In this document: positions 1 to 44,162 of the stretch, piece after piece
Layout of the letters: every line of letters starts with the position of its first letter
Numbering within the stretch: the stretch's first letter is position 1
Virus record (IMG/VR): IMGVR_UViG_2541047704_000003
Length of the DNA stretch: 44,162 nucleotides
Source: a virus
Lineage: Duplodnaviria; Heunggongvirae; Uroviricota; Caudoviricetes
Direction: 5' to 3' (one strand)
Made by a program: the position numbers and the translations under genes
The notes under the pieces: model-generated
What the model was told of the DNA's origin: nothing
The model's database searches: none
The model's input: the letters and a program-made list of their open reading frames with translations, nothing else

Positions 1-1143
1 CTATGCTGTTTTGATATCTACGATAATCCAGTCTTTACCACGATCATCATTGTATCGGTCGGTCATTTTTCTGGATTTATGACCTAACAACTTTTGCGTA
101 TCCAGACCCTGTTCCCGATATAACCGTTCTGACAGAGATCGCTGCTCATGAAATGTGGGCGCAGTTCCTGGCTCCCATTTTATGCCACATTTTTCCCTGG
201 CCTTTTTAAAAGCCGTTGTAAGAGTATTTGCAGACACCTGGTCTCCTCTGTTTGCTTGAGAGGTAGTGTGACGGTAATGGACCAGATATTTACTAACAAC
301 AGCATCCCTGCACTGAGATATAACTTCACGAAGGGTAATATTCAGAGCATCGCATTTCAGGTTAAGCGGAATAGCAAGTTTTGAACCGGTTTTTTCCTGA
401 GTAATGTGCAACATGTCGTCCCAGATATCAGAGAATTTCAAATTGCAGATATCGCCTAAACGTTGTCCAGTGACAAGAGCAAGTAGCATCCCGCATTTTA
501 AATAGGGCTGCCGTCTGCTTACGCTGTCAAATATTGCCTGCCATTCGGGCAGTGATAATCTTTGGCGGTTTACTCGATTTCGCGGTTGTTTTGTTGCCTG
601 CGCTGGGTTAAATCCTGGCGGAACATGTCCTGCGTGTTGTGCTTCTTTGAAGACGTCGATCAACACCATTCTCACGACTTGCGCCATCCTGTTATGACCT
701 TCAGCCTTTACAGCATCAATTATTTCGGCAATATCAAGTGCGGTAATATCCTTGAGGTGTTGCATTCCACAATGCTCACGGAAAAGACGAATGGGTTTGC
801 CTTTTTGCCGATAGGAGTTGGGTCTTAGTTCATTATGTTGCAGCCTGTCCTCCTGGATAGAAATATATTTATCAAGCCATTCTGTCACCGTAATGTCTGA
901 GCGCCTGCCTTTCATTCTTTCTAGACGCTCATTGACGCTTAATATTTGTCGGGTACGTTGTTCAGCAATAATGGTATTTGCTTCAGTAGCAACTTGTTTT
1001 GCTTCATTCTCATCAGTTCCTAAGCTATGAAAACGACCGGATAGTGGATGTTTGTATTGCCAATATACCTTTCCGGTTCGCTTATCTAATTTGCAATATA
1101 AATTGGGTATAGAGATTTTGTGAGATCGGGGTCTAGCAGCCAT
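1..1143 (-). CDS. int: tyrosine integrase (lambdoid Int family)
   Basis: 380-aa ORF from track; C-terminal catalytic-region motif LGHKSRKMTDRY; adjacent to xis at prophage edge; stop codon at positions 1-3 so the gene is complete in the window. Confidence 0.9.
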   Translation of the reverse strand: MAARPRSHKISIPNLYCKLDKRTGKVYWQYKHPLSGRFHSLGTDENEAKQVATEANTIIAEQRTRQILSVNERLERMKGRRSDITVTEWLDKYISIQEDRLQHNELRPNSYRQKGKPIRLFREHCGMQHLKDITALDIAEIIDAVKAEGHNRMAQVVRMVLIDVFKEAQHAGHVPPGFNPAQATKQPRNRVNRQRLSLPEWQAIFDSVSRRQPYLKCGMLLALVTGQRLGDICNLKFSDIWDDMLHITQEKTGSKLAIPLNLKCDALNITLREVISQCRDAVVSKYLVHYRHTTSQANRGDQVSANTLTTAFKKAREKCGIKWEPGTAPTFHEQRSLSERLYREQGLDTQKLLGHKSRKMTDRYNDDRGKDWIIVDIKTA

Positions 1144-1369
1144 CAGCGATTATCCGTTGGAGTTTTGGGTTTGCGTTTATTGGGAGTTGCGGTTCTGCAA
1201 GCGTTCCTACAAAACGGGAATTTCGGTCAATCATCCAGTAGCGACCAACTTTTATAGCGGGTGGGGCCATCATTTTCCCTTGCGCGTATTTTTTCAGAAC
1301 TCGCTCACTTGGTGCTAAGTCCCCAAATTCTTCTTTAGCCCAGTCCTGTAAAGTGATTAGTCGAGACAT
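1133..1369 (-). CDS. xis: excisionase
   Basis: 78-aa ORF immediately upstream of int and overlapping its start by 11 nt; assignment by position and size, sequence is not lambda-Xis-like. Confidence 0.6.
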   Translation of the reverse strand: MSRLITLQDWAKEEFGDLAPSERVLKKYAQGKMMAPPAIKVGRYWMIDRNSRFVGTLAEPQLPINANPKLQRIIADGC

Positions 1370-1508
1370 TTGTCCTCCTCTTAGCTGCTGAGGGAGTTTG
1401 TGACCGATATATCTGACATGATATTAAGCTCATGGCAGGTACATCTCTTGACTGGTCATAGAGATAAATTTAATGCTGAGAAATGCAGTATTGAATTTAT
1501 CAATTTTT

Positions 1509-1748
1509 CTATTTCCTGCGTATGGCACGTAACTTCTTAATGTGTTCTGCTGTTTCGATCTCTTCAGCTATCCGATCTGCGTCAGCTTTATTCACAGGTT
1601 CAAAGTCATGATTAAAGCGGAACATGCTGGCGATACATGTTCTGCCTTTTCGGATGTAGTGAACTTTGTTGTGAGTGGAACGCAGGATTTTGCAGGGAGT
1701 GCCGTGGTGGTCGACGTACCAGGTGTTAGGGTAAATCACTCTGAACAT
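1509..1748 (-). CDS. hypothetical protein (early-left accessory region)
   Basis: 79-aa ORF co-oriented with the leftward early operon; no family recognised. Confidence 0.35.
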   Translation of the reverse strand: MFRVIYPNTWYVDHHGTPCKILRSTHNKVHYIRKGRTCIASMFRFNHDFEPVNKADADRIAEEIETAEHIKKLRAIRRK

Positions 1749-1773
1749 TCTTGACCTTGTGTTGTGCGGATTG

Positions 1774-2142
1774 TTATTCAGTGCCGATATTTACCTTTAT
1801 CGCGTATACCTTTACCGGTTTATCACCGAAGTGCGGATGTGTGATTGTCTTCACTTCATATCCGTCATACGGAACATCAACTCTGCGGCTGGAATCGTCG
1901 CGCTTCGGATATCCCTTTGTGATAATCAGGCGGTCATGCTTACGGTTAACGAGGCGCTTTTTCCAGTAGTCATTACACAGGCGATACTCTTCCGTTTTCT
2001 CTCCGCGAATCATGGCATCGAAGTATTCACCTTTAACGGCAAGTTGCAGGTTAGCCACGGTTAACTCCTTGCTGTGTGGCGTCGAGTAATAAATCCCACA
2101 ACCGCTGAGAGCAATTTCCGCATGTACAGCGTTGACCCACAA
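1774..2142 (-). CDS. putative ASCH/PUA-like domain protein (start uncertain)
   Basis: 122-aa ORF; segment LQLAVKGEYFDAMIRGEKTEEYRL resembles the N-terminal signature of ASCH domains; overlaps the upstream ORF so the true start is probably internal. Confidence 0.4.
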   Translation of the reverse strand: MWVNAVHAEIALSGCGIYYSTPHSKELTVANLQLAVKGEYFDAMIRGEKTEEYRLCNDYWKKRLVNRKHDRLIITKGYPKRDDSSRRVDVPYDGYEVKTITHPHFGDKPVKVYAIKVNIGTE

Positions 2143-2791
2143 CGTTTATCGCGTTGCTGATTTCCGGCGTTACCTGTTTAGGAACCATAACCCAACCATC
2201 CGGAGTTACCGGAAGCGAGAACGGCAGCACATCTCTGTGAACAAGTTTTTGCTGTGACAGGTTATCCAGAACTTTCTGTACTGCTGCATCACCGAATACA
2301 CCAAGCGCATCTGCCATAACTCCTACAACCTGATAAGCCTCAGCGCATACCGTGGATAAACCATCCGGAATTACCGGAGAGTTGCCGGGTTCTTTAATGT
2401 GCAAGCGAGGCTCACCATCTTTTGGCTCAGGCCACTGGCGCTCCATGTTGATCTTCAATTTATCTTCCATAGCAACGGTAATTTCAGCATCGCTGATGCC
2501 AGCACGGCGCTGTGCATCCCACAACAGAAACTGCATATCAGCCCACTCGCTAAGATCGTCTGGTTCGGCTGCGGCTTCCAGTGCCTCTTTTGAGAGGTGT
2601 TTCAGTGGACCAATGGGGCCAACGCAGCCAAATGTGGAGTCAGACCATTTGGCATGCTCGTGGCGAATCTGTTCGCGTTCCAGTGATGCCAGTGCAATTC
2701 GTGCTAGTTCCATTTGTTCGCCACGAGTAAGCCCGTTTTCAAGCGGATTTTTAATGAACAATTCAATACGTTCTTTGGTAATAGTGGTCAT
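2051..2791 (-). CDS. hypothetical early-left accessory protein
   Basis: 246-aa ORF in operon orientation; contains NSPVIPDGL junction motif shared with neighbouring ORFs. Confidence 0.5.
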   Translation of the reverse strand: MTTITKERIELFIKNPLENGLTRGEQMELARIALASLEREQIRHEHAKWSDSTFGCVGPIGPLKHLSKEALEAAAEPDDLSEWADMQFLLWDAQRRAGISDAEITVAMEDKLKINMERQWPEPKDGEPRLHIKEPGNSPVIPDGLSTVCAEAYQVVGVMADALGVFGDAAVQKVLDNLSQQKLVHRDVLPFSLPVTPDGWVMVPKQVTPEISNAINVVGQRCTCGNCSQRLWDLLLDATQQGVNRG

Positions 2792-3039
2792 GTGTTAATC
2801 CTCAAAACTTTATGCCCGGGCGCAAAAGTACGTGTTTTGTCTTTGCTTATTCGCCACCCGTCTTTACGGGCCTCTTTTGCACAACCAGACCATGACGTAC
2901 CGATATACTCACCGAAGTCTGGCACTGGATATACACCTTCCGTACACTGGCGACAATCACAATAGAGATGCATGGTGTAACTTGCGGCAATAGCCATATC
3001 ACTCTCTTTTTCCCTGAAGCATGGCAGCGTGGCAGGCAT
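2788..3039 (-). CDS. hypothetical Cys-rich small protein
   Basis: 83-aa ORF with CDCRQC motif; 4-nt overlap with the downstream gene; no family recognised. Confidence 0.3.
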   Translation of the reverse strand: MPATLPCFREKESDMAIAASYTMHLYCDCRQCTEGVYPVPDFGEYIGTSWSGCAKEARKDGWRISKDKTRTFAPGHKVLRINT

Positions 3040-3607
3040 CCTCTACGCCCTTAACTGCATCTGCGCAGTAGTTATAGCGATTGCATTCCACTAACTTCTG
3101 CCTGAGATTTTCAATTGCTTGCGCGACATCAGCCTGTATTACAGGAACTGGCGGAACGGCTGTCTGCTGCTCTCGAACGTCATTAGTCGCTATCGGTTCT
3201 GCTGCCAACTGACTGGCATATTTGTTAATGGTAACGATAAGCTCTTGCTCAGCCTCATCCAGACAATCACCGATACCTCGCCTGTCGCCGTCAAAATCAT
3301 CGAAATCAGCACGAACTCTGGCAAATTTCAGGATTGCGGACAACACCTCACCAGGAATTACCGGAGAGTTGGTTGACGTTTCCGAAATTTCCCGAAAATT
3401 ATTGGTTGACGAATTCGCGTTTTCCCGAAAGTTTCCGGCATGAAGCATAGCCGCGCGGCAGGCGTTCCAGCCTCTCACCTCTGCAATAGCGGCAACAGCA
3501 TCGACCGCGTACATGCTAAGAGGGTTAGGCATTGGTTTTTCTTCAGGTACTACTGGCACTGGCTTGGCATATATAGCGGCTGAACATACCAACCCTTTGA
3601 TAACCAA
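2999..3607 (-). CDS. hypothetical early-left accessory protein
   Basis: 202-aa ORF; contains TNSPVIPGEV junction motif encoded by an 18-nt stretch identical to one in ORF 2051-2791. Confidence 0.4.
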   Translation of the reverse strand: MVIKGLVCSAAIYAKPVPVVPEEKPMPNPLSMYAVDAVAAIAEVRGWNACRAAMLHAGNFRENANSSTNNFREISETSTNSPVIPGEVLSAILKFARVRADFDDFDGDRRGIGDCLDEAEQELIVTINKYASQLAAEPIATNDVREQQTAVPPVPVIQADVAQAIENLRQKLVECNRYNYCADAVKGVEDACHAAMLQGKRE

Positions 3608-3825
3608 CTGTCAGCAATGTTTTTACTCCTCGTTATTGCCGGAATACCTAAGCCATTGTCTGAATGCAGCCATGCCACCGGATTCTCTTCCAGCGATGCC
3701 AGAGCAATTTCATAAGCCCGGCGCTCAACATTGTCTCGCACATCCAAACTGCTGATACGCTCTTTGATTTCTTTAATCAGTTCTTTGTCGGTAAAAGTGC
3801 TCATATCAATCTCCATTGGTATCAA
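3550..3825 (-). CDS. hypothetical protein
   Basis: 91-aa ORF in operon orientation; start possibly at internal MSTFTDKELIK. Confidence 0.35.
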   Translation of the reverse strand: MIPMEIDMSTFTDKELIKEIKERISSLDVRDNVERRAYEIALASLEENPVAWLHSDNGLGIPAITRSKNIADSWLSKGWYVQPLYMPSQCQ

Positions 3826-4570
3826 TGTTTACAGCCTGACAAGACTCTTTGAGCACCCAGTCAATAGCGTCTTTCCATGCCTCTGTTTCGACTGGTGGAT
3901 TTTCACGCTTAACCTGTTCATAGAAGCGCACTGCTTTAACCAGTCCTTCCGGTACTACTGGTGATGGCTGTTTAGCTTCTAAATCAGCAATTCTGTCAAC
4001 CACGGCATCGACAGCATCTGAAAAGCCGAACCAGTTGCTCCACTCCGGCTCATCCCCGGTTGCTGCAAAGTACATATCTGCTAAAGCAGATTCAGCATGG
4101 TCACGCTCGTTAATGAGTTGCTCTTCGCTTTTCTCCAGTTCAGCAATACGCTTACCCCCATCCGAGATAACACCTTCGTAATACTCACGCTGCTCGTTGA
4201 GTTTTGATTTTGTCTCCTCAAGCTCAACTCTCAGCTTCCCAACAGTAAGAGCAATATCCTCGTTCTCCTGGTCGCGGCGTTTTATGTATTGCTGGTTTCT
4301 TTCCCGTTCATCCAGCAGTGCCAGCACAGTAGCCGGATTGGCTGCGGCGATGAATTCAGCATTGGCCTGCTGTTCCATTTGGAAATCTTCATCGAAACCG
4401 CTTTCTGGATGCGCTCCTTCAATTCTGCAAATGGGAATATATCCAGCAACTTCACGATGAATTAGCGCATAATCACCATCAAATCGGCTCTCTCCATATT
4501 CGAGCGACCACTCACCACACGTTGCTTTTTCTGCCGCTTCACGCAGTGCCTGATAGTTAATTTCGCTCAC
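3806..4570 (-). CDS. Ea22-like coiled-coil protein
   Basis: 254-aa ORF with central charged coiled-coil-like region (LEETKSKLNEQREYYE...AELEKSEEQLINERD), in the ea22 position upstream of orf73-like gene. Confidence 0.45.
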   Translation of the reverse strand: MSEINYQALREAAEKATCGEWSLEYGESRFDGDYALIHREVAGYIPICRIEGAHPESGFDEDFQMEQQANAEFIAAANPATVLALLDERERNQQYIKRRDQENEDIALTVGKLRVELEETKSKLNEQREYYEGVISDGGKRIAELEKSEEQLINERDHAESALADMYFAATGDEPEWSNWFGFSDAVDAVVDRIADLEAKQPSPVVPEGLVKAVRFYEQVKRENPPVETEAWKDAIDWVLKESCQAVNIDTNGD

Positions 4571-4788
4571 TTCGAACCTCTCTGTTTACTGATAAGCTCC
4601 AGATCCTCCTGGCAACTTGCACAAGTCCGACAACCCTGAACGACCAGGCGTCTTCGTTCATCTATGGGATCGCCACACTCACAACAATGAGTGGCGGATA
4701 TAGTCTGGTAGTTCAGACGACGCATTTTTATTGCTGTATTGCGCTGTAATTCTTCAATTTCTGATGCTGAATCAATGATGTCCGCCAT
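4567..4788 (-). CDS. TraR/DksA-family C4 zinc-finger protein (lambda orf73-like)
   Basis: 73-aa ORF with CxxC...CxxC pattern (CCECGDPIDERRRLVVQGCRTCASC) typical of TraR/DksA zinc fingers; same size and position as lambda orf73. Confidence 0.65.
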   Translation of the reverse strand: MADIIDSASEIEELQRNTAIKMRRLNYQTISATHCCECGDPIDERRRLVVQGCRTCASCQEDLELISKQRGSK

Positions 4789-4886
4789 CTTTCATTAATC
4801 CCTGAATTGTTGGTTAATACGCTTGAGGGTGAATGCGAATAATAAAAAAGGAGCCTGTAGCTCCCTGATGATTTTGCTTTTCATGT

Positions 4887-5168
4887 TCACCGTTCCTTAA
4901 AGACGCCGTTTAACATGCCGATCGCCAGGCTTAAATGAGTCGGTGTGAATCCCATCAGCGTTACCGTTTCGCGGTGCTTCTTTAGTACGCTACGGCAAAT
5001 GTCATCGACGTTTTTATCCGGAAACTGCTGTCTGGCTTTTTTGATTTCAGAATTAGCCTGACGGGCAATGCTGCGAAGGGCGTTTTCTTGCTGAGGTGTC
5101 ACTGAACAAGCCCCATGTCGGCAAGCATAAGCACACAGAATATGAAGCCCGCTGCCAGAAAAATGCAT
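4887..5168 (-). CDS. lambda orf60a-like hypothetical protein (start uncertain)
   Basis: 93-aa ORF from track; C-terminal part matches my recollection of lambda orf60a; a small hydrophobic orf61-like peptide is encoded in another frame at its 5' end. Confidence 0.4.
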   Translation of the reverse strand: MHFSGSGLHILCAYACRHGACSVTPQQENALRSIARQANSEIKKARQQFPDKNVDDICRSVLKKHRETVTLMGFTPTHLSLAIGMLNGVFKER

Positions 5169-5178
5169 TCAGTGGTTG

Positions 5179-5370
5179 TCATACCTGGTCTCTCTCATCT
5201 GCTTCTGCTTTCGCCACCATCATTTCCAGCTTTTGTGAAAGGGATGTGGCTAACGTATGAAATTCTTCGTCTGTTTCTACTGGTATTGGCACAAACCTGA
5301 CTCCAATTTGAGCAAGGCTATGTGCCATCTCAATACTCGTTCTTAACTCAACAGGAGATGCTTTGTGCAT
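5179..5370 (-). CDS. lambda orf63-like protein
   Basis: 63-aa ORF MHKASPVELRTSIEMAHSLAQIG... matching recollection of lambda orf63, immediately upstream of exo. Confidence 0.5.
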   Translation of the reverse strand: MHKASPVELRTSIEMAHSLAQIGVRFVPIPVETDEEFHTLATSLSQKLEMMVAKAEADERDQV

Positions 5371-5521
5371 ACCGCCTCCCGTTTATTATTTATCTTCTCA
5401 GCCAGCCGCTGTGCTTTCAGTGGATTTCTGATAACAGAAAGGCCGGGAAATACCCAGCCTCGCTTTGTAACGGAGTAGACGAAAGTGATCGCGCCTACCC
5501 GGATATTATCGTGAGGATGCG

Positions 5522-6202
5522 TCATCGCCATTGCTCCCCAAATACAAAACTAATTTCAGCCAGTGCCTCGTCCATTTTTTCGATGAACTCCGGCACCATC
5601 TCGTCAAAACTCGCCATGTACTTTTCATCCCGCTCAACCACGACATAATGCAGTCCTTCACGCTTCATACGCGGGTCATAGTTGGCAAAGTACCAGGCAT
5701 CTTTTCGCGTCACCCACATGCTGTACTGCACCTGGGCCATGTAAGCCGATTTTATGGCCTCGAAACCACCGAGCCGGAACTTCATGAAATCCCGGGAGGT
5801 AAACGGGCATTTCAGCTCAAGGCCGTTGCCGTCACTGCATAAACCATCGGGAGAGCAGGCGGTGCGCATACTTTCGTCGCGATAGATGATCGGGGATTCA
5901 GTAACATTCACGCCGGAAGTAAACTCAAACAGGGCTCTGGCGTCGTTCTCGTACTGTTTTCCCCAAGCCAGCGCCTTAGCGTTAACTTCCGGAGCCACAC
6001 CGGTGCAAACCTCAGCAAGCAGGGTGTGGAAGTAGGACATTTTCATGTCAGGCCATTTCTTTCCGGAGCGGGGTTTTGCTATCACGTTGTGAACTTCTGA
6101 AGCGGTGATGACGCCGAGCCGTAATTTGTGCCATGCATCATCCCCCTGTTCGACAGCTCTCACGTCGATCCCGGTACGCTGCAGGATAATGTCCGGTGTC
6201 AT
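5522..6202 (-). CDS. exo: lambda exonuclease (Red alpha)
   Basis: 226-aa ORF, same length as lambda Exo and closely matching it by recollection; 4-nt overlap with bet. Confidence 0.9.
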
Positions 6203-6984
6203 GCTGCCACCTTCTGCTCAGTGGCTTTCTGTTTCAGGAATCCAAGAGCTTTCACTGCTTCGGCCTGTGTCAGTTCTGACGATGCGCGAATGTCGCGGCG
6301 AAATATCTGGGAACAGAGCGGCAATAAGTCGTCATCCCATGTTTTATCCAGGGCGATCAGCAGAGTGTTAATCTCCTGCATGGTTTCATCGTTAACCGGA
6401 GTGATGTCGCGTTCCGGCTGACGTTCTGCAGTGTATGCGGTATTTTCGACAATGCGCTCGGCTTCATCCTTGTCATAGATACCAGCAAATCCGAAGGCGA
6501 GACGGGCACACTGAATCATGGCTTTATGCCGTAACATCCGTTTGGGATGCGACTGCCACGGCCCCGTGATTTCTCTGCCTTCGCGGGTTTTGAATGGTTC
6601 GCGGCGGCATTCATCCATCCACTCGGTAACGCAGATCGGATGATTGCGGTCTTTGCGGTAAATCCGGCATGTACATGATTCATTGTCCTGCTCAAAGTCC
6701 ATACCATCAAACTGCTGGTTTTCATTGATGATGCGGGACCAGCCATCAACGCCCACCACCGGAACAATGCCGTTCTGCTTATCAGGGAAGGCGTAAATTT
6801 CTTTCGTCCACGGATTAAGGCCGTACTGGTTGGCGACGATCAACAATGCGATGAACTGCGCATCGCTGGCATCACCTTTAAATGCCGTCTGGCGAAGAGT
6901 GGTGATCAGTTCCTGTGGGTCGACAGAATCCATGCCGACACGTTCAGCCAGCTTCCCTGCCAGCGTTGCGAGTGCTGTACTCAT
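6199..6984 (-). CDS. bet: Red beta single-strand annealing protein
   Basis: 261-aa ORF, same length as lambda Bet; exo-bet-gam synteny. Confidence 0.9.
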
Positions 6985-6989
6985 CCGTT

Positions 6990-7286
6990 TTATACCTCTG
7001 AATCAATATCAGCCTGATGGTGAGCAATGGTTTCAACTATGTACCGGATGTGTTCTGCCATGCGCTCCTGAAACTCAACATCGTCATCAAACGCACGGGT
7101 AATGGCTTTTTTGCTGGCCCCGTGGCGTTGTAAATGATCGATGCATAGCGATTCAAACAGGTGCTGGGGCAGGCCTTTTTCCATGTCGTCTGCCAGTTCT
7201 GCCTCTTTCTCTTCACGGGCGATCTGCTGGTAGTGACGCGCCCAGCTCTGAGCCTCAAGACGATCCTGAATGTAATAAGCGTTCAT
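6990..7286 (-). CDS. gam: Gam RecBCD inhibitor (short GamS form)
   Basis: 98-aa [24 protein letters not shown]... matching lambda GamS; the upstream in-frame extension of the long form is not open here. Confidence 0.85.
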
Positions 7287-7361
7287 GGCTGAACTCCTGA
7301 AAATGGCTGTGAAAATATCGCCCGCGAAATGCCAGGCTGATTAGGAAAACAGGAAAGGGGG

Positions 7362-7505
7362 TTAGTGAATGCTTTTGCTTGATCTCAGTTTCAGTATTAA
7401 TATCCATTTTTTATAAGCGTCGACGGCCTCACGAAACATCTTTTCATCGCCAATAAAAGTGGCGATAGTGAATTTAGTCTGGATAGCCATAATTGTTTGA
7501 TCCAT
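7362..7505 (-). CDS. kil: Kil host-killing protein (FtsZ inhibitor)
   Basis: 47-aa reading frame [47 protein letters not shown] (C-terminal part of track ORF 7362-7631) matching lambda Kil; overlaps cIII in another frame as in lambda. Confidence 0.7.
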
Positions 7506-7638
7506 TTTTTGGGACTCCTGGCTGATTAAGTATGTCGATAAGGCGTTTCCATCCGTCACGTAATTTACGGGTGATTCGTTCAAGTAAAGATTCGGAAGGG
7601 CAGCCAGCAACAGGCCACCCTGCAATGGCATATTGCAT
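7474..7638 (-). CDS. cIII: CIII (FtsH inhibitor, protects CII)
   Basis: 54-codon ORF read by hand on minus strand: [54 protein letters not shown], matching lambda CIII; AAGGAG Shine-Dalgarno 6 nt upstream; below the 60-aa track cutoff. Confidence 0.7.
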   Translation of the reverse strand: MQYAIAGWPVAGCPSESLLERITRKLRDGWKRLIDILNQPGVPKNGSNNYGYPD

Positions 7639-7710
7639 GGTGTGCTCCTTATTTATACATAACGAAAAACGCCTCGAGTGAAGCGTAATTGGTATGCGGT
7701 AACGCCGCGC

Positions 7711-8079
7711 TCAGGCGGCCTTGATAGTCATATCATCTGAATCAAATATTCCTGATGTATCGATATCGGTAATTCTTATTCCTTCACTACCATCCATTGG
7801 AGGCCATCCTTCCTGACCATTTCCATCATTCCAGTCGAACTCACACACAACACCATATGCATTTAAGTCGCTTGAAATTGCTATAAGCAGAGCATGTTGC
7901 GCCAGCATGATTAATACAGCATTTAATACAGAGCCGTGTTTATTGAGTCGGTATTCAGAGTCTGACCAGAAATTATTAATCTGGTGAAGTTTTTCCTCTG
8001 TCATTACGTCATGGTCAATTTCAATTTCTATTGATGCTTTCCAGTCGTAATCAATGATGTATTTTTTGATGTTTGACAT
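7711..8079 (-). CDS. ea10: Ea10-like protein
   Basis: 122-aa ORF in the ea10 position between cIII and ral; matches my recollection of lambda Ea10. Confidence 0.6.
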   Translation of the reverse strand: MSNIKKYIIDYDWKASIEIEIDHDVMTEEKLHQINNFWSDSEYRLNKHGSVLNAVLIMLAQHALLIAISSDLNAYGVVCEFDWNDGNGQEGWPPMDGSEGIRITDIDTSGIFDSDDMTIKAA

Positions 8080-8092
8080 CTATTCATATCCT

Positions 8093-8125
8093 CATAGATA
8101 AAAAATCGCCCTCACACTGGAGGGC
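8093..8125 (-). terminator. rho-independent terminator-like hairpin in leftward operon (tL2-like position)
   Basis: on minus strand GCCCTC-CAGTGT-GAGGGC followed by GATTTTTTAT; lies between ral and ea10. Confidence 0.45.
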
Positions 8126-8261
8126 AAAGAAGATTTCCAATAATCAGAACAAGTCGGCTCCTGTTTAGTTACGAGCGACATTGCTCCGTGTATTCACTCG
8201 TTGGAATGAATACACAGTGCAGTGTTTATTCTGTTATTTATGCCAAAAATAAAGGCCACTA

Positions 8262-8462
8262 TCAGGCAGCTTTGTTGTTCTGTTTACCAAGTTCTCTGGC
8301 AATCATTGCCGTCGTTCGTATTGCCCATTTATCGACATATTTCCCATCTTCCATTACAGGAAACATTTCTTCAGGCTTAACCATGCATTCCGATTGCAGC
8401 TTGCATCCATTGCATCGTTTGAATTGTCCACACCATTGATTTGTATCAATAGTCGTAGTCAT
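8262..8462 (-). CDS. ral: Ral restriction-alleviation protein
   Basis: 66-aa ORF MTTTIDTNQWCGQFKRCNGCKLQSECMVKPEEMFPVMEDGKYVDKWAIRTTAMIARELGKQNNKAA matching lambda Ral. Confidence 0.8.
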   Translation of the reverse strand: MTTTIDTNQWCGQFKRCNGCKLQSECMVKPEEMFPVMEDGKYVDKWAIRTTAMIARELGKQNNKAA

Positions 8463-8675
8463 ACGGATAGTCCTGGTATTGTTCCATCACATCTTGAGGA
8501 TGCTCTTCGAACTCTTCAAATTCTTCTTCCATATATCACCTTAAATAGTGGATTGCGGTAGTAAAGATTGTGCCTGTCTTTTAACCACATCAGGCTCGGT
8601 GGTTCTCGTGTACCCCTACAACGAGAAATCGGATAAACTCTATTCACCCCTACAGAGAGCAAAAGAGAAACGCCG

Positions 8676-9257
8676 ATGAACAACTCATGGTGGCAGGAAC
8701 TAATGCATTTTTTCCTGCAAGGAATGACACTTAAACAGTTGATTCATATGCTAATCATCCTGATCATATTGATTATTGTTATGCCGGTAAGCGTAAAAGA
8801 ATGGATAAACCTGCATAGTCCAGAAATCCTTCCTCATTACTGGATGTATTACATCCTGTTGTTTTGCGTTAGCTATGTGCTTAACGGCGTTGTTAATTCC
8901 GCTTATCACGCTGTGACTGAAAGAATTGAGGTATTCGCTGCTCAGAAGCGCAAATCTAAAGAAGAAAAATATGTGCAAGATTTGTTTGATTCGTTAACTC
9001 TTGGAGAAAGAGCGTATTTGGCATTCGCTGTAGCCGCTAATAACCAGCTACAAACGGAAAAGGGCGCTCATGAATCAATTTCATTGCTCAAAAAAGGACT
9101 CCTCGTTCGAAGGCCTCCTGCTGTTGGATATCCTGATACCGACCGTTTCGTTATCCCTGAAAGCTATAGACATGAGTGCTACATTAGGTTTGCCGGGAAG
9201 GCAGACAGCCTTATGGATGAACTTATCGCTCAGGATAAGCATGGCAAAAACAAGTAA
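8676..9257 (+). CDS. sieB: SieB superinfection exclusion protein
   Basis: 193-aa ORF MNNSWWQELMHFFLQGMTLKQLIHMLIILI... with N-terminal transmembrane segments, closely matching lambda SieB; located between ral and N as in lambda. Confidence 0.85.
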   Translation: MNNSWWQELMHFFLQGMTLKQLIHMLIILIILIIVMPVSVKEWINLHSPEILPHYWMYYILLFCVSYVLNGVVNSAYHAVTERIEVFAAQKRKSKEEKYVQDLFDSLTLGERAYLAFAVAANNQLQTEKGAHESISLLKKGLLVRRPPAVGYPDTDRFVIPESYRHECYIRFAGKADSLMDELIAQDKHGKNK

Positions 9258-9273
9258 TTAGCAAATGAATTTA

Positions 9274-9546
9274 TCATCTCGCCGTCAGTTGTTTTGATTT
9301 CCGGTAGCCTGCCGCGTAAAGAGCTACGTTCGGAAGACAAGTTGAACCTTCATATTTTCTGGTCAACGTTGTCAGAGTTATCACTTCTGCTCTCATTGCT
9401 GGTTTGAGCTTGCATTGCAAGACCACTCGTGAAGGGGTTGGCCTGTGTAGCTTGTCGGAGCTGATCGCCTCCTGACTTTGCAGATTTGCGCGACGAGCTC
9501 TACGGCGAGAAGCTGCGGTGCCTTTAAATTCTGTTTTTCTGGACAT
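9274..9546 (-). CDS. N: N-type transcription antiterminator
   Basis: arginine-rich motif GTAASRRRARRANLQ near N-terminus (N-protein ARM-like); strong GGGAGG Shine-Dalgarno before ATG at 9546 (track ORF extends to 9618); nutL boxA/boxB just upstream; position between sieB and pL. Confidence 0.6.
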   Translation of the reverse strand: MSRKTEFKGTAASRRRARRANLQSQEAISSDKLHRPTPSRVVLQCKLKPAMRAEVITLTTLTRKYEGSTCLPNVALYAAGYRKSKQLTAR

Positions 9547-9644
9547 GGATTCCTCCCGAATAAACTTTGGCGATGCAATCTCGAAGCTCCTCCTGAGACG
9601 GTTGCTTCGGCATTGCATCCCACAGCTTATGTGGTTGGGTGATC

Positions 9645-9689
9645 TGGCTTTTCAGCCACGTAGTCGAGAGTCGACGTTGTTTAAAGAGC
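9645..9689 (-). promoter_or_regulatory. nutL (boxA GCTCTTTAAACAA plus boxB hairpin TGGCT-GAAA-AGCCA)
   Basis: read on minus strand upstream of N; boxA resembles CGCTCTT(T)A consensus; boxB is a 5-bp stem with purine-rich GAAA(A) loop like lambda boxB. Confidence 0.5.
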
Positions 9690-9734
9690 CTGCCAGTCTG
9701 TTCCATTTGGCTTCCAGCGTCCTGCTGACGGTTA

Positions 9735-9800
9735 AATAGTACGATATGTACTTTACAAGATCAATACAATTTGTTGTAAGTTGGCGTGGTTTTTTATAAC
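9735..9800 (-). promoter_or_regulatory. candidate pL/oL operator-promoter region
   Basis: contains 11-mer ATATGTACTTT (9744-9754) that recurs in inverse orientation at oR (12054-12064), plus TACAA/TTGTA half-site-like repeats; located between the rex-position cassette and nutL/N. Confidence 0.4.
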
Positions 9801-9952
9801 GCTTTGTATTTAATAGTGTTGTTTTTTAGCGTGGATGTATTGCCTCGGCGATGTAAGGAGAGATCAGAATTGCGTGGTTTAGTGGGTTGCATCTATTTAT
9901 TTTTCAATAAATATAATTGGTTATGTGTTTTTAGGTGGGCGAACGTGAGGCA

Positions 9953-9977
9953 AAGAAAACCCGGCGCTGAGGCCGGG
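9953..9977 (-). terminator. rho-independent terminator closing the cI operon
   Basis: minus-strand hairpin CCCGGC-CTCAGC-GCCGGG followed by TTTTCTTTG, beginning 5 nt after the stop of ORF 9983-10735. Confidence 0.5.
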
Positions 9978-9982
9978 TTGTA

Positions 9983-10735
9983 TTATGCTGCAAGTCTCTT
10001 AACCCAAGTCTCTCTTTTGGAGAATGGTAGAACTTGGCTTGATTCATGGAAGAGTAAGGAGAGTTGTTGCATTTGATCACCAATTGCTTCGCTGTCTATA
10101 ACAACAAATCTGTTGTTATACTCCTCACTTGAAGCTTTAAGATCAATTAGTTTCCCAAGCAATGAGTAAGCACTATTCCAGCTTCCTCCGTGTTTCACGC
10201 TTGATGTAAAAACGTATTTAGGTATGTCGGTTTTTATTGTTACAGGGACGGTAATTTGATGTCCACTCAAGCCATATACGTTTTCACGAAGAGAAAGTGC
10301 GTCTCTAAGCTCTGTGTGATATAGATAATCAATAACCATACTTTCAAACTTTTCAGCTTGAACTGGCTGATACCAGTCTAACGACAAAGTTGATGCGAGT
10401 ATACCAGCTCTAATTATGTTCGATGTAATCGCACCGACATCCTTTTCTGTTGCCCAAGCAATGATTTCTCCTCGAGCATTGAGTTCTGCGCCTTCTTTAA
10501 GCAGTAATTGTCGTATCTCATCAAGTCGTTTTTTGGTAAGCGAGATCCCTCTTGCCTCCATATTCATTAAGGCATCGCATCTGTCACTAACTAAATACCT
10601 ACCATTGACTTCACGGATAAAGGCACCGACATGCTCTCCATCATCACAGTAAGTGAATGGACTGATAATTCTCAAGGTCTTGCCTATTGGATGGCATTCG
10701 AAACCTAGTTGTGAGATCACTGTTGAGCACATCAT
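9983..10735 (-). CDS. uncharacterised protein, distal gene of two-gene cassette in the rexAB position
   Basis: 250-aa ORF; start overlaps stop of upstream ORF (ATGA); AT-rich relative to flanking phage DNA; no family, transmembrane segment or catalytic motif recognised. Confidence 0.6.
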   Translation of the reverse strand: MMCSTVISQLGFECHPIGKTLRIISPFTYCDDGEHVGAFIREVNGRYLVSDRCDALMNMEARGISLTKKRLDEIRQLLLKEGAELNARGEIIAWATEKDVGAITSNIIRAGILASTLSLDWYQPVQAEKFESMVIDYLYHTELRDALSLRENVYGLSGHQITVPVTIKTDIPKYVFTSSVKHGGSWNSAYSLLGKLIDLKASSEEYNNRFVVIDSEAIGDQMQQLSLLFHESSQVLPFSKRETWVKRLAA

Positions 10736-11289
10736 ATTCCAAACCCCATTTGCCCCGACTCATCTTCAAGCGGTAAAGGTATTCTCCCAGAGTAAGTTAT
10801 GTTCAGATGTTTACAGAAGTAATTCCAATACCCTACCAGGTCATCTGGGTTTATGTCATCTTCGATTGGAAACGCTATTCTATCACTATAGTATCCAGCT
10901 TCTTCATAGTATACATGGTAGTGAGCACCGTAAATGATATCTTGGTACTTCGGATGATCGACCTTGTAACTATTCGTGTGTTTGTCAAAGTGATAGGTAT
11001 CTACCGCGAAAACCCTCTTGTTATGATAGAAAGCAATAATATTTATTTTAGGGTAAGAAATCGGGTCATCAGGTTCTGAATCCTGATCTGGTTTCCATTT
11101 CAGTTCAAACTTTAGCCCTTGTATAGGTATACAATCCTCATCCAAGGGGATGATATGGGCTTGTAGCCACATATCAGAGCGACTTGGTTTCTGTTTCCAT
11201 TTAACGCCAGAAAAGTTAACTATTTTTTTACAATAAAGTACTTTATCAACTTCTACTTGGCTTGGCTGATAATCATCTATTTTTGCCAA
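10732..11289 (-). CDS. uncharacterised acidic protein, proximal gene of two-gene cassette in the rexAB position
   Basis: 185-aa ORF 39 nt downstream of cI stop on the same strand; Asp/Glu/Tyr-rich; no family recognised. Confidence 0.6.
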   Translation of the reverse strand: MAKIDDYQPSQVEVDKVLYCKKIVNFSGVKWKQKPSRSDMWLQAHIIPLDEDCIPIQGLKFELKWKPDQDSEPDDPISYPKINIIAFYHNKRVFAVDTYHFDKHTNSYKVDHPKYQDIIYGAHYHVYYEEAGYYSDRIAFPIEDDINPDDLVGYWNYFCKHLNITYSGRIPLPLEDESGQMGFGI

Positions 11290-11328
11290 TGTTTACCGCC
11301 CTGTAAATTGTAGATAAAAGTGGTTTCA

Positions 11329-11988
11329 TCACCCAAACGTCTCTTCAGGCCATTGGCTGGCGATAACTTTCCCCACAACGGAACAACTCTCATTGCATGG
11401 GATCATTGGGTATTGTGGGTTTAGTGGCTGTAGAAACACCTGACCGCTATCCCTGATCAGTTTCTTGAAGGTAAATTCATCACCACTAAGTCTGGCTATG
11501 CAGAAATCGCCGGGCTCAACAGCTTGCTCAGGGTCAACCAGAATTAACATCCCGTCAGGAAAGCTGGGTTTGGAACCTGTTGGTGCGGTCATTGAGTTAC
11601 CTTCAACCTCAAGCCAGAATGCAGAGTCACTGGCTTTTTTGGTTGTGCTTACCAATCTCTCCGCATCGCCTTTGGTAAAGGTTCTGAGTTCTGGAGAGAA
11701 CATCCCAGCCTGAACATGAGAAAAAACAGGGTACTCATATTGTTTTTTAACTGGGGCCGATGAGTATTCGCCAACAGGTGAAAATGTCCCGTCGTGGTTG
11801 AATGATATGTTATCAATACCAAGGTATTTAAACACCACACCAATATCACTAAGAGATGGATGACGAGATCCGCGCAACCAGTGTCCAATCCCACCCTGCG
11901 TCATACCTAGCTCTTCGGCTAACTTCTCTTGAGTTATGCCGAGCTCTTTCATTCTGGATCTAGCCAGTTCATACCATTTCATTTTCAT
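11329..11988 (-). CDS. cI: CI-type prophage repressor (HTH N-terminal domain plus LexA/S24-like autocleavage domain)
   Basis: C-terminal ~130 aa ([21 protein letters not shown]...[15 protein letters not shown]) matches lambda CI; N-terminal HTH ([20 protein letters not shown]) differs from lambda; start uncertain (ATG 11988 favoured, track ORF starts with TTG at 12030). Confidence 0.8.
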
Positions 11989-12030
11989 GTCCTTATTATT
12001 ACGCTCTGTACTGGAACCATCCATGCACAA

Positions 12031-12090
12031 TGTGTATTTTTACTTGTATTCGCAAAGTACATATTGTATTTTTTTTATTCGTGTTTACTA
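12031..12090. promoter_or_regulatory. candidate oR/pR-pRM divergent operator-promoter region
   Basis: intergenic region between divergent cI and cro; contains AAAGTACATAT (12054-12064), the reverse complement of the oL 11-mer, and repeated TTGTATT elements. Confidence 0.45.
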
Positions 12091-12100
12091 TGGAGGGCAT

Positions 12101-12316
12101 ATGAGCAACCTACGAAAATATCGAGAGTCACTGAATATCTCTCAAACAACACTTGCTAAGGCAGTTGGATGCACACAGGGAGCTATCGGACATTGGGAAT
12201 CTGGTCGTCGCTTCCCAGACCTTAAAACATGCCGTGCTCTTGTTGCGTGCCTAAACAAGTTAGGCGCAAAAGTCAGTCTTGATGACGTGTTCCCGCCGGA
12301 ACACAAAGCCGCTTAA
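12101..12316 (+). CDS. cro: Cro-like repressor (HTH XRE family)
   Basis: 71-aa ORF MSNLRKYRESLNISQTTLAKAVGCTQGAIGHWESGRRFPDL... with HTH; GGAGGG Shine-Dalgarno upstream; divergent from cI. Confidence 0.7.
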   Translation: MSNLRKYRESLNISQTTLAKAVGCTQGAIGHWESGRRFPDLKTCRALVACLNKLGAKVSLDDVFPPEHKAA

Positions 12317-12326
12317 TAAGCGGATC

Positions 12327-12372
12327 CGCTCTTTGTAACAACGGACATTCGTCCTACGTCGCTGAAAAGCGA
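12327..12372 (+). promoter_or_regulatory. nutR (boxA CGCTCTTTGTAACAA plus boxB hairpin TCGCT-GAAA-AGCGA)
   Basis: directly downstream of cro; same boxA/boxB architecture and GAAA(A) loop as nutL. Confidence 0.5.
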
Positions 12373-12457
12373 GTTCCAAGATATCTGACCAACTAAGGCC
12401 ATATGCGTTTCCACGCATACCTTTCAACTAACTATTCACTATTGGAAATCTTAAGAA

Positions 12458-12754
12458 ATGGAAAGAACAAGTTACAGCAAACTATCACAGCGTGACGTTG
12501 ATCGCGCAGAAACAGATTTACTTATCAATCTGTCAGCTATTACCCAGCGCGGTCTGGCAAAGATGATTGGCTGTCATGAATCGAAGATAAGCAGAACGGA
12601 CTGGAGATTTATTGCTTCGGTCTTGTGTGCTTTCGGAATGGCATCAGACATCAGTCCGATTAGCAGGGCTTTTAAGTATGCGCTTGATGGACTCACCAAT
12701 AAAAAACGCCCGGCGGCAACCGAGCGTTCTGAACAAATCCAGATGGAATTCTGA
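12458..12754 (+). CDS. cII: CII transcriptional activator
   Basis: 98-aa ORF; C-terminus LTNKKRPAATERSEQIQMEF matches lambda CII; N-terminal DNA-binding part differs from lambda. Confidence 0.8.
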   Translation: MERTSYSKLSQRDVDRAETDLLINLSAITQRGLAKMIGCHESKISRTDWRFIASVLCAFGMASDISPISRAFKYALDGLTNKKRPAATERSEQIQMEF

Positions 12755-12786
12755 GGTCATTACTGGATCAATCCACAGGAGTCATT

Positions 12787-13686
12787 ATGACAAATACAGC
12801 AAAAATACTCAACTTCTGCAGAGGTAACTTTGCCAAACAGGAGCGTAATGTGGCAGATCTCGATGATGGTTACGCCAGACTATCAAATATGCTGCTTGAG
12901 GCTTATTCAGGCGCAGATCTGACCAAGCGACAGTTTAAAGTGCTGCTTGCCATTCTGCGTAAAACCTATGGATGGAATAAACCAATGGACAGAATCACCG
13001 ATTCTCAACTTAGCGAGATTACAAAGTTACCCGTCAAACGGTGCAATGAAGCCAAGTTAGAACTCGTCAGAATGAATATTATCAAGCAGCAAGGCGGCAT
13101 GTTTGGACCAAATAAAAACATCTCAGAATGGTGTATCCCTCAAAACGAGGGAAAATCCCCTAAAACGAGGGATAAAACATCCCTCAAATTGGGGGATTGC
13201 TATCCCTCAAAACAGGGGGACACAAAAGACACTATTACAAAAGAAAAAAGAAAAGATTATTCGTCAGAGAATTCTGGCGAATCCTCTGACCAGCCAGAAA
13301 ACGACCTTTCTGTGGTGAAACCGGATGCTGCAATTCAGAGCGGCAGCAAGTGGGGGACAGCAGAAGACCTGACCGCCGCAGAATGGATGTTTGACATGGT
13401 GAAGACCATCGCGCCATCAGCCAGAAAACCGAATTTTGCAGGGTGGGCTAACGATATCCGCCTGATGCGTGAACGTGACGGACGTAACCATCGCGACATG
13501 TGTGTACTGTTCCGCTGGGCATGCCAGGACAACTTCTGGTCCGGTAACGTGCTGAGCCCGGCCAAACTCCGCGACAAGTGGACCCAGCTCGAAATCAACC
13601 GTAACAAGCAACAGGCAGGTGTGACAGCCTGCAAACCAAAACTCGACCTGACAAACACTGACTGGATTTACGGGGTGGATTTATGA
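12787..13686 (+). CDS. O: replication initiator O
   Basis: 299-aa ORF closely matching lambda O; internal iterons present. Confidence 0.9.
   Translation: MTNTAKILNFCRGNFAKQERNVADLDDGYARLSNMLLEAYSGADLTKRQFKVLLAILRKTYGWNKPMDRITDSQLSEITKLPVKRCNEAKLELVRMNIIKQQGGMFGPNKNISEWCIPQNEGKSPKTRDKTSLKLGDCYPSKQGDTKDTITKEKRKDYSSENSGESSDQPENDLSVVKPDAAIQSGSKWGTAEDLTAAEWMFDMVKTIAPSARKPNFAGWANDIRLMRERDGRNHRDMCVLFRWACQDNFWSGNVLSPAKLRDKWTQLEINRNKQQAGVTACKPKLDLTNTDWIYGVDL
13134..13262 (+). repeat. ori-lambda-type origin: four iterons plus AT-rich region inside O
   Basis: four ~18-bp inverted-repeat iterons of the form ATCCCTCAAAACGAGGGA (variants) followed by A/T-rich stretch ACAAAAGAAAAAAGAAAAGATTATT. Confidence 0.7.
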
Positions 13687-14384
13687 AAAACATCGCCGCA
13701 CAGATGGTTAATTTTGACCGTGAGCAGATGCGTCGGATCGCCAACAACATGCCGGAACAGTACGACGAAAAGCCGCAGGTACAGCAGGTAGCGCAGATCA
13801 TCAACGGTGTGTTCAGCCAGTTACTGGCAACTTTCCCGGCGAGTCTGGCTAACCGTGACCAGAACGAACTGAACGAAATCCGCCGCCAGTGGGTTCTGGC
13901 TTTCCGGGAAAACGGGATCACCACAATGGAACAGGTTAACGCAGGAATGCGCGTAGCCCGTCGGCAGAATCGACCATTTCTGCCATCACCCGGGCAGTTT
14001 GTTGCATGGTGCCGGGAAGAAGCATCCGTTATCGCCGGACTGCCAAACGTCAGCGAGCTGGTTGATATGGTTTACGAGTATTGCCGGAAGCGAGGCCTGT
14101 ATCCGGATGCAGAGTCTTATCCGTGGAAATCGAACGCGCACTACTGGCTGGTTACCAACCTGTACCAGAACATGCGGGCCAATGCGCTGACTGACGCGGA
14201 ATTACGACGCAAGGCTGCCGATGAACTGACCTGTATGACAGCGCGAATTAACCGTGGTGAGACGATACCTGAACCAGTAAAACAACTTCCTGTCATGGGC
14301 GGCAGACCTCTAAATCGTGTTCAGGCGCTGGCGAAGATCGCAGAAATTAAAGCTAAGTTAGGACTGAAAGGAGCAAGTGTATGA
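13683..14384 (+). CDS. P: replication protein P (DnaB helicase loader)
   Basis: 233-aa ORF matching lambda P; 4-nt overlap with O. Confidence 0.9.
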   Translation: MKNIAAQMVNFDREQMRRIANNMPEQYDEKPQVQQVAQIINGVFSQLLATFPASLANRDQNELNEIRRQWVLAFRENGITTMEQVNAGMRVARRQNRPFLPSPGQFVAWCREEASVIAGLPNVSELVDMVYEYCRKRGLYPDAESYPWKSNAHYWLVTNLYQNMRANALTDAELRRKAADELTCMTARINRGETIPEPVKQLPVMGGRPLNRVQALAKIAEIKAKLGLKGASV

Positions 14385-14671
14385 CGGGCAAAGAGGCAAT
14401 TATTCATTACCTGGGGACGCATAATAGCTTCTGTGCGCCGGACGTTGCCGCGCTAACAGGCGCAACAGTAACCAGCATAAATCAGGCCGCGGCTAAAATG
14501 GCACGGGCAGGTCTTCTGGTTATCGAAGGTAAGGTCTGGCGAACGGTGTATTACCGGTTTGCTACCAAGGAAGAACGGGAAGGAAAGATGAGCACGAACC
14601 TGATTTTTAAGGAGTGTCGCCAGAGTGCCACGATGAAACGGATATTGGCGGTATATGGAGTTAAAAGATGA
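14381..14671 (+). CDS. ren: Ren
   Basis: 96-aa ORF MTGKEAIIHYLGTHNSFCAPDVAALTG... matching lambda Ren; overlaps P stop. Confidence 0.75.
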   Translation: MTGKEAIIHYLGTHNSFCAPDVAALTGATVTSINQAAAKMARAGLLVIEGKVWRTVYYRFATKEEREGKMSTNLIFKECRQSATMKRILAVYGVKR

Positions 14672-14696
14672 CCATCTACATCACTGAGCTAATAAC

Positions 14697-14729
14697 AGGC
14701 CTGCAGGTAATCGCAGGCCTTTTTATTTG
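14697..14729 (+). terminator. rho-independent terminator (tR2-like position)
   Basis: AGGCCTGC-AGGTAATC-GCAGGCCT stem-loop followed by TTTTTATTT, between ren and ninB. Confidence 0.5.
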
Positions 14730-14744
14730 GGGGAGAGGGAAGTC

Positions 14745-15185
14745 ATGAAAAAACTAACCTTTGAAATTCGATCTCCGGCACATCAGCAAAACGCTATTCA
14801 CGCAGTACAGCAAATCCTTCCAGACCCAACCAAACCAATCGTAGTAACCATTCAGGAACGCAACCGCAGCTTAGACCAAAACAGGAAGCTATGGGCCTGC
14901 TTAGGTGACGTCTCTCGTCAGGTTGAATGGCATGGTCGCTGGCTGGATGCAGAAAGCTGGAAGTGTGTGTTTACCGCAGCATTAAAGCAGCAGGATGTTG
15001 TTCCTAACCTTGCCGGGAATGGCTTTGTGGTAATAGGCCAGTCAACCAGCAGGATGCGTGTAAGCGAATTTGCGGAGCTATTAGAGCTTATACAGGCATT
15101 CGGTACAGAGCGTGGCGTTAAGTGGTCAGACGAAGCGCGACTGGCTCTCGAATGGAAAGCGCGATGGGGAGATCGGGCTGCATGA
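14745..15185 (+). CDS. ninB: NinB (Orf-family recombination mediator)
   Basis: 146-aa reading frame from MKKLTFEIRSPAHQQNAIHAVQQ... matching lambda NinB. Confidence 0.8.
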   Translation: MKKLTFEIRSPAHQQNAIHAVQQILPDPTKPIVVTIQERNRSLDQNRKLWACLGDVSRQVEWHGRWLDAESWKCVFTAALKQQDVVPNLAGNGFVVIGQSTSRMRVSEFAELLELIQAFGTERGVKWSDEARLALEWKARWGDRAA

Positions 15186-15709
15186 CTATCAAATCAAATA
15201 CGCCAGCACACGACAAGGACTGCTGGCAAACGCCGCTTTGGCTTTTTGATGCACTGGATATTGAGTTTGGATTCTGGCTGGATTCGGCAGCGAGCGACAA
15301 AAATGCTCTGTGCGCTCACTGGCTAACTGAGGACGACGACGCGCTCAATTCTGAGTGGGTAAGCCACGGTGCAATCTGGAATAACCCACCGTACAGCAAT
15401 ATCAGGCCGTGGGTGGAAAAAGCCGCTGAGCAGTGTATACAACAGCGACAGACGGTAGTGATGCTTGTGCCAGAGGATATGTCTGTCGGATGGTTCAGCA
15501 AGGCTCTGGAGAGTGTTGACGAAGTTCGTATTATCACTGATGGACGGATTAATTTTATCGAACCATCGACAGGGCTGGAGAAGAAGGGAAACAGCAAAGG
15601 CTCCATGCTGCTGATTTGGCGACCGTTCATCAGTCCTCGACGGATGTTTACTACCGTATCCAAAGCGGCATTGATGGCGATCGGGCAGGGCGTCAGGAGG
15701 GCTGCATGA
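15182..15709 (+). CDS. phage Dam-like DNA N6-adenine methyltransferase
   Basis: 175-aa frame with amino-methyltransferase motif IV NPPY ([10 protein letters not shown]); start overlaps ninB stop (ATGA); no adjacent restriction endonuclease. Confidence 0.7.
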
Positions 15710-15882
15710 GACGACAGCGACGAAGCATCACCGACATAATCTGCGAAAACTGCAAATACCTTCCAACGAAACGCTCCAGAAATAAACGCAAGCTAATCCC
15801 AAAAGAATCTGACGTAAAAACCTTCAATTACACAGCCCACCTGTGGGATATCCGGTGGCTAAGATATCGTGCGAGGAAATGA
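15706..15882 (+). CDS. ninE: NinE-like small protein
   Basis: 58-aa frame [23 protein letters not shown]... matching recollection of lambda NinE; coupled to upstream gene. Confidence 0.55.
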
Positions 15883-16226
15883 CAATGGATTATTCACAGT
15901 TAAGTGATTTTGAAATTAACAGAATGGTAGGAGACATAATTTTTAAAGGCCTTTGGGCAAGTAAACCGGAAACATCAGGGAATAACACCAACAAATGGTA
16001 TTACGGAAATGCTGATACAACTTTTGAGCCATTAAATCATTTGCCTGACTACTGCAATGATCCGAGCGCTTCATGGCCGATTATTGAGAAATACAGGATT
16101 TCTATCTTAGACCAGTTAACTGAATGGTGTGTGGATGCAAAAGGCGTAAGCCCAATATTTGATACCAGACCTCTCCGCGCCGCCATGATTGTCTTTCTCC
16201 TGATGCAGGAGGCCAATAATGCTTAG
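15879..16226 (+). CDS. hypothetical nin-region protein
   Basis: 115-aa frame from [24 protein letters not shown]...; coupled ATGA overlap with ninE; family not confidently recognised. Confidence 0.45.
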
Positions 16227-16392
16227 CCCACTTCAATGTGCACAGAGTGGATTCTATCTAGGTTTAGCGCATACAGAAGATTGCCGGTAAAGGGCATGCC
16301 AAGCAAGTCGATGCTGCATATGCAAAAGAATGCGCGCTGGAAGGTATGGCGAGAACACAGGTTATGTGGCTGAAAGAGGGGGTTATTAAGGC

Positions 16393-16755
16393 GTGAATAC
16401 CTACAGCATCACATTACCCTGGCCTCCGAGCAATAATCGCTATTACCGCCATAATCGCGGGCGCACGCACGTCAGCGCAGAGGGGCAGGCATACCGCGAT
16501 AACGTCGCCCGAATCATTAAAAACGCAATGCTGGATATCGGCCTGGCTATGCCTGTGAAAATCCGCATTGAGTGCCACATGCCGGATCGCCGTCGCCGTG
16601 ACCTGGATAATCTGCAAAAAGCCGCTTTTGACGCACTCACTAAAGCAGGTTTCTGGCTGGATGATGCTCAGGTCGTTGATTACCGCGTTGTGAAGATGCC
16701 TGTTACCAAAGGTGGGAGGCTGGAACTGACCATCACCGAAATGGGGAATGAATGA
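16393..16755 (+). CDS. rusA: RusA Holliday-junction resolvase
   Basis: 120-aa ORF (GTG start) [31 protein letters not shown]... matching E. coli DLP12 RusA. Confidence 0.9.
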
Positions 16756-16892
16756 TGTTTGAGTTTAATATGGCAGAACTTCTTCGCCACCGCTGGGGGC
16801 GTCTGCGCTTATATCGTTTCCTCGGTTCTGTTTTGACCGATTACCGAATACTGAAGAATTACGCCAAAACCCTGACAGGAACAGGAGTATGA
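16752..16892 (+). CDS. ylcG: YlcG-like small protein
   Basis: 46-codon [26 protein letters not shown]... overlapping rusA stop; matches recollection of DLP12 ylcG. Confidence 0.45.
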
Positions 16893-16962
16893 AGTCAGAG
16901 ATAACAATCAACTAATACTGTTTTGTTGATTTTTGCTTGTAATTGGCGTTCTGGTCTGATTT

Positions 16963-17361
16963 TTGTGGAGTAAGTTGATGCGTGATATTCAGATGGTTCT
17001 TGAGCGTTGGGGTGCGTGGGCGGCTAATAATCATGAAGATGTGACCTGGTCGTCCATTGCCGCCGGTTTTAAGGGATTAATTCCTTCAAAAGTAAAATCT
17101 CGCCCGCAATGTTGTGACGATGACGCGATGATCATTTGCGGGTGCATGGCCCGTCTGAAAAAGAACAACAGCGATTTACACGATTTATTAGTAGATTATT
17201 ATGTATGTGGTATGACATTCATGTCACTGGCAAGTAAGCATTGCTGCTCGGATGGTTATATCGGGAAAAGGTTACAGAAGGCTGAGGGCATAATTGAAGG
17301 GATGTTAATGGCATTAGATATCCGGTTAGATATGGATATCGTTGCTAATAATTCTAATTGA
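16963..17361 (+). CDS. Q: late-gene antiterminator Q
   Basis: 132-aa ORF (probable start at MRDIQMV, 16978) with Cys-rich zinc-binding region ([17 protein letters not shown]); position upstream of lysis genes; resembles DLP12 QuuD-type Q. Confidence 0.75.
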
Positions 17362-17498
17362 TATGCAATTGTTTACTAAAAGTTATTAAAAATGGGGCGT
17401 GGAAACGCCCCCAAAATAAAGGGTAATATATAACAGAAGGTTTATATAGTAAGAAGCAAGGTAGTGCTTCTAAAGGAAGTGGCTTGAGGGCTCCACTT

Positions 17499-17540
17499 AT
17501 ATGTTGCGGAGGCAAAGCCTCCCGCAACATATCTTTTTCG
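17499..17540 (+). terminator. strong rho-independent terminator downstream of Q (tR'-like); also abuts the porin stop
   Basis: 15-bp stem ATATGTTGCGGAGGC-AAA-GCCTCC(C)GCAACATAT followed by CTTTTTCG; ~140 nt after Q stop. Confidence 0.5.
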
Positions 17541-17549
17541 TAAGTCAGA

Positions 17550-18632
17550 TTAGAACTGATAAACCAGACCTACAGCGACGATGTCGTCGGTATCAATACC
17601 AGCTGTTTTGGTAAACTTACTATCGTCAATTAAGTTGATTTTGTAATCAACAAAAGTGGACATGTTTTTATTAAAGTAGTAAGTAGCACCGACATCGACA
17701 TACTTGACTAAGTCTCGGTCACCATGAACACCAAGGTCTTTACCTTTTGACTGAAGGTAAGCAACAGATGGACGCAGACCGAAGTCAAACTGATATTGTG
17801 CTACTGCTTCAAAGTTTTGTGCTTTGTTTGCAATATGGTTATTACCAAAAACGGTCATATTCTGAGTTTCAGAATATGTGGTAGCCAGATAGATATTGTT
17901 CGCATCATATTTCAGGCCTGCAGCCCATACTTCCGCATTTTTGCCGGAGGCATTGAATTTGCTCTTACCATAGGCGACCTGACCGTCAGTGCGATCTGAT
18001 TTAGCATAGGTTGCACCCACGCCGAATCCTTCATACTCATAAGTAGTGGAGAAACCGAAACCATCACCATTGGCTTCAGTTACGTCAGTGCGGTCATTTT
18101 TACCCTGATACTGAGCAGCAAAGTTCAGGCCATCGACCAGACCAAAGAAGTCGTTGTTACGATAAGTTGCAACACCAGTAGTGCGACCAGTCATGAACAC
18201 ATCTGTTTGGGTCCAGGTATCACCACCGAATTCTGGCAGAACGTCAGTCCACGCACCGATGTCGTATGCTACACCGTAGTTACGGCCGTAATCGATTGAG
18301 CCGTAATCACCAAATTTCAGGCCTGCAAATGCAAGACGGGTTTTGTCTTTGGAAGAACCTTGAGATTCAGCACGGTTGCCTTTGAATTCATATTCCCACT
18401 GACCGAAACCAGTCAGTTGATCGTTGATTTGGGTTTCACCTTTGAAGCCAAGACGGGCATAAGTAGTATCACCATCATCTGCATCATTAGAGGAGAAGTA
18501 GTGCTTGGCATTAACTTTCCCGTATAGATCCAGCTTGTTACTGTCTTTATTATAAATTTCAGCTGCCTGAGCAGACATCGCCATCAGTACTGATGCAGCT
18601 ACAGCAGAAATTGCCACTGTTAATTTTTTCAT
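17550..18632 (-). CDS. general outer-membrane porin (OmpC/OmpF/NmpC family)
   Basis: signal peptide [23 protein letters not shown], porin-family N-terminus [18 protein letters not shown]-terminal ...VGLVYQF ending in Phe; located between Q and lysis genes on the opposite strand as nmpC is in DLP12. Confidence 0.9.
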
Positions 18633-19058
18633 TGTACGCCCTTTTTTTGAACTTTTATTAAAAAATGATGTCACTGCGCGATAAATATTCATCTAATCAA
18701 TGTGATTATTTCAAGATGTAAGTTTTAGTTTCTCATTTAATTTGTGAAGTAGATCTCTATTTTTATCTGAACCTTTTCTATCTAATCCTATTCATGGCTC
18801 TTGTCTGAACAAAAATAAATCTATTAGCTAATTTATATTAATGGCACTTATTTATAAGTGCTCTATAATTCTTTAGCTTAATTTAAACAAACTAAAAATA
18901 ACATCGGAAATTATTAACTGGTTATTTGTTGAAGTTTTCTTATGCATTTGTGGTGGTGTTTTGAACACTCGGTGGCATTCTCACAAATATCATTTAGTAG
19001 TTTACGTACGTAAAAAATTGGTTATGCTGTTAAGAGTGGTTACTTCGTCACACAGCTT

Positions 19059-19090
19059 AAACCCGCCGTCGAGCGGGTTTTTCCATTTTT
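19059..19090 (+). terminator. rho-independent terminator-like hairpin upstream of holin
   Basis: AAACCCGC-CGTCGA-GCGGGTTT followed by TTCCATTTTTT. Confidence 0.45.
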
Positions 19091-19220
19091 TGAGTCTCGA
19101 TATTAGCTGATAACCCAATACCTGAGTTATTCACTGACTCCGAATCTGTTACGTTTCTGCCTTTATTGCGATACGTAGTATCCCCTTAATTTACACCCGC
19201 TTTGTCTGCGAGGTGGGGTT

Positions 19221-19436
19221 ATGAAATCCATGGATAAGTTAACAACGGGTGTCGCCTATGGTACCTCAGCAGGTAGTGCCGGGTACTGGTTTTTACAGTT
19301 GCTCGATAAAGTCACGCCCTCACAGTGGGCGGCAATAGGTGTGCTGGGTAGCCTGGTATTTGGCCTGCTGACGTACCTGACAAACCTTTATTTCAAGATT
19401 AAAGAAGATAAGCGCAAGGCTGCGAGAGGTGAATAA
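19221..19436 (+). CDS. class II holin / pinholin (phage 21 S-like, dual start MKSM)
   Basis: 71-aa ORF with two transmembrane segments and dual-start motif Met1-Lys-Ser-Met4; immediately precedes SAR endolysin. Confidence 0.8.
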
Positions 19437-19933
19437 TGCCTCCATCATTACGAAAAGCCGTTGCTGCTGCTATTGGTGGCGGAGCAATTGCTATAGCATC
19501 AGTGTTAATCACTGGCCCAAGTGGTAACGATGGTCTGGAAGGTGTCAGCTACATACCATACAAAGATATTGTTGGTGTATGGACTGTATGTCACGGGCAT
19601 ACAGGAAAAGACATCATGCTCGGTAAAACGTATACCAAAGCAGAATGCAAAGCCCTCCTGAATAAAGACCTTGCCACGGTCGCCAGACAAATTAACCCGT
19701 ACATCAAAGTCGATATACCGGAAACAATGCGCGGCGCTCTTTACTCATTCGTTTACAACGTGGGTGCTGGCAATTTCAGAACATCGACGCTTCTTCGCAA
19801 AATAAACCAGGGCGATATCAAAGGCGCATGTGATCAGCTACGTCGCTGGACATATGCTGGCGGTAAGCAATGGAAAGGTCTCATGACTCGTCGTGAGATT
19901 GAGCGTGAAATCTGTTTGTGGGGTCAGCAATGA
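19436..19933 (+). CDS. SAR endolysin (phage lysozyme)
   Basis: 165-aa ORF; N-terminal Gly/Ala-rich weakly hydrophobic segment [20 protein letters not shown] typical of signal-anchor-release endolysins, followed by lysozyme-like domain. Confidence 0.85.
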
Positions 19934-20391
19934 ACAGAGTAACCGCGATTATCTCCGCTCTGGTTATCTGCATCATCGTCTGCCTGTCATGGGCTGTTAA
20001 TCATTACCGTGATAACGCCATTACCTACAAAGCCCAGCGCGACAAAAATGCCAGAGAACTGACGCTGGCGAACGCGGCAATTACTGACATACAGATGCGT
20101 CAGCGTGATGTTGCTGCGCTCGATGCAAAATACACGAAGGAGTTAGCTGATGCGAAAGCTGAAAATGATGCTCTGCGTGATGATGTTGCCGCTGGTCGTC
20201 GTCGGTTGCACATCAAAGCAGTCTGTCAGTCAGTGCGTGAAGCCACCACCGCCTCCGGCGTGGATAATGCAGCCTCCCCCCGACTGGCAGACACCGCTGA
20301 ACGGGATTATTTCACCCTCAGAGAGAGGCTGATCACTATGCAAAAACAACTGGAAGGAACCCAGAAGTATATTAATGAGCAGTGCAGATAG
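19930..20391 (+). CDS. Rz spanin (inner-membrane subunit)
   Basis: ORF overlapping endolysin stop; N-terminal transmembrane segment then coiled-coil region; contains embedded Rz1. Confidence 0.75.
20150..20332 (+). CDS. Rz1 spanin (outer-membrane lipoprotein), embedded in Rz in another frame
   Basis: 60-aa ORF with lipobox VVGC and proline-rich mature region ([15 protein letters not shown]). Confidence 0.75.
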
Positions 20392-20422
20392 AGCTGCCCA
20401 TATCGATGGGCAACTCATGCAA

Positions 20423-20716
20423 TTATTGTGAGCAATACACACGCGCTTCCAGCGGAGTATAAATGCCTAAAGTAATAAAACCGAGCAATCCATTTACGAA
20501 TGTTTGCTGGGTTTCTGTTTTAACAACATTTTCTGCACCACCACAAATTTTTGCTGCATCGACAGTTTTCTTCTGCCCAATTCCCGAAACGAAGAAATGA
20601 TGGGTGATGGTTTCCTTTGGTGTTACTGCTGTAGGTTTGTTTCCAACAGTAAACGTCTGTTGAGCACATCCTGTAATAAGCATTGCCAGAGCGGCAGAAA
20701 ACAACATTTTTTTCAT
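20423..20716 (-). CDS. bor: Bor outer-membrane lipoprotein (serum resistance)
   Basis: 97-aa frame MKKMLFSAALAMLITGCAQQTFTVGNKP... matching lambda Bor; lipobox ITGC. Confidence 0.85.
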   Translation of the reverse strand: MKKMLFSAALAMLITGCAQQTFTVGNKPTAVTPKETITHHFFVSGIGQKKTVDAAKICGGAENVVKTETQQTFVNGLLGFITLGIYTPLEARVYCSQ

Positions 20717-21196
20717 CTTATTATCCTGCATTGTTAAAAACGGCAGAATCCTATGTGACAACAATTAAACGATAGTTAAATGGATTGATGAAAATTAAAA
20801 CTACACAGGTGGGCTCAGACTATTGGAGGAAGTTGGGGACACTCAGAATCCTGTGGAATGAAATAAACCGGTCTATCCGTCCATTACCCTTTTAGCTGCG
20901 CTGTATCGTCGCCGTATTCCCGCATTAACCATGACCGTAGCCCGACGGGGAATTCCTTCTGCGTGAGTGTGCGGGAATAATTAAAAACGATGCACACCGG
21001 GTTTTTACCGCGTTAATGATTCGCGGGTTTATCCCGGTGCGATGGTGGAAGAAACAGGAAGCTGTATTACAGAAAGTGCTACTACTGTATCCCGATGCGA
21101 TGTATGTAATGTGAGTCAGATAATGGCACAGGATGTGGTGATGTGGCAGTCTGGAACACAGGATATATTGTCAGAATAAGACCCGTAGGAATAAAA

Positions 21197-21523
21197 ATGA
21201 AAAGACGCCTTTTACTACTTTTTCTGTTATCTGTCCTGGCAGTGGGATGCTCGCAGCAAAAAGCTGATGAGCCCCGGCAATTAGTGACGGTGTATCCACG
21301 ATATCCGGAATATGCTGCAGCAAATTATATCAAGGGGCTGGTTGAGGTTAAGTTCGATATTGGTGCTGATGGGACTGTGACACGGATCGTTTTTCTCCGC
21401 TCAGAGCCTCATAATTTGTTTCGTGATGAAGTGGTGAAGGCCATGGCGAAATGGCGATTTGAAAAGAATCGCCCCTGTCAGGGAGTGAAGAGACAATTTA
21501 TCTTTACGCCGTCACGTCCTTGA
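21197..21523 (+). CDS. lipoprotein with TonB C-terminal-like domain
   Basis: lipobox LAVGC after signal peptide; YPRYPEYAAANYIKGLVEVKFDIGADGTV...AMAKWRFE resembles the TonB_C/energy-transducer fold signature; AGGA ribosome-binding site upstream. Confidence 0.55.
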   Translation: MKRRLLLLFLLSVLAVGCSQQKADEPRQLVTVYPRYPEYAAANYIKGLVEVKFDIGADGTVTRIVFLRSEPHNLFRDEVVKAMAKWRFEKNRPCQGVKRQFIFTPSRP

Positions 21524-22286
21524 TGCTTCCAGGTAGAGAGGGGCTGGAAGCAGGAGAAAAATGAAAGAGCCAGCGGTTATATTTTTGTCATGGCTGACGA
21601 GGAATGATGGAAGAAGGCGTTGTATGCCACACAACGCCTCACTGTTCATTTCTTCTTTTTCTCTGGTGGAACCCGATGAATAAGAGTTGCACTGGTTTCC
21701 GATGAGATGGCGATATACTCGGGCAAAGTATGCTGGCAGTTTTCCAACTGGTCAAAAATACCTGCTCTCGTCTGTTGCAATGCCTGCAGCATGCGGCGGC
21801 AATGCGCCTTGCTTTTACTAACCATCTTTCCTTCCTCTATCAGTCGCTGCGTGAACTCATCATGGAATACCAGGTAAATGCGGATGTTATCGGTTTTGGC
21901 TACGCAGCATAGTACAAAACGGACAGGTGCATCCCGGGACGGGGGAGGCGTCACATGTCCCTGTGATGGTTGTTCCGGGTAATGTACTGTGTGGGGCATA
22001 AAAATGTCCGATAATTTTACTTTCTACCGCAGTTAGTTGATTCGTTGGTCCTGGTAGCACATTGGGCGAGGATTTAAATGCCAGGCAACTGAAGGATGAT
22101 GTCGCAAGGGAGATAGCGAGAATATTTCTGATTTTCATTTGATGATGCCTCTGTGTGAAATGACGGTAAACGACGCACTTGTGCCGGCACATAATAGCAA
22201 GCACCATAATAGATCAGATTCGATTCTTGCTGTAAGTGATAATTATTCTCGTTTTCGGGTCCTTTCCGTCGATCCAACAGGTTACG

Positions 22287-22298
22287 GGGCGGCGACCT
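22287..22298 (+). other. cosN cohesive-end site (GGGCGGCGACCT) within cos
   Basis: exact lambda 12-nt cohesive end followed by lambda-like cosB sequence CGCGGTTTTTCACTATTTATGAAAATTTT, immediately upstream of nu1. Confidence 0.8.
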
Positions 22299-22474
22299 CG
22301 CGGTTTTTCACTATTTATGAAAATTTTTCAGGGAAAATCGTGTCGGTACTTCTCGAATATAACTTTTTGTTTTTTTTAATATTGCATCCGTAAAGGTCCG
22401 ACATGAAAGTGTCCGAAAATGCCTTTTTCTGGCGTTTTCATGTCGGGCCTTGTATTTGATAATGGGTTGTTTTC

Positions 22475-23023
22475 ATGAAGGTTAATAAAAAGAGGCTTGC
22501 CGAAATTTTCAACGTGGACCCGCGGACGATTGAACGCTGGCAGTCTCAGGGACTCCCTTGCGCCTCCAAAGGTAGTAAGGGCATTGAATCTGTATTTGAT
22601 ACTGCCATGGCAATTCAGTGGTATGCGCAGAGGGAAACTGATATCGAAAACGAAAAGCTCCGCAAAGAACTGGACGATTTGCGTGCGGCAGCGGAGTCAG
22701 ATTTACAACCCGGCACCATTGACTATGAACGCTACCGGCTCACAAAAGCGCAGGCAGATGCGCAGGAACTGAAAAATGCCCGTGAAGACGGAGTAGTGCT
22801 GGAAACTGAACTGTTTACCTTCATTCTGCAACGTGTGGCACAGGAGATTTCGGGGATACTTGTGCGTGTGCCGTTGACATTACAGCGTAAATATCCGGAC
22901 ATTTCACCATCACACCTTGATGTGGTGAAAACTGAAATCGCGAAAGCCTCCAATGTTGCAGCTAAGGCCGGTGAAAACGTGGGCGGGTGGATCGATGATT
23001 TCAGACGCGCAGAAGGCAGCTAA
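22475..23023 (+). CDS. nu1: terminase small subunit
   Basis: 182-aa [31 protein letters not shown]... closely matching lambda Nu1. Confidence 0.9.
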
Positions 23024-24923
23024 TGCAGCCGGTGCGATAGCTACAGGGCTTTTATCTCTCATTATTCCTGTTCCACTGACGACAGTTCAGTGGGCCAATA
23101 AACATTATTACCTTCCTAAAGAGTCGTCTTATACCCCGGGGCGATGGGAAACACTGCCGTTTCAGGTTGGCATCATGAACTGTATGGGCAACGATCTGAT
23201 TCGCACGGTTAACCTGATTAAATCTGCCCGTGTTGGTTATACAAAGATGTTGCTGGGAGTGGAGGCTTATTTTATTGAGCATAAATCACGCAACAGCCTT
23301 CTTTTTCAGCCCACGGACTCAGCTGCTGAAGATTTTATGAAATCTCATGTTGAGCCAACGATAAGGGATGTTCCTGCATTGCTGGAGCTGGCTCCATGGT
23401 TCGGAAGAAAACACCGCGATAATACGCTCACCCTGAAGCGTTTTTCCTCCGGTGTGGGGTTCTGGTGTCTGGGTGGTGCGGCAGCAAAAAACTACCGTGA
23501 AAAATCCGTGGATGTGGTCTGTTATGACGAGCTTTCCTCGTTCGAACCGGATGTTGAAAAAGAGGGTTCGCCAACCCTGCTGGGGGATAAACGTATTGAG
23601 GGCTCTGTATGGCCAAAATCCATTCGCGGCTCGACGCCTAAAATCAAAGGCTCCTGCCAGATCGAAAAAGCCGCTAACGAGTCGGCACACTTCATGCGTT
23701 TTTATGTGCCCTGTCCGCACTGTGGGGAGGAGCAGTATCTGAAATTTGGCGATGATGCCTCGCCTTTCGGTCTTAAGTGGGAGAAGAATAAGCCAGAAAG
23801 TGTTTTCTACCTTTGTGAGCATCATGGCTGTGTGATCCATCAGTCTGAGCTTGACCAGAGTAACGGGCGGTGGATCTGTGAAAACACGGGCATGTGGACC
23901 CGTGACGGCCTGATGTTTTTCAGCGCCCGGGGTGATGAAATTCCGCCGCCGCGCTCCATCACTTTCCATATCTGGACGGCGTACAGTCCGTTCACCACCT
24001 GGGTACAGATTGTCTATGACTGGCTGGATGCACTGAAAGATCCCAACGGCCTGAAAACCTTTGTGAACACCACGCTGGGCGAGACCTGGGAAGAGGCTGT
24101 GGGCGAAAAACTCGATCACCAGGTGCTGATGGATAAGGTTGTGCGTTACACGGCGGCGGTGCCTGCCCGGGTGGTTTATCTGACGGCGGGCATTGACTCG
24201 CAGCGAAACCGTTTTGAGATGTATGTCTGGGGATGGGCTCCGGGAGAGGAAGCCTTTCTGGTGGATAAAATCATCATTATGGGGCGTCCCGATGAGGAAG
24301 AGACGCTGTTACGTGTGGATGCGGCGATCAACAAAAAATACCGCCATGCAGACGGAACCGAAATGACCATTTCCCGTGTCTGCTGGGACATCGGGGGGAT
24401 CGATGGCGAAATCGTTTATCAGAGGTCAAAAAAACACGGTGTTTTCCGGGTGCTGCCGGTAAAAGGCGCGTCTGTCTATGGCAAGCCGGTGATCACCATG
24501 CCGAAAACCCGCAATCAGCGGGGCGTTTATCTGTGTGAAGTGGGGACGGACACCGCAAAATAAATTCTCTATGCCCGTATGAAAGCCGAGCCCACGCCTG
24601 CGGATGAAGCCACGTCGTATGCCATCCGTTTTCCTGATGATCCGGAGATTTTTTCGCAGACAGAGGCGCAGCAACTGGTCGCGGAAGAGCTTGTGGAGAA
24701 GTGGGAAAAAGGAAAGATGCGTCTGCTGTGGGATAACAAAAAGCGGCGTAACGAAGCGCTGGACTGCCTGGTGTATGCCTACGCGGCATTACGTGTGTCC
24801 GTGCAACGCTGGCAGCTTGATCTGGCTGTACTGGCAAAATCCCGGGAAGAAGAGACGACCCGGCCAACCCTTAAAGAACTGGCAGCGAAGCTGTCCGGAG
24901 GAGTGAATGGTTACAGTCGCTGA
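22995..24923 (+). pseudogene. A: terminase large subunit gene A interrupted by a single in-frame TAA at 24561-24563
   Basis: N-terminal 522 codons (22995-24560) and C-terminal 119 codons (24564-24920) are in the same frame and both match lambda gpA; the only interruption is TAA where lambda has a sense codon (TDTAK*ILYARM vs lambda TDTAKEQIYNRF by recollection). Confidence 0.7.
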
Positions 24924-25113
24924 ACTGCAGGCGCTGCGTCAGGCGCGCCTTGATTTATTAACCGGTAAACGGGTGGTGTCTGTCCAGAAAGATGGTCGCA
25001 GAATTGAATATACGGCGGCTTCTCTGGATGAGCTTAACCGGGCGATCAATGATGCGGAGTCGGTACTGGGGACAACCCGGTGTCGCCGTCGTCCGCTGGG
25101 AGTGAGGTTATGA
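24907..25113 (+). CDS. W: head-tail connector protein W
   Basis: 68-aa ORF, same size as lambda gpW with conserved LTGKRV.SVQKDGRR core. Confidence 0.8.
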   Translation: MVTVAELQALRQARLDLLTGKRVVSVQKDGRRIEYTAASLDELNRAINDAESVLGTTRCRRRPLGVRL

Positions 25114-26702
25114 AACGAACGCCTGTCCTGATTGATGTGAACGGCGTTCCGCTTCGTGAGAGTCTCAGCTACAACGGGGGCGGTGCAGGATTTGGCGGGC
25201 AAATGGCTGAGTGGTTGCCACCGGCGCAGAGTGCCGATGCGGCCCTGCTGCCCGCGTTGCGTCTGGGGAATGCCCGGGCAGATGATCTGGTGCGCAATAA
25301 CGGAATAGCGGCTAATGCGGTGGCTCTGCATAAGGATCACATTGTCGGGCATATGTTTCTGATCAGCTACCGTCCGAACTGGCGCTGGCTGGGGATGCGG
25401 GAGACCGCAGCAAAAAGCTTTGTCGATGAGGTGGAGGCGGCCTGGTCGGAATACGCCGAAGGGATGTTTGGCGAGATCGACGTGGAAGGAAAACGCACGT
25501 TCACGGAATTTATCCGTGAAGGTGTGGGCGTTCATGCGTTTAACGGCGAAATCTTTGTGCAGCCGGTCTGGGATACGGAAACCACGCAGTTATTCCGTAC
25601 GCGTTTTAAAGCCGTGAGTCCGAAACGGGTGGACACGCCAGGACACGGTATGGGGAACCGTTTTCTGCGGGCCGGTGTGGAGGTCGATCGATATGGTCGT
25701 GCCGTTGCGTACCATATCTGTGAGGATGATTTTCCGTTCTCTGGTAGTGGACGATGGGAACGGATCCCGCGTGAACTTCCCACCGGGCGTCCGGCCATGC
25801 TGCATATTTTCGAGCCGGTGGAGGACGGGCAGACCCGTGGGGCTAATCAGTTTTACAGCGTCATGGAACGGCTGAAGATGCTCGATTCCCTGCAGGCAAC
25901 ACAGCTTCAGTCGGCCATAGTGAAGGCGATGTATGCAGCGACGATTGAAAGTGAACTTGATACCGAAAAGGCCTTTGAATATATCGCCGGCGCGCCACAG
26001 GAGCAGAAGGATAATCCGCTTATTAATATTCTGGAGAAGTTCTCCAGCTGGTATGACACGAATAACGTGACACTGGGCGGTGTCAAAATTCCGCACCTTT
26101 TCCCTGGTGATGATCTGAAACTACAGACTGCGCAGGATTCAGACAATGGATTTTCTGCGCTTGAACAGGCGCTGCTGCGGTATATCGCCGCCGGTCTTGG
26201 CGTTTCCTACGAACAGTTGTCCCGTGATTACTCGAAGGTCAGTTACTCAAGTGCCCGCGCCTCCGCCAATGAGTCGTGGCGCTATTTTATGGGGCGGCGA
26301 AAATTTATTGCGGCCCGGCTGGCCACGCAGATGTTTTCCTGCTGGCTGGAAGAGGCACTTCTTCGGGGGATTATTCGTCCGCCACGGGCACGTTTTGATT
26401 TTTATCAGGCGCGATCAGCCTGGTCACGGGCAGAGTGGATTGGTGCCGGAAGAATGGCCATTGACGGGCTCAAGGAAGTCCAGGAATCAGTGATGCGCAT
26501 TGAGGCCGGACTGAGCACGTATGAGAAAGAGCTGGCGCTGATGGGCGAGGATTATCAGGACATTTTCCGCCAGCAGGTCAGGGAATCTGCTGAGCGGCAA
26601 AAAGCCGGACTCTCACGTCCGGTGTGGATAGAGCAGGCGTATCAGCAGCAGATAGCGGAGAGTCGTAGGCCGGAAGAGGAGACAACACCACGTGAGACGT
26701 AA
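25110..26702 (+). CDS. B: portal protein
   Basis: ~530-aa frame matching lambda gpB (e.g. FEPVEDGQTRGAN.FYSVME..KMLD.LQ.TQLQSAIVKAMYAATIESELDT). Confidence 0.9.
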   Translation: MKRTPVLIDVNGVPLRESLSYNGGGAGFGGQMAEWLPPAQSADAALLPALRLGNARADDLVRNNGIAANAVALHKDHIVGHMFLISYRPNWRWLGMRETAAKSFVDEVEAAWSEYAEGMFGEIDVEGKRTFTEFIREGVGVHAFNGEIFVQPVWDTETTQLFRTRFKAVSPKRVDTPGHGMGNRFLRAGVEVDRYGRAVAYHICEDDFPFSGSGRWERIPRELPTGRPAMLHIFEPVEDGQTRGANQFYSVMERLKMLDSLQATQLQSAIVKAMYAATIESELDTEKAFEYIAGAPQEQKDNPLINILEKFSSWYDTNNVTLGGVKIPHLFPGDDLKLQTAQDSDNGFSALEQALLRYIAAGLGVSYEQLSRDYSKVSYSSARASANESWRYFMGRRKFIAARLATQMFSCWLEEALLRGIIRPPRARFDFYQARSAWSRAEWIGAGRMAIDGLKEVQESVMRIEAGLSTYEKELALMGEDYQDIFRQQVRESAERQKAGLSRPVWIEQAYQQQIAESRRPEEETTPRET

Positions 26703-28197
26703 TCTTTCACACATTATTGCCGCAGCATTCAATGAACCGCTGCTTCTGGAGCCCGCCTATGCGCGGGTTTTCTTTTGCGCGCTCGGGCGCGAGATGGGGG
26801 CAGCAAGTCTTTCGGTACCACAACAGCAGGTACAGTTTGATGCTCCCGGAATGCTGGCTGAAACGGACGAGTACATGGCCGGAGGTAAACGACCGGCCCG
26901 TGTTTACCGGGTGGTGAACGGTATTGCTGTACTGCCGGTGACCGGCACGCTGGTGCACCGGCTGGGTGGTATGCGGCCATTTTCCGGAATGACAGGCTAT
27001 GACGGCATTGTCGCCTGTCTTCAGCAGGCAATGGCGGATAGCCAGGTGCGGGGCGTACTGCTGGACATTGACAGTCCGGGCGGGCAGGCCGCCGGCGCGT
27101 TTGACTGCGCTGACATGATTTACCGCCTCCGTCAGCAGAAGCCGGTCTGGGCACTGTGCAATGACACGGCCTGTTCTGCAGCCATGCTGCTGGCGTCGGC
27201 CTGCTCCCGACGGCTGGTTACCCAGACATCCCGTATCGGCTCCATTGGCGTGATGATGAGCCATGTCAGCTATGCCGGTCATCTGGCGCAGGCCGGTGTG
27301 GATATCACGCTGATTTACTCAGGGGCGCACAAGGTGGATGGCAATCAGTTTGAAGCGTTGCCGGCAGAGGTTCGCCAGGACATGCAGCAGCGGATTGATG
27401 CGGCGCGCCGGATGTTTGCCGAAAAAGTGGCGATGTATACCGGTCTGTCTGTTGATGCCGTCACGGGAACAGAGGCTGCCGTTTTTGAAGGTCAGTCCGG
27501 CATTGAGGCCGGGCTGGCGGATGAATTAATCAATGCGTCGGATGCCATCAGTGTGATGGCCACGGCGCTGAACAGTAATGTCAGAGGAGGCACTATGCCG
27601 CAATTAACTGCAACGGAAGCCGCCGCGCAGGAGAACCAGCGAGTGATGGGGATCCTGACATGCCAGGAAGCGAAAGGACGTGAACAGCTTGCCACGATGC
27701 TGGCAGGGCAACAGGGCATGAGCGTTGAACAGGCCCGGGCGATTCTGGCCGCGGCGGCACCGCAGCAGCCGGTGGCATCCGCGCAGAGTGAAGCCGATCG
27801 CATTATGGCGTGTGAAGAAGCGAACGGTCGTGAACAACTGGCGGCAACGCTGGCGGCGATGCCGGAGATGACGGTGGAAAAAGCCCGCCCGATCCTGGCT
27901 GCTTCACCGCAGGCGGATGCCGGACCATCACTCCGTGATCAGATCATGGCACTGGATGAGGCAAAAGGGGCTGAGGCGCAGGCTGAACAGCTGGCTGCCT
28001 GCCCGGGAATGACAGTGGAGAGCGCCCGGGCTGTGCTGGCTGCGGGATCAGGTAAGGCAGAACCGGTCTCTGCATCCACAACCGCCCTGTTTGAACATTT
28101 CATGGCGAACCATTCACCGGCAGCGGTACAGGGTGGCGTGGCACAGACGTCAGCAGACGGTGATGCGGACGTGAAAATGCTCATGGCCATGCCATGA
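26692..28197 (+). CDS. C: head maturation protease / scaffold (C with in-frame Nu3 region)
   Basis: 501-aa ORF; N-terminal ClpP/S49-like protease region matches lambda gpC; C-terminal scaffold region carries three diverged copies of a ~49-aa motif. Confidence 0.85.
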   Translation: MRRNLSHIIAAAFNEPLLLEPAYARVFFCALGREMGAASLSVPQQQVQFDAPGMLAETDEYMAGGKRPARVYRVVNGIAVLPVTGTLVHRLGGMRPFSGMTGYDGIVACLQQAMADSQVRGVLLDIDSPGGQAAGAFDCADMIYRLRQQKPVWALCNDTACSAAMLLASACSRRLVTQTSRIGSIGVMMSHVSYAGHLAQAGVDITLIYSGAHKVDGNQFEALPAEVRQDMQQRIDAARRMFAEKVAMYTGLSVDAVTGTEAAVFEGQSGIEAGLADELINASDAISVMATALNSNVRGGTMPQLTATEAAAQENQRVMGILTCQEAKGREQLATMLAGQQGMSVEQARAILAAAAPQQPVASAQSEADRIMACEEANGREQLAATLAAMPEMTVEKARPILAASPQADAGPSLRDQIMALDEAKGAEAQAEQLAACPGMTVESARAVLAAGSGKAEPVSASTTALFEHFMANHSPAAVQGGVAQTSADGDADVKMLMAMP

Positions 28198-28233
28198 AGT
28201 CAGTGCTGACCATCAATAGGAGGTTTTTACAAT

Positions 28234-28581
28234 ATGGTGACGAAAACCATCACTGAACAGCGTGCGGAAGTACGTATTTTTGCCGGTAATGATCCGGCTC
28301 ATACCGCCACAGGCAGCAGCGGGATTTCCTCGCCAACACCGGCACTGACGCCCCTGATGCTGGATGAAGCCACCGGGAAACTGGTGGTCTGGGACGGACA
28401 GAAAGCCGGTAGTGCGGTTGGCATACTGGTACTGCCGCTTGAAGGCACAGAGACGGCGCTGACGTATTACAAGTCGGGAACCTTTGCGACGGAGGCAATC
28501 CACTGGCCTGAAAGTGTGGATGAACACAAAAAGGCCAACGCCTTTGCTGGCAGTGCCCTGAGTCACGCGGCGCTGCCGTAA
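28234..28581 (+). CDS. D: head decoration protein
   Basis: 115-aa ORF with AGGAGG ribosome-binding site; matches lambda gpD (e.g. DPAHTATG...TPLMLD...FAGSA). Confidence 0.85.
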   Translation: MVTKTITEQRAEVRIFAGNDPAHTATGSSGISSPTPALTPLMLDEATGKLVVWDGQKAGSAVGILVLPLEGTETALTYYKSGTFATEAIHWPESVDEHKKANAFAGSALSHAALP

Positions 28582-28638
28582 CACGTTATCAGGCCACCGC
28601 GGTGGCCTGACTGATTTCTGAATGAAAGGAACTGATTT

Positions 28639-29667
28639 ATGGGATTGTTTACGACCCGCCAGTTACTCGGTTATACCGAACAAAAAGTTAAATTTCGTGC
28701 GCTGTTTCTGGAGCTGTTTTTCCGCCGTACGGTGAATTTCCATACCGAAGAGGTGATGCTGGACAAAATTACCGGAAAAACGCCGGTGGCGGCCTATGTC
28801 TCCCCGGTTGTTGAAGGAAAAGTGCTGCGTCATCGTGGTGGTGAAACCCGCGTGTTGCGTCCGGGCTACGTCAAGCCGAAACACGAATTTAATTACCAGC
28901 AGGCGGTTGAGCGCCTTCCTGGTGAAGATCCATCTCAACTGAATGATCCGGCTTACCGCCGTCTGCGTATCATTACCGATAACCTCAAACAGGAAGAGCA
29001 CGCGATTGTCCAGGTGGAAGAAATGCAGGCGGTAAATGCTGTGTTGTATGGCAAATACACCATGGAAGGAGACCAGTTCGAGAAAATTGAGGTCGATTTT
29101 GGCAGGTCGACGAAGAATAACATCACTCAGGGTAGTGGTAAGGAGTGGTCAAAACAGGATCGTGACACGTTCGATCCTACACATGATATTGACCTCTACT
29201 GCGACCTGGCCAGCGGTCTTGTGAATATTGCCATTATGGACGGTACCGTCTGGCGTCTTCTGAATGGTTTTAAGCTGTTCCGCGAAAAACTGGATACCCG
29301 TCGCGGTTCAAATTCTCAACTCGAAACGGCAGTGAAAGATCTGGGCGCAGTGGTGTCCTTCAAGGGGTATTACGGCGATCTGGCCATTGTGGTGGCGAAA
29401 ACGTCTTATATAGCAGAAGACGGTATCGAAAAACGTTATCTTCCAGATGGCATGCTGGTTCTGGGGAATACTGCTGCAGATGGGATCCGTTGTTACGGTG
29501 CCATTCAGGATGCTCAGGCGTTGTCCGAAGGTGTGGTGGCCTCTTCCCGTTATCCGAAACACTGGCTGACGGTAGGGGATCCCGCCCGTGAATTTACCAT
29601 GACGCAGTCCGCGCCGCTGATGGTGTTGCCGGACCCGGATGAGTTTGTGGTGGTACAGGTGAAATAA
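28639..29667 (+). CDS. E: major capsid protein
   Basis: 342-aa ORF matching lambda gpE along its length (e.g. VEEMQAV.AVL.GKYTM, KLDTRRGSNS.LETAVKDLG, GDPAREFTM.QSAPLM). Confidence 0.9.
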   Translation: MGLFTTRQLLGYTEQKVKFRALFLELFFRRTVNFHTEEVMLDKITGKTPVAAYVSPVVEGKVLRHRGGETRVLRPGYVKPKHEFNYQQAVERLPGEDPSQLNDPAYRRLRIITDNLKQEEHAIVQVEEMQAVNAVLYGKYTMEGDQFEKIEVDFGRSTKNNITQGSGKEWSKQDRDTFDPTHDIDLYCDLASGLVNIAIMDGTVWRLLNGFKLFREKLDTRRGSNSQLETAVKDLGAVVSFKGYYGDLAIVVAKTSYIAEDGIEKRYLPDGMLVLGNTAADGIRCYGAIQDAQALSEGVVASSRYPKHWLTVGDPAREFTMTQSAPLMVLPDPDEFVVVQVK

Positions 29668-29674
29668 TCCGTGA

Positions 29675-29704
29675 GCGGGGGCGAAATGCCCCCGTGTCTT
29701 TTTT
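29675..29704 (+). terminator. terminator-like hairpin after major capsid gene
   Basis: GCGGGGGC-GAAAT-GCCCCCG followed by TGTCTTTTTT. Confidence 0.4.
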
Positions 29705-29718
29705 CACAGGGGGCTGAT

Positions 29719-30093
29719 ATGGCAACGAAAGAGCAAAATCTGAAACGGCTTGATGAACTGGCCCTGATTCTGGGGCGTGAGCCGGATATATCCGGGAGTG
29801 CCGCAGAGATAGCGCAGCGGGTGGCAGAATGGGAAGAGGAAATGCAGTCATCCGGCGATGATGTACAGGTTATGAATATGGATATCCGGGAGCGGGAAAC
29901 CGCGGCTCATGATGTTCGTGAGGAAACATCCGGCGCGTTAACGCGCATCAGAGTTCTGACCTGCCTCCATCTCTGTGGCGTTGATGGTGAAACGGGGGAA
30001 TCCGTTGAGCTTGCGGATGTTGGTCGGGTGATTCTGATTATGTCCTCAGATGCAAAAACACACGTTGATGGTGGAATGGCTGTTTATGCGTGA
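29719..30093 (+). CDS. FI-position head assembly/DNA-packaging protein
   Basis: 124-aa acidic ORF in the FI position between E and FII; sequence diverged from lambda FI, assignment by synteny. Confidence 0.55.
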   Translation: MATKEQNLKRLDELALILGREPDISGSAAEIAQRVAEWEEEMQSSGDDVQVMNMDIRERETAAHDVREETSGALTRIRVLTCLHLCGVDGETGESVELADVGRVILIMSSDAKTHVDGGMAVYA

Positions 30094-30439
30094 TTTTCAG
30101 AATGCCTTTGATGCCGCCCTTGCCGGGGTGGACAGTACGATTGTTGAAGTGATGGGCATCAGTGCGCAGTTCACCTCCGGTGCACAGCGTGGCGGCGAGG
30201 TTCATGGCGTTTTTGACGATCCGGAGTCGCTGGGTTTTGCCAGTAGTGGGATCCGTATTGAAGGAAGTAACCCGTCATTATTTGTGCTTACGGATACGGT
30301 TTGTGCTGTACGGCGTGGTGACACGCTGACCATTAACGGCGAGATGTTCTGGGTGGACCGTGTTTCTCCGGATGACGGAGGGAGTTGTTATCTCTGGCTC
30401 AACCGGGGGCAACCACCTGCCGCCAGCCGTCGCCGCTGA
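30086..30439 (+). CDS. FII: head-tail joining protein FII
   Basis: 117-aa frame matching lambda gpFII (C-terminus GDTLTI..E.FWVDRVSPDDGGSC.LWL.RG.PPA..RRR). Confidence 0.8.
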   Translation: MRDFQNAFDAALAGVDSTIVEVMGISAQFTSGAQRGGEVHGVFDDPESLGFASSGIRIEGSNPSLFVLTDTVCAVRRGDTLTINGEMFWVDRVSPDDGGSCYLWLNRGQPPAASRRR

Positions 30440-30450
30440 AAGGGGGATGT

Positions 30451-31029
30451 ATGGCCATAAAAGGTCTTGAGCAGGCCGTTGAAAACCTCAGCCGTATCAG
30501 CAAAACGGCAGTGCCTGGTGCCGCCGCAATGGCCATTAACCGCGTTGCTTCATCCGCGATATCGCAGTCGGCGTCACTGGTTGCCCGTGAGACAAAGGTA
30601 CGCCGGAAACTGGTAAAGGAAAGGGCCAGGCTGAAAAGGGCCACGGTCAAAAATCCGCAGGCCAGAATCAAAGTTAACCGGGGGGATTTGCCCGTAATCA
30701 GGCTGGGTAATGCGCGGGTTGTCCTTTCGCGCCGCAGGCGTCGTAAAAAGGGGCAGCGTTCATCCCTGAAAGGTGGCGGCAGCGTGCTTGTGGTGGGTAA
30801 CCGTCGTATTCCCGGCGCGTTTATTCAGCAACTGAAAAATGGCCGCTGGCATGTCATGCAGCGTGTGGCCGGGAAAAACCGTTACCCCATTGATGTGGTG
30901 AAAATTCCGATGGCGGTGCCGCTGACCACGGCGTTTAAACAGAATATTGAGCGGATACGGCGTGAGCGTCTTCCGAAAGAGCTGGGCTATGCGCTGCAGC
31001 ATCAACTGAGGATGGTAATAAAGCGATGA
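30451..31029 (+). CDS. Z: tail completion protein Z
   Basis: 192-aa frame MAIKGLEQAVENLSRISKTAVPGAAAMAINRVASS... matching lambda gpZ. Confidence 0.85.
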   Translation: MAIKGLEQAVENLSRISKTAVPGAAAMAINRVASSAISQSASLVARETKVRRKLVKERARLKRATVKNPQARIKVNRGDLPVIRLGNARVVLSRRRRRKKGQRSSLKGGGSVLVVGNRRIPGAFIQQLKNGRWHVMQRVAGKNRYPIDVVKIPMAVPLTTAFKQNIERIRRERLPKELGYALQHQLRMVIKR

Positions 31030-31421
31030 AACATACTGAATTCCGTGCAGCCGTACTGGATGCACTGGAAAAACATGACACCGGGGCGACGCTTTTTGAT
31101 GGTCGCCCCGCTGTTTTTGATGAGGCGGATTTTCCGGCAATTGCCGTTTATCTCACCGGCGCTGAATACACGGGCGAAGAGCTGGACAGCGATACCTGGC
31201 AGGCGGAGCTGCATATTGAAGTTTTCCTGCCTGCTCAGGTGCCGGATTCAGAGCTGGATTCGTGGATGGAAAGCCGGATTTATCCGGCGATGAGCGATAT
31301 CCCGGCACTGTCAGATTTGATCACCAGTATGGTGGCCAGTGGCTATGACTACCGGCGCGACGATGATGCGGGCCTGTGGAGTTCAGCCGATCTGACTTAT
31401 GTCATTACCTATGAAATGTGA
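31026..31421 (+). CDS. U: tail terminator protein U
   Basis: 131-aa ORF, same length as lambda gpU; overlaps Z stop. Confidence 0.85.
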
Positions 31422-31428
31422 GGACGAT

Positions 31429-32169
31429 ATGCCAACACCAAATCCTCTGGCACCGGTGAAAGGGGCCGGAACCACACTGTGGGTTTATAACGGGAGCGGC
31501 GACCCTTATGCAAACCCGCTTTCAGACAATGACTGGTCGCGTCTGGCAAAAATTAAAGACCTGACGCCCGGCGAACTGACCGCTGAGTCCTATGACGACA
31601 GTTATCTCGATGATGAAGATGCGGACTGGACCGCGACCGGGCAGGGGCAGAAATCCGCCGGAGATACCAGCTTCACGCTGGCGTGGATGCCCGGAGAGCA
31701 GGGGCAGCAGGCGCTGCTGGCGTGGTTTAATGAAGGTGATACCCGTGCCTATAAAATCCGCTTCCCGAACGGCACGGTCGATGTGTTCCGTGGCTGGGTC
31801 AGCAGTATCGGTAAGGCGGTGACGGCGAAGGAAGTGATCACCCGTACGGTGAAGGTCACCAATGTGGGCCGTCCGTCAATGGCAGAAGATCGCAGTACGG
31901 TGACGGCGGCAACCGGTATGACCGTGACGCCTGCCAGCTCCTCGGTGGTGAAAGGGCAGAGCACCACGCTGACCGTGGCCTTCCAGCCGGAGGGCGCAAC
32001 TGACAAGAGCTTCCGTGCGGTGTCAGCGGATAAAACAAAAGCCACCGTGTCGGTCAGTGGTATGACCATCACCGTGAACGGCGTTGCTGCAGGCAAGGTC
32101 AACATTCCGGTTGTATCCGGTAATGGTGAACTTGCTGCGGTTGCAGAAATCACTGTCACCGACAGTTAA
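31429..32169 (+). CDS. V: major tail protein V
   Basis: 246-aa frame from [20 protein letters not shown]... matching lambda gpV including C-terminal Ig-like region. Confidence 0.9.
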
Positions 32170-32184
32170 TCCGGAGAGTCAGCG

Positions 32185-32607
32185 ATGTTCCTGAAAACCG
32201 AATCATTTGAACATAACGGCGTGACCGTCACGCTTTCTGAACTGTCAGCCCTGCAGCGTATTGAGCATCTCGCCCTGATGAAACAGCAGGCAGAACAGGC
32301 GGAGTCAGACAGCAACCGGCAGGTTACTGTGGAAGACGCCATCAGAACCGGTGCTTTTGTGGTGGCGATGTCCCTGTGGCATAACCATCCGCAGAAGACA
32401 AAGCAGCCTTCCATGAATGAAGCCGTTAAACAGATTGAGCAGGAAGTGCTTACCACCTGGCCCGCGGAGGCAATTTCTCATGCTGAAAACGTGGTGTACC
32501 GGCTGTCCGGTATGTATGGGTTTGTGGTGAATGATGCCCCTGACCAGGCAGAGGACTCCGGGCCTGCAGAGCCTGTTTCTGCGGGAAAGTGTTCGACGGT
32601 GAGCTGA
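32185..32607 (+). CDS. G: tail assembly chaperone G
   Basis: 140-aa ORF in G position; ends just after slippery heptamer GGGAAAG (32583-32589). Confidence 0.85.
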   Translation: MFLKTESFEHNGVTVTLSELSALQRIEHLALMKQQAEQAESDSNRQVTVEDAIRTGAFVVAMSLWHNHPQKTKQPSMNEAVKQIEQEVLTTWPAEAISHAENVVYRLSGMYGFVVNDAPDQAEDSGPAEPVSAGKCSTVS

Positions 32608-33023
32608 GTTTTGCCCTGAAACTGGCGCGAGAGATGGGGCGACCTGACTGGCGCGCCATGCTTGCCGGGATGTCATCCACGGAGTATGCCGACTGGCACC
32701 GCTTTTACAGTACCCATTATTTTCATGATGTTCTGCTGGATATGCACTTTTCCGGGCTGACGTACACTGTGCTCAGCCTGTTTTTCAGCGATCCGGATAT
32801 GCATCCGCTGGATTTCAGTTTGCTGAACCGGCGTGAGGATGACGAAGAGCCTGAAGATGATGTGCTGATGCAGAAAGCGGCAGGGCTTACCGGAGGCGTC
32901 CGCTTTGACCCGGACGGAAATGAAGTTATCCCCGCTTCCCCGGATATGGCGGGCATGACGGAGGATGACGTAATGCTGATGACAGTATCAGAAGGGATCG
33001 CAGGAGGAGTCCGGTATGGCTGA
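32589..33023 (+). CDS. T: T-frame portion of G-T fusion, made by -1 programmed ribosomal frameshift
   Basis: ORF in -1 frame overlapping G 3' end; canonical lambda slippery sequence GGGAAAG at 32583-32589 in G frame. Confidence 0.75.
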   Translation: MFDGELSFALKLAREMGRPDWRAMLAGMSSTEYADWHRFYSTHYFHDVLLDMHFSGLTYTVLSLFFSDPDMHPLDFSLLNRREDDEEPEDDVLMQKAAGLTGGVRFDPDGNEVIPASPDMAGMTEDDVMLMTVSEGIAGGVRYG

Positions 33024-35577
33024 ACCGGTAGGCGATCTGGTCGTTGATTTAAGTCTGGATGCGGCCAGATTTGACGAGCAGATGGCCAGAGTCAGGCGTC
33101 ATTTTTCCGGTACGGAAAGTGATGCGAAAAAAACAGCGGCAGTCGTTGAACAGTCGCTGAGCCGACAGGCGCTGGCTGCACAGAAAGCGGGGATTTCCGT
33201 CGGGCAGTATAAAGCCGCCATGCGTATGCTGCCTGCACAGTTCACCGACGTGGCCACGCAGCTTGCAGGCGGGCAAAGCCCGTGGCTGATCCTGCTGCAA
33301 CAGGGTGGTCAGGTTAAGGACTCCTTCGGCGGGATGATCCCCATGTTCCGGGGGCTTGCCGGTGCGATCACCCTGCCGATGGTCGGGGCCACCTCGCTGG
33401 CGGTGGCGACCGGTGCGCTGGCGTATGCCTGGTATCAGGGTAACTCAACCCTGTCCGATTTCAACAAAACGCTGGTCCTTTCCGGCAATCAGTCGGGTCT
33501 GACGGCAGATCGTATGCTGGTCCTGTCCAGAGCCGGGCAGGCGGCAGGGCTGACGTTTAACCAGACCAGCGAGTCACTCAGCGCACTGGTTAAGGCGGGA
33601 GTAAGCGGTGAGGCTCAGATTGCATCCATCAGCCAGAGTGTGGCGCGTTTCTCCTCTGCATCCGGCGTGGAGGTGGACAAGGTCGCTGAAGCCTTCGGGA
33701 AGCTGACCACTGACCCGACGTCGGGGCTGACGGCGATGGCGCGCCAGTTCCATAACGTAACGGCGGAGCAGATTGCGTATGTTGCTCAGTTGCAGCGTTC
33801 CGGCGATGAATCCGGGGCATTGCAGGCGGCGAACGAGGCCGCAACGAAAGGGTTTGATGACCAGACCCGACGCCTGAAAGAGAACATGGGCACGCTGGAA
33901 ACCTGGGCAGACAGGACAGCACGGGCATTCAAATCCATGTGGGATGCGGTGCTGGATATTGGTCGTCCTGATACCGCTCAGGAGATGCTGATTAAGGCAG
34001 AGGCTGCGTTTAAGAAAGCGGACGACATCTGGAATCTGCGCAAGGATGATTATTTTGTTAACGATGAAGCGCGGGCGCGTTACTGGGATGATCGTGAAAA
34101 GGCCCGTCTTGCGCTTGAAGCCGCCCGAAAGAAGGCTGAACAGCAGAGTCAACAGGACAAAAATGCGCAGCAGCAGAGCGATACCGAAGCATCACGGCTG
34201 AAATATACCGAAGAGGCGCAGAAGGCTTACGAACGGCTGCAGACACCGCTGGAGAAATATACCGCCCGTCAGGAAGAACTGAACAAGGCACTGAAAGACG
34301 GGAAAATCCTGCAGGCAGATTACAACACGCTGATGGCGGCGGCGAAAAAGGATTATGAAGCGACGCTGAAAAAGCCGAAACAGTCCGGCGTGAAGGTGTC
34401 TGCGGGCGATCGTCAGGAAGACAGTGCTCATGCTGCCCTGCTGACGCTTCAGGCTGAACTCCGGACGCTGGAGAAGCATGCCGGAGCAAATGAGAAAATC
34501 AGCCAGCAGCGCCGGGATTTGTGGAAGGCGGAGAGTCAGTTCGCGGTACTGGAGGAGGCGGCGCAACGTCGCCAGCTGTCTGCACAGGAGAAATCCCTGC
34601 TGGCGCATAAAGATGAGACGCTGGAGTACAAACGCCAGCTGGCTGCACTTGGCGACAAGGTTACGTATCAGGAGCGCCTGAACGCGCTGGCGCAGCAGGC
34701 GGATAAATTCGCACAGCAGCAACGGGCAAAACGGGCCGCTATTGATGCGAAAAGCCGGGGGCTGACTGACCGGCAGGCAGAACGGGAAGCCACGGAACAG
34801 CGCCTGAAGGAACAGTATGGCGATAATCCTCTGGCGCTGAATAACGTCATGTCAGAGCAGAAAAAGACCTGGGCGGCTGAAGACCTGCTTCGCGGGAACT
34901 GGATGGCAGGCCTGAAGTCCGGCTGGAGTGAGTGGGAAGAGAGTGCCACGGACAGTATGTCGCAGGTTAAAAGTGCTGCCACGCAGACCTTTGATGGTAT
35001 TGCGCAGAATATGGCGGCGATGCTGACCGGCAGTGAACAGAACTGGCGCAGCTTCACCCGTTCCGTGCTGTCCATGATGACAGAAATTCTGCTTAAGCAG
35101 GCAATGGTGGGGATTGTCGGGAGTATCGGCAGCGCTATTGGCGGGGCTGTTGGTGGCGGCGCATCCGCGTCAGGCGGTACAGCCATTCAGGCCGCTGCGG
35201 CGAAACTCCATTTTGCAACCGGAGGATTTACGGGAACCGGCGGCAAATATGAGCCAGCGGGGATTGTTCACCGTGGTGAATTTGTCTTCACGAAGGAGGC
35301 AACCAGCCGGATTGGCGTGGGAAATCTCTACCGGCTGATGCGCGGCTATGCCACCGGCGGTTATGTCGGTGGCACCGGAAGTCCGGCGCAAATGCGGCGT
35401 TCAGAGGGTATCAGGTTTGAGCAGAACAACAACGTGGTGATTCAGAACGACGGTACGAATGGTCTGCCAGGTCCACAGATGATGAAGGCGGTGTATGACA
35501 TGGCCCGCAAGGGTGCCCGTGATGAAATCCAGGCACAGATGCGCGATGGTGGTCTGTTCTCCGGAGGTGGACGATGA
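33016..35577 (+). CDS. H: tail tape-measure protein
   Basis: 853-aa ORF, same length as lambda gpH; coiled-coil-rich central region. Confidence 0.9.
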   Translation: MAEPVGDLVVDLSLDAARFDEQMARVRRHFSGTESDAKKTAAVVEQSLSRQALAAQKAGISVGQYKAAMRMLPAQFTDVATQLAGGQSPWLILLQQGGQVKDSFGGMIPMFRGLAGAITLPMVGATSLAVATGALAYAWYQGNSTLSDFNKTLVLSGNQSGLTADRMLVLSRAGQAAGLTFNQTSESLSALVKAGVSGEAQIASISQSVARFSSASGVEVDKVAEAFGKLTTDPTSGLTAMARQFHNVTAEQIAYVAQLQRSGDESGALQAANEAATKGFDDQTRRLKENMGTLETWADRTARAFKSMWDAVLDIGRPDTAQEMLIKAEAAFKKADDIWNLRKDDYFVNDEARARYWDDREKARLALEAARKKAEQQSQQDKNAQQQSDTEASRLKYTEEAQKAYERLQTPLEKYTARQEELNKALKDGKILQADYNTLMAAAKKDYEATLKKPKQSGVKVSAGDRQEDSAHAALLTLQAELRTLEKHAGANEKISQQRRDLWKAESQFAVLEEAAQRRQLSAQEKSLLAHKDETLEYKRQLAALGDKVTYQERLNALAQQADKFAQQQRAKRAAIDAKSRGLTDRQAEREATEQRLKEQYGDNPLALNNVMSEQKKTWAAEDLLRGNWMAGLKSGWSEWEESATDSMSQVKSAATQTFDGIAQNMAAMLTGSEQNWRSFTRSVLSMMTEILLKQAMVGIVGSIGSAIGGAVGGGASASGGTAIQAAAAKLHFATGGFTGTGGKYEPAGIVHRGEFVFTKEATSRIGVGNLYRLMRGYATGGYVGGTGSPAQMRRSEGIRFEQNNNVVIQNDGTNGLPGPQMMKAVYDMARKGARDEIQAQMRDGGLFSGGGR

Positions 35578-35903
35578 AAACCTTCCGCTGGAAAGTGAAA
35601 CCCGGGATGGATGTGACATCGGCTCCTTCCGTCAGGGAGGTGCGCTTTGGTGATGGCTATTCCCAGCGTGCGCCTGCCGGGCTGAACGCTGACCTGAAAA
35701 CGTACAGCGTGACGCTGTCTGTCTCCCGTGAGGAGGCCACGGCGCTGGAGTCGTTTCTGGCTGAGCACGGGGGCTGGAAGGCCTTTCTGTGGACGCCGCC
35801 TTATGGTTACAGGCAGATAAAGGTGACCTGCGCAAAATGGTCGTCGCGGGTCAGTATGCTGCGTGTTGAGTTCAGCGCAGAGTTTGAACAGGTGGTGAAC
35901 TGA
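35574..35903 (+). CDS. M: tail tip protein M
   Basis: 109-aa ORF, same size and position as lambda gpM. Confidence 0.85.
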   Translation: MKTFRWKVKPGMDVTSAPSVREVRFGDGYSQRAPAGLNADLKTYSVTLSVSREEATALESFLAEHGGWKAFLWTPPYGYRQIKVTCAKWSSRVSMLRVEFSAEFEQVVN

Positions 35904-36601
35904 TGCAGGATATCCGGCAGGAAACATTGAATGAATGCACCCGTGCGGAGCAGTCGGCCAGCGTGGTGCTCTGGGAAATCGATCTGACAGAGGTCGGTGG
36001 AGAACGTTATTTTTTCTGTAATGAGCAGAACGAAAAAGGTGAGCCGGTCACCTGGCAGGGGCGACAGTATCAGCCGTATCCCATTCAGGGGAGTAGTTTT
36101 GAACTGAATGGCAAAGGCACCAGTACGCGCCCCACGCTGACGGTTTCTAACCTGTACGGTATGGTCACCGGGATGGTGGAAGATCTGCAGAGTCTGGTCG
36201 GCGGAACGGTGGTCAGGCGTAAGGTTTACGCCCGTTTTCTGGATGCGGTGAACTTCGTCAACGGAAACAGCGACGCCGATCCGGAGCAGGAGGTGATCAG
36301 CCGCTGGCGCATCGAGCAGTGCAGCGAACTGAGTGCGGTCAGTGCCTCCTTTGTACTGTCCACACCGACGGAAACGGATGGTGCCGTTTTTCCGGGGCGC
36401 ATCATGCTGGCTAATACCTGCACCTGGACCTATCGCGGTGATGAGTGCGGTTATCACGGTCCGGCGGTCGCGGATGAATATGATCAGCCGACTTCCGATA
36501 TCACGAAGGATAAATGCAGCAAATGCCTGAGCGGCTGTAAGTTTCGCAATAACGTCGGCAACTTTGGCGGCTTCCTTTCCATTAACAAACTTTCGCAGTA
36601 A
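35903..36601 (+). CDS. L: tail tip protein L
   Basis: 232-aa ORF, same size as lambda gpL; C-terminal Cys cluster. Confidence 0.85.
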   Translation: MQDIRQETLNECTRAEQSASVVLWEIDLTEVGGERYFFCNEQNEKGEPVTWQGRQYQPYPIQGSSFELNGKGTSTRPTLTVSNLYGMVTGMVEDLQSLVGGTVVRRKVYARFLDAVNFVNGNSDADPEQEVISRWRIEQCSELSAVSASFVLSTPTETDGAVFPGRIMLANTCTWTYRGDECGYHGPAVADEYDQPTSDITKDKCSKCLSGCKFRNNVGNFGGFLSINKLSQ

Positions 36602-36606
36602 ATCCC

Positions 36607-37350
36607 ATGACAGAGACAGAATCAGCGATTCTGGCGCATGCCCGGCGATGTGCGCCAGCGGAGTCGTGCGGCTTCGTGGTGAGAGCGCCGGAGGGGGAAA
36701 GATATTTTCCCTGCGTGAATATCTCCGGTGAGCCGGAGGCGTATTTCCGGATGGCTCCGGAGGACTGGCTGCAGGCAGAGATGCAGGGTGAGATTGTGGC
36801 GCTGGTCCACAGTCATCCCGGTGGTCTGCCCTGGCTGAGTGAGGCCGACCGGCGGCTGCAGGTGCAGAGTGATTTGCCGTGGTGGCTGGTCTGCCGGGGG
36901 GCGATTCATAAGTTCCGCTGTGTGCCGCATCTCACCGGGCGGCGCTTTGAGCACGGGGTGACGGACTGTTACACGCTGTTCCGGGACGCTTACCATCTGG
37001 CGGGGATTGAGATGCCGGACTTTCATCGTGAGGATGACTGGTGGCGTAACGGCCAGAATCTCTATCTTGATAATCTGGAGGCCACAGGGCTGTATCAGGT
37101 GCCGTTGTCAGCGGCGCAGCCGGGCGATGTGCTGCTGTGCTGCTTTGGTTCATCGGTGCCGAATCATGCCGCTATTTACTGTGGTGACGGCGAGCTGCTG
37201 CACCATATTCCTGAACAACTGAGTAAACGAGAGAGGTATACCGACAAATGGCAGCGACGCACACACTCCCTCTGGCGTCACCGGGCATGGCGCGCATCTG
37301 CCTTTACGGGGATTTACAACGATTTGGCCGCCGCATCGACCTTCGTGTGA
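36607..37350 (+). CDS. K: tail tip assembly protein K (JAB/MPN plus NlpC/P60-like)
   Basis: ORF in K position with HSHP metal-binding motif (ALVHSHPGG) and Cys-His hydrolase-like C-terminal part; 3' end overlaps I in another frame; exact end taken from track. Confidence 0.8.
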   Translation: MTETESAILAHARRCAPAESCGFVVRAPEGERYFPCVNISGEPEAYFRMAPEDWLQAEMQGEIVALVHSHPGGLPWLSEADRRLQVQSDLPWWLVCRGAIHKFRCVPHLTGRRFEHGVTDCYTLFRDAYHLAGIEMPDFHREDDWWRNGQNLYLDNLEATGLYQVPLSAAQPGDVLLCCFGSSVPNHAAIYCGDGELLHHIPEQLSKRERYTDKWQRRTHSLWRHRAWRASAFTGIYNDLAAASTFV

Positions 37351-37919
37351 AAACGGGGGCTGAAGCCATCCGCGCACTGGCCACACAGCTCCCGGTGTTT
37401 CGTCAGAAACTGAGCGACGGCTGGTATCAGGTACGGATTGCCGGGCGGGACGTCAGCACGTCCGGGTTAACGGCGCAGTTACATGAGACTCTGCCTGATG
37501 GCGCTGTGATTCATATTGTTCCCAGAGTCGCCGGGGCCAAGTCAGGTGGCGTATTCCAGATTGTCCTGGGGGCTGCCGCCATTGCCGGATCATTCTTTAC
37601 CGCCGGAGCCACCCTTGCAGCATGGGGGGCAGCCATTGGGGCCGGTGGTATGACCGGCATCCTGTTTTCTCTCGGTGCCAGTATGGTGCTCGGTGGTGTG
37701 GCGCAGATGCTGGCACCGAAAGCCAGAACTCCCCGTACACAGACAACGGATAACGGCAAACAGAACACCTATTTCTCCTCACTGGATAACATGGTTGCCC
37801 AGGGCAATGTTCTGCCGGTTCTGTACGGTGAAATGCGCGTGGGGTCACGCGTGGTTTCTCAGGAGATCAGCACGGCAGACGAAGGGGATGGTGGTCAGGT
37901 TGTGGTGATTGGTCGCTGA
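37248..37919 (+). CDS. I: tail tip assembly protein I
   Basis: 223-aa ORF matching lambda gpI including Gly/Ala-rich hydrophobic C-terminal region. Confidence 0.85.
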   Translation: MAATHTLPLASPGMARICLYGDLQRFGRRIDLRVKTGAEAIRALATQLPVFRQKLSDGWYQVRIAGRDVSTSGLTAQLHETLPDGAVIHIVPRVAGAKSGGVFQIVLGAAAIAGSFFTAGATLAAWGAAIGAGGMTGILFSLGASMVLGGVAQMLAPKARTPRTQTTDNGKQNTYFSSLDNMVAQGNVLPVLYGEMRVGSRVVSQEISTADEGDGGQVVVIGR

Positions 37920-37937
37920 TGCAAAATGTTTTATGTG

Positions 37938-37962
37938 AAACCGCCTCCGGGCGGTTTTATCG
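37938..37962 (+). terminator. terminator-like hairpin between I and J
   Basis: AAACCGCC-TCCG-GGCGGTTT followed by TATCGTTTAT. Confidence 0.35.
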
Positions 37963-37979
37963 TTTATGGAGCATGAGGA

Positions 37980-40900
37980 ATGGGTAAAGGCAGCAGTAAG
38001 GGGCATACCCCGCGCGAAGCGAAGGACAACCTGAAATCATCCCAGATGCTGAGCGTGATAGACGCCATCAGCGAAGGGCCGGTTGAAGGTCCGGTGGATG
38101 GATTAAAAAGCGTGCTGCTGAACAGTACGCCGGTGCTGGACAGTGAGGGGAATACCAATATATTCGGCGTCACGGTGGTGTTCCGGGCCGGTGAGCAGGA
38201 GCAGACACCGCCGGAGGGATTTGAATCCTCCGGCTCCGAGACGGTGCTCGGTACAGAAGTGAAATATGACACGCCGATCACCCGGACCATCACGTCGGCA
38301 AACATTGACCGTCTGCGTTTTACTTTCGGCGTGCAGGCACTGGTGGAAACCACCTCAAAGGGGGACAGGAATCCATCGGAAGTCCGCCTGCTGGTTCAGA
38401 TTCAACGTAACGGTGGCTGGGTGACGGAAAAAGACATCACCATTAAGGGCAAAACCACGTCGCAGTATCTGGCCTCGGTGGTGGTGGATAACCTGCCGCC
38501 GCGCCCGTTTAATATCCGGATGCGCAGGATGACGCCGGACAGCACCACAGACCAGTTGCAGAACAAAACGCTCTGGTCGTCATACACCGAAATCATCGAT
38601 GTGAAACAGTGCTACCCGAACACGGCACTGGTCGGCGTACAGGTGGACTCGGAGCAGTTCGGCAGCCAGCAGGTGAGCCGTAATTATCATCTTCGCGGGC
38701 GCATTCTGCAGGTGCCGTCGAACTATAACCCGCAGACGCGGCAATACAGCGGTATCTGGGACGGAACGTTTAAGCCAGCATACAGCAACAACATGGCCTG
38801 GTGTCTGTGGGATATGCTGACCCATCCGCGCTACGGCATGGGGAAACGTCTTGGTGCGGCAGATGTGGATAAATGGGCGCTGTATGTCATCGGCCAGAAT
38901 TGCGACCAGTCAGTGCCGGACGGCTTTGGCGGCACGGAGCCGCGCATCACCTGTAATGCGTACCTGACCACACAGCGCAAGGCGTGGGATGTGCTCAGTG
39001 ATTTTTGCTCGGCGATGCGCTGTATGCCGGTATGGAACGGGCAGACGCTGACATTCGTGCAGGACCGACCGTCGGATAAGGTGTGGACCTATAACCGCAG
39101 TAATGTGGTGATGCCGGATGATGGCGCGCCGTTCCGCTACAGCTTCAGCGCCCTGAAAGACCGCCATAATGCCGTTGAGGTGAACTGGATTGACCCGGAT
39201 AACGGCTGGGAGACGGCGACAGAGCTTGTGGAGGACACGCAGGCCATTGCCCGTTACGGTCGTAACGTCACGAAGATGGATGCCTTTGGCTGTACCAGCC
39301 GGGGGCAGGCACACCGCGCCGGGCTGTGGCTGATTAAAACGGAGCTGCTGGAAACGCAGACCGTGGACTTCAGCGTGGGTGCAGAAGGGCTTCGCCATGT
39401 ACCGGGCGATGTCATTGAAATCTGTGATGATGACTATGCGGGGATCAGCATCGGCGGGCGCGTGCTGGCGGTGAACAACCAGACGCGGACACTGACGCTC
39501 GACCGTGAAATCACGCTGCCATCCTCCGGCACCACGCTGATAAGCCTGGCTGACGGACAGGGGAATCCGGTCAGCGTGGAGGTCCAGTCCGTCACCGACG
39601 GCGTGAAGGTAAAAGTGAGCCGTGTTCCTGACGGCGTTGCAGAATACAGCGTGTGGGGGCTGAAGTTGCCAACGTTGCGCCAGCGCCTGTTCCGCTGTGT
39701 GAGTATCCGTGAGAACGATGACGGCACGTATGCCATCACTGCCGTGCAGCATGTACCGGAAAAAGAGGCCATCGTGGATAACGGGGCGCACTTTGACGGC
39801 GACCAGAGCGGCACGGTGAATGGTGTCACGCCGCCAGCGGTGCAGCACCTGACTGCCGAAGTCACCGCAGACAGCGGGGAATATCAGGTGCTGGCGCGCT
39901 GGGACACGCCGAAGGTGGTGAAGGGGGTGAGCTTTATGCTTCGCCTGACCGTGGCAGCGGATGACGGCAGTGAGCGGCTGGTCAGCACGGCCCGGACGAC
40001 GGAAACCACATACCGCTTCAGGCAACTGGCGCTGGGGAACTACAGGCTGACAGTCCGGGCGGTAAATGCGTGGGGGCAGCAGGGCGATCCGGCATCGGTA
40101 TCGTTCCGGATTGCCGCACCGGCAGCGCCGTCGCAGATTGAGCTGACACCGGGGTATTTTCAGATAACCGCCACGCCGCATCTTGCGGTTTATGATCCGA
40201 CGGTACAGTTTGAGTTCTGGTTCTCGGAAAAGCGGATTGCGGATATCAGGCAGGTTGAAACCACAGCACGCTATCTTGGCACGGCGCTGTACTGGATAGC
40301 CGCCAGTATCAATATCAAACCGGGCCATGATTATTATTTTTACATCCGCAGTGTGAACACCGTTGGCAAATCGGCATTTGTGGAGGCTGTTGGCCAGCCG
40401 AGTGATGATGCATCCGGCTATCTGAATTTTTTCAAAGGAGAGATAGGGAAAACCCATCTGGCTCAGGAGTTGTGGACGCAGATTGATAACGGTCAGCTTG
40501 CGCCTGACCTGGCTGAAATCAGGACGTCCATTACGGGTGTCAGCAATGAAATCACGCAGACCGTCAATAAGAAACTGGAAGACCAGAGTGCAGCGATCCA
40601 GCAGATACAGAAGGTTCAGGTTGATACAAATAATAACCTGAACAGCATGTGGGCTGTGAAGCTGCAGCAGATGCAGGACGGACGCCTTTATATCGCGGGT
40701 ATTGGTGCCGGTGTTGAGAATACTCCTGACGGTATGCAGAGTCAGGTGCTGCTGGCGGCGGACAGGATTGCGATGATTAATCCTGCGAATGGCAACACAA
40801 AGCCGATGTTTGTTGGGCAGGGCGATCAGATATTCATGAACGAAGTGTTCCTGAAATATCTGACGGCTCCCACCATTACCAGCGGTGGCAATCCCCCAAC

Positions 40901-41462
40901 GTTTTCACTGACACCTGATGGTCGACTTTCTGCGAAAAATGCGGATATCAGCGGTAACGTGAACGCGAACTCCGGGACGCTCAACAACGTCACGATTAAT
41001 CAGAACTGTCGGATTCTGGGAAAACTGTCAGCTAACCAGATTGAAGGTGATATTGTCAAAACGGTGGGAAAAGCCTTTCCGAGAAATGGCAGTTATGCCA
41101 GCGGTACAATAACGGTCACTGTGTACGATGACCAGGCTTTTGACCGTCAGATAGTAGTCCCCCCCGTTCTGTTTCGTGGGGGTAAGCATGAAAACTTCAA
41201 CAGCAACAACCAACAGTCATACTGGTATTCAACCTGTAAGCTGCAGGTACTGAAGAACGGACAGGAAATCTTTCAGCAACCCGCGACGGATGTCAGCAGG
41301 GTATTTTCATCAGTCATTGATATGCCTGCCGGACACGGCCATGTCACCCTGACTTTCAATGTTTCTTCATATGGTGCTAATAACTGGACGCCAACGACCA
41401 GTATCAGCGACCTTCTTGTTGTTGTGATGAAGAAATCTACAGCCGGTATCAGTATCAGTTGA
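37980..41462 (+). CDS. J: central tail fibre / host specificity protein J
   Basis: 1160-aa ORF in J position with fibronectin-III-like repeats; GAGGAA ribosome-binding site upstream. Confidence 0.9.
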
Positions 41463-41481
41463 ATTTTATAACCCAGATACG

Positions 41482-41509
41482 GGCGCCAGAAATGGCGCCT
41501 TTTTTATTT
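41482..41509 (+). terminator. rho-independent terminator after J
   Basis: GGCGCC-AGAAAT-GGCGCC followed by TTTTTTATTT. Confidence 0.55.
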
Positions 41510-41520
41510 GTGGAGTGAAT

Positions 41521-43581
41521 ATGGCAGTACAGATTTCAGGCGTGCTGAAAGACGGTGCAGGAAAACCGATACAGAACTGCACCATTCAGCTCAAAGCAAA
41601 ACGTAACAGCACCACGGTTGTGGTGAACACGGTGGCCTCAGAAAATCCGGATGAAGCCGGACGTTACAGCATGGATGTCGAGTATGGCCAGTACAGCGTT
41701 ATCCTGCTGGTTGAAGGTTTTCCGCCTTCACATGCCGGGGCCATCACCGTGTATGAGGATTCTAAGCCGGGGACATTGAATGATTTTCTGGGCGCTGCAA
41801 CAGAAGATGATGTTCGTCCGGAGGCACTGTATCGTTTTGAAAAGATGGTGGAAGAGGTGGCACGCAACGCTGAAGCCGCCTCTCAGAGCGCAGCGGCAGC
41901 AAAGAAATCAGAAACAGCAGCGGCATCGTCCAGGAATGCGGCGAAAACATCAGAGACGAATGCAGGTAACAGCGCGAAAGCGGCAGCTTCTTCAAAAACA
42001 GCCGCACAAAACGCAGCAACAGCGGCAGAACGTTCAGAGACAAATGCCCGTGCGTCAGAAGAAGCCTCCGCAGACAGTGAAGAGGCTTCCCGCCGTAATG
42101 CAGAGTCAGCCGCTGAAAATGCCGGAGTCGCCACCACAAAAGCGCGGGAGGCCGCAGCAGACGCAACAAAGGCCGGGCAGAAAAAGGATGAGGCTCTGTC
42201 GGCAGCGACACGGGCTGAAAAGGCGGCAGACCGCGCAGAAGTCGCAGCGGAAGTGACTGCAGAGCCCTATGCGAATATAGTGCCGCCGCTGCCTGATGTG
42301 TGGATACCGTTTAACGATTCACTGGATATGATTGCGGGTTTTTCTCCGGGCTATAAAAAAATAGCTATTGGTGACGATGTGGTTCAGGTCGCCAGTGATA
42401 AACAGGTTAATTTCAGTCGCGCATCAACGGCAACATATATCAACAAATCTGGCGAACTGAAAACGGCGGAAATTAATGAGCCGCGATTTGAGTGTGATGG
42501 CCTGCTTATTGAGGGACAAAGAACGAACTACATGCTCAATTCGGAAAGTCCAGCCAGCTGGGGGAAGTCATCAAACATGGATGTGCCCGAAACCGGGACA
42601 GATAGTTTTGGTTTTACTTATGGAAAGTTTGTCTGCAACGATTCTCTGGTTGGGCAAACTTCGGCTATTAATATGGCATCAATTGCTGCAACAAAGTCAG
42701 TTGATGTCTCAGGCGATAACAAGTACGTGACAACCTCATGCCGTTTTAAAACAGAACGACAGGTAAGGTTACGTATACGGTTTGATAAGTATGATGGTAG
42801 TGCAACAACTTTTCTTGGCGATGCGTACATTGATACGCAAACGCTTGAAATTAATATGACAGGTGGGGCTGCCGGCAGAATTACGGCACGAGTCAGGAAG
42901 GATAAGACCACAGGCTGGATTTTTGCAGAGGCAACGATTCAGGCAATTGATGGTGAGTTAAAAATAGGCTCTCAGATACAGTATTCTCCTGAGCGGGGTG
43001 GGGCAACAGTATCTGGTGACTATATTTATCTTGCCACCCCACAAGTAGAGAATGGGCCGTGTGTATCATCATTTATTATTTCAGGAGGCAGCGCAACGAC
43101 AAGAGCCAGTGATTTGGTTAGTATCCCCACCAGAAATAATCTTTATAAGTTACCATTTACTTTTTTACTTGAGATTCATAAAAACTGGGATATTGCACCA
43201 AACGCCGCACCCCGCGTGTGGGATATAGCAGCAGCCAATACCGGGCAATCAGCAATTGCAGCAATCAACAGAGGTAGTGGTAAGTTATATATGAGTCTGT
43301 CAAACCCTTCAGGCTTGTATGTTAATAGCGCAGCGACAGATGTATTTGCAGAGAAAACCACATTTGGATGTATTGCAAAAGCTGATGGTCACTTTCATGT
43401 GGTGACAAATGGTAAAGCGGTTAATGAAGTTTATTGTGAATATAATGGTGTGACCGCTGATAAAAATATCCGATTTGGAGGGCAGACGAATACTGGAGAA
43501 CGACATCTGTTTGGCCATATTCGCAATTTCCGCATATGGCATAAAGAATTAAATGACAGGCAATTAAAAGAGGTCGTATGA
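41521..43581 (+). CDS. stf: side tail fibre protein (lambda Stf-like N-terminus, different C-terminal domain)
   Basis: N-terminal ~110 aa MAVQISGVLKDGAGKPIQNCTIQLKAKRNSTTVVVNTV... match lambda Stf; Ala/Ser/Glu-rich low-complexity middle; C-terminal ~300 aa unlike lambda, ending ...LFGHIRNFRIWHKELNDRQLKEVV; track start 41515 is GTG, ATG at 41521 preferred. Confidence 0.8.
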   Translation: MAVQISGVLKDGAGKPIQNCTIQLKAKRNSTTVVVNTVASENPDEAGRYSMDVEYGQYSVILLVEGFPPSHAGAITVYEDSKPGTLNDFLGAATEDDVRPEALYRFEKMVEEVARNAEAASQSAAAAKKSETAAASSRNAAKTSETNAGNSAKAAASSKTAAQNAATAAERSETNARASEEASADSEEASRRNAESAAENAGVATTKAREAAADATKAGQKKDEALSAATRAEKAADRAEVAAEVTAEPYANIVPPLPDVWIPFNDSLDMIAGFSPGYKKIAIGDDVVQVASDKQVNFSRASTATYINKSGELKTAEINEPRFECDGLLIEGQRTNYMLNSESPASWGKSSNMDVPETGTDSFGFTYGKFVCNDSLVGQTSAINMASIAATKSVDVSGDNKYVTTSCRFKTERQVRLRIRFDKYDGSATTFLGDAYIDTQTLEINMTGGAAGRITARVRKDKTTGWIFAEATIQAIDGELKIGSQIQYSPERGGATVSGDYIYLATPQVENGPCVSSFIISGGSATTRASDLVSIPTRNNLYKLPFTFLLEIHKNWDIAPNAAPRVWDIAAANTGQSAIAAINRGSGKLYMSLSNPSGLYVNSAATDVFAEKTTFGCIAKADGHFHVVTNGKAVNEVYCEYNGVTADKNIRFGGQTNTGERHLFGHIRNFRIWHKELNDRQLKEVV

Positions 43582-43856
43582 AAGATTTAACTTTGAAGTT
43601 TCATGACAAACTGCAGTTTAAGGCCTTCCTGTCATCTCTTGACTGGGAGGAGGATGAAGACCTCCAGAATAAACTGTTAGTCGATGAAATTGGTTTCACC
43701 TACACAGAAACAGGGGTAACAGAAGAGGGAGAACCTGTCTGTGTCCGGAATGACGGTTATTTTGTCAACATTCGCATTCTTGATGACTTGTTTGATGTTT
43801 CTGTATTCTCTGATTATGTCGTGGAGCTGGAAACACCGCTTCGGGAATGGAGCTGA
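43578..43856 (+). CDS. hypothetical acidic protein downstream of stf
   Basis: 92-aa ORF with AAGAGG ribosome-binding site, start overlapping stf stop (ATGA); no family recognised; occupies the position where lambda has tfa. Confidence 0.45.
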   Translation: MKDLTLKFHDKLQFKAFLSSLDWEEDEDLQNKLLVDEIGFTYTETGVTEEGEPVCVRNDGYFVNIRILDDLFDVSVFSDYVVELETPLREWS

Positions 43857-43868
43857 AAGGAGGAAATA

Positions 43869-44162
43869 ATGGATATAAGCCCCTTACTTCATGCGCTTTG
43901 TGCTGTGGCTGCGCAGATACTGGTTGGTCTTTTTACCGGAAACTGGGCTTACGGAGCGATAGCCGGTTGTACGTTTTTCATTGCGCGTGAACATACCCAG
44001 GCAGAATATCGCTGGATTGAAATGTTCGGGCATGGCAAGCGAATGAATATGCCGTGGTGGGGCGGTTTTGATCCGCGAGCTTGGGATGTGGCAAGCCTGA
44101 TGGATTTTGCTGTGCCGGTGGTGGCGTGTCTGCTGGTCTGGCTGTTGGTTAATCGTGGGTGA
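43869..44162 (+). CDS. hypothetical small membrane protein (two predicted transmembrane helices)
   Basis: 97-aa ORF with strong AGGAGG ribosome-binding site; hydrophobic segments LLHALCAVAAQILVGLFTG and LMDFAVPVVACLLVWLLV; stop codon is the last triplet of the window. Confidence 0.45.
   Translation: MDISPLLHALCAVAAQILVGLFTGNWAYGAIAGCTFFIAREHTQAEYRWIEMFGHGKRMNMPWWGGFDPRAWDVASLMDFAVPVVACLLVWLLVNRG

Follow-up and report, generated by a model that had tools for sequence, protein, structure and literature searches.

Early-left accessory genes of lambda-like phages contain a short in-frame joint that, judged by sequence matches, is present in hundreds of lambda-like prophages. Dozens of unrelated protein modules have been reassorted at this joint, most likely by homologous recombination. 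We think it probable that the joint encodes a proline-rich interdomain hinge, and that its DNA acts as a minimal homology patch for recombination that preserves the reading frame. The window (the whole stretch of DNA analyzed, 44,162 nucleotides from IMG/VR record IMGVR_UViG_2541047704_000003) contains two exact copies of the joint's core and several further in-frame repeats at which homologous proteins switch modules.

A repeated in-frame joint in the early-left region

The window is Escherichia phage PhiR57_1, and its scanned region is identical in phage ev017. Between xis (1133-1369) and a TraR/orf73-like gene (4567-4788) there are seven ORFs, all on the minus strand. This layout agrees with the deposited annotations of ev017 and PhiR57_1 and bears out the early-left, non-essential location given by an earlier sequence-only reading; the block lies in the exo-xis region. 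All features described below are on the minus strand.

The window has two exact copies of an 18-mer, GGAATTACCGGAGAGTTG (2367-2384 and 3354-3371), with no further copies at up to three mismatches and with no dinucleotide shuffle out of 100 giving two or more matches. Its minus-strand reading, AAC TCT CCG GTA ATT CC, encodes NSPVIP, in frame, in two proteins: a 246-amino acid protein (2051-2791) that contains NSPVIPDGL and a protein at 2999-3532 that contains NSPVIPGEV. The earlier reading had reported both copies, and we confirmed their coordinates, frame, and peptides. The related PSPVVPEGL that it had noticed in an Ead/Ea22-like protein (3806-4570) is likewise present, encoded at 3946-3969.

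The first copy of the joint (2360-2386; GGC AAC TCT CCG GTA ATT CCG GAT GGT, G-NSPVIP-DG) connects the DUF550 domain of the 246-amino acid protein to its middle module. The second (3349-3371; (T)NSPVIPG) directly follows a low-complexity spacer (3369-3433) made of two tandem 33-nucleotide units, NFRExxxxSTN (repeat family D1; 3369-3400 and 3402-3433, 78% identity). Identity between the two copies of the joint reaches 21 of 23 nucleotides (2362-2384 versus 3349-3371), but their flanks are unrelated, and the repeat is thus not a segmental duplication.

The joint is widespread. At least 120 IMG/VR contigs contain the exact 18-mer, and the 23-mer version was found in 23 DNA stretches (22 coding contexts and one CRISPR spacer) from source genomes for which 20 species are assigned, nearly all Enterobacterales. 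Among 5426 complete E. coli genomes, 420 encode the conserved block described below with a GTA allele and 45 with a GTG allele, counting exact matches over at least 28 of the block's 30 nucleotides. These counts clearly rule out absence of the 18-mer from related prophages. Recognizable neighbors of the joint, most of which share its strand, are Ea22-N, TraR, exo, and bet on the upstream side and ASCH, xis, and int on the downstream side.

Module combinations and breakpoints at the joint

Nucleotide conservation spans positions -3 to about +26 of the joint and falls to background level on either side. The conserved block is thus ~27-30 nucleotides long, GGC AAC TCT CCG GT(A/G) ATT CCG GAT GGT TGG, encoding G-N-S-P-V-I-P-D-G-W; a block of this length is at the lower limit for efficient homologous recombination. 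A comparison of the sequences around this linker gave many module combinations. Among the matches listed (111 instances), 44 upstream and 44 downstream clusters form 76 combinations, with at least two downstream partners for 15 upstream clusters and at least two upstream partners for 20 downstream clusters. In a pooled set of 191 instances, 73 upstream and 72 downstream clusters form 143 combinations; the IMG/VR contigs behind these counts are not independent of one another, and clusters were defined by simple identity and k-mer thresholds.

Breakpoints fall at the edges of the block. Of 62 pairs of sequences with a common upstream module, 46 part between +17 and +27; of 49 pairs with a common downstream module, 46 part between -2 and -11. 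Domain profiles give the same boundary in the 246-amino acid protein, where the PF04447 match runs up to residue 137, with which the motif begins, and partial PHROG matches stop at 134-138 or begin at 145. These combinations, breakpoints, and boundaries strongly support the earlier suggestion that the motif is a linker where modules of the N- and C-terminal sides are shuffled.

Because loci were retrieved by motif search, some of the conservation of the block in the sample follows from the search itself; only a codon-degenerate search, which required the peptide NSPVIPDGW and a TCN serine, is unbiased at synonymous sites. With one representative for each of 104 flank combinations, this search gave AAC in 101, TCT in 103, CCG in 102, ATT in 97, the second CCG in 99, GAT in 103, and GGT in 97, the valine codon being GTG in 61 and GTA in 41. 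Third positions vary more in the neighboring conserved SERMP peptide than in the joint. The near-fixed synonymous sites could also reflect recent common descent together with selection on protein or RNA, as an alternative to frequent crossovers. In the pooled set, both GTA and GTG are found within 8 of 17 upstream clusters and within 6 of 21 downstream clusters, a pattern that crossovers on either side of this site would produce.

We propose that the block encodes a proline-rich hinge between exchangeable modules of lambdoid early-left (exo-xis or 'ea') accessory proteins of the Ea22, EaA, DUF550, and DUF551 types. Because the same block lies in frame between unrelated sequences, it would provide a homology patch of roughly the minimal length for recombination, by a phage Rad52-type recombinase (Red-beta, RecT, or Erf) or by RecA. 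The joint is set in the pL operon, beside exo and bet. A crossover within the block between co-resident phages or prophages would swap one side while keeping the reading frame, and many rounds of such crossover would produce the observed combinatorial architectures. The length of the joint is close to the Red-beta recombination minimum of about 30 bp, and relaxed homologous recombination by Rad52-like recombinases, which can use short or diverged homologies, drives the mosaicism of lambdoid phages (PMC3945230). From this comparative evidence we infer homologous crossovers within the block, a flexible linker peptide, and modules that act autonomously. The structure model of the 246-amino acid protein is poor (mean pLDDT 40.9), so the idea of a flexible hinge draws on composition and profile boundaries. 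In several of the downstream domains 'DGW' probably forms the first strand, and the 3' part of the block may therefore belong to the downstream module.

A related but unlikely explanation is that the block is a 5' handle of downstream cassettes (DUF551, 'WVMVPKEPT...MLAAAP', and others), marking a domain start rather than a crossover site, with illegitimate recombination upstream followed by selection for in-frame products. Illegitimate recombination of the Hendrix type followed by selection is an established model of phage mosaicism, 'DGW' runs straight into the conserved starts WISCSERMP and WVMVPKEPT, and the GTA/GTG allele tracks the downstream module (15 clusters pure, 6 mixed) more closely than the upstream one (9 pure, 8 mixed). 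However, random illegitimate joints would scatter, whereas the 46 upstream breakpoints counted above fall within 2-11 nucleotides of the block. The core GNSPVIP also precedes modules with no resemblance to the DGW domains (for example GEVLSAIL..., DGLSTVCAE..., DCWCRTCRP..., and EGSRASIEL...), DUF551 modules also stand behind other joints, for example PVTPDGW and IIPGWIPVSERMP, and six downstream clusters contain both alleles.

It is improbable that the motif is conserved solely for a function of the protein, such as docking, cleavage, or oligomerization, with nucleotide identity a by-product of recent ancestry. The peptide is invariant between genera, and proline-rich short linear motifs often bind partner proteins, but TCT in 103 and CCG in 102 of the 104 flank combinations go beyond protein-level selection. 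Identity by descent between unrelated flanks would itself need exchange at or beside the block, and three other joints with different peptides act alike. That the block is instead the target of a dedicated nucleic acid-level system (a shufflon- or integron-like recombinase site, an RNA element, or a protein-binding site) is very improbable. Such a target could account for the unusually strict nucleotide conservation and for an interrupted palindrome, CCGG-N5-CCGG, in the block, which a terminator scan reports as a 5-bp hairpin. Against this, the GEV variant lacks the stem, which is in any case just 4-5 bp long, every copy is a direct one with the same coding orientation and the region contains no inverted copy, the only recombinases nearby are Int, Xis, and Red, and the region has no Rfam matches. 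Finally, although only 18-23 nucleotides are shared and short two-copy repeats often arise by chance, coincidence or local duplication without wider meaning is refuted by the shuffles, by the E. coli genome counts, and by the IMG/VR spread, with the same sequence in hundreds of other phages with different flanks.

Genes of the block and their further joints

The sequence-only reading had left the ORFs of the block unassigned. This no longer applies to three of them, which match DUF4222, dATP-dGTP_PPHyd (DUF550), and Ead_Ea22 above Pfam cut-offs, and still describes the rest. The DUF4222 protein has 79 amino acids (1509-1748; PF13973, E 6.4e-19). Next in coordinate order is a 94-amino acid ORF with a GTG start (1774-2058; phrog_625) that had been called ASCH-like; its RefSeq product name, 'ASCH domain-containing', agrees, but its match to PF04266 (ASCH) scores 15.5 bits against a Pfam cut-off of 21.2 and covers only positions 1-39 of the 103 in the profile. 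No sequence relatives of this ORF were found in the PDB.

The 246-amino acid protein consists, in order, of a leader helix, IALASLE, DUF550, the NSPVIP joint, a helical middle module, the PVTPDGW joint, and a cysteine-containing C-terminal module. Its match to PF04447 (DUF550, dATP/dGTP pyrophosphohydrolase; E 8.2e-42, 141.8 bits against a cut-off of 23) runs from residue 42 to 137 and covers positions 1-96 of the 97 in the profile, and the module is accordingly a predicted dATP/dGTP pyrophosphohydrolase domain. In an Acinetobacter phage, a DUF5664-DUF550 protein is reported to have this activity (PMC12884076). A search for sequence relatives of the DUF550 protein in the PDB found none. Upstream lies a cysteine-rich ORF of 69 amino acids (2788-2997; phrog_926), which in some relatives, such as P0125, is fused in frame to the upstream gene.

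The next two ORFs are, by comparison with intact relatives, one gene that a 1-nucleotide deletion has split. The downstream part (2999-3532; phrog_14306, E 4.6e-110) gives a 177-amino acid product with an MPNPLS start; the PhiR57_1 annotation starts it at 3514, and a TTG-start reading reaches 3607. The upstream part is an 84-amino acid ORF (3550-3804). The deletion site is a TATATA run at ~3568-3572, where the intact relatives L069 and P0128 read ...WYVQPLYIAKPVPVVP... and have one base more at the shift. A programmed -1 ribosomal frameshift was considered and rejected, as CCG CTA TAT ATG CC has no canonical slippery heptamer X XXY YYZ. The block ends with the Ead/Ea22-like protein (3806-4570; 254 amino acids, GTG start), which matches PF13935 over residues 2-146 (E 4e-40, 138.1 bits against a cut-off of 27) and whose PHROG boundaries are 1-203 (phrog_250) and 195-252 (phrog_660).

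Besides the NSPVIP joint, a third and related copy, LPVTPDGW, lies at 2197-2219 in the 246-amino acid protein (repeat family D2, 74% identity). The earlier reading contained neither this copy nor the three other repeated in-frame joints described below, nor the one-gene status of 3550-3804 and 2999-3532. HSPs end near PVTPDGW at 2190-2213 (BLAST query position 893, window 2192). Homologues of the 246-amino acid protein are 98-99% identical up to PVTPDGW (first 82%) and then continue into varied DUF551 or other modules (alignment A1), DUF551 following immediately in most of them. The Pfam search found no DUF551 (PF04448) in ORFs of the window, whereas most homologues carry it after a PVTPDGW or NSPVIPDGW joint.

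The three other joints behave in the same way. IALASLE (repeat family D8, 91% identity; 28 x 40 flank clusters) occurs at 2678-2699, where the N-terminal leader helix meets the DUF550 domain, and at 3688-3709 in the 84-amino acid ORF. N-terminal variants in alignment A1 are joined at the first copy, where HSPs end at 2676-2681 (BLAST query_from 1379, window 2678); the second corresponds to query_from 2384, window 3683. AC[R/H]AAML (repeat family D7, 87% identity; 32 x 28 flank clusters) occurs as ACHAAMLQ at 3015-3037, the C-terminus of the protein at 2999-3532, with HSP ends at 3006-3011 (query_from 1712-1716, window 3011-3015), and as ACRAAMLH at 3441-3463, closing an MPNPLS...GWNACRAAML module, with HSP ends at 3438-3443 (query_from 2144, window 3443). 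PVVPE-type joints (repeat family D6) are KPVPVVPEE at 3541-3564, upstream of the MPNPLS module, with HSP ends at 3558-3563 and modules exchanged between the homologues P0124 and P0128, and QPSPVVPEG at 3946-3969, which separates the Ead/Ea22 region with its coiled coil from the C-terminal module, with HSP ends at 3948-3953 (query_to 2650, window 3949).

HSP ends thus cluster at every short in-frame repeat of the window, and E. coli and phage BLAST results independently give the same breakpoint coordinates. By these alignments, IALASLE, AC[R/H]AAML, and PVVPE likewise mark mosaic breakpoints. Together, the two exact copies, the diverged PVTPDGW, and the IALASLE, AC[R/H]AAML, and PVVPE joints suggest that 2051-4570 is a string of cassettes.

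Precedents and implications

Conserved boundary or 'linker' sequences reportedly feature in the modular theory of phage evolution of Susskind and Botstein (1978) and are said to occur in HK620 (Clark et al., 2001). The likeness to the joint lies in a short sequence, common to unrelated modules and located at their boundary, that is proposed to serve homologous exchange. The known boundary sequences are intergenic or lie at gene ends, promoters, or stem-loops and exchange genes, whereas the joint is part of a coding sequence, always read in one frame and specifying a hinge peptide, and what it exchanges is protein domains. The T4-type PeSL cassettes offer a further precedent for boundary sequences (PMC2839356).

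Conserved demarcation motifs, VENN in CdiA and PxxxxDPxGL in Rhs proteins, stand as peptide and DNA directly before a hypervariable C-terminal module and are thought to provide homology for cassette replacement. The joint resembles them in mechanism only, as a conserved peptide and DNA at a module switch. Pfam, NCBIfam, and PADLOC searches found no toxin or immunity families in the block, which, unlike CdiA and Rhs loci, has no evident toxin-immunity pairs, secretion signals, or orphan cassettes and encodes small cytoplasmic phage proteins with several joints in series per protein. In shufflons (R64 Rci, sfx repeats), inverted repeats and a dedicated tyrosine recombinase act within one genome. 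As in the joint, short repeats in coding sequence connect alternative C-terminal segments to a constant part, but the joint differs in its direct repeats, its lack of a dedicated recombinase, and its variation between rather than within genomes. We rejected shufflon-type variation, given direct copies only and nearby recombination genes limited to Int, Xis, Exo, and Bet.

Publications on lambda and Stx phages already cover mosaic Ea22 genes and a 'portable' DUF551 domain (PMC10834534, PMC7093339, PMC8614690). This work concerns the same region and protein set; it describes Ea22 as a shared N-terminal region and coiled coil followed by C-terminal domains that are unrelated to one another, and it places DUF551 in many contexts, including YfdS and DUF550 proteins. 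The searched text of these papers describes the mosaicism at the level of protein blocks and contains neither a nucleotide-conserved joint nor its combinatorial flanks. The searched text of PMC7093339 and PMC10834534 does not mention a linker, the joint peptide strings were not found in the lambdoid and phage literature, and the nucleotide-conserved joint itself was not found in the searchable literature.

[quoted passage not shown] This cluster inhibits replication initiation; YfdR binds DnaA, and the inhibition depends on yfdQ and yfdR (PMC4776307). The phenotype is not transferable to the block, since it needs yfdQ and yfdR, homologues of which were not identified here (without direct sequence comparison). 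The phenotype of Ea22 relatives points to a lysogeny bias (PMC7093339). A host-takeover or anti-defense role for these genes, including the ASCH-like one, which the earlier reading considered likely, is thus no more than a guess. PADLOC and NCBIfam gave no matches in the block, and we found no published anti-defense role for its Ea22, yfdQRST, and DUF550 relatives.

More tentatively, accessory proteins of the exo-xis region in enterobacterial lambdoid phages may be built with a small 'splice code' of nucleotide-conserved in-frame joints (IALASLE, PVVPE, ACRAAMLQ, and GNSPVIPDGW) that are conserved because they enable cassette reassortment. We regard this as possible rather than likely. If it is true, the invariance of the joint would make it a target for host CRISPR spacers. 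The code would provide a standing combinatorial diversification of early host-interaction proteins, with a logic like that of CdiA/Rhs toxin-tip exchange, and would offer a clear example from nature of new proteins arising through homologous instead of illegitimate recombination.

A repeated coding joint in the early-left region

Positions 1300-4900 of the window are 100% identical to Escherichia phage ev017 (NC_049948) and Escherichia phage PhiR57_1 (PV340572) – the latter from E. coli ECOR13, with coordinates equal to those of the window. Based on the deposited annotations of these two phages and the ORF list of the window, this is a lambdoid early-left exo-xis region with all genes on the minus strand: int (1-1143), xis (1133-1369), a DUF4222 protein (1509-1748), a 94-aa 'ASCH' ORF (1774-2058), a 246-aa DUF550 protein (2051-2791), a 69-aa ORF (2788-2997), a 171-177-aa ORF (2999-3514/3532), an 84-aa ORF (3550-3804), an Ead/Ea22-like protein (3806-4570), and a TraR/orf73-like gene (4567-4788), beyond which lie orf61-, orf63-, and orf60a-like genes and then exo, bet, and gam. 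Genes are closely spaced here, with stops and starts that overlap or adjoin, and the Shine-Dalgarno sequence of the next gene falls inside the last codons of several of them (2997-3012, 3804-3818, 2058-2072, 2791-2805). Examples are ...GGA AAA AGA GAG TGA T ATG, ...AAT GGA GAT TGA T ATG, and ...CAA GGA GTT AAC CGT GGC TAA, the last with a GTG start inside. This arrangement may account for the recurrent C-terminal tails (K/R-G-E, EVKGE, VNRG), previously reported as a conserved '+GE' motif of obscure significance (PMC7093339).

The sequence-only reading had proposed that an 18-mer encoding NSPVIP marks a linker at which N- and C-terminal modules are shuffled. We found exact copies at 2367-2384 and 3354-3371, encoding NSPVIP in frame in both genes, with no other window match at up to three mismatches; two matches occurred in 0 of 100 shuffles, and identity between the copies reaches 21/23 nt. 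The related PSPVVPEGL pointed out in the same reading is indeed present in the Ea22-like protein (3946-3969), and a third related copy, LPVTPDGW, is encoded at 2197-2219 within the 246-aa protein. The second joint is immediately preceded by two tandem 33-nt units (3369-3433) coding NFRENANSSTN and NFREISETSTN; other phages have different low-complexity spacers at this position, for example ...AENAESRCG...KNAESRCG and ...PVSQTYKLNELSG.

In the 246-aa protein, the Pfam match to DUF550 (PF04447) ends at residue 137, which is the first residue of the motif, and partial PHROG matches either stop at 134-138 or start at 145. An AlphaFold2 model of this protein, built from a 23-row alignment of close homologues, is too poor for domain boundaries or a fold search (mean pLDDT 40.9, pTM 0.24); the coil that it assigns to residues 120-144 and 181-208 hints weakly at an interdomain hinge.

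The 84-aa ORF (3550-3804) and the ORF at 2999-3532 are halves of one gene, divided by loss of 1 nt from a TATATA run (~3568-3572, within 3550-3607) where unsplit relatives (fetched locus L069 and protein homologue P0128) read PLYIAKPVPVVP / ...WYVQPLYIAKPVPVVP.... The records of ev017 and PhiR57_1, deposited independently of each other, carry the identical split. The TTG-start product of the downstream half falls in a 90%-identity cluster (P0123) of 57 member sequences, and in other relatives (P0125) the next ORF is fused in frame, so the modules seem, from these comparisons, to work fused or separate. Programmed frameshifting was rejected because no slippery heptamer is present at the shift, and the split is thus probably a tolerated mutation.

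The best terminator-like hairpin of the region (4848-4866, minus strand, 8-bp stem, AGGGAGCTACAGGCTCCTT then TTTTATTATT) lies between the orf61-like and TraR/orf73-like genes, within the pL operon, where N antitermination presumably lets transcription pass it. Between the DUF4222 gene and xis, a gap of 139 nt contains an AT-rich inverted repeat (16 bp, 7-nt loop; 1463-1501). Across the whole window, Rfam matches only the lambda cIII thermoregulator (RF01804, 88.5 bits; 7593-7651, minus strand), an element to be expected in an early-left operon of lambda type; a reading of the joint as an RNA element was accordingly dropped. A role as terminator was also rejected, a promoter/terminator scan having found a weak 5-bp hairpin in one copy only. 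In E. coli C25 (genome match H31, NZ_CP127314.1, 3375905-3380758), an otherwise identical block is broken by the IS3-family element ISEc52, giving two pieces over 4.85 kb versus 3.6 kb.

Distribution of the joint and combinations of its flanks

Recurrence of the 18-mer in related prophages, on which the sequence-only reading depended, is borne out by at least 120 IMG/VR contigs with an exact copy. The reading frame is open through the motif in most of these instances, with a striking variety of sequence on both sides; the exceptions are a few copies that are apparently frameshifted or truncated and one in a non-coding context. Among complete E. coli genomes, at least 8% carry the joint (at least 28/30 nt exact: GTA allele 420/5426, GTG allele 45/5426), as do at least 15 further species of enterobacteria. 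A 23-mer version was found in 23 DNA stretches from genomes assigned to 20 species, with genera that include Trabulsiella, Enterobacter, Brenneria, Hafnia, Shimwellia, Scandinavium, 'Ca. Erwinia dacicola', Pseudocitrobacter, and Intestinirhabdus. In fetched loci with recognisable neighbours, the upstream genes are Ea22-N, TraR, exo, and bet, and ASCH, xis, and int follow downstream. The motif shares its strand in every case with Ea22-N, ASCH, and xis, almost without exception with int and TraR, and in 11/18 loci with exo and bet. The operon position of the joint in these loci is that seen in the window.

Plasmids of ~60-200 kb also carry parts of the block and the joint (for example NZ_CP103660.1, NZ_CP074704.1, and NZ_CP075059.1), accounting for 859/12142 matched places for the region and 18/442 for the joint. 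They are annotated with Ead/Ea22, DUF551, and DUF4014 genes, which suggests that phage-plasmids probably draw on the same cassette pool. One DUF550-joint-module gene comes from an assembly labelled Chryseobacterium sp. 18061 (locus L213, CACSKA010000005.1); its translation differs from that of Scandinavium hiltneri (L222) at 2 of the 116 residues shown, and mislabelling or contamination of the assembly is a more probable cause than transfer to Bacteroidota.

To compare flanks, we took 111 instances with 150 nt of sequence to either side and clustered these flanks at 70% identity. They fall into 44 clusters upstream and 44 downstream, joined in 76 combinations – counts drawn from loci gathered through the motif itself, from redundant IMG/VR contigs, and with simple thresholds. 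Of the upstream clusters, 15 are joined to 2-5 different downstream ones, and 20 of the downstream clusters to 2-5 different upstream ones; when the results of a second search were added, the set grew to 191 instances, with 73 x 72 clusters in 143 combinations. When each combination is represented once, conservation at the nucleotide level is limited to ~-3 to +26 and falls to background beyond both edges, the conserved block being GGC AAC TCT CCG GTA ATT CCG GAT GGT TGG. Where an upstream module is shared and the downstream modules differ, divergence begins at +17 to +27 (46/62 cluster-pair comparisons); where a downstream module is shared and the upstream modules differ, it begins at -2 to -11 (46/49). 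The pangenome comparison thus upholds the proposed shuffling of N- and C-terminal modules at the linker, with breakpoints at the edges of the block.

Three further short direct repeats in the window also lie in frame in two different genes: IALASLE (2678-2699 and 3688-3709, 91% identity), AC(R/H)AAML (3015-3037 and 3441-3463, 87%), and PV(P)VVPE (3541-3564 and 3946-3969, 83%). When the region was compared by local BLAST with the full set of fetched loci, HSP ends clustered at 2190-2213, 2358-2363, 2676-2681, 3006-3011, 3438-3443, 3558-3563, and 3948-3953, in addition to gene boundaries. These points recur in independent searches of phage and E. coli genome collections, where pieces end at query positions 893, 1379, 1712-1716, 2144, 2384, and 2650 (window 2192, 2678, 3011-3015, 3443, 3683, and 3949). 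Flanks among the fetched loci are again varied, with 28 x 40 clusters for IALASLE, 32 x 28 for C[RH]AAML[QH], and 17 x 10 for PVVP[DE][EG]. Most of the best homologues of the 246-aa protein are 98-99% identical over the first 82% (to PVTPDGW) and then continue into varied DUF551 or other modules, and its N-terminal variants are joined at IALASLE. Together, the repeated joints, HSP ends, and varied flanks indicate that 2051-4570 is a string of cassettes split by a few conserved in-frame joints.

Nucleotide conservation and a proposed route of exchange

Because the first sample had been chosen on DNA sequence, IMG/VR was searched again for NSPVIPDGW, this time with a codon-degenerate pattern, AAYTCNCCNGTNATHCCNGAYGGNTGG. 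This gave at least 123 matches in 104 distinct flank combinations from 66 x 66 clusters, and synonymous positions were nearly fixed: per 104 combinations, the codons are AAC in 101 for Asn, TCT in 103 for Ser, CCG in 102 and 99 for the first and second Pro, ATT in 97 for Ile, GAT in 103 for Asp, and GGT in 97 for Gly. The neighbouring conserved peptide SERMP, which served as a control, varies more at third positions, with majorities of 54-71% at three of its codons. Going by these codons, the joints are identical by descent as DNA and sit between unrelated flanks, which places exchange at the block or immediately beside it.

The only common codon polymorphism is at Val (GTG 61, GTA 41). GTG is also the commoner allele in non-Escherichia genera, and GTA dominates in complete E. 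coli genomes; the alleles may track host genus. Among clusters with at least three instances, both alleles are mixed inside 8/17 upstream and 6/21 downstream clusters. Such mixing would fit crossovers on both sides of the site; recurrent mutation is another way in which it could arise.

The most economical reading, with the recombination step inferred, is that each joint would code a short interdomain hinge, that its DNA, common to unrelated cassettes, would act as a homology patch, and that crossover inside it would keep the reading frame. The block is ~27-30 nt long; the minimum for Red-beta recombination is ~30 bp, and Rad52-like phage recombinases act far better than RecA on short or diverged homologies in lambda growth (PMC3945230). 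In the window, exo and bet are encoded a few genes upstream in the same operon.

The main rival holds that the block is simply the 5' end of the downstream cassettes, the joints having formed by illegitimate recombination followed by selection. However, upstream breakpoints are tightly clustered at the block, the core stands ahead of downstream modules unrelated to one another, and DUF551 modules are also found behind other joints. Conservation purely at the protein level would not account for the fixed synonymous sites. A site-specific recombination target is unlikely given that the copies are direct only, a dedicated recombinase is absent, and the joint has no Rfam match.

One match to the joint lies outside genes: a 32-nt spacer, AACTCTCCGGTAATTCCGGATGGTTGGATACC, in a CRISPR array of Shimwellia pseudoproteus DSM 3038 (L219:5401-5432, NZ_WBXP01000006). 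The array has a 28-nt repeat, TTTCTAAGCTGCCTGTACGGCAGTGAAC, with a 60-nt period and looks like type I-F. A protospacer in 'DGWIPV' contexts would have GG next, which fits a CC PAM on the other strand. The match suggests that a host has acquired immunity against an invariant phage sequence.

Module functions and phage mosaicism

Domains assigned in the block are DUF4222, DUF550 (dATP-dGTP_PPHyd family), and Ead/Ea22, and PHROGs lists 14-21 partial families per protein. An Acinetobacter phage has a related domain for which the dATP-dGTP_PPHyd activity was demonstrated (PMC12884076). For relatives of the block, the phenotypes on record are a lysogeny bias in the case of Ea22 (PMC7093339) and, with over-expressed yfdQRST of CPS-53, inhibition of replication initiation (PMC4776307). 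The sequence-only reading had regarded these genes as likely host-takeover or anti-defence genes, including an ASCH-like protein. The ASCH match of the 94-aa ORF is below the Pfam cut-off, and a PDB sequence search gave none for the DUF550 protein and only non-significant matches for the ASCH-like ORF. None of the seven accessory ORFs has an NCBIfam or PADLOC match, which leaves a defence or anti-defence assignment without support; by position, a putative host-takeover or anti-defence role is plausible.

Earlier work has described Ea22 genes as mosaic and DUF551 as a 'portable domain' (PMC10834534), and a common Ea22 N-terminal part is known with different C-terminal domains (PMC7093339, PMC8614690). 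Known examples of conserved boundary sequences that mediate exchange, such as those of T4-type PeSL cassettes (PMC2839356), lie between genes, whereas the joint described here is in frame within coding sequence. Literature searches with NSPVIP, PVIPDGW, and similar peptide strings returned nothing but an unrelated match, and papers on Ea22, exo-xis, DUF551, DUF550, and lambdoid mosaicism describe block-level mosaicism with no account of the joint. An in-frame, nucleotide-conserved joint with combinatorial flanks was not found in the searchable literature, outside which most subscription-journal papers lie, and a prior description is possible.

The lambdoid 'linker' idea belongs to modular theory, and the origin of phage mosaicism – homologous exchange at conserved linkers versus random illegitimate joining followed by selection – has been debated for decades. 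The formation of ~70% of recent lambdoid mosaics was left open in one study (PMC3945230). The joint offers a compact and very widespread example, in which a defined block of ~27 nt lies exactly at the exchange point of dozens of modules. It explains the confused annotation and protein clustering of Ea22, EaA, DUF550, and DUF551 proteins, for which function should be assigned by module rather than by ORF, and it marks an invariant sequence common to many Stx and other lambdoid prophages.

What the first reader, a model, noticed from the sequence alone, without database searches (positions are those of the whole stretch)
9953..11328. Unassigned two-gene cassette in the rexA-rexB slot, co-oriented with cI
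Seen in sequence: two minus-strand ORFs (10732-11289, 185 aa, acidic; 9983-10735, 250 aa) begin 39 nt after the cI stop, overlap each other by ATGA (translational coupling), and are closed 5 nt later by a hairpin plus U-tract terminator. The block is visibly AT-richer than flanking phage DNA, and neither protein has motifs I can assign. Established knowledge: in lambda this slot holds rexA-rexB, co-transcribed with cI from pRM in lysogens and mediating abortive-infection exclusion; the cI-adjacent slot is a recurrent hotspot for exclusion and defence cargo in lambdoid phages. Inference: a lysogen-expressed exclusion or abortive-infection module. Neither protein looks like a polytopic membrane protein of the RexB type, so the mechanism is probably different. 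The flanking genes sieB and ral add to an immunity-region defence island.
Basis: partly seen in the sequence, partly recalled or inferred. Interest (0 to 1): 0.85.

Follow-up and report, generated by a model that had tools for sequence, protein, structure and literature searches.

The report
Repressor-linked two-gene candidate phage-defence cassette
Two overlapping genes sit just after the repressor gene of this lambda-like E. coli prophage, where lambda carries rexAB; they are a real, conserved, swappable pair that is probably an anti-phage module, already flagged as such by prediction software but never tested.

Summary
Gene A (10732-11289, 185 aa) and gene B (9983-10735, 250 aa) lie on the minus strand 39 nt after cI. 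They overlap by ATGA and end at a hairpin/U-tract terminator, inside the immunity region between oL and oR. The window is essentially phage PhiR57_1. The identical cassette is in 241 of 5426 complete E. coli genomes, including Nissle 1917.

The A-B pair is strictly conserved: 88 of 88 related loci, and every distant relative I examined. It is under strong purifying selection. In prophages it sits after repressors of many immunity types. In VT2-Sakai, which has the same cI, other cargo fills the slot. Distant pairs also occur in a defence island (HsdR, RES, AbiTii).

The pair is not unassignable:
- B has DUF1828 (a type III secretion chaperone-like fold) plus DUF1829 (a PD-(D/E)xK fold whose catalytic motif is not conserved).
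- A has no fold match, is DUF6978-like, and carries an invariant Arg/Asp/His/Asn/His/His cluster.
- Both weakly match PADLOC candidate PDC-M24.
- Both exact proteins are listed as predicted defence genes by DefensePredictor but were not tested there.

There is no similarity to RexA, RexB or BstA. Defence is the best-supported reading (about 0.55), and the mechanism is inferred. It is a reasonable bench candidate but not a surprise.

The parts
10732..11289 (-). Gene A: 185 aa, soluble, acidic. It is DUF6978-like (below threshold) and belongs to PHROG 2017. The TTG start is replaced by GTG or TTG in most homologues. Invariant cluster: R92, D97, H104, N106, H123, H125, then an acidic residue 3-5 positions after H125. 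The conserved C-terminal tail (170-185) is predicted disordered.
9983..10735 (-). Gene B: 250 aa, soluble. The N-terminal DUF1828 domain has a type III secretion chaperone/YbjN-like fold. The C-terminal DUF1829-type domain has a PD-(D/E)xK-like fold without a conserved catalytic motif. PHROG 1960; full-length match to PADLOC PDC-M24B.
10732..10735 (-). ATGA overlap of the A stop codon and the B start codon. An overlap is conserved in all divergent homologues examined: 4 nt in 12 loci and 13 nt in one subgroup of 3.
11290..11328 (-). 39-nt cI-A spacer. It has no predicted terminator. It is not conserved in distant loci, where homology starts only a few nt before the A start codon.
9948..9979 (-). 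Intrinsic terminator that closes the cI-A-B unit: an 8-bp stem with 6 G-C pairs, then a U-tract. The homologous sequence in VT2-Sakai is annotated as the 'putative rho independent terminator for pRM transcript'.
11329..12024 (-). cI repressor (HTH_3 + Peptidase_S24), the upstream gene of the presumed operon. Its true start codon is uncertain.
9734..9754 (.). oL operator-like palindrome, matching a copy in oR at 12054-12074. It places the cassette inside the immunity region.
12054..12074 (.). oR operator-like palindrome, the partner of 9734-9754.

Best explanation
The cassette is most likely a two-protein anti-phage module that the prophage expresses during lysogeny, read through from cI in the same way lambda expresses rexAB.

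Shown:
- The two genes form an obligate, translationally coupled pair under purifying selection.
- The module is the coding pair with no conserved upstream DNA; its homology to distant loci also runs through the terminator.
- It moves among prophages with unrelated repressors, and it is allelic to other cargo in the same slot.
- B is a DUF1828 (type III secretion chaperone/YbjN-like) domain followed by a DUF1829 (PD-(D/E)xK fold) domain.
- A is a small soluble beta-rich protein with no solved structural relative. It has an invariant R/D/H/N/H/H cluster.

Inferred:
- The cluster H104/H123/H125 plus the acidic residue that follows (H-x-H-x(3,4)-[E/D]) is a metal centre. This would make A the likelier enzymatic effector.
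- B is the sensor, adaptor or antitoxin-like partner, because the canonical nuclease residues of its PD-(D/E)xK domain are not conserved. A parallel is the DUF1829-containing DS-6B, the partner of the HipA-like kinase that provides the essential catalytic activity in the validated HipAD system.
- The invariant but disordered C-terminal tail of A (P173...SGQ) may be the peptide held by the chaperone-like domain of B.
- Infection by another phage would release or activate the effector and abort or block that infection.
- Expression tied to cI would switch the module off when the prophage itself is induced.
For: Position and anatomy:
- The layout is cI, a 39-nt spacer, A, B (ATGA overlap), terminator, oL/pL, N, all on one strand.

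Pairing:
- An A homologue lies directly upstream of B in 88 of 88 related loci. The same holds in every distant relative examined, including one where the gene caller missed it.

Selection:
- dN/dS is about 0.05-0.2 with dS saturated.

Mobility and the cargo slot:
- Homology to distant loci runs only from about 9948 to about 11290.
- The upstream gene is a repressor of many different immunity types.
- VT2-Sakai has the same cI, terminator and N, but other genes between positions 9980 and 11331.

Defence association:
- PADLOC PDC-M24B matches B over its full length (4.7e-10). PDC-M24A matches A weakly (5e-4). Both matches recur across the family.
- DefensePredictor Tables S5 and S10 list WP_000968518.1 and WP_001062368.1 as 'Predicted novel defense gene', with log-odds 5.6 and 4.9-5.4.
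- A distant pair lies between HsdR, a RES-domain protein and AbiTii. Another lies next to a SIR2_2 protein.
- The cI-N slot is a published site for rexAB and bstA (PMC8585504).

Folds and residues.

HipAD analogy: PMC13092281.
Against: - No experimental result for this pair was found, and transcription in lysogens was not examined.
- The PADLOC and DefensePredictor entries are predictions. PDC-M24 is an unpublished, unvalidated candidate.
- The match of A to PDC-M24A and DUF6978 is weak and partial. The DUF6978 score of 22 bits is below the 29.6-bit threshold.
- The tight link to repressor genes would also fit a role in the phage's own lysogeny or induction control.
- No model of the A-B complex could be computed.
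- Brenes & Laub 2025, the most relevant experimental screen, could not be read.
Confidence: 0.55

Rival explanations
1. The pair is a toxin-antitoxin or addiction module. Its main role would be to stabilise the prophage, or the island that carries it, by post-segregational killing or growth arrest. It would have no dedicated anti-phage role.
For: - It is a two-gene, translationally coupled operon of small soluble proteins.
- The first gene keeps a weak non-ATG start, as if low dosage matters.
- It occurs on several kinds of mobile element.
- The DUF1829-containing DS-6B is interpreted as an antitoxin-like partner in HipAD.
Against: - Neither protein matches a known toxin or antitoxin family in Pfam or NCBIfam.
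- B has no recognised DNA-binding antitoxin domain.
- Many toxin-antitoxin pairs act as defence anyway, so this rival overlaps the main reading.
- The defence-island neighbourhood and the defence predictions favour an anti-phage role.
Confidence: 0.13
2. The pair is an accessory of the phage's own life cycle. It could tune repressor function, the lysogeny decision, induction or prophage DNA transactions, which would explain why it travels with repressor genes.
For: - It has a very tight association with repressor genes of many immunity types over deep divergence.
- It has no promoter of its own.
- B has a nuclease-like fold that could bind DNA.
Against: - Phages with the same cI and the same flanks do without it and carry unrelated cargo in its place.
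- Only 7 of the 101 phage records that match this cI region by DNA carry the cassette.
- Distant pairs exist outside prophages, in a defence island, next to an IS element, and near a SIR2_2 gene, with no repressor nearby.
Confidence: 0.12
3. The pair is a lysogenic-conversion function that benefits the host in another way, such as stress tolerance or a colonisation or virulence trait of B2-type E. coli. It would be unrelated to phages.
For: - The cassette is common in extraintestinal and commensal B2-type strains, including Nissle 1917, ABU 83972, ATCC 25922-type and UPEC isolates.
- The analogous gene bstA was first linked phenotypically to virulence (PMC8585504).
Against: - Neither protein has a signal peptide or membrane segment.
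- Homologues occur in insect, plant and environmental Enterobacterales and in metagenomes, so a host-niche-specific role is unlikely.
- The defence-island context of distant homologues also argues against it.
Confidence: 0.07
4. B is the effector, an active nuclease with an unorthodox PD-(D/E)xK site that cuts incoming phage DNA. A is its sensor or regulator. This is the reverse of the role assignment in the best explanation.
For: - Others found DUF1829 by HHpred at 98.8% probability, in clan PDDEXK.
- H159, K173, D198 and D214 are invariant within the Enterobacterales subfamily.
- A evolves faster than B, as sensors often do.
Against: - In the deep alignment only G155, S157, G158, P164 and D198 stay invariant in that domain. 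H159 and K173 vary, and no (D/E)xK motif is conserved.
- A carries the better-conserved catalytic-looking cluster.
Confidence: 0.2

Closest known systems
Lambda RexA-RexB
   Same: - Same position: directly downstream of cI, same strand, closed by the terminator that precedes oL/pL and N.
- Two genes.
- Presumed expression in lysogens from the repressor promoter.
- AT-rich cargo inside the immunity region (PMC8585504).
   Different: - No sequence similarity. Pfam and PADLOC scans at E up to 1 returned no Rex family.
- Neither protein is a polytopic membrane protein like RexB.
- The folds are different.
PADLOC candidate system PDC-M24 (unpublished, unvalidated)
   Same: - Two adjacent genes of matching sizes.
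- B matches PDC-M24B models end to end (4.7e-10 and 1.5e-7).
- A and its relatives repeatedly match PDC-M24A models over the His-rich core (2e-4 to 3e-3).
   Different: - The scores are low, so this is a distant branch and not a clear member.
- A aligns over only about a third of the model.
- PDC-M24 itself has no published experimental support.
BstA (prophage BTP1 and relatives)
   Same: - Defence cargo tightly linked to the prophage repressor gene, apparently sharing its promoter and ending in its own terminator.
- The slot lies between cI and N (PMC8585504).
   Different: - BstA is a single protein with a DNA-based self-immunity element (aba).
- Here there are two unrelated proteins, no BstA match in PADLOC, and no self-immunity element was identified.
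HipAD / DS-6 (DefensePredictor; Brenes & Laub 2025)
   Same: A validated two-gene defence in which the partner of the enzyme carries a DUF1829 domain. It is modelled as an antitoxin-like binder of the effector and of DNA (PMC13092281).
   Different: - The effector there is a HipA-like kinase, and the partner's N-terminal domain is DUF3037.
- Here the partner protein A is DUF6978-like, and B's N-terminal domain is DUF1828.
- The DUF1829 assignment in DS-6B is itself only 78% by HHpred.
Cargo H0093/H0092 of VT2-Sakai and related Stx phages
   Same: It occupies exactly the same slot between the same cI (96-98% DNA identity) and the same terminator, oL and N.
   Different: The coding content is unrelated, and its function is also unknown.

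Membership tests
RexAB (lambda) | RexA-family sensor protein (sequence homology) | tested here: not met
   Pfam and PADLOC scans of A and B at E up to 1 gave only DUF6978, DUF1828 and PDC-M24.
RexAB (lambda) | RexB-type polytopic inner-membrane protein | tested here: not met
   The maximum 19-residue Kyte-Doolittle means are 0.45 (A) and 1.19 (B), so there is no transmembrane segment. The AF2 models are soluble globular folds.
RexAB (lambda) | Located downstream of cI, on the same strand, inside the immunity region, closed by a terminator before oL/pL | tested here: met
RexAB (lambda) | Transcribed with cI from pRM in lysogens | not testable with these tools
   Anatomy only: a 39-nt spacer without a terminator, no conserved upstream DNA, and a shared terminator annotated in VT2-Sakai as ending the pRM transcript.
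PADLOC PDC-M24 (candidate) | B component matches the PDC-M24B model | tested here: met
   PDLC04540 gives 4.7e-10 over residues 2-249 of 250. PDLC04539 gives 1.5e-7. Distant relatives reach 1e-15 to 1e-16.
PADLOC PDC-M24 (candidate) | A component matches the PDC-M24A model | tested here: inconclusive
   E is 4.8e-4 over residues 104-163 only. Similar weak hits appear in 5 of 9 distant relatives.
PADLOC PDC-M24 (candidate) | The two genes are adjacent and co-oriented | tested here: met
   The genes overlap in all loci examined.
Pfam DUF1828 | Score above the gathering threshold | tested here: met
   33.5 bits against a cut-off of 22. All 28 family members match.
Pfam DUF1829 / PD-(D/E)xK clan | Sequence match to DUF1829 | tested here: inconclusive
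   hmmscan finds nothing at E up to 5 in any of the 28 members. The HHpred table of PMC13092281 gives DUF1829 at residues 155-241 with 98.8% probability.
Pfam DUF1829 / PD-(D/E)xK clan | alpha-beta-beta-beta-alpha-beta restriction-endonuclease-like fold | tested here: met
Pfam DUF1829 / PD-(D/E)xK clan | Conserved catalytic D...(D/E)xK residues | tested here: not met
   In the deep alignment only G155, S157, G158, P164 and D198 are invariant in this domain. No (D/E)xK motif is conserved.
Pfam DUF6978 | Score above the gathering threshold | tested here: not met
   22 bits against a cut-off of 29.6, covering the C-terminal part only. Sub-threshold hits to the same region recur in 6 of 10 relatives. 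Remote homology is plausible but unproven.
BstA | Single BstA-family protein downstream of the repressor | tested here: not met
   No BstA model was hit in PADLOC at E up to 1. The architecture here has two genes.
Type II toxin-antitoxin | One gene is toxic alone and is neutralised by the other through direct binding | not testable with these tools
   Pfam and NCBIfam returned no toxin or antitoxin family for A or B.

The most novel reading that the evidence does not exclude
A is the founding member of a new-fold metalloenzyme family that acts as the killing or blocking effector. It is held in check through its conserved C-terminal tail by B, a protein that joins a secretion-chaperone-like domain to a catalytically dead nuclease domain. 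Together they would be a mechanistically new class of repressor-coupled abortive-infection system, found across Enterobacterales prophages and contributing to the unexplained lambdoid-phage resistance of E. coli Nissle 1917.
Probability: 0.2. Interest if true: 0.7.

Novelty: new member of a known kind. Interest (0 to 1): 0.48.

Why it matters
- The identical cassette is in about 4% of complete E. coli genomes. These include the probiotic Nissle 1917, ABU 83972 and the ATCC 11775 type strain, among other much-used strains.
- Relatives occur in prophages of Salmonella, Klebsiella, Yersinia, Providencia and others.
- Nissle 1917 is fully resistant to lambda and Stx phages for reasons only partly explained. 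The authors of that study asked which other genes of this same prophage contribute (PMC5987069). This cassette and sieB are obvious candidates.
- If it works as a defence, it affects phage therapy, Stx-phage spread and the engineering of probiotic strains.
- Protein A would also give a first function to an orphan fold and to the DUF6978-like and DUF1828 families.
- The finding is still an untested candidate among many, and it has already been flagged by prediction tools.

Tried and rejected
Searches that gave nothing or could not run:
- Sequence search of the PDB with shallow and deep profiles of A and B found nothing real. The 9e-12 hit of the A profile to a designed Kelch-like propeller sums six repeats, each non-significant on its own, and was rejected.
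- Foldseek of A against BFVD gave one uncharacterised phage protein at 4.6e-4.
- The afdb50 fold library was not available.
- NCBIfam gave nothing.
- Rfam found no RNA family in 8000-13000.
- No notable internal repeats were found that could act as a self-immunity element.

Fold ideas for the His motif of A, considered and not adopted:

Literature:
- No paper in the library mentions DUF1828 or DUF6978 in a defence context, apart from the DefensePredictor supplements.
- The Payne et al. 2024 preprint does not mention PDC-M24.
- Brenes & Laub 2025 (Cell Host Microbe) could not be obtained. A prior experimental test there cannot be excluded.
- The svsR sRNA paper was not pursued.
Full report
**What is there**

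The window is essentially Escherichia phage PhiR57_1 (PV340572.1), a lambdoid prophage of E. coli ECOR13. The cassette is 100% identical at the same coordinates. All on the minus strand, the order is:
- cI (11329-12024; HTH_3 + Peptidase_S24)
- a 39-nt spacer
- ORF A (10732-11289; 185 aa; TTG start)
- ORF B (9983-10735; 250 aa), overlapping A by ATGA
- an intrinsic terminator (stem 9979-9958, then a U-tract)
- an operator-like palindrome (9734-9754) that matches one in oR (12054-12074)
- N (9274-9546)

sieB lies on the plus strand, and ral, ea10, cIII and kil lie further left. No terminator is predicted between cI and A. A is acidic (pI 5.27), and neither protein has a membrane-type hydrophobic segment. 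The cassette has 40% GC against 50% for the window. The whole region 7200-13200 is AT-rich at 43%, so the contrast with immediate neighbours is modest.

**The genes are real and form an obligate pair**

- Full-length homologues of both proteins occur across Enterobacterales, and B homologues also in Aeromonas.
- In 88 of 88 related loci from IMG/VR and GTDB genomes, an A homologue lies immediately upstream of B. In the 15 divergent loci checked the two genes overlap by 4 or 13 nt.
- dS is saturated while dN is 0.11-0.67. Where it can be computed, dN/dS is 0.05-0.2.
- The A family is very small. A profile search of 1.84 billion representative proteins found only 20 clusters.
- Each distant A relative examined is followed by a gene of about 230-260 aa; most of these carry DUF1828.
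- Each distant B relative examined is preceded by an A-family ORF. In one case the gene caller had missed it.
- In 13 of 15 divergent homologues A starts at GTG or TTG.

**It is a mobile cargo module in a replaceable slot**

- DNA homology between the window and distant loci begins a few nucleotides before the A start codon (about 11288-11295). It ends just past the terminator (about 9948). The flanks are unrelated.
- In prophages, the gene upstream is a repressor of many different immunity types. These include S24-type repressors too diverged to be found with this cI, and short HTH-only repressors. A divergent cro-like gene accompanies them.
- Within E. coli, a 95-100% identical cassette follows at least three different cI alleles.
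- Conversely, VT2-Sakai and many Stx phages carry the same cI (96-98% DNA identity), terminator, oL and N. Homology breaks exactly at 9980 and 11331, and different genes (H0093, H0092) fill the gap.
- The depositors of VT2-Sakai annotate the shared hairpin as the terminator of the pRM transcript.
- So the cassette brings no conserved upstream sequence of its own and sits where read-through from cI would express it. This is the rexAB arrangement and the one described for bstA (PMC8585504). Co-transcription itself was not tested.

**What the proteins look like: B**

- B passes the Pfam DUF1828 threshold.
- Its AF2 model has pLDDT 82 and two domains.
- hmmscan does not detect DUF1829. The HHpred table in the DefensePredictor supplement assigns DUF1829, clan PDDEXK, to residues 155-241 of exactly this protein at 98.8%.
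- In an alignment that includes relatives of 26-32% identity, the invariant residues of that domain are G155, S157, G158, P164 and D198. H159 and K173 vary, and no (D/E)xK motif is kept. A canonical nuclease site is therefore not supported.
- The N-terminal domain keeps S25, P26, D32, G33, D51, R70 and E90.

**What the proteins look like: A**

- The AF2 model has pLDDT 82 and pTM 0.80. It is mostly beta-strand with two helices.
- Across the deep family the invariant residues are K22, W31, R92, D97, N106, G121, H123, H125, F158 and P173. H104 is nearly invariant.
- An acidic residue usually follows 3-5 positions after H125.
- The C-terminal tail is conserved (SGQ) but predicted disordered.
- A and its relatives give repeated sub-threshold hits to Pfam DUF6978 over this His-rich core.
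- I read the cluster as a probable metal or catalytic centre. That is an inference.

**Evidence bearing on function**

1. PADLOC. B matches the candidate-system model PDC-M24B end to end (4.7e-10). A matches PDC-M24A weakly (5e-4). The same pattern recurs in distant relatives. PDC systems are unpublished, unvalidated candidates.
2. DefensePredictor (Science 2026, PMC13092281). Tables S5 and S10 list WP_000968518.1 (B) and WP_001062368.1 (A), the RefSeq proteins annotated on this cassette in Nissle 1917, as 'Predicted novel defense gene'. They are absent from Table S6, the list of cloned and tested units.
3. Genomic context. One distant A-B pair lies between a type I HsdR, a HEPN/RES protein and AbiTii. 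Another lies next to an IS1595 transposase, and another next to a SIR2_2 protein. The pair is therefore not confined to prophages, and it keeps defence-type company.
4. The slot. The cI-N position is a known home of abortive-infection genes.
5. No similarity to RexA, RexB or BstA appeared in Pfam or PADLOC at E up to 1.

I found no experiment on this pair. Brenes & Laub 2025 could not be read.

**Most likely working**

The best-supported reading is a lysogen-expressed two-protein anti-phage module, with confidence about 0.55. Within it, I favour A as the enzymatic effector and B as the sensor, adaptor or antitoxin-like partner, for three reasons:
- A holds the better-conserved catalytic-looking cluster.
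- The nuclease motif of B is degenerate.
- In the validated HipAD system, the partner of the enzyme is the protein that carries DUF1829.

The conserved disordered tail of A is a natural candidate ligand for the chaperone-like domain of B. Each of these steps is inferred.

The reverse assignment (B an unorthodox nuclease, A the sensor) remains open at about 0.2 within the defence reading. Non-defence rivals are a pure addiction module, a phage life-cycle accessory, and another lysogenic-conversion trait. The life-cycle reading is weakened by the replaceability of the cassette and its occurrence outside prophages. The conversion reading is weakened by the lack of export signals and the broad ecological spread.

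**Comparison and novelty**

- In position and presumed expression it works like rexAB and bstA.
- It is not a member of either family, because the homology and membrane features were tested and not met.
- Its closest relative is the unvalidated PADLOC candidate PDC-M24, of which it looks like a distant branch.
- It is a new, untested member of the known kind 'repressor-linked prophage defence cargo'. As a prediction it is not new.

**Distribution and score**

The identical cassette is in 241 of 5426 complete E. coli genomes, always on the chromosome and in single copy. Carriers include Nissle 1917, ABU 83972 and the ATCC 11775 type strain. Interest is moderate at 0.48. It is a clean, widespread and easily testable candidate with one orphan-fold component, but its position, its likely role and its status as a predicted defence are all unsurprising.

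Noticed in passing
window 12412-12781 (cII, 12458-12754, + strand): The 'phage repressor (pr)' gene EcN_1294 of Bury et al. 2018 gave a roughly 200-fold drop in lambda and Stx-phage plating when cloned on pUC19. Its qPCR and cloning primers map onto the cII homologue of this prophage type, not onto cI.
   Followed up: partly
window 11329-12100: The window differs from PV340572.1 and the other five best phage records by a one-base length difference (772 against 771 nt) and about one further change. GenBank feature coordinates to the right of cI are therefore shifted by 1. Several IMG/VR contigs match 8000-13000 at 100.0%.
   Followed up: partly
L099 (VT2-Sakai) 2176-3500, equivalent to window 9981-11330: Stx phages with the same cI carry different, also uncharacterised cargo in this slot: H0093 (173 aa) and H0092 (40 aa). 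The slot may hold a series of alternative modules worth cataloguing.
   Followed up: partly
window 11982-12030: The cI start is uncertain. The ORF list gives TTG at 12030 and GenBank gives ATG at 12024. VT2-Sakai annotates a 217-aa cI starting about 40 nt further in, with a putative pRM overlapping the longer reading frame.
   Followed up: no
window 11289 and homologous loci: Gene A starts with TTG here, and with GTG or TTG in 13 of 15 divergent homologues. This may be selection for low expression.
   Followed up: partly
L100 1-6702 (GCA_050485545.1): This is a compact defence island: type I HsdR, a YgjP-like metalloprotease, a HEPN_RES_NTD1-RES protein, the distant A-B pair, and AbiTii.
   Followed up: partly
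L104 about 4480-5003: An A-family ORF of about 174 aa upstream of the B-like gene was missed by the gene caller (hmmsearch 4e-37). A SIR2_2 protein follows the pair.
   Followed up: partly
L010 (Actinomadura rugatobispora contig, 518 bp): A 518-bp contig in an actinomycete assembly carries the A/B junction at 82% amino-acid identity to the E. coli protein. This is probably contamination of that assembly.
   Followed up: no
L003 5044-5385; L009 5010-5354; L087 5127-5369: In a few prophages, an extra small ORF of 80-114 aa sits between the repressor and gene A. Two of these ORFs are hydrophobic.
   Followed up: no
window cI 3' end, about 11329-11420: A 2026 paper (PMC12803456) reports an sRNA, svsR, encoded on the opposite strand at the 3' end of cI in a lambdoid prophage of E. 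coli NC101. I did not check whether this cI carries it. Rfam found nothing here.
   Followed up: no
literature (bioRxiv 10.64898/2026.05.15.725322): A Staphylococcus aureus DUF6978-like protein (Q2FXA9) falls about 3-4-fold under ciprofloxacin. That is the behaviour expected of a gene tied to a prophage repressor promoter, but its genomic context was not examined.
   Followed up: no

Follow-up and report, generated by a model that had tools for sequence, protein, structure and literature searches.

What immunity system does a lambda-like prophage carry when parts of its CI and CII proteins are lambda's own while the parts meant to recognize DNA are not? The question is raised by positions 11329-12754 of a 44,162-nucleotide stretch of viral DNA, analysed at full length and called here the window. 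This DNA is a lambda-like prophage that matches E. coli CFT073 at 100% identity, and Nissle 1917 prophage 3 and phage PhiR57_1 at about 99.9%. The comparisons drew on phage and E. coli sequence collections, which sufficed for the question. We give a probability of about 0.9 to the view that the region is a complete, apparently functional lambda-like prophage immunity switch of the known VT2-Sakai/Stx2-II/Nil2 specificity. GenBank annotation and earlier papers already cover the immunity type, its operators and its lambda-like repressor tail. The region is a textbook case of modular exchange in lambdoid phages and adds little that is new; of practical value are a clean coordinate map of the switch of the CFT073/Nissle-type prophage and two side observations, on the Nissle gene 'pr' and on a candidate defence pair.

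A mosaic relative to lambda

The genes and segments on which the comparison bears are the following.
9274-9546, minus strand: N antiterminator, 90 aa (Pfam N_peptide, 1.5e-32)
9858-9979, minus strand: lambda-like block, 90%, ending in the cI operon terminator (stem 9979-9958)
11329-11988, minus strand: cI repressor gene, 219 aa, open reading frame starting MKMKWYE
11982, minus strand: alternative ATG start of cI
11740-11988, minus strand: CI head (HTH_3), codons 1-83
11329-11739, minus strand: CI hinge and S24 tail, codons 84-219
11328-11739, minus strand: lambda-type cI segment, 93.2% nucleotide identity, 134/136 aa
12101-12316, plus strand: cro, 71 aa, all-alpha HTH_3 (open reading frame, profile match)
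12458-12754, plus strand: cII, 98 aa (Pfam Phage_CII, 7e-34, full length)

The original prediction took the C-termini of CI and CII to be those of lambda, and the CI N-terminal HTH, Cro and the N-terminal part of CII to be foreign to it. Both halves of this statement agree with what we find. Blastn aligns only three parts with lambda: 11328-11739; 9858-9979, which lies downstream of the cI operon; and, at 97%, a block that opens at 12692 with cII codon 79 and takes in the rest of that gene, oop, O, P and ren. The stretch 11740-12691 has no nucleotide similarity to lambda. At the protein level, CI residues 84-219 are identical to lambda at 134 of 136 positions and the CII tail LTNKKRPAATERSEQIQMEF (residues 79-98) at 20 of 20; the CI head, Cro and CII residues 1-78, the latter Sakai/HK022-like, align poorly or not at all with the lambda proteins. 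These identities establish two sharp junctions, one in the hinge at cI codon 84 and the other at cII codon 79. The same cI break, at query nt 250, recurs in about 39 phage records whose immunity is of the lambda type, and in the lambda and Sakai types the near-identical tail is always joined at the same hinge codon. Within the lambda-type cI segment, 25 of the 28 nucleotide differences sit in codons with the amino acid unchanged.

The repressor pairs an HTH_3 domain (residues 11-58, E=1.9e-10) with a Peptidase_S24 domain (residues 87-209, E=2e-28), the N- to C-terminal order of the self-cleaving LexA/lambda-CI S24 family, and it matches the structure of lambda repressor (PDB 3bdn, 1.9e-95). 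The catalytic landmarks lie in lambda's context throughout: A94-G95 in VQAGMF, S132 in GNSMT and K175 in FKKL. Judged by these residues, the autocleavage apparatus is intact. As for the start of the gene, database cI records that begin at 12024 or 12030 would read through oR3 and oR2.

The head is not new. It is 100% identical in 56 phage records, including Stx2 phage II, a Stx1-converting phage, Nil2 and the PA phages. Identity with VT2-Sakai is 98.8%, and the full CI differs from that of Stx2 II at one residue (218/219 identical). Outside the Sakai group, all tblastn matches are less than 80% identical and most less than 60%. Cro and the CI head are paralogues (35% identity, E=9e-13) with a common recognition helix TQGxIGHW (TQGGIGHW in CI). 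Cro is identical to that of Stx2 II (71/71, 100%); its match to structures of the P22 C2 N-terminal domain is weak (3jxb, E=0.009). N is unlike lambda N and 89/90 identical to that of Stx2 II. Taken together, N, cI, cro and cII are about 95-96% identical to those of Stx2 II, the Stx1 phage and the PA phages. The lambda CI DNA-binding domain and lambda Cro, which mark imm-lambda, are not those of the window; its repressor DNA-binding domain and Cro, and the sequences and arrangement of its operators, are those of the VT2-Sakai/Stx2-II type. It had been proposed that a head of known immunity type would make the region non-chimeric. The head is indeed of known type (VT2-Sakai/Stx2 II/Nil2), but the region is still chimeric with respect to lambda: since the whole Sakai type has a lambda-like tail, the chimera exists relative to lambda, yet is not new.

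In the slot occupied by rexAB in lambda, within 9983-11289, the window has a candidate defence gene pair (PDC-M24-like, DUF1828). A literature search for PDC-M24 or DUF1828 with phage defence found nothing.

Six operators with a common core

The comparison of oL and oR that had been suggested defines six 17-bp operators of the form A-N-TAC-N5-GTA-N-T, three on each side, listed here without strand and with their leave-one-out rank.
9737-9753: oL1, TAGTACGATATGTACTT, rank 1
9762-9778: oL2, CAATACAATTTGTTGTA, rank 1
9795-9811: oL3, TATAACGCTTTGTATTT, rank 1
11997-12013: oR3, TATTACGCTCTGTACTG, with a homologue in AP005154, rank 6 of 44146
12023-12039: oR2, ATGCACAATGTGTATTT, rank 8
12055-12071: oR1, AAGTACATATTGTATTT, rank 1

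A weight matrix trained on all six sites was rejected as circular, and leave-one-out ranking and conservation across phages were therefore used instead. The ranks are 1, 1, 1, 1, 6 and 8 among 44146 positions, oR2 and oR3 being the weakest sites. In each of six phages the top six matrix matches are these same six operators, whose core positions never vary (0/48, against 55/150 of the other positions, p=1.5e-8). Allowing at most one mismatch, ANTACN5GTANT occurs 21 times in the window as against 8.7 +/- 2.8 times in shuffled sequence, a count reached in 0 of 100 shuffles. GenBank AP005154 carries six putative operators at homologous places, with oR1-3 identical to those of the window, and the published VT2-SA OR1-3 oligonucleotides have the very sequences of oR1-3.

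The original prediction had built its case on the 11-mer ATATGTACTTT, placed, correctly, at 9744-9754 and as its reverse complement at 12054-12064. The 11-mer does belong to oL1 and oR1, the strongest operators, but does not coincide with a half-site: it takes in one flanking base and the first 10 bases of the 17-bp operator, and so covers one half and the centre. The pair grows to a 21-nt inverted repeat (86%), the best within 9690-12110. The nearby TTGTATT/AATACAA elements, also read as half-sites, are indeed further operator half-sites.

Two other operator-like places were considered and set aside as probable chance. One is a third copy of the 11-mer, at 4067-4077 (minus strand), which had been overlooked; it lies inside an ea22-like gene and is a half-site only, the second half being missing. 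The other is an operator-like pair in sieB (8835-8863), which scores below the true operators.

Promoters, antitermination and CII

The control elements around these operators are as follows, promoter positions being putative.
9736-9764, minus strand: pL, -35 TTGATC, 17-nt spacer, -10 TACTAT
11995-12023, minus strand: pRM, -35 TGGATG (12023-12018), -10 AATAAT (12000-11995)
12044-12072, plus strand: pR, -35 TTGTAT (12044-12049), 17-nt spacer, -10 TATTTT (12067-12072)
9645-9690, minus strand: nutL, boxA GGCTCTTTA (9690-9682), boxB TGGCTGAAAAGCCA (9658-9645)
12327-12372, plus strand: nutR, boxA CGCTCTTTG (12327-12335), boxB hairpin TCGCTGAAAAGCGA (12359-12372)
12467-12480, minus strand: putative CII box of pRE, TTGCTGTAACTTGT, cII nt 10-23
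12700-12812, minus strand: oop antisense RNA unit, with promoter and terminator

A consensus promoter scan called none of pR, pL and pRM because their matches to the consensus are weak, and we infer their positions from register and conservation. The putative pR has its spacer and -10 overlapped by oR1, the register of pL to oL1 is the same as that of pR to oR1, and the pR hexamers are retained in six phages as TTGNAT and TATTTT/TATTAT. At the place homologous to pRM, AP005154 bears the annotation of a putative maintenance promoter. The pRM transcript would start at about 11988, the A of the cI ATG, which would make the mRNA leaderless as in lambda; the centre of oR2 lies at about -43 from that start. 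NutL is paired with nutR and shows a compensatory change in its stem. Rfam has no family matching nut, oop or the operators, its sole match being the cIII thermoregulator, outside the region.

By sequence, CII belongs with the phage CII transcriptional activators: it has the Phage_CII domain, and a direct-repeat box of the TTGC-N6-TTGC kind lies at the -35 of the putative pRE, inside the 5' end of cII. The box has the register of lambda's TTGCGTTTGTTTGC, with one mismatch, in the second repeat. TTGC-N6-TTGY is not enriched genome-wide (5 found, 6.3 expected), so that what argues for the box is only its match in position to lambda pRE. Antisense to the 3' end of cII, which it overlaps, the oop unit (promoter TTGAGT-17-CATAAT at 12812-12784, terminator 12730-12703, fold z = -3.5) lies wholly inside the lambda-like block; a conserved linker sequence has been noted for oop (PMC3349717).

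A side observation concerns Nissle 1917: the published Nissle 'phage repressor pr' is the window's cII gene. Published work reports that 'pr' shields Nissle 1917 and K-12 from lambda and Stx phages. Being a cII homologue and not a repressor, 'pr' calls for another interpretation of the protection result.

How the switch would work

In the scheme that these data suggest, dimers of CI would bind the six operators through a 434/P22-style HTH head with helix TQGGIGHW, oL1-3 covering pL, and oR1-3 covering both pR and pRM. Having the recognition helix of the CI head, its paralogue, Cro would read the same operators. Dimerization would come from the hinge and tail, which are lambda's own module. The same tail might provide pairwise and long-range cooperativity, with oL and oR 2.3 kb apart as in lambda, and RecA-stimulated self-cleavage at Ala94-Gly95 by Ser132/Lys175. 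The centres of oR2 and oR3 are 26 bp apart. Those of oR1 and oR2 are separated by 32 bp, where lambda has 24 bp, so that pairwise cooperativity of the lambda kind cannot be taken for granted at oR1-oR2. CI at oR2, centred at about -43, would be well placed to activate the weak pRM, whose transcript would begin at the cI ATG. CII would act at the TTGC-N6-TTGT box in the register of lambda pRE, and its 20 lambda-identical residues would simply be the part of cII that overlaps oop and belongs with the lambda-type oop-O-P replication block.

Immunity specificity and other readings

The claim that the operators differ from those of lambda withstood a comparison of reciprocal weight matrices: cognate sites score 13.9-21.8 bits and sites of the other phage -10.5 to +4.9, lambda's own matrix giving the window operators -10.5 to -0.4 as against 14.7-21.8 for lambda's. 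The TATCACCGC half-sites that mark imm-lambda operators do not appear in those of the window. Hetero-immunity relative to lambda is likely, a grade that we set because of a statement of Fattah et al. reported in a 2023 paper (PMC10742460). Fattah et al. (2000) described, according to that paper, a lambda-like tail with an unlike head; this work, Tyler et al. (2004) and Sato et al. (2003) are cited here at second hand (PMC10742460, PMC4587872) or through GenBank annotation. The searchable literature yielded no binding, transcription or immunity experiment with the cognate Sakai-type repressor.

The best placed of the alternatives, though an improbable one, is that Sakai-type CI and lambda CI cross-react, by residual operator recognition or by mixed dimers or oligomers, so that lysogens would be partly immune to lambda. 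The reported statement of Fattah et al. speaks for it, as do CI tails identical at 134 of 136 residues and 17-bp operators in both phages with half-sites sharing A2, A5 and C6. The EMSAs on Sakai-type operators that we found used lambda CI only and gave micromolar apparent Kd: all VT2-SA operators were bound, at 3.7-6.4 uM, as compared with 0.2-3 uM for lambda CI on its own sites (PMC10742460). These values are, however, near that of the weakest lambda site, and most of the binding may be non-specific; the reciprocal matrices place non-cognate operators 10-30 bits under cognate ones. Nissle 1917, host of the same prophage, resists lambda, but that effect came from a clone with cII, not cI.

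A wider conjecture, about as doubtful, is that the lambda-type tail common to the lambda and Sakai specificities allows mixed dimers or assemblies between hetero-immune phages, while the CI tail and the operon terminator serve as homology arms for defence cassettes. If so, mixed assemblies would create cross-talk (partial cross-immunity, negative dominance or co-induction), and the cassettes swapped downstream of cI would be rexAB, the PDC-M24-like pair, orf22 and the NYN gene.

Our reading of the region as a functional Sakai-type switch has also to be weighed against decay. Two changes are private to the window when set against Nissle and PhiR57_1, namely G168S in CI and one additional T immediately beyond the -10 of pR; both fall in the switch and they are the sole differences from PhiR57_1 in the first 16.2 kb. 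They might have locked the switch, leaving a prophage that is non-inducible or non-viable, and Bury et al. saw Nissle prophages uninduced, although Nissle is without both changes. We hold this to be quite unlikely. The open reading frames of the region are all intact, the extra T lies after the -10 and outside the operator core, and the residue corresponding to lambda G185, being Cys in the SPN9CC homologue, tolerates change (a literature search on lambda Gly185 found nothing). Elsewhere in the prophage there are 37 differences, clustered, so that an enrichment of private changes in the switch is not demonstrable. Viability is further favoured by ev207 and PhiR57_1, deposited as complete phage genomes with the same immunity region; over its 3.8 kb, identity is 99.9-100% with CFT073, Nissle 1917, ev207, ev017 and PhiR57_1.

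It is very improbable that the 11-mer is shared through promoter descent or by chance and not through repressor binding: it does lie in the -35/-10 spacer of the putative pL and pR in the same orientation to transcription, and its third copy has no second half-site, but only 0.02 copies are expected in the window, the dyad-symmetric motif recurs six times with an invariant TAC-N5-GTA core, and promoter-irrelevant flanks drift.

Comparison with known systems

With lambda the window has in common the order N-oL-(cassette)-cI-oR-cro-nutR-cII-oop-O, three plus three 17-bp operators with about 2.3 kb between oL and oR, a CI hinge and tail identical at 134/136 residues, cleavage site and Ser/Lys dyad included, the register of the pRE box, and a CII tail, oop, O, P and ren that are identical or 97% identical. 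It departs from lambda in a CI head of low amino-acid identity and no nucleotide similarity, in a Cro that is an all-alpha HTH_3 paralogue of CI, outside the lambda Cro fold family, in its half-site (AAGTACAA instead of TATCACCG), in the 32 bp instead of 24 bp between the centres of oR1 and oR2, in N and the nut boxB sequences, and in the replacement of rexAB.

The closest system is the Sakai type, with VT2-Sakai (Sp5), Stx2 phage II, the Stx1-converting phage (Morioka V526), Nil2 and the PST1 'PA' phages. The window agrees with these in gene order and spacing, and in CI head (98.8-100%), Cro (100%), N (89/90) and CI (218/219); no base differs in oR1-3 and oL1, and oL2 and oL3 each have one substitution outside the core. 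The differences lie around this unit: the window has lambda-type replication genes and CII residues 79-98, for which the Stx phages have HK022-like counterparts, it carries the DUF1828 pair instead of orf22/c63 between cI and the terminator, it has no stx genes, and the rest of its genome is lambda-like whereas the records of the Stx phages say Sepvirinae/Traversvirus.

More distant are the 434/P22-type systems, with CI/C2 and Cro as paralogous HTH_3 proteins. In the window too, repressor head and Cro are homologous to each other and, as in 434, have a recognition helix in common; repressor identity is too low for a common specificity, and the operators differ. The Salmonella P22-like SPN9CC/g341c/ST64T group shows the same pairing of CI domains (head 52%, tail 80% identical) and ATAC-N5-GTAT-like sites in its oR region, in another host genus and probably with another specificity. 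Its CI tail is equally far, at 80-81%, from lambda CI and from the CI of the window.

Architecture of the immunity region

The window spans a lambda-like prophage from int (1-1143, minus strand) at one end to the side tail-fibre region at the other, and lambda DNA aligns with about 56% of its 44 kb. DNA identity with lambda is 97.5% in the exo-bet-gam-kil-cIII-ea10-ral block, 97.3% in oop-O-P-ren-ninB and 95.4% in tail genes Z to J, but only about 66-68% in the head genes; N, the immunity core and the greater part of the nin/Q region are divergent or unalignable. The early-left block also holds a lambda cIII thermoregulator RNA (Rfam RF01804, 88.5 bits; 7593-7651, minus strand). The blastn comparison with lambda, limited to 9200-14600, gave the matches listed below and no others.

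Genes and lambda-like segments of the immunity region
11329-11988, minus strand: cI
12101-12316, plus strand: cro
12458-12754, plus strand: cII
9858-9979: lambda-like, 90%; counterpart just downstream of lambda rexB, ending in the operon terminator
11328-11739: lambda-like, 93.2%; cI codons 84-219
12692 onward: lambda-like, 97%

The mixed ancestry noticed in the original prediction is confirmed, and its reading as a chimeric immunity region is supported. CI residues 84-219 match lambda CI 101-236 at 134 of 136 positions and CII residues 79-98 match lambda at 20 of 20; the CI head (the DNA-reading part, codons 1-83), Cro and CII residues 1-78 align with lambda proteins poorly or not at all. The 3.8 kb around this region occur at 100% identity in E. 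coli CFT073 and at 99.9% in Nissle 1917, the E. coli type strain, many ExPEC genomes and the deposited phages ev207, ev017, PhiR57_1 and PhiR63_2; at least 80% of the stretch is present in 236 of 5426 complete genomes.

The slot between cI and its operon terminator, filled by rexAB in lambda, by orf22/c63 in Sakai and Stx2 phage II and by an NYN-domain gene in phage 2B8, here holds a minus-strand pair of genes (9983-10735 and 10732-11289, within 9981-11330). The first encodes a DUF1828 protein matching the PADLOC candidate PDC-M24B (4.7e-10); the second matches DUF6978 and PDC-M24A weakly (about 5e-4). Homology with lambda and with Stx2 phage II stops exactly at two points, the terminator (9979/9980) on one side and the cI stop (11328/11331) on the other. 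Literature searches for PDC-M24 and for a link between DUF1828 and phage defence returned nothing.

Repressor and Cro

CI comprises HTH_3 and Peptidase_S24 domains, keeps the lambda cleavage context (Ala94-Gly95, Ser132, Lys175) and has lambda repressor as its closest solved structure (3bdn, 1.9e-95). Its head and Cro are paralogues (35% identity, E=9e-13) with a common helix, TQG(G/A)IGHW, so that both should read the same sites. Aligned to lambda CI, the head retains lambda Gln44 as Gln31 and replaces Ser45 with Gly32; acidic Glu21 and Glu25 stand at the positions of Glu34 and Asp38, which mark the positive-control patch of lambda. In the light of established lambda structure-function knowledge, the kept Gln31 and the change to Gly32 would fit half-sites with common A2, A5 and C6 and an altered position 4.

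Over the first 16.2 kb, besides an intergenic indel of ~39 bp at about 16231, the window and PhiR57_1 show two differences only: CI Gly168 to Ser (position 11487), equivalent to lambda Gly185 and seven residues before the catalytic Lys, and an extra T (position 12069) in the T-run just after the predicted pR -10. Within 9200-13000, these two also set the window apart from Nissle 1917. Both sit in the switch, an enrichment that is not provable because differences elsewhere are clustered. The repressor of Salmonella phage SPN9CC has Cys at the position equivalent to 168.

Operators and promoters

Six putative 17-bp operators are annotated in Stx2 phage II (AP005154), and their homologues define computationally the oL and oR regions of the window, three sites per side:

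oL1, 9737-9753: TAGTACGATATGTACTT
oL2, 9762-9778: CAATACAATTTGTTGTA
oL3, 9795-9811: TATAACGCTTTGTATTT
oR3, 11997-12013: TATTACGCTCTGTACTG
oR2, 12023-12039: ATGCACAATGTGTATTT
oR1, 12055-12071: AAGTACATATTGTATTT

Their dyad consensus is A-N-TAC-N5-GTA-N-T. With leave-one-out weight matrices over 44,146 positions, oL1, oL2, oL3 and oR1 rank first, oR3 sixth and oR2 eighth; a loose operator pattern gives 21 matches against 8.7 +/- 2.8 in shuffles, a number reached in none of 100. Among six phages with the same repressor (5-6.5 kb each), the same six sites are the six top matches. In their alignment 0/48 core positions vary against 55/150 others (Fisher p = 1.5e-8), substitutions within operators being confined to the central five bases or to degenerate outer positions. 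Under reciprocal matrices, cognate sites score 13.9-21.8 bits and sites of the other phage -10.5 to +4.9: lambda and window operators are mutually unrecognisable, in line with the different operators proposed in the original prediction.

The 11-mer seen on both sides does lie at 9744-9754 and, as its reverse complement, at 12054-12064 (chance expectation ~0.02 copies per window); the pair grows to a 21-nt inverted repeat, the best between 9690 and 12110. Its interpretation as a half-site holds in so far as it falls within oL1 and oR1, but it is made of one flanking base and the first ten operator bases. The AATACAA/TTGTATT elements nearby are other operator half-sites, as had been suspected. 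A third, overlooked copy (4067-4077, minus strand), inside an ea22-like ORF (3806-4570), extends to a 13-mer, GCAAAGTACATAT, common to the oR1 flank, and to a 12-mer common to oL1; the second half-site is absent, which makes a functional operator there unlikely. The top non-operator matches are two operator-like 17-mers that overlap each other at 8835-8863 within sieB (8676-9257), CATTACTGGATGTATTA and TATTACATCCTGTTGTT; they reach 10.6 and 12.75 bits, where true sites score at least 14. They make a near-palindrome in an AT-rich gene and probably arose by chance.

The layout of the switch was inferred from sequence:

pR, 12044-12072: TTGTAT-17-TATTTT, spacer and -10 covered by oR1
pL, 9764-9736: TTGATC-17-TACTAT, in the same register to oL1 as pR to oR1
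pRM (weak), 12023-11995: TGGATG-17-AATAAT, abutting oR2
nutR, 12327-12372: boxA and GAAA-loop boxB
nutL, 9690-9645: boxA and GAAA-loop boxB

A pRM transcript would begin near 11988, on the first base of the ATG opening MKMKWYE, and such a start implies a leaderless, lambda-like cI message. Operator centres would then lie at ~-43 of pRM (oR2), ~-17 of pR (oR1) and ~-16 of pL (oL1), which we take to be close to those of lambda, judged by its mapped transcription starts. Longer cI starts are on record, ATG 12024 (PhiR57_1, RefSeq) and TTG 12030 (a mechanical ORF). The extensions cross oR3 into oR2, upstream of the predicted pRM start, and this location inside the operators argues that neither is used from pRM. 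In the Nil2, 683R2 and SPN9CC records cI begins at the MKW/MNW methionine. Between boxA and boxB, each nut site has an additional small hairpin; the boxB hairpins, TGGCTGAAAAGCCA in nutL (9645-9658, minus strand) and TCGCTGAAAAGCGA in nutR (12359-12372, plus strand), show a compensatory G:C to C:G exchange between their stems.

Might such a switch still be partly cross-immune with lambda? Cross-immunity has been described by Fattah et al., in the account given by PMC10742460, a paper which reports micromolar EMSA values for lambda CI on Sakai-type operators (those of the VT2-Sakai/Stx2 phage II/Nil2 type), and the near-identical CI tails could form mixed dimers. We nevertheless consider it improbable: the reciprocal matrices oppose it, and the lambda resistance of Nissle, often tied to it, was obtained with cII, not cI. 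As all its parts are intact, the switch is unlikely to be locked or decayed, and both the dyad symmetry and the conservation footprint contradict the notion that the 11-mer reflects no more than chance or promoter ancestry.

The cII-oop junction

The lambda-identical CII tail begins at nt 12692, 11 nt past the oop terminator (12730-12703) in the direction of oop transcription, and the oop promoter (12812-12784) lies deeper inside the lambda-like block. The lambda-type C-terminus is thus the part of cII overlapping oop, and it moves with the oop-O-P replication module. In Stx2 phage II, the tail of the same cII and the replication genes are both HK022-like. The predicted oop RNA folds well (z = -3.5). 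In lambda the CII tail is an FtsH degradation signal as well. A putative pRE box, TTGCTGTAACTTGT, occupies cII nt 10-23, lambda's exact register, with a -10 similarly placed after it.

Bury et al. 2018 (PMC5987069) found that the 'phage repressor pr' of Nissle 1917 (EcN_1294), cloned in K-12, cut the plating of lambda and of Stx phages about 200-fold. In the window, the primers used for cloning fall at 12412-12430 and 12761-12780 and those used for qPCR at 12655-12713, across cII; the cloned pr is thus the cII homologue with most of the oop sequence, minus its promoter, rather than cI. Phage 2B8, where automatic annotation names the homologous cII gene 'Phage repressor', and the Nissle locus are laid out alike.

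The junction within cI

Searched by megablast against 50,697 phage records, cI gave 62 full-length matches, Sakai type in every case. About 39 more records match query nt 250-660 alone, and in all of them the match breaks off at one and the same nucleotide, in hinge codon 84. They include lambda, HK97, HK544, HK106, mEp234 and SfI and, as far as identified, are presumably phages of lambda immunity type. At this level of DNA similarity, the lambda-type tail (hinge and S24 part) therefore appears to be joined to just two heads through a single-looking junction. Identity with lambda is 93% in the tail segment, below the 97% of neighbouring lambda-like modules, and 25 of its 28 differences fall in codons with unchanged amino acid, which indicates an older exchange under strong purifying selection. 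The two domains are paired likewise in SPN9CC, whose head is 52% identical to that of the window and whose tail is 80% identical to lambda CI and window CI alike; the association of the two families is therefore an old one. Either lambda or the Sakai type could be the recombinant.

Comparison with known immunity systems

The immunity type has already been described in print, so that the original prediction is a correct rediscovery. The CI head is 100% identical in Stx2 phage II, the Morioka V526 Stx1-converting phage, Nil2, Stx2a_WGPS phages and PA (PST1) phages, and 98.8% in VT2-Sakai; head matches of other types are all below 80%, most below 60%, the nearest among the matches listed at about 52-57%. 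Identity with Stx2 phage II is 71/71 for Cro, 89/90 for N and 218/219 for CI. The VT2-SA OR1-3 oligonucleotides of PMC10742460 are identical to oR1-3; Fattah et al., again as presented there, described the lambda-like repressor tail with its unlike head. Yin et al. (PMC4587872) tabulated predicted OL1-3 and OR1-3 of Sakai-type phages, and Llarena et al. (PMC8951638) put Sakai-type CI and lambda CI together in 'Clade I', with an overall identity of 61%. In the literature, we found no experiment that tried the cognate repressor against these operators, the binding data located using lambda CI only (PMC10742460).

Compared with lambda, oL1 and oR1 are 2318 rather than 2407 bp apart, and centre-to-centre spacings are 25 and 33 bp in oL and 32 and 26 bp in oR, against 24/20 and 24/23. 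A CI-type head and a Cro reading the same sites, as expected here, are found in 434 and P22, whereas in lambda Cro is unrelated to the CI head. The window carries the described Sakai immunity type on a lambda-like, not an Stx-phage, backbone.

Follow-up and report, generated by a model that had tools for sequence, protein, structure and literature searches.

Position of the late promoter relative to the porin gene in the Q–porin–lysis region of a DLP12/PA-2-type prophage

Where does late transcription start in a prophage whose lysis genes are separated from the antiterminator gene Q by a complete porin gene in the opposite orientation, and does the RNA polymerase have to cross that gene antisense on its way to the holin? 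The question is raised by a viral DNA of 44,162 nucleotides (IMG/VR record IMGVR_UViG_2541047704_000003; hereafter the window, to which all coordinates refer), which has an overall GC content of 50% and carries a full complement of head and tail genes. The preliminary description of this DNA placed the late promoter pR′ directly after Q and its terminator tR′ at 17499–17540, and had Q-modified transcription run through the porin gene to reach the lysis genes. The features that it listed were all recovered, at the positions it gave, by Pfam searches, folding and inspection of the ORFs (Table 1). The transcription map derived from them is corrected here.

The region is the Q–porin–lysis part of a DLP12/PA-2-type lambdoid prophage of E. 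coli, and it is well known already. The E. coli strains CFT073 and Nissle 1917 carry this stretch of the window with 100% identity. Of 5426 complete E. coli genomes, 2393 (~44%) share its layout, as do the DLP12 prophage of K-12 (quuD–nmpC::IS5–essD) and phage PA-2 (lc). Each element of the region has been described before, so that no new question is opened by them. We consider it probable that a cargo of 1.7 kb sits between the Q gene and the cassette that is Q's own target, and that the late switch is contained entirely in positions 19001–19090. The late switch of a very common prophage type, whose carriers include the probiotic Nissle 1917 and the uropathogen CFT073, would then lie directly before the holin, and the porin would be cargo outside the late operon. 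This corrected map is relevant to annotation and engineering, as for example in case of lysis control in Nissle, and also bears on the reading of porin and IpeX effects at the outer membrane.

Table 1. Features of the Q–porin–lysis region, in window coordinates
Feature	Position	Strand	Basis
Late-gene antiterminator Q (QuuD type; Q21/Q933W family)	16978–17361	+	Pfam PF06530, E 7e-54
Porin "moron" (Q tail, two terminators, porin 3′ UTR, porin gene, porin regulatory region)	17311–18997		blastn breakpoints
Intrinsic terminator of the porin transcript (hairpin 17411–17394, U-run to 17388)	17388–17411	−	Terminator scan
Porin 3′ UTR, 162 nt	17388–17549	−	Porin stop to mapped 3′ end
Strong hairpin and T5 tract	17499–17546	+	Fold; on the minus strand a structured element in the porin 3′ UTR
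Intact outer-membrane porin (NmpC/Lc/OmpD-like)	17550–18632	−	360 aa, Porin_1 E 2e-151
AT-rich porin regulatory region	18633–18997		GC 27.7%; porin-bearing phages only
Probable late promoter pR′: −35 TTTACG (19001–19006), 16-bp spacer, −10 TATGCT (19023–19028)	19001–19028	+	Alignment to VT2-Sakai and SC370, where a "putative late promoter" is annotated
Invariant block TAAGAGTGGTTAC with start site (A at 19035)	19031–19043	+	Candidate sigma-dependent pause/Q-loading region
Probable tR′ hairpin and T-run	19059–19090	+	Scan match, fold, position
Lysis cassette: S21-type holin, endolysin, Rz spanin (Rz1 embedded)	19221–20391	+	PF04971, PF00959, PF03245; essD, rrrD, rzpD in annotated relatives

The Q gene and its family

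The homologue of the Q gene is annotated quuD in CFT073 and K-12. The encoded protein is 81% identical over 120 aa to Q of VT2-Sakai (Shiga-toxin phages 933W/VT2-Sakai) and has a distant match to the Q21 structures 6P18/6JNX (E 4e-8). A Q of the phage 82 type was assumed at first. Three features characterize the pR′ of phage 82, namely a start at AAA, a pause element resembling an extended −10, and GCC at +15–17 (PMC5001585). None of them found a counterpart here, and the lead was dropped because the Pfam and PDB matches place the protein in the Q21/Q933W family. Control of the DLP12 lysis genes by Q is cited in PMC7918800. The final ~7 codons of Q fall within the inserted segment that carries the porin (see below). 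A plus-strand start site found inside quuD of K-12 by Cappable-seq (score 9.3) corresponds to window position 17205.

The probable late promoter cassette upstream of the holin

The counterpart of the late promoter of the Shiga-toxin phages is found downstream of the porin gene. The 85 bp segment 18998–19082 is 78% identical to Sakai DNA in which a late promoter, qut and a terminator are annotated. The block TAAGAGTGGTTAC shows no differences among the porin phages, SfII and the Stx phages, whose sequences are ~75% identical outside it. Within the block, the start site predicted from the promoter, 7 nt past the −10 sequence, is exactly the base at which a K-12 transcription start was mapped by Cappable-seq (576452 in U00096.2, 577229 in NC_000913.3, window 19035). 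An offset of +777 between the two K-12 coordinate systems is our assumption, and it is backed by this exact coincidence of mapped and predicted base. The start site lies inside the interval 18700–19200, which the preliminary description had itself named as the place where a late promoter would contradict its model.

The promoter spacer includes the conserved CGTAAAAA, a candidate Q-binding element. Sequence conservation points to two candidate Q-binding sequences, the palindrome TTACGTACGTAA and this spacer motif, which reads CG(T/C)AAAAA. For Q21 a pair of 8-bp direct repeats has been described, which was not evident in the cassette. Members of the Q21 family have their Q-binding element within −40 to −1 of pR′, and a σ70-dependent pause is found near the start (bioRxiv 10.1101/651190). 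At +2 to +9 the sequence GTGGTTAC is invariant, though a poor match to the −10 hexamer TATAAT. Q would be expected to bind at the conserved spacer and the early transcribed block and to load there onto a paused RNA polymerase.

The promoter is followed by a hairpin (stem 19059–19080, T-run to 19090) with a fold of −12 kcal/mol (z = −2.2; 4 of 200 shuffled sequences were as stable). It is the only plus-strand terminator-like site identified by the scan between pR′ and the holin, none being present in 19091–19220. The late switch would thus consist of a σ70 promoter with its start at 19035 and a hairpin-plus-U terminator about 25–55 nt downstream. In the absence of Q, transcripts would end after about 52 nt, while in its presence the polymerase would continue into the holin and the remaining late genes. 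The lysis cassette provides the first late genes, and its start with the S21-type holin at 19221 (PF04971) agrees with what had been described. The hairpin 19059–19090 had been noticed before as a second terminator standing in the way of late transcription; it is present, as the hairpin of the promoter cassette itself. Because late promoter and terminator are both downstream of the porin, just before the holin, late transcription need not cross the porin gene, and the antisense passage proposed earlier gives way to a homologue of the mapped 933W/Sakai PR′ at 19001–19043.

The linkage between this cassette and the type of Q is directly supported by a survey of 120 IMG/VR viral loci chosen by the cassette core sequence. 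Wherever at least about 1.6 kb precede the cassette in a locus, the same Q type was found upstream on the same strand, at distances that fall into discrete classes (70, ~520, ~610, ~810–920, ~1090, ~1650–1670 and 3045 bp). Conversely, of 72 loci whose Q is closely related and which extend far enough downstream, 71 have the core beyond the porin. Where a porin is present among the 120 loci, it is always 375–379 bp upstream of the core and on the opposite strand, never downstream. Only the ~90-bp cassette is conserved, being kept in all 34 sequence variants, while both of its flanks vary between the classes.

A different assignment is suggested by the strength of the K-12 start sites. The one at 19035 is weak (Cappable-seq score 1.7), whereas a plus-strand site 370 nt upstream, divergent from the porin (576081 in U00096.2, window 18665), has a score of 90. 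SMRT-Cappable-seq lists no entry for the locus. The main lysis promoter could then be a strong plus-strand promoter near the porin start (18665, or an RpoE-type "essDp" at ~18681), with Q acting on those transcripts and 19035 left as a minor relic. A σE-like motif (GAACTT-16-TCACT) is seen in the sequence at 18649–18675, and published DLP12 work reportedly places a Q- and RpoE-responsive "essDp" near window 18681. In particular, Pasqua 2021 cites control of the DLP12 lysis genes by Q and RpoE, and its lysis-promoter fragment, "−121 to +650", has its forward primer at window 18560–18579 and its +1 at ~18681. Furthermore, the Q protein of phage 82 is able in vitro to load onto a paused complex that is distal to the promoter (PMC4914094). 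However, the region that holds these promoters is part of the porin insertion and is missing in Stx phages, SfII and the other insert classes, all of which keep the Q type and the cassette, and Q loading in this family uses the promoter-proximal element and pause described above. The K-12 prophage is also defective, so that its promoter strengths may misrepresent those of an inducible phage. We regard this assignment as unlikely; even if it were true, the promoter would still be downstream of the porin gene.

It is also rather improbable that the hairpin 19059–19090 is an ineffective terminator, conserved as part of a pause/loading signal or of a small RNA, and that the lysis genes are not tightly gated by Q. 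The Sakai PR′ transcripts do pass the homologous hairpin, to +258; the fold is modest, a G-to-T change that weakens the stem is found in about a quarter of the cassette loci, and K-12 Term-seq lists no plus-strand 3′ end at 19085–19090. Against this, the hairpin has no competitor as a terminator between promoter and holin, and its stem, followed by 5–8 T, is retained in 34 of 34 cassette variants. A holin left ungated behind a constitutive promoter would be harmful, and RNAs as short as ~50 nt are easily lost in the datasets cited. A late switch formed by pR′ and a terminator at 19059–19090 is accordingly the reading that we retain, with efficient termination there being what we infer from structure and position.

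The porin segment between Q and its cassette

The breakpoints of the porin segment are defined directly by blastn. Window 16976–17310 corresponds to positions 780–1114 of the Sakai locus L003, and window 18998–19082 to its positions 1201–1284, so that the 86 bp found between Q and pR′ in Sakai are replaced here by 1687 bp. From this sequence comparison the segment 17311–18997 reads as an insertion ("moron") between Q and pR′. Its GC content is 28–43%, compared to the 50% of the window, its flanking parts are confined to porin-bearing phages, and other phages hold alternative inserts at the same Q/cassette junction. Morons, described in the literature as independent cargo units of promoter, gene and terminator, share with it the features of a discrete insertion of lower GC content with its own terminator, present or absent between related phages, and probably also expression in the lysogen. 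They differ in that the present segment has its place between Q and pR′, at a junction which takes other cargo elsewhere; it is not part of the late operon and is oriented against it.

The strong hairpin and T-tract reported ~140 nt after Q was confirmed. It begins 137 nt past the Q stop codon, with its stem at 17499–17536 followed by CTTTTTCG, and has a fold of −21.9 kcal/mol on the plus strand (z = −5.7; none of 200 shuffled sequences as stable) and of −22.5 kcal/mol on the minus strand. A bulge in its stem caused it to escape a simple terminator scan. Five terminator-like sites were counted in the region, which does not exceed what shuffled sequences give (2.9 ± 2.1), and the case for this hairpin and for the one at 19059–19090 is therefore made by energy, position and conservation.

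This first hairpin is not tR′, as had been proposed, and lies inside the porin 3′ UTR. A lambda-like arrangement, with pR′ within the ~137 nt after Q, tR′ at 17499–17540 and an antisense late run through the porin and the second terminator that silences the porin during lytic growth, has on its side the position directly after Q, as in phage lambda, the very stable hairpin followed by T5 and two AT-rich −10-like hexamers (TAATAT and TATAGT, at 17424–17450), but is highly improbable: no promoter-like site was identified by the scan in 17362–17499, no plus-strand Cappable-seq start site is found in the K-12 Q–nmpC spacer, the spacer is confined to porin phages (36 of 36 records) and missing from the Stx phages with the 81%-identical Q, the cognate cassette with its start at the predicted base is at 19001–19090, and the hairpin is inside a minus-strand transcript with mapped 3′ ends. 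The two hexamers, picked out by eye as candidate promoters, were rejected for want of support from the scan, the start-site data and conservation.

The minus-strand transcript is that of the porin. Its predicted intrinsic terminator (17388–17411; −13.8 kcal/mol, z = −3.2) coincides with the K-12 Term-seq 3′ ends 574367/574366 (window 17388/17387), and a second porin 3′ end on the minus strand (574476, window 17496) is at the base of the first hairpin. In the lysogen, the porin would be transcribed leftward from its own control region to the 17411–17388 terminator, with a 162-nt 3′ UTR that includes the large hairpin. On the plus strand the K-12 Term-seq data list no 3′ end at this hairpin (17546), and termination in this direction is accordingly proposed from structure: the hairpin most likely halts unmodified transcription leaving Q, and in the lysogen this would keep antisense transcription away from the porin. 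The transcription units of Q and porin are convergent and overlap by ~159 nt (17388–17546).

The 3′ UTR is shared with porin phages, among them PA-2 and phage 434B, at 92–100% identity, and with K-12 DLP12 at about 97%. IpeX RNA was reportedly located in the nmpC 3′ UTR by Castillo-Keller in 2006, and we take window 17388–17549, between stop codon and terminator, to be the IpeX RNA region of nmpC/lc. A role of IpeX as a regulator of ompC is cited second-hand in PMC3333887. An RNA starting at 17205 and ending at the T-tract at 17546 would be fully complementary to the IpeX 3′ UTR. It is conceivable, if doubtful, that this ~340-nt plus-strand RNA, or read-through of the early operon after induction, acts as a phage-encoded antidote that pairs with IpeX and so alters, between lysogeny and induction, the repression of the host porins OmpC and OmpF by the prophage. 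A search of 16500–19700 against Rfam gave only two sub-threshold chance matches (sau-19, Trp leader); Rfam holds neither an IpeX nor a late-leader family.

The porin ORF is intact (17550–18632, minus strand, 360 aa), as first described, and its product shares 91% identity with the Lc protein of phage PA-2; in relatives it is annotated ompC/NmpC/OmpD. It is presumably the locus nmpC/c1560 of CFT073. Both mRNA and protein of nmpC/c1560 were detected in that strain, at higher levels at 37 °C (PMC12890032). The region upstream of the porin is AT-rich as reported (GC 33% over 18633–19220, and 27.7% in 18633–18997), but it measures 588 bp and not ~530 bp. The promoter scan gave no minus-strand match for the porin in this region, where the old PA-2 record carries a CRP-site annotation. 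The view of the porin as a separately expressed lysogenic-conversion gene, already known, is supported by the AT-rich upstream region, by the terminator of its own with a K-12 3′ end and by the similarity to Lc.

Comparison with known systems

The closest well-studied relative is DLP12 (qsr′) of K-12, which shares gene order and orientation (quuD–nmpC–essD/rrrD/rzpD) and has the same cassette sequence at 19001–19090. Identity is 97% for the part with Q and the Q–porin spacer, and 92% for the part that extends from porin to lysis genes. DLP12 differs by the disruption of nmpC by IS5, where the porin of the window is intact, by 16 bp missing just upstream of the holin and by being defective, while the window has its full set of head and tail genes.

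The Q–PR′–tR′ cassette of 933W/VT2-Sakai, the source of StxS, shares with the window the Q family, promoter, start site and first hairpin of the cassette. It abuts Q in these phages, the promoter overlapping the Q stop codon; their cargo (tRNAs, stx) belongs to the late operon and follows the terminators, the second of which is found at +258. Sakai dRNA-seq and Term-seq define a PR′ transcript of 258 nt, and the Sakai base homologous to 19035, plus 257 nt, is the last T of this second terminator, where the 258-nt transcript ends. The Sakai hairpin homologous to tR′ is therefore read through at least partly. A StxS homologue was considered for the window and rejected, since the match to the 258-nt Sakai transcript ends after its first 47 nt and does not include the last 74 nt, which form the active StxS(S) part.

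With the pR′–6S RNA–tR′ system of lambda the cassette shares its logic, that of a constitutive promoter with a nearby terminator from which a promoter-loaded Q reads into S, R and Rz (PMC4914094; bioRxiv 10.1101/651190). Lambda Q belongs to an unrelated protein family and there is no sequence similarity. The lambda promoter is directly after Q, and its terminated RNA has 194 nt, compared to the ~52 nt expected here.

The lc locus of phage PA-2 (J02580) has the arrangement of the window over 2.8 kb at 91% nucleotide identity, including a 3′ UTR that matches the IpeX region, and differs in the loop regions of the porin. In the old PA-2 record, the equivalent of window 19035–19055 is annotated as a CRP site and not as the region transcribed from pR′.

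Genetic context of the Q-porin-lysis region

A complete lambdoid prophage makes up the window, with genes for an integrase, a cI-like repressor, a portal and a protease as well as the nin region, Q, the lysis genes and bor/iss. E. coli Nissle 1917, CFT073 and ATCC 25922 match the segment 16900-19300 at 100% identity, and of 5426 complete E. coli genomes 2393 contain at least 80% of it. RefSeq names its genes, in order, quuD, a porin gene ("ompC", on the opposite strand), essD, rrrD and rzpD. The same order is found in the K-12 cryptic prophage DLP12, whose porin gene nmpC is split by IS5, in phage PA-2, whose porin gene is lc, and in the sequenced 434B isolate. The region is ordinary among E. 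coli prophages, and every element of it is known: DLP12/PA-2 nmpC/lc, IpeX, 933W-type pR', S21-type lysis genes and morons have all been described. DLP12 lacks 16 bp found in the window at 19197-19212, a short way 5' of the holin ribosome-binding site (CTGCCTTTATTGCGAT or an equivalent register).

The layout given in the preliminary description (Q, two hairpins, an intact antisense porin gene, the holin start and an AT-rich spacer) is real throughout. The AT-richness upstream of the porin gene was confirmed (27.7% GC in 18633-18997 vs 50% window-wide), but the length of ~530 bp was not, as the AT-rich porin-holin spacer 18633-19220 measures 588 bp.

Features of the Q-to-holin region and cargo genes 3' of the lysis genes
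Feature	Position	Strand	Remarks
Q	16978-17361	+	PF06530
First hairpin	17499-17536		-21.9 kcal/mol, z -5.7, 0/200 shuffles as stable; followed by CTTTTTCG
Porin, intact, 360 aa	17550-18632	-	Porin_1
Second hairpin	19059-19080		-12 kcal/mol, z -2.2; followed by TTTTTCCATTTTTT
Holin, S21-type	start 19221	+	followed by lysozyme and Rz
Bor/Iss serum-resistance lipoprotein	20423-20764	-	cargo 3' of lysis genes
Small TonB C-terminal-domain protein	21143-21523	+	cargo 3' of lysis genes

The Q protein belongs to Pfam PF06530, by name the Q21/Q933W family (Yin et al.). It has a distant match to the solved Q21 structures (E 4e-8) and shares 81% identity, across 120 residues, with Q of the Shiga-toxin phage VT2-Sakai. 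An assignment to the Q of phage 82 is wrong.

The probable Q target downstream of the porin gene

A sensitive search of phage records with the porin-holin spacer as query matched 360 records. The whole spacer was covered in only 36 of them; nearly all others, mostly Stx phages, matched 18998-19082 alone, with 77-89% identity in most. The homologous segment lies directly 3' of Q in VT2-Sakai and SC370, where it is annotated as a putative late promoter pR', a qut site and a rho-independent terminator. The alignment gives a common -35 element (TTTACG), a conserved promoter spacer (CGTAAAAA), a -10 element reading TATGCT in the window vs TATCAT in Sakai, and an invariant TAAGAGTGGTTAC with a hairpin and T-run after it. 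The Q-binding element of the Q21 family is located within -40 to -1, a position that points to the conserved promoter spacer as the candidate element here. The blocks aligned by blastn are 16976-17310 (Sakai Q) and 18998-19082 (the Sakai cassette). The 86 bp between these breakpoints in Sakai correspond to 1687 bp in the window, so that the last Q codons, the porin gene, the porin control region and the porin 3' UTR form an insertion between Q and pR'.

The predicted pR' start is A19035, 7 nt past the -10 element, which maps to K-12 NC_000913.3 577229. This position equals U00096.2 576452, with an offset of +777 between the two genome versions. In the K-12 Cappable-seq list of Ettwiller et al., a plus-strand start of low score (1.7) stands exactly at 576452; a chance match to the very base is unlikely because the listed starts average ~1 per 570 nt on each strand. 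No plus-strand start is listed there in the quuD-nmpC spacer. The lambda-like pR'-tR' unit proposed immediately after Q, with late transcription forced antisense through the porin gene, is not supported, given this absence and the cassette at 19001-19090. The late promoter assigned here falls inside 18700-19200, an interval that the preliminary description had itself set against its reading. In Sakai the PR' start (dRNA-seq) and the transcript 3' end (Term-seq) are 258 nt apart (Sy et al.); the base homologous to A19035 is located 22 nt past the Q stop codon, and 257 nt further on is the last T of the second Sakai terminator.

A much stronger plus-strand start in the K-12 Cappable-seq data (score 90) is found at window 18665, divergent from the porin gene and 33 nt from its start codon. 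The +1 of the lysis-promoter fragment "-121 to +650" that Pasqua et al. used after Rueggeberg et al. (the published DLP12 "essDp") appears to map at ~18681, and a sigma-E-like motif (GAACTT-16-TCACT) adjoins both starts. This promoter belongs to the porin-specific insert and is not found in other phages that have this Q and cassette; we therefore regard it as a secondary, host-integrated input rather than the Q target. The lysis promoter is downstream of the porin gene either way.

To see whether the cassette goes with the Q type, IMG/VR was scanned for the cassette core, and 120 loci were analysed. A Q of this type was found upstream on the same strand in every locus whose upstream DNA extended to ~1.6 kb or beyond. 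The Q-to-core distances fall into classes of 70, ~520, ~610, ~810-920, ~1090, ~1650-1670 and 3045 bp, in which the gap is filled by different cargo; the classes have in common only ~90 bp, which run from the -35 element through the T-run, and are unrelated on both flanks. The porin gene, when present, always stands on the opposite strand, 375-379 bp upstream of the core, and in none of the 120 loci is it found between cassette and holin. In the converse search from the Q protein, the core lay beyond the porin gene in 71 of the 72 loci that had sufficient downstream sequence. The sole exception, L143, carries a 99%-identical Q and porin with no cassette core or holin within 6 kb downstream, and has probably undergone a deletion or rearrangement 3' of the porin gene. 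Other junction cargo in IMG/VR loci (e.g., L032, L112, L057, L059, L024, L050) includes, in one class, a 148-aa minus-strand lipoprotein, as well as a 109-aa secreted-looking protein and, in other classes, plus-strand ORFs of 160-240 aa with a common N-terminal motif. Shigella phage SfII has two minus-strand genes at this junction. The Q-pR' cassette junction looks like a recurrent insertion site.

Terminator-like hairpins

The hairpin at 19059-19090 belongs to the Q cassette and, as the sole terminator-like site that the terminator scan found between pR' and the holin gene, is the leading tR' candidate. An RNA ended there would be ~52 nt long. Its Sakai homologue is passed by at least some polymerase, on to +258. 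The hairpin at 17499-17546 was rejected as tR': it has no promoter ahead of it, it accompanies the porin gene and not Q, and it falls within a minus-strand transcript. Read on the plus strand, it could plausibly act, via its T-tract, as a stop for unmodified transcription leaving Q. K-12 Term-seq lists no plus-strand 3' ends at either hairpin, and K-12 plus-strand expression is low there. A hairpin with a T-run similar to the tR' hairpin (GAGCCCGCCTATGCGCGGGTTTTCTTTT, 26751-26773, plus strand) is found in the 5' portion of the gene for the S49 head protease, in the late operon.

Porin expression and possible antisense transcripts

Reading the porin, 91% identical to Lc, as a conversion gene with its own expression is correct and has long been established. 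CFT073 nmpC/c1560, probably this locus, was detected as mRNA and protein (PMC12890032).

Minus-strand Term-seq 3' ends in K-12 (Adams et al.) are located at 574367/574366 and 574476. The former correspond to window 17388/17387, the end of a U-run after a small hairpin (17411-17394), and the latter to 17496, at the base of the large hairpin. Because the 3' ends map to 17388/17387, the porin transcript has a 3' UTR of 162 nt, large hairpin included. This UTR is the region described as IpeX, which is cited as a regulator of OmpC.

A quuD-internal plus-strand start in the K-12 Cappable-seq data (window 17205; U00096.2 573406, score 9.3) adjoins a TTTACA-16-TATTAT sequence found by scanning. Its transcript would run ~340 nt to the T-tract at 17546, antisense to the entire porin 3' UTR. 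The convergent Q-side and porin transcripts would overlap by 159 nt, where, speculatively, the 17205 RNA, complementary to IpeX, might modulate it. Antisense RNA across the porin gene could still arise from other sources: by analogy with lambda, from antiterminated early transcription through Q after induction, or from the internal plus-strand starts found by K-12 Cappable-seq at window 17692 (score 16.8) and 18046 (score 2.8).

The PA-2 GenBank record (1986; L008 1730-1750) labels as a CRP-binding site the segment 19035-19055. These are exactly the 21 nt with which transcription from pR' begins, and their minus-strand sequence, TGTGACGAAGTAACCA, partly resembles a CRP site.

Follow-up and report, generated by a model that had tools for sequence, protein, structure and literature searches.

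We identified a premature ochre codon in the terminase large subunit gene (A) of a lambdoid prophage, and the combined evidence makes it most probable that this codon is a genuine and very recent loss-of-function mutation in an otherwise intact prophage of the phage-21/ev017 type. The prophage sits next to icd in ST73-like E. coli, and the equivalent site lies between icd and sitD in the ST73-type strains CFT073, Nissle 1917, ATCC 25922, and clone D i14. It was analysed as a window of 44,162 nucleotides (IMG/VR record IMGVR_UViG_2541047704_000003), by which we mean the whole stretch of DNA, beginning where the integrase coding sequence ends and finishing with the last phage ORF. The prophage is probably unable to make infectious particles on its own. 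The lesion is most likely a case of ordinary prophage decay, less likely a sequencing error, and involves no new mechanism.

A nonsense codon in an otherwise intact prophage

The reading frame of gene A runs from an ATG at 22995 to a TGA at 24921-24923, and its sole in-frame TAA, at 24561-24563, makes codon 523 of 642 a stop, leaving 522 sense codons before it and 119 after it. Positions 24556-24566 show AAA TAA ATT (in the wider interval 24550-24572, ACC GCA AAA TAA ATT CTC TAT), and the 522-residue translation from the ATG has the C-terminal end TDTAK. This frame holds one internal stop, compared with 22 and 42 in the remaining two forward frames, and gpA profiles from Pfam match both halves; gene A is therefore one interrupted gene and not a chance pair of ORFs. 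A preliminary description of this DNA had reported the TAA as splitting a gpA-like frame, and both the sequence and the translation agree with it, coordinates included.

That description had also attributed the stop to a single substitution, as opposed to a frameshift or rearrangement, and had proposed a comparison with closely related prophages. In a 121-nt alignment with CFT073 and phage ev017, neither a frameshift nor a rearrangement is found at the site, and the sole difference is G>T at 24561, by which the GAA (Glu523) of the relatives becomes TAA in the window. Across the whole of gene A, the window and the CFT073 allele differ at this one position. The intact protein is 65% identical to lambda gpA over 637 aligned residues (MAFFT, with the internal stop included); lambda likewise has a glutamate, E523, and its local sequence is TDTAKEQIYNRF, as the preliminary description had correctly given it. 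Both the translation and this alignment place the conserved gpA C-terminus downstream of the stop in the same frame, as that description had further claimed, and the lambda-like overlap of A with gene W that it noted is present, at 17 nt here versus 4 nt in lambda. The features of the region are collected in Table 1.

Table 1. Features of the cos-terminase-portal region of the window, with positions numbered from its first letter
Feature	Position	Strand	Basis
cosN, 12-nt cohesive-end sequence GGGCGGCGACCT, terminase cut site	22287..22298	.	identical to first 12 bases of lambda
Terminase small subunit gene (Nu1-type, 182 aa), intact	22475..23023	+	100% identical to PhiR57_1 Nu1; Pfam Phage_Nu1
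Terminase large subunit gene A, 5' part, 522 codons and TAA	22995..24563	+	translation; Pfam; EQO19203.1 / WP_021518271.1
Premature ochre TAA replacing GAA (Glu523), mutated base 24561 G>T	24561..24563	+	alignment
Untranslated 3' remnant of A, codons 524-642 and TGA	24564..24923	+	same frame; 100% identical to CFT073 and second-prophage alleles; Pfam
114-aa ORF from first in-frame ATG past the stop; separate gene per gene finders	24579..24923	+	ORF calls
Gene W (head-tail adaptor), intact	24907..25113	+	100% identical to PhiR57_1 W
Portal gene B, intact	25110..26702	+	1 aa difference from PhiR57_1; Pfam Phage_portal_2

The remainder of the window reads as a complete phage. The lambda-type order of cosN, Nu1, A, W, and portal is present, and the phage 21 record begins at the window position of cosN. 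The late region is nearly identical to those of isolated phages (99.8% over 24 kb for PhiR57_1, about 100% over 21.9 kb for ev017, and 99.6% for phage 21), which indicates that the intact A allele is the working state. PhiR57_1 aligns to the window from end to end, with 99.975% identity in the first 16 kb, where the integrase end and the early region lie, and all 69 of its coding sequences as far as the window's right end keep their full length here, with an internal stop in A only. The earlier suggestion that the prophage is otherwise nearly complete is thus upheld by these 69 genes and an intact cosN. Its label of "cryptic" is too strong, as the genes for immunity, excision, replication, and lysis all read intact, and so do those for head and tail. 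What the window does contain is an inactivating lesion in a gene essential for virions, of which isolated phages carry the intact allele, a feature expected of a defective (packaging-deficient) prophage.

PhiR57_1 extends 5.3 kb beyond the right end of the window at 44162 (44298-49482) and carries sitABCD, an iron/manganese transporter, in this extension, while sitD directly follows the window-equivalent end in related chromosomes. From these two observations, the full prophage would measure about 49.5 kb and include sitABCD as cargo, which has been reported in 70% of infant-gut lambda-like phages (PMC6969025). Further cargo inside the late operon region, all of it identical to PhiR57_1, comprises a porin gene between Q and the lysis genes (17550-18692, minus strand; its relatives are annotated as OmpC or OmpD), then, after Rz, a bor/iss gene for a serum-resistance lipoprotein (20423-20716, minus strand), and a TonB-C-terminal-like ORF ahead of cos (21143-21523).

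Distribution of the stop-bearing allele and other private changes

We queried 5,426 complete E. coli genomes with a 55-mer carrying the T allele, with every 28-nt seed forced to span the T, and recovered no match. The G version of the same 55-mer matched 2,955 places in 1,854 complete E. coli genomes, none of them with T, and this control establishes that the negative result for T is valid. A T-carrying 39-mer had no exact match in viral, species-representative, and metagenome contig collections, and a 501-nt query aligned to 19 phage records at 97.4-99.8% identity, none reaching 100% and all with a sense codon in this region. The TAA-bearing sequence was found in one draft assembly, GCA_000456485.1, whose scaffold KE699127.1 is identical to the window over 21.5 kb. 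No complete genome was identical to the window, the best relatives differing from it at at least 7 sites in 22 kb. The T allele is private to one assembly, and its count of zero against 2,955 for G fits a young mutation that has not yet spread.

An exact-protein look-up listed the 522-residue product on 16 contigs. We considered these contigs as a recurrence of the T allele and rejected that reading, since those listed, bar KE699127.1, end at the base before 24561; at least five contigs from other assemblies or metagenomes end precisely at the window-equivalent of 24560. These ends likely mark a repeat boundary between two prophage copies, in that the last inter-prophage difference plus k gives 24560 (24449 + 111, or 24419 + 141). 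An assembler that breaks at a fixed k-mer distance, followed by an exact-match look-up that selects the contigs so broken, accounts for their recovery. The same artefact may mislead anyone tallying truncated terminase proteins in databases.

Besides the stop in A, the window has four private changes: cI G180S (11487), an additional T at 12069, the loss of 40 bp at about 16231, and, at 43976, a synonymous substitution. These indicate that the window prophage is a distinct natural lineage and not the reference with one odd base. Approximately 4.2% of the possible single substitutions in A produce a stop codon, so that it is no surprise to meet one nonsense change in so small a set of private mutations.

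The cI gene (11329-12024, minus strand) carries G180S in its C-terminal (LexA/S24-type) domain, the sequence of which is identical to the end of lambda cI, with G180 at lambda position 185. The substituted residue lies seven residues before what we take to be the catalytic Lys (lambda K192, by C-terminal alignment), and from this position the change could act on cooperativity or on cleavage mediated by RecA; the literature was searched for cI Gly185 and gave nothing usable. The additional T falls in a cI-cro intergenic T-run (12062-12069), which is T8 in the window versus T7 in PhiR57_1, clone D i14, and ATCC 25922, and this could be either a true change in PR/PRM spacing or a homopolymer miscall. 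The 40-bp deletion separates the window from all relatives examined and lies between ninX (15885-16226) and rusA (16393-16755), flanked by an imperfect repeat, C(A/T)CTCAAT / CTTCAAT, in a stretch that carries what is left of a DUF1364 gene according to RefSeq.

The second lambdoid prophage of CFT073 carries a gene A that differs from that of the window up to 24449 and is identical over 24450-24995, a tract of 546 bp that spans 24561; both CFT073 prophage copies have G at the 24561-equivalent position. Three portal SNPs in the window (25640, 25697, and 25706) match the alleles found in CFT073's second prophage and in the ATCC 25922 icd prophage, and differ from the icd prophages of CFT073, Nissle, and clone D. 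By its sequence, this patch looks like the outcome of gene conversion between prophages residing together in this lineage, with a tract length of 67 to about 626 bp. Two gene C SNPs, at 27708 and 27781, are likewise shared with ATCC 25922.

The foremost alternative to a genuine mutation is that base calling or assembly of the draft wrongly produced the T at 24561 and that the true prophage has GAA and an intact terminase, which we consider unlikely. It draws some support from the occurrence of T in one assembly and nowhere else among the collections searched, from the location of the site within a tract exactly duplicated in the second prophage of related strains, which is harder to assemble and polish, and from the homopolymer-length difference at 12069 (T8 versus T7), a class of change that is often artefactual. 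Against it, the G in both CFT073 copies means that mixing of reads between them would not yield T, and what is required is a clean substitution error at a place where the local sequence is non-repetitive. The same scaffold also carries variants that are unlikely to be artefactual, namely a missense change and a 40-bp deletion flanked by microhomology, and random miscalls would produce a stop in only about 4% of cases, no more often than real mutations. We therefore favour a genuine and very recent nonsense mutation in A.

Lesions that arose independently in gene A are present elsewhere. In other E. coli genomes, a 1,358-bp internal deletion (window-equivalent 23212-24569) leaves ORFs of 75 and 114 aa in a heavily decayed remnant in which the portal gene is truncated too. 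A second, in a Logan assembly, is a frameshift due to the loss of 1 nt from a G-run (GGGG>GGG) at position 2190 of that sequence.

Predicted consequences for DNA packaging

On the reading of a genuine stop, translation would end after residue 522, and the product would retain the Nu1-binding N-terminus and the ATPase domain while missing the portal-docking tail together with the last quarter of its nuclease domain, which is RNase-H-like. Besides the Nu1-binding N-terminus, the 522-codon part encodes the entire ATPase domain and, of the nuclease domain, about 73%. The Pfam GpA_ATPase profile matches residues 46-293 of the product (E 6e-57), and in the Walker A region KSARVGYT of the window aligns to KSARVGYS of lambda at residue 76. 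The GpA_nuclease profile matches residues 323-522 at profile positions 3-214 of 294 (E 1e-52) and resumes at positions 230-287 on the 114-aa downstream ORF (E 2e-11), whereas an intact relative is matched over residues 323-601 (profile 3-286 of 294). No one terminase polypeptide of the window thus bears a complete endonuclease domain, the product ending at profile position 214. The 120 residues from 523 to 642 are lost. They include the nuclease domain's final quarter as well as a C-terminal tail that binds the prohead (portal) and is encoded at 24564-24920, 3' of the stop.

In the alignment with lambda gpA, the positions of D401 and K497 are kept and that of E586 falls after the stop; any functional role of these residues is one we presume from their aligned positions, and a literature search on lambda gpA E586 returned nothing usable. 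A PDB sequence search with the intact large terminase found no solved relative, so the role assigned to the segment that is lost derives from its Pfam profile and from lambda genetics, and not from a structure. In lambda, the extreme C-terminus of gpA is the domain that binds the prohead, and the Aam42 mutation, a nonsense change at A's fifth-to-last codon, blocks packaging through the loss of five terminal residues (PMC4856287). The Aam42 terminase is unable to dock on the portal and phage yield is very low, a yield that wild-type terminase in trans raises about 2,000-fold (PMC4856287). By analogy, the effect of losing 120 residues should be no milder. The packaging defect, which the preliminary description had suggested and which we likewise predict, follows from two losses, that of the nuclease domain's end and that of the prohead-binding tail.

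Upon induction, we would expect excision, replication, late transcription, the building of proheads and tails, and lysis of the cell still to proceed. Proper cutting at cos and docking on the prohead would fail, such that DNA-filled infectious particles would be absent or very rare, and lysogeny and immunity would stay normal. Induction should still kill the cell because the immunity, excision, replication, lysis, head, and tail genes read intact. Nonsense mutants in lambda A form a clean complementation group and late transcription is Q-antiterminated, and for these reasons we do not expect strong polarity on W and B. A route of rescue may be provided by a co-resident lambdoid prophage with an intact A, through recombination or complementation; given a suitable second prophage, the defect should be easily overcome, in view of the 546-bp identity tract in CFT073 and the precedent of the Sakai prophages (PMC2669165).

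It is very improbable that the stop is real and a functional terminase is nonetheless made, whether by an ochre suppressor, by programmed read-through, or by reassembly of two fragments after re-initiation at ATG 24579. This in-frame ATG lies 15 nt past the TAA and opens an ORF holding the remaining protein, and nonsense mutants are classically rescued by suppressors. A tRNA scan of the 44-kb window, however, found no tRNA gene, so that the element itself carries no suppressor, and UAA is recognised by both release factors and terminates efficiently. Nothing in the sequence suggests programmed recoding, as the stop is conserved nowhere and TAA is carried by 0 of the 2,955 homologous places. 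Re-initiation would have to occur where the upstream sequence, TAAATTCTCTATGCCCGT, contains no Shine-Dalgarno motif, and the break falls inside the nuclease domain, not between domains.

We likewise give little credence to the idea that truncation was selected, either because the host keeps the immunity genes and cargo of a prophage that does not spread, or because a truncated large terminase hinders packaging by related superinfecting phages. In its favour, of the five private changes, three hit sites of functional weight (in cI, the C-terminal domain beside the catalytic Lys; the intergenic region of cI and cro; and gene A), terminase genes are independently disrupted in other genomes, and the truncated product retains its Nu1-binding and ATPase regions. 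The allele is nevertheless confined to one genome, and loss of packaging does not stop lysis on induction, leaving the benefit to the cell unclear; moreover, five mutations are too few for a test, and one nonsense change among them is within chance. An elaboration in which the stop in A, cI G180S, and the altered T-run lock in a domesticated prophage with its immunity and cargo (sitABCD, bor/iss, and the porin), and the 522-aa protein serves as a dominant-negative decoy against phage-21-type phages, is similarly far-fetched.

Relation to known terminase mutants and defective prophages

The phage type and the gene are already established, as are the way in which packaging fails and the rescue routes, and the importance of the lesion is small beyond correct annotation and a caution against calling prophages intact by their gene content. 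The 522-aa and 114-aa ORFs are to be annotated as one pseudogene and not as two proteins. Prophage predictors would score this element as intact, yet self-packaging has probably been lost, which is of relevance wherever phage production, the mobility of sitABCD, or the safety of a strain is inferred from sequence alone. The window also illustrates prophage inactivation at a young stage, consisting of a single base with no other damage, which recombination with a sister prophage could easily reverse.

The closest relatives of the window are phage 21, ev017 (Jouyvirus ev017 in its taxonomy line), and PhiR57_1, with which it shares 99.6-100% identity in the late region and the gene order cos-Nu1-A-W-B-C-D-E...J-stf. 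Unlike the window, these have GAA at codon 523 and entered the databases as genome records of phages. Small lesions in single essential genes also mark lambdoid prophages of E. coli O157 Sakai, which are still inducible and can be repaired or packaged by way of other prophages in the cell, and recombination between prophages creates new phages (Asadulghani et al. 2009, PMC2669165). One of these, Sp4, has a disrupted terminase subunit and is still packaged, apparently by the terminase of another prophage (PMC2669165). The Sp4 lesion is an IS insertion in nu1, whereas that of the window is a point nonsense change in A and is known from the DNA sequence only.

Lambda mutants of the Aam42 type provide the nearest genetic parallel, in that both are cos-type lambdoid phages whose gene for the large terminase has acquired a nonsense codon, with loss of the prohead-binding tail. 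The defect in lambda A nonsense mutants is recessive and complementable in trans by wild-type terminase (PMC4856287), and we infer the same for the window. The gene in the window is of the phage-21 type, 65% identical to that of lambda, and its allele is a natural ochre from a clinical-type isolate as opposed to the amber of lambda; the stop at codon 523 of 642 also lies further upstream than in Aam42, such that part of the nuclease domain is lost as well. With these differences, the window holds a natural equivalent of the classical nonsense mutants in lambda A and a further case of the small lesions by which lambdoid prophages are inactivated.

What the first reader, a model, noticed from the sequence alone, without database searches (positions are those of the whole stretch)
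43578..44162. Two small unknown genes with strong ribosome-binding sites at the tail-fibre-distal cargo site
Seen in sequence: a 92-aa acidic protein (start overlapping the stf stop) and a 97-aa protein with two hydrophobic helices, each preceded by a good Shine-Dalgarno (AAGAGG, AGGAGG), lie where lambda encodes tfa. Established knowledge: the region downstream of tail fibre genes is a frequent site for accessory cargo in lambdoid phages, including small membrane exclusion proteins such as Cor. Inference: these may be a fibre chaperone plus a small membrane exclusion or immunity protein, or an unrelated two-gene accessory module. The window ends exactly at the second stop codon, so the downstream context is unseen.
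Basis: inference. Interest (0 to 1): 0.5.

Follow-up and report, generated by a model that had tools for sequence, protein, structure and literature searches.

The report
Fibre accessory gene plus membrane moron
The two small genes are real but are not a pair: the first belongs to a lateral tail-fibre gene module shared by many coliphages, and the second is a very conserved, uncharacterised inner-membrane protein that temperate phages repeatedly carry just after their receptor-binding genes.

Summary
orf92 (43578-43856) and orf97 (43869-44162) are intact, have good ribosome-binding sites and are under purifying selection. They are 99.9-100% identical to phage 21 genes 23/24 and to ev017. About 35% of complete E. 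coli genomes carry a match, always named 'hypothetical'.

The window ends at the orf97 stop because of prophage-boundary trimming. In ev017 and phage 21 the sequence continues with sitDCBA, an icd fragment and attP.

The genes are two separate things.
- orf92 (phrog_1361) is acidic and soluble. In 145 phage records it lies directly 3' of a homologous lateral fibre gene. These include virulent T5-, T1-, 9g- and HK578-like phages, often with a second fibre gene after it. It is therefore fibre-module equipment, not cargo. It is not a Tfa (PF02413) and has no solved-fold relative.
- orf97 (phrog_1443) is a three-helix membrane protein with a near-invariant RE-x2-QAEYR motif. It has no Pfam, NCBIfam, PADLOC or PDB relative. 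It occurs as a stable chromosomal gene in Aeromonas, Leclercia and sphingomonads. It also sits right after the receptor-binding genes of lambda-like, P22-like, P2-like and DGR-bearing prophages. It is absent from, or decayed in, the virulent phages that share these fibres.

The function of orf97 is unknown. An envelope-level exclusion role is my leading guess, at about 0.3.

The parts
41515..43581 (+). Side (lateral) tail fibre gene stf, 688 aa ('fibre A'). It has a prophage tail-fibre N-terminal domain, a GTA head-spike-fibre domain and a C-terminal concanavalin-like lectin domain.
   Evidence: PF08400 (E 1e-68) and Laminin_G_3; NF048003 GTA_spike_fiber, residues 331-531; phrog_1419 tail protein. 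About 46% identical over roughly 560 C-terminal residues to the lateral fibres of T5-like, T1-like, 9g-like and HK578-like phages.
43568..43573 (+). Shine-Dalgarno AAGAGG of orf92, inside the 3' end of stf
   Evidence: Read directly from the sequence.
43578..43856 (+). orf92: 92-aa acidic soluble protein. Its start overlaps the stf stop (ATGA). It is the conserved small gene of the lateral-fibre module (phrog_1361).
43858..43863 (+). Shine-Dalgarno AGGAGG of orf97
   Evidence: Read directly from the sequence.
43869..44162 (+). orf97: 97-aa three-helix membrane protein of a widespread uncharacterised family (phrog_1443). Near-invariant H8, R40, E41, Q44, A45, E46, Y47, R48, R58, W72 and P83.

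Best explanation
The locus holds two functionally separate genes at the end of the late (tail) operon of a phage-21/ev017-type lambdoid prophage.

(1) orf92 is the small middle gene of a mobile lateral-tail-fibre cassette with the order fibre A, small protein, optional fibre B.
- It is translationally coupled to fibre A.
- I infer that it acts in the cytoplasm on the fibre. It would be either an assembly or folding helper for the C-terminal lectin-type part of fibre A, which lacks the self-cleaving S74 chaperone domain, or a small adaptor at the site where fibre B docks.
- This prophage carries the B-less version of the cassette.

(2) orf97 is an independent gene for an 11-kDa three-helix inner-membrane protein.
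- A near-invariant polar motif (RE-x2-QAEYR, plus H8, R58, W72 and P83) lies at one face of the membrane.
- Temperate phages of several morphotypes have repeatedly placed it immediately 3' of their receptor-binding genes. Several bacterial genera keep it as a stable chromosomal gene.
- I infer that it binds a conserved inner-membrane component and changes envelope behaviour for the benefit of the carrying cell. The most likely effect is blocking entry of superinfecting phage DNA, by analogy with Imm, SieA and gp15. I put this specific mechanism at about 0.3.

What is shown: gene reality, family distribution, synteny, purifying selection, predicted folds, and absence from known families. What is inferred: both molecular roles.
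For: orf92
- 145 phage records carry a homologue, all covering at least 80% of the query. In every row listed it lies under or next to a tail-fibre gene.
- Examples: T5-like IrisVonRoten, T1-like tonn, JenP1, Dhillonvirus 'rolling' and Seuratvirus SA126VB.
- The upstream fibres are homologous over about 560 residues and share the end motif RHLFGHIRNFRIWHK.
- The downstream 'fibre B' proteins share a conserved 30-residue N-terminus and have variable C-termini.
- dN/dS is about 0.3 even in lineages without fibre B.
- The protein is acidic and soluble, and the AF2 model is a confident small alpha/beta fold.
- A remote relative lies between fibre and orf97 in Comamonas prophages. Both proteins hit phrog_18574, and hhalign gives E 0.0014 with a collinear alignment.

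orf97
- 577 clusters at 90% identity and 439 at 50% identity. All listed hits are small (58-146 aa), with no fusions.
- AF2 pLDDT 92.5, three helices.
- dN/dS 0.1-0.16.
- It sits directly after receptor-binding genes in several settings: lambdoid prophages; P22-like JEP4, with a 4-nt overlap with the tailspike gene and int downstream; the P2-like myovirus phiHAP-1, after tfa; Comamonas and Acidovorax prophages; Leclercia and Desulfovibrio tailspikes; and inside DGR cassettes between the variable-protein VR and avd.
- No hit was listed in the T5-, T1- or 9g-like phages that carry orf92 (one search compared; 40 of the 75 records were listed).
- In HC6-type phages only a frameshifted, stop-containing remnant remains after the tailspike.
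- Chromosomal copies with conserved flanks exist in Aeromonas, Leclercia, Silvania and sphingomonads.
Against: orf92
- No sequence or fold link to any known fibre chaperone.
- It does not co-vary with the variable fibre tip. The window and L005 copies are 91% identical although the last 130 fibre residues are only 40% identical. This is unlike Tfa or gp38-type tip chaperones.
- No interaction or virion-proteome data were found.

orf97
- No similarity to any known exclusion or defence protein.
- No sigma-70-like promoter or terminator of its own was found. Its start overlaps or abuts late genes, which suggests late expression rather than expression in the lysogen.
- Its conservation is independent of receptor-binding protein type.
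- Intact copies occur in virulent Aeromonas jumbo phages, away from tail genes.
- The stable chromosomal orthologues fit a general cellular role equally well.
- Topology is unresolved. The positive-inside rule puts the conserved loop in the cytoplasm, whereas the TMHMM note in the phage 21 record implies the opposite.
Confidence: 0.6

Rival explanations
1. orf97 is essentially a cellular small membrane protein with a general physiological role, such as membrane, ion, metal or redox homeostasis. Phages pick it up as a host-derived auxiliary gene, and it has no direct role in excluding phages or in receptor biology.
For: - Stable chromosomal copies with conserved non-phage flanks: pirin and RIO1/LpxL in five Aeromonas genomes, ligA in four sphingomonad genomes, and metE-like plus ABC transporter genes in five Leclercia genomes.
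- Very strong conservation across alpha-, beta-, gamma- and deltaproteobacteria.
- Intact copies in virulent Aeromonas jumbo phages, away from tail genes.
- No PADLOC hit.
Against: - Its position immediately after receptor-binding genes recurs in at least six unrelated phage backbones. That is hard to explain for a neutral housekeeping gene.
- E. coli has no chromosomal copy outside prophages.
- In Leclercia the upstream flank varies between genomes, as expected for a remnant at the end of a prophage.
Confidence: 0.25
2. orf97 acts late in the lytic cycle together with the receptor-binding proteins. It might tune lysis (holin or antiholin-like) or alter the envelope so that progeny are not lost on cell debris.
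For: - Start codons overlap or abut late genes (tailspike, tfa, fibre) in JEP4, phiHAP-1, L003 and L028.
- No promoter of its own was found.
- In Comamonas prophages it directly precedes the lysis cassette: holin-like proteins, endolysin and Rz/Rz1.
- Its size and three helices resemble class I holins.
Against: - ev017 has a complete holin-endolysin-spanin cassette elsewhere.
- orf97 has no charged C-terminal tail typical of holins.
- Only one of 88 family members gives a sub-threshold holin hit.
- Chromosomal orthologues in non-phage contexts.
- No hit listed in, or a decayed copy in, the virulent phages that share the same fibres.
Confidence: 0.12
3. orf92 and orf97 form one two-gene accessory module, for example a soluble partner with a membrane effector, or a toxin with its immunity protein.
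For: They are adjacent, 12 nt apart, in 42 of 80 related prophages. A fibre, orf92-like, orf97 trio is also seen in Comamonas prophages.
Against: - orf92 homologues occur without orf97 in the T5-, T1-, 9g- and HK578-like phages examined.
- orf97 occurs without orf92 in P22-like, P2-like and DGR prophages and in chromosomes.
- A fibre B gene lies between them in 37 of 80 prophages.
- Their distributions differ greatly: 48 clusters against 577.
Confidence: 0.05
4. orf92 is a structural adaptor that docks a second fibre (fibre B) onto fibre A. In this B-less prophage it is a leftover.
For: - It sits between fibre A and fibre B in most lineages.
- Fibre B proteins share a conserved roughly 30-residue N-terminus, as attachment modules do.
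- orf92 does not co-vary with the fibre A tip.
- BASEL annotators called the homologue 'tail fiber protein'.
Against: - It is retained intact with dN/dS about 0.3 in the many lineages without fibre B.
- In DT57C-type branched fibres, LtfB is reported to attach through LtfA, and no small protein is described in the passages I searched (PMC4728585, PMC10713586).
Confidence: 0.3

Closest known systems
Lambda Tfa / Caudo_TAP (PF02413) tail fibre assembly proteins
   Same: A small gene immediately 3' of the side tail fibre gene, co-expressed with it. It occupies the position of tfa in lambda.
   Different: No sequence hit and no fold match. About half the size I recall for lambda Tfa (~194 aa, from memory). 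It does not co-vary with the fibre tip. In many phages a second fibre gene follows it.
Branched lateral tail fibres LtfA/LtfB of T5-like phages DT57C and DT571/2 (PMC4728585, PMC10713586)
   Same: Two consecutive fibre genes in which the second fibre is thought to attach through the first. The same arrangement is seen around orf92 homologues in Bas32, JenP1, tonn and SA126VB.
   Different: Both DT57C fibres end in self-cleaving S74 chaperone domains, and no small gene between them is described in the passages I searched. Here fibre A ends in a lectin-like domain and is followed by the 92-aa gene. The window's prophage lacks fibre B altogether.
Cor (phi80, N15, HK022) and Llp (T5) receptor-blocking proteins
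   Same: Small envelope proteins encoded next to receptor-binding genes.
   Different: From established knowledge, Cor and Llp are outer-membrane lipoproteins specific for FhuA and linked to FhuA-binding proteins. orf97 has no lipobox and is a three-helix integral membrane protein. It is conserved regardless of receptor-binding protein type.
Inner-membrane superinfection exclusion proteins: T4 Imm, P22 SieA, HK97 gp15
   Same: Small phage-encoded inner-membrane proteins. gp15 is a moron embedded in a tail operon.
   Different: No Pfam, PHROG or PADLOC similarity. orf97 has stable chromosomal orthologues and is far more conserved across hosts. No functional data exist.
O-antigen conversion genes in the tailspike-int slot of P22-like phages (gtrABC, oac)
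   Same: In JEP4 the orf97 homologue lies between tailspike and int. From established knowledge, that is where P22 and Sf6 carry conversion genes.
   Different: No homology to Gtr or Oac. The family is also chromosomal in sphingomonads, which from established knowledge lack LPS. This argues against an LPS-specific role.
Class I holins such as lambda S
   Same: About 100 aa with three membrane helices, transcribed with the late genes.
   Different: No holin family hit at threshold. No charged C-terminal tail. The phage has its own holin. Chromosomal orthologues exist.

Membership tests
Tail fibre assembly protein Tfa (Pfam PF02413, Caudo_TAP) | Significant match to the PF02413 profile | tested here: not met
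   orf92 scanned against Pfam at E up to 1. The only hit was noise, LUD_dom at E 0.064. NCBIfam gave none.
Tail fibre assembly protein Tfa (Pfam PF02413, Caudo_TAP) | Gene immediately downstream of the fibre gene and co-expressed with it | tested here: met
   ATGA overlap with the stf stop. Homologue starts overlap or abut the fibre stop in IrisVonRoten, tonn, JenP1, rolling and SA126VB.
Tail fibre assembly protein Tfa (Pfam PF02413, Caudo_TAP) | Needed for fibre folding or assembly, and binds the fibre tip | not testable with these tools
   No multimer prediction or experiment was available. Co-variation with the fibre tip is weak.
Lateral-fibre cassette small protein (phrog_1361) | Full-length match to phrog_1361 and position 3' of a homologous lateral fibre | tested here: met
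   E 8e-42 over residues 1-91 of 92. Synteny in 145 phage records. The upstream fibres are homologous.
phrog_1443 small membrane protein family | Full-length match and the conserved RE-x2-QAEYR / MPWWGGFD motifs | tested here: met
   E 2e-58 over residues 1-96 of 97. Motifs are invariant in 30 sequences and at least 90% conserved in 221.
Moron (in the sense of Hendrix and Juhala) | Present or absent between otherwise related phages | tested here: met
   orf97 is present in temperate phages of several backbones. No hit was listed in the virulent phages sharing the same fibre cassette, and HC6 holds a decayed copy.
Moron (in the sense of Hendrix and Juhala) | Own promoter and terminator, and atypical base composition | tested here: not met
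   No promoter- or terminator-like site next to orf92 or orf97; the three sites the scan found all lie inside stf, at least 470 bp upstream of orf92. GC is 52.7% against 50.2% for the window. The consensus scan is crude, so weak promoters are not excluded.
Known superinfection exclusion or defence proteins (Cor, Llp, Imm, SieA/B, gp15, PADLOC systems) | Sequence similarity to a described family | tested here: not met
   No PADLOC hit at E up to 1. No Pfam or NCBIfam hit. The only PHROG hits are families of unknown function. None of 88 diverse family members hits a Pfam family at threshold.
Known superinfection exclusion or defence proteins (Cor, Llp, Imm, SieA/B, gp15, PADLOC systems) | Reduces plating or DNA entry of challenging phages when expressed | not testable with these tools
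   Requires experiments.
Holins | Match to a holin family, a charged cytoplasmic C-tail, and location in a lysis cassette | tested here: not met
   No holin hit for orf97. The C-tail averages 3 residues with 0.5 K+R. The phage's lysis cassette is elsewhere.

The most novel reading that the evidence does not exclude
The orf97 family (phrog_1443) could be a new, broadly distributed class of small inner-membrane effector. Temperate phages of many backbones would install it next to their receptor-binding genes, even inside DGR cassettes. It would act on a conserved inner-membrane target, for example to block genome entry of competing phages or otherwise control envelope traffic. Domesticated copies would be fixed in several bacterial genera. 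It is present in about a third of complete E. coli genomes and is entirely unannotated.
Probability: 0.3. Interest if true: 0.65.

Novelty: new member of a known kind. Interest (0 to 1): 0.4.

Why it matters
Both genes are very common. A match is present in 1,903 of 5,426 complete E. coli genomes, and both genes together in 1,127. Everywhere they are called 'hypothetical'.

Recognising orf92 as a fixed part of a fibre cassette matters for host-range engineering and for annotating receptor-binding loci. Lambdoid, T1-, T5-, 9g- and HK578-like phages exchange this cassette, so swaps of these fibres should probably carry the small gene along.

orf97 is a well-defined and very conserved membrane protein family with a striking positional preference. 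A simple expression-and-plating experiment could show whether it is a new exclusion or defence function or a host-physiology gene. Either answer would put a name on a large block of prophage 'dark matter'.

Tried and rejected
- Known-family searches. Pfam, NCBIfam, PADLOC and PDB sequence searches found nothing for either protein.
- Tai/Ati tail-assembly-interference systems. In the one prophage example I read, phi80, the genes are orf63 and orf64, in a deletion region the paper calls non-essential, and there is nothing to link them to this locus.
- Functional link to the downstream sit operon. Only 6 of 35 related prophages with downstream sequence carry sitD. It is also on the opposite strand.
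- LPS or O-antigen-specific enzyme for orf97. This is weakened by chromosomal copies in sphingomonads, which lack LPS, and by conservation across unrelated receptor-binding proteins.
- Holin role. The phage has its own lysis cassette.
- Promoter and terminator scan. No site next to orf92 or orf97; the few sites found lie inside stf.
- Co-variation of orf92 with fibre A or fibre B segments. Correlations were moderate and similar for all three comparisons (rho 0.53-0.60), so they do not discriminate.
- Literature. Full-text searches for the motifs and for small genes in lateral fibre loci found no description of either family.
- IMG/VR scan for diverse contexts. It returned only near-identical E. 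coli prophages.
Full report
**1. Observation**

The last 585 bases of the window contain two ORFs exactly as described.
- orf92 (43578-43856) starts with an ATG that overlaps the stop of the 688-aa side tail fibre gene (GTATGA). AAGAGG lies 4 nt upstream.
- orf97 (43869-44162) follows after 12 nt, with AGGAGG 5 nt upstream, and ends on the last base of the window.
- orf92 is acidic (pI 4.1) and has no hydrophobic segment. orf97 has two hydrophobic stretches. AlphaFold2 resolves these into three helices, 4-23, 26-53 and 74-96 (pLDDT 92.5).

**2. What the window is**

The window is a lambdoid prophage in integrated order, from int (1-1143, minus strand) to the tail genes.
- Its first 3 kb are 100% identical to phages ev017 and PhiR57_1, and its last 763 bases 99.9% and 99.6%.
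- The two genes are 99.9% identical to phage 21 genes CPT_21_23 ('hypothetical protein') and CPT_21_24 ('putative membrane protein').
- In the complete phages the sequence continues with sitDCBA on the opposite strand, two small ORFs, an icd fragment, attP and int.
- The window stops at the orf97 stop codon because of prophage-boundary trimming. 32 of 80 related IMG/VR contigs end at exactly the same base.

**3. Are they genes?**

Yes.
- Both match PHROG families of unknown function over their full length: phrog_1361 at E 8e-42 and phrog_1443 at E 2e-58.
- Among near relatives, dN/dS is about 0.3 for orf92 and 0.1-0.16 for orf97.
- A match is present in 1,903 of 5,426 complete E. coli genomes. 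1,127 carry both genes. The rows listed are all annotated 'hypothetical protein'.
- Neither protein matches anything in Pfam, NCBIfam, PADLOC or the PDB sequences.

**4. orf92 belongs to a fibre cassette**

Distribution. A translated search of 50,697 phage records finds orf92 homologues in 145 records, all at full length. In every row listed the match lies under or next to a tail-fibre gene. Many of these phages are virulent siphoviruses:
- T5-like IrisVonRoten/Bas32: LtfA 796 aa, a 92-aa 'tail fiber protein', then a second fibre of 574 aa.
- T1-like tonn: 664 aa, 92 aa, 224 aa.
- Nonagvirus JenP1: 703 aa, 92 aa, then a 351-aa endosialidase-like protein.
- Dhillonvirus 'rolling' and Seuratvirus SA126VB.

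The flanking fibres.
- The upstream 'fibre A' proteins are 33-62% identical to the window's stf over about 560 C-terminal residues. They share the end motif RHLFGHIRNFRIWHK.
- The downstream 'fibre B' proteins share a conserved N-terminus of about 30 residues (MATSTVIPxDITxLKSDVSxLK) and have unrelated C-termini. This is the usual signature of an attachment module.

Related E. coli prophages. Of 80 examined:
- 42 have fibre A, orf92, orf97, as in this window.
- 32 have fibre A, an orf92 variant of about 53% identity, fibre B, orf97.
- 5 have a more divergent 89-aa small protein plus fibre B.
- 1 has a different context.

Conclusion. orf92 is part of the fibre module and not cargo.

- In favour of a chaperone or helper: translational coupling to fibre A; retention under purifying selection where fibre B is absent; and the lack of an S74 self-chaperone on fibre A.
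- In favour of an adaptor: its position between the two fibres, and its failure to co-vary with the fibre tip (91% against 40% identity for window versus L005).
- I cannot separate these two roles with the tools available.

**5. orf97 is an independent, very conserved membrane protein**

Topology is unresolved. The region 40-73 carries on average 5.4 K+R, and every other loop carries less than 0.6. The positive-inside rule therefore places the conserved loop in the cytoplasm. The TMHMM note in the phage 21 record implies the opposite.

Genomic settings of orf97. There are two kinds.

(a) Stable chromosomal copies with conserved non-phage flanks:
- five Aeromonas genomes (pirin, X, RIO1, two LpxL-type genes);
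- five Leclercia genomes;
- three Silvania genomes;
- four sphingomonad or alphaproteobacterial genomes (ligA, X).

(b) Phages and prophages, where it lies immediately 3' of the receptor-binding genes in unrelated backbones:
- lambdoid siphoviruses (this window);
- P22-like JEP4, with a 4-nt overlap with the tailspike gene and int downstream;
- the P2/VP882-like myovirus phiHAP-1, overlapping the tail fibre assembly gene and followed by the sheath gene;
- Comamonas and Acidovorax prophages, after J or the fibre and before the lysis cassette;
- Leclercia and Desulfovibrio prophages, directly after tailspikes;
- two prophages in which it lies inside a diversity-generating retroelement (DGR), between the variable protein and avd-TR-RT. 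The VR/TR pair is 119 nt long, and 11 of its 13 mismatches fall at TR adenines.

Where it is missing.
- No hit was listed in the virulent T5-, T1- and 9g-like phages that carry the same fibre cassette (one search listed 40 of its 75 records).
- In HC6-type phages only a frameshifted, stop-containing remnant survives after the tailspike.
- Intact copies do exist in virulent Aeromonas jumbo phages, away from tail genes.

**6. How it most likely works**

The two genes are not a unit. Each is common without the other, and a fibre gene often lies between them.

- orf92: I commit to a fibre-associated role, at about 0.85 overall. Within that, assembly helper is somewhat more likely than adaptor.
- orf97: the data show a protein under strong constraint. 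It is dispensable for virion production in at least some phages, it is favoured by temperate phages, and it is also kept by cells. That pattern fits a cell-benefit gene acting through a conserved inner-membrane partner.

My leading guess for orf97 is exclusion of incoming phage DNA, at about 0.3. It rests on analogy and position only.

Three facts count against it:
- its tight coupling to late genes;
- the absence of a promoter of its own;
- its chromosomal orthologues.

These keep two rivals alive: a general cellular role (about 0.25) and a late lytic role (about 0.12).

An LPS-specific function is unlikely, because sphingomonads (which lack LPS) carry the gene. A holin role is unlikely, because the phage has its own holin, endolysin and spanin.

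**7. Comparison with known systems, and novelty**

orf92 occupies the tfa position but fails the Tfa sequence test. The nearest architectural precedent is the branched LtfA/LtfB fibre of DT57C (PMC4728585, PMC10713586), and no small gene is described there in the passages I searched.

orf97 occupies the kind of slot used by cor, llp, gtrABC, oac or P2 fun. It is unrelated to any of them.

Full-text searches for the motifs and for descriptions of these genes found nothing. Both are therefore uncharacterised families that probably belong to known functional kinds. The sequences themselves have long been in databases.

**8. Verdict**

Interest is moderate. The finding does not overturn anything. 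It does define a mobile three-gene fibre cassette and a very common, very conserved prophage membrane protein whose function could be settled by simple experiments.

Noticed in passing
window 44162 (end); L161 (ev017) 6958-13608: The window is cut exactly at the orf97 stop, as are 32 of 80 related IMG/VR prophage contigs. The complete phage continues for about 5.7 kb: sitDCBA (Mn/Fe ABC transporter), two small ORFs, an icd fragment and attP. The sit cargo was evidently scored as host DNA by the prophage caller.
   Followed up: yes
L033 4785-8054 (Comamonas nitrativorans); L035 (Pigmentiphaga humi): A diversity-generating retroelement with an orf97 homologue inserted between the variable protein and avd. 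VR is at 5810-5928 and TR at 6697-6815. They are 119 nt long and 89% identical, and 11 of the 13 mismatches fall at TR adenines. bAvd and the reverse transcriptase lie downstream.
   Followed up: partly
L072 4789-6513, L073 4292-4966, L077 4289-5344, L079 4278-6038, L006 4918-5958, L008 5286-5990: The second fibre proteins that follow orf92 homologues share a conserved N-terminus of about 30 residues (MATSTVIPxDITxLKSDVSxLK). Their C-termini are unrelated, and some carry a Peptidase_S74 chaperone domain. This looks like a common docking module for exchangeable distal fibres.
   Followed up: partly
L163 3465-3700 (Escherichia phage HC6; the same match occurs in ST1UNAM, PBM-2 and PBM-3): An unannotated, decayed copy of the orf97 family directly after an 859-aa tailspike. 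The N-terminal part is in another frame, the RE-x2-QAEYR region is lost, and there is an in-frame stop after ...PWWGGFDWRAWDLPSLLD.
   Followed up: yes
L002 3554-5970 (Lambda_4C10; also 4A7, 1W, 3W): Three 'mobile element protein' ORFs (an insertion sequence) interrupt the 3' end of the side tail fibre gene and separate its last 46 codons. orf92 and orf97 remain intact downstream.
   Followed up: no
window 41515-43581: The side tail fibre combines the lambda-type N-terminal domain (PF08400) with a domain that NCBI names after the head spike fibre of gene transfer agents (NF048003, residues 331-531), plus a C-terminal concanavalin-like lectin domain. The last 130 residues are the most variable part across phages (36-67% identity).
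   Followed up: partly
L160 (ev017 46000-50126), estimated to correspond to about window 18300-22430 (mapping not checked): Around the lysis cassette (71-aa holin, RrrD-type lysozyme, Rz-like spanin) the phage carries other envelope-related genes. These are an OmpC-like porin gene, a Bor-like outer-membrane protein gene and a short 'TonB family' ORF.
   Followed up: no
L003 8248-9795; L025 9017-10315; L032 9254-10552; L024 6619-6930: Genes resembling umuDC (a Y-family polymerase with a Peptidase_S24 protein) lie just beyond the tail or lysis end of the Comamonas prophages that carry orf97 homologues. A UmuD-like gene also lies next to one Silvania copy.
   Followed up: no
E. coli genome collection: 57 of the 3,907 matching places are on plasmids rather than chromosomes, possibly phage-plasmids. 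Some genomes carry up to seven copies.
   Followed up: no
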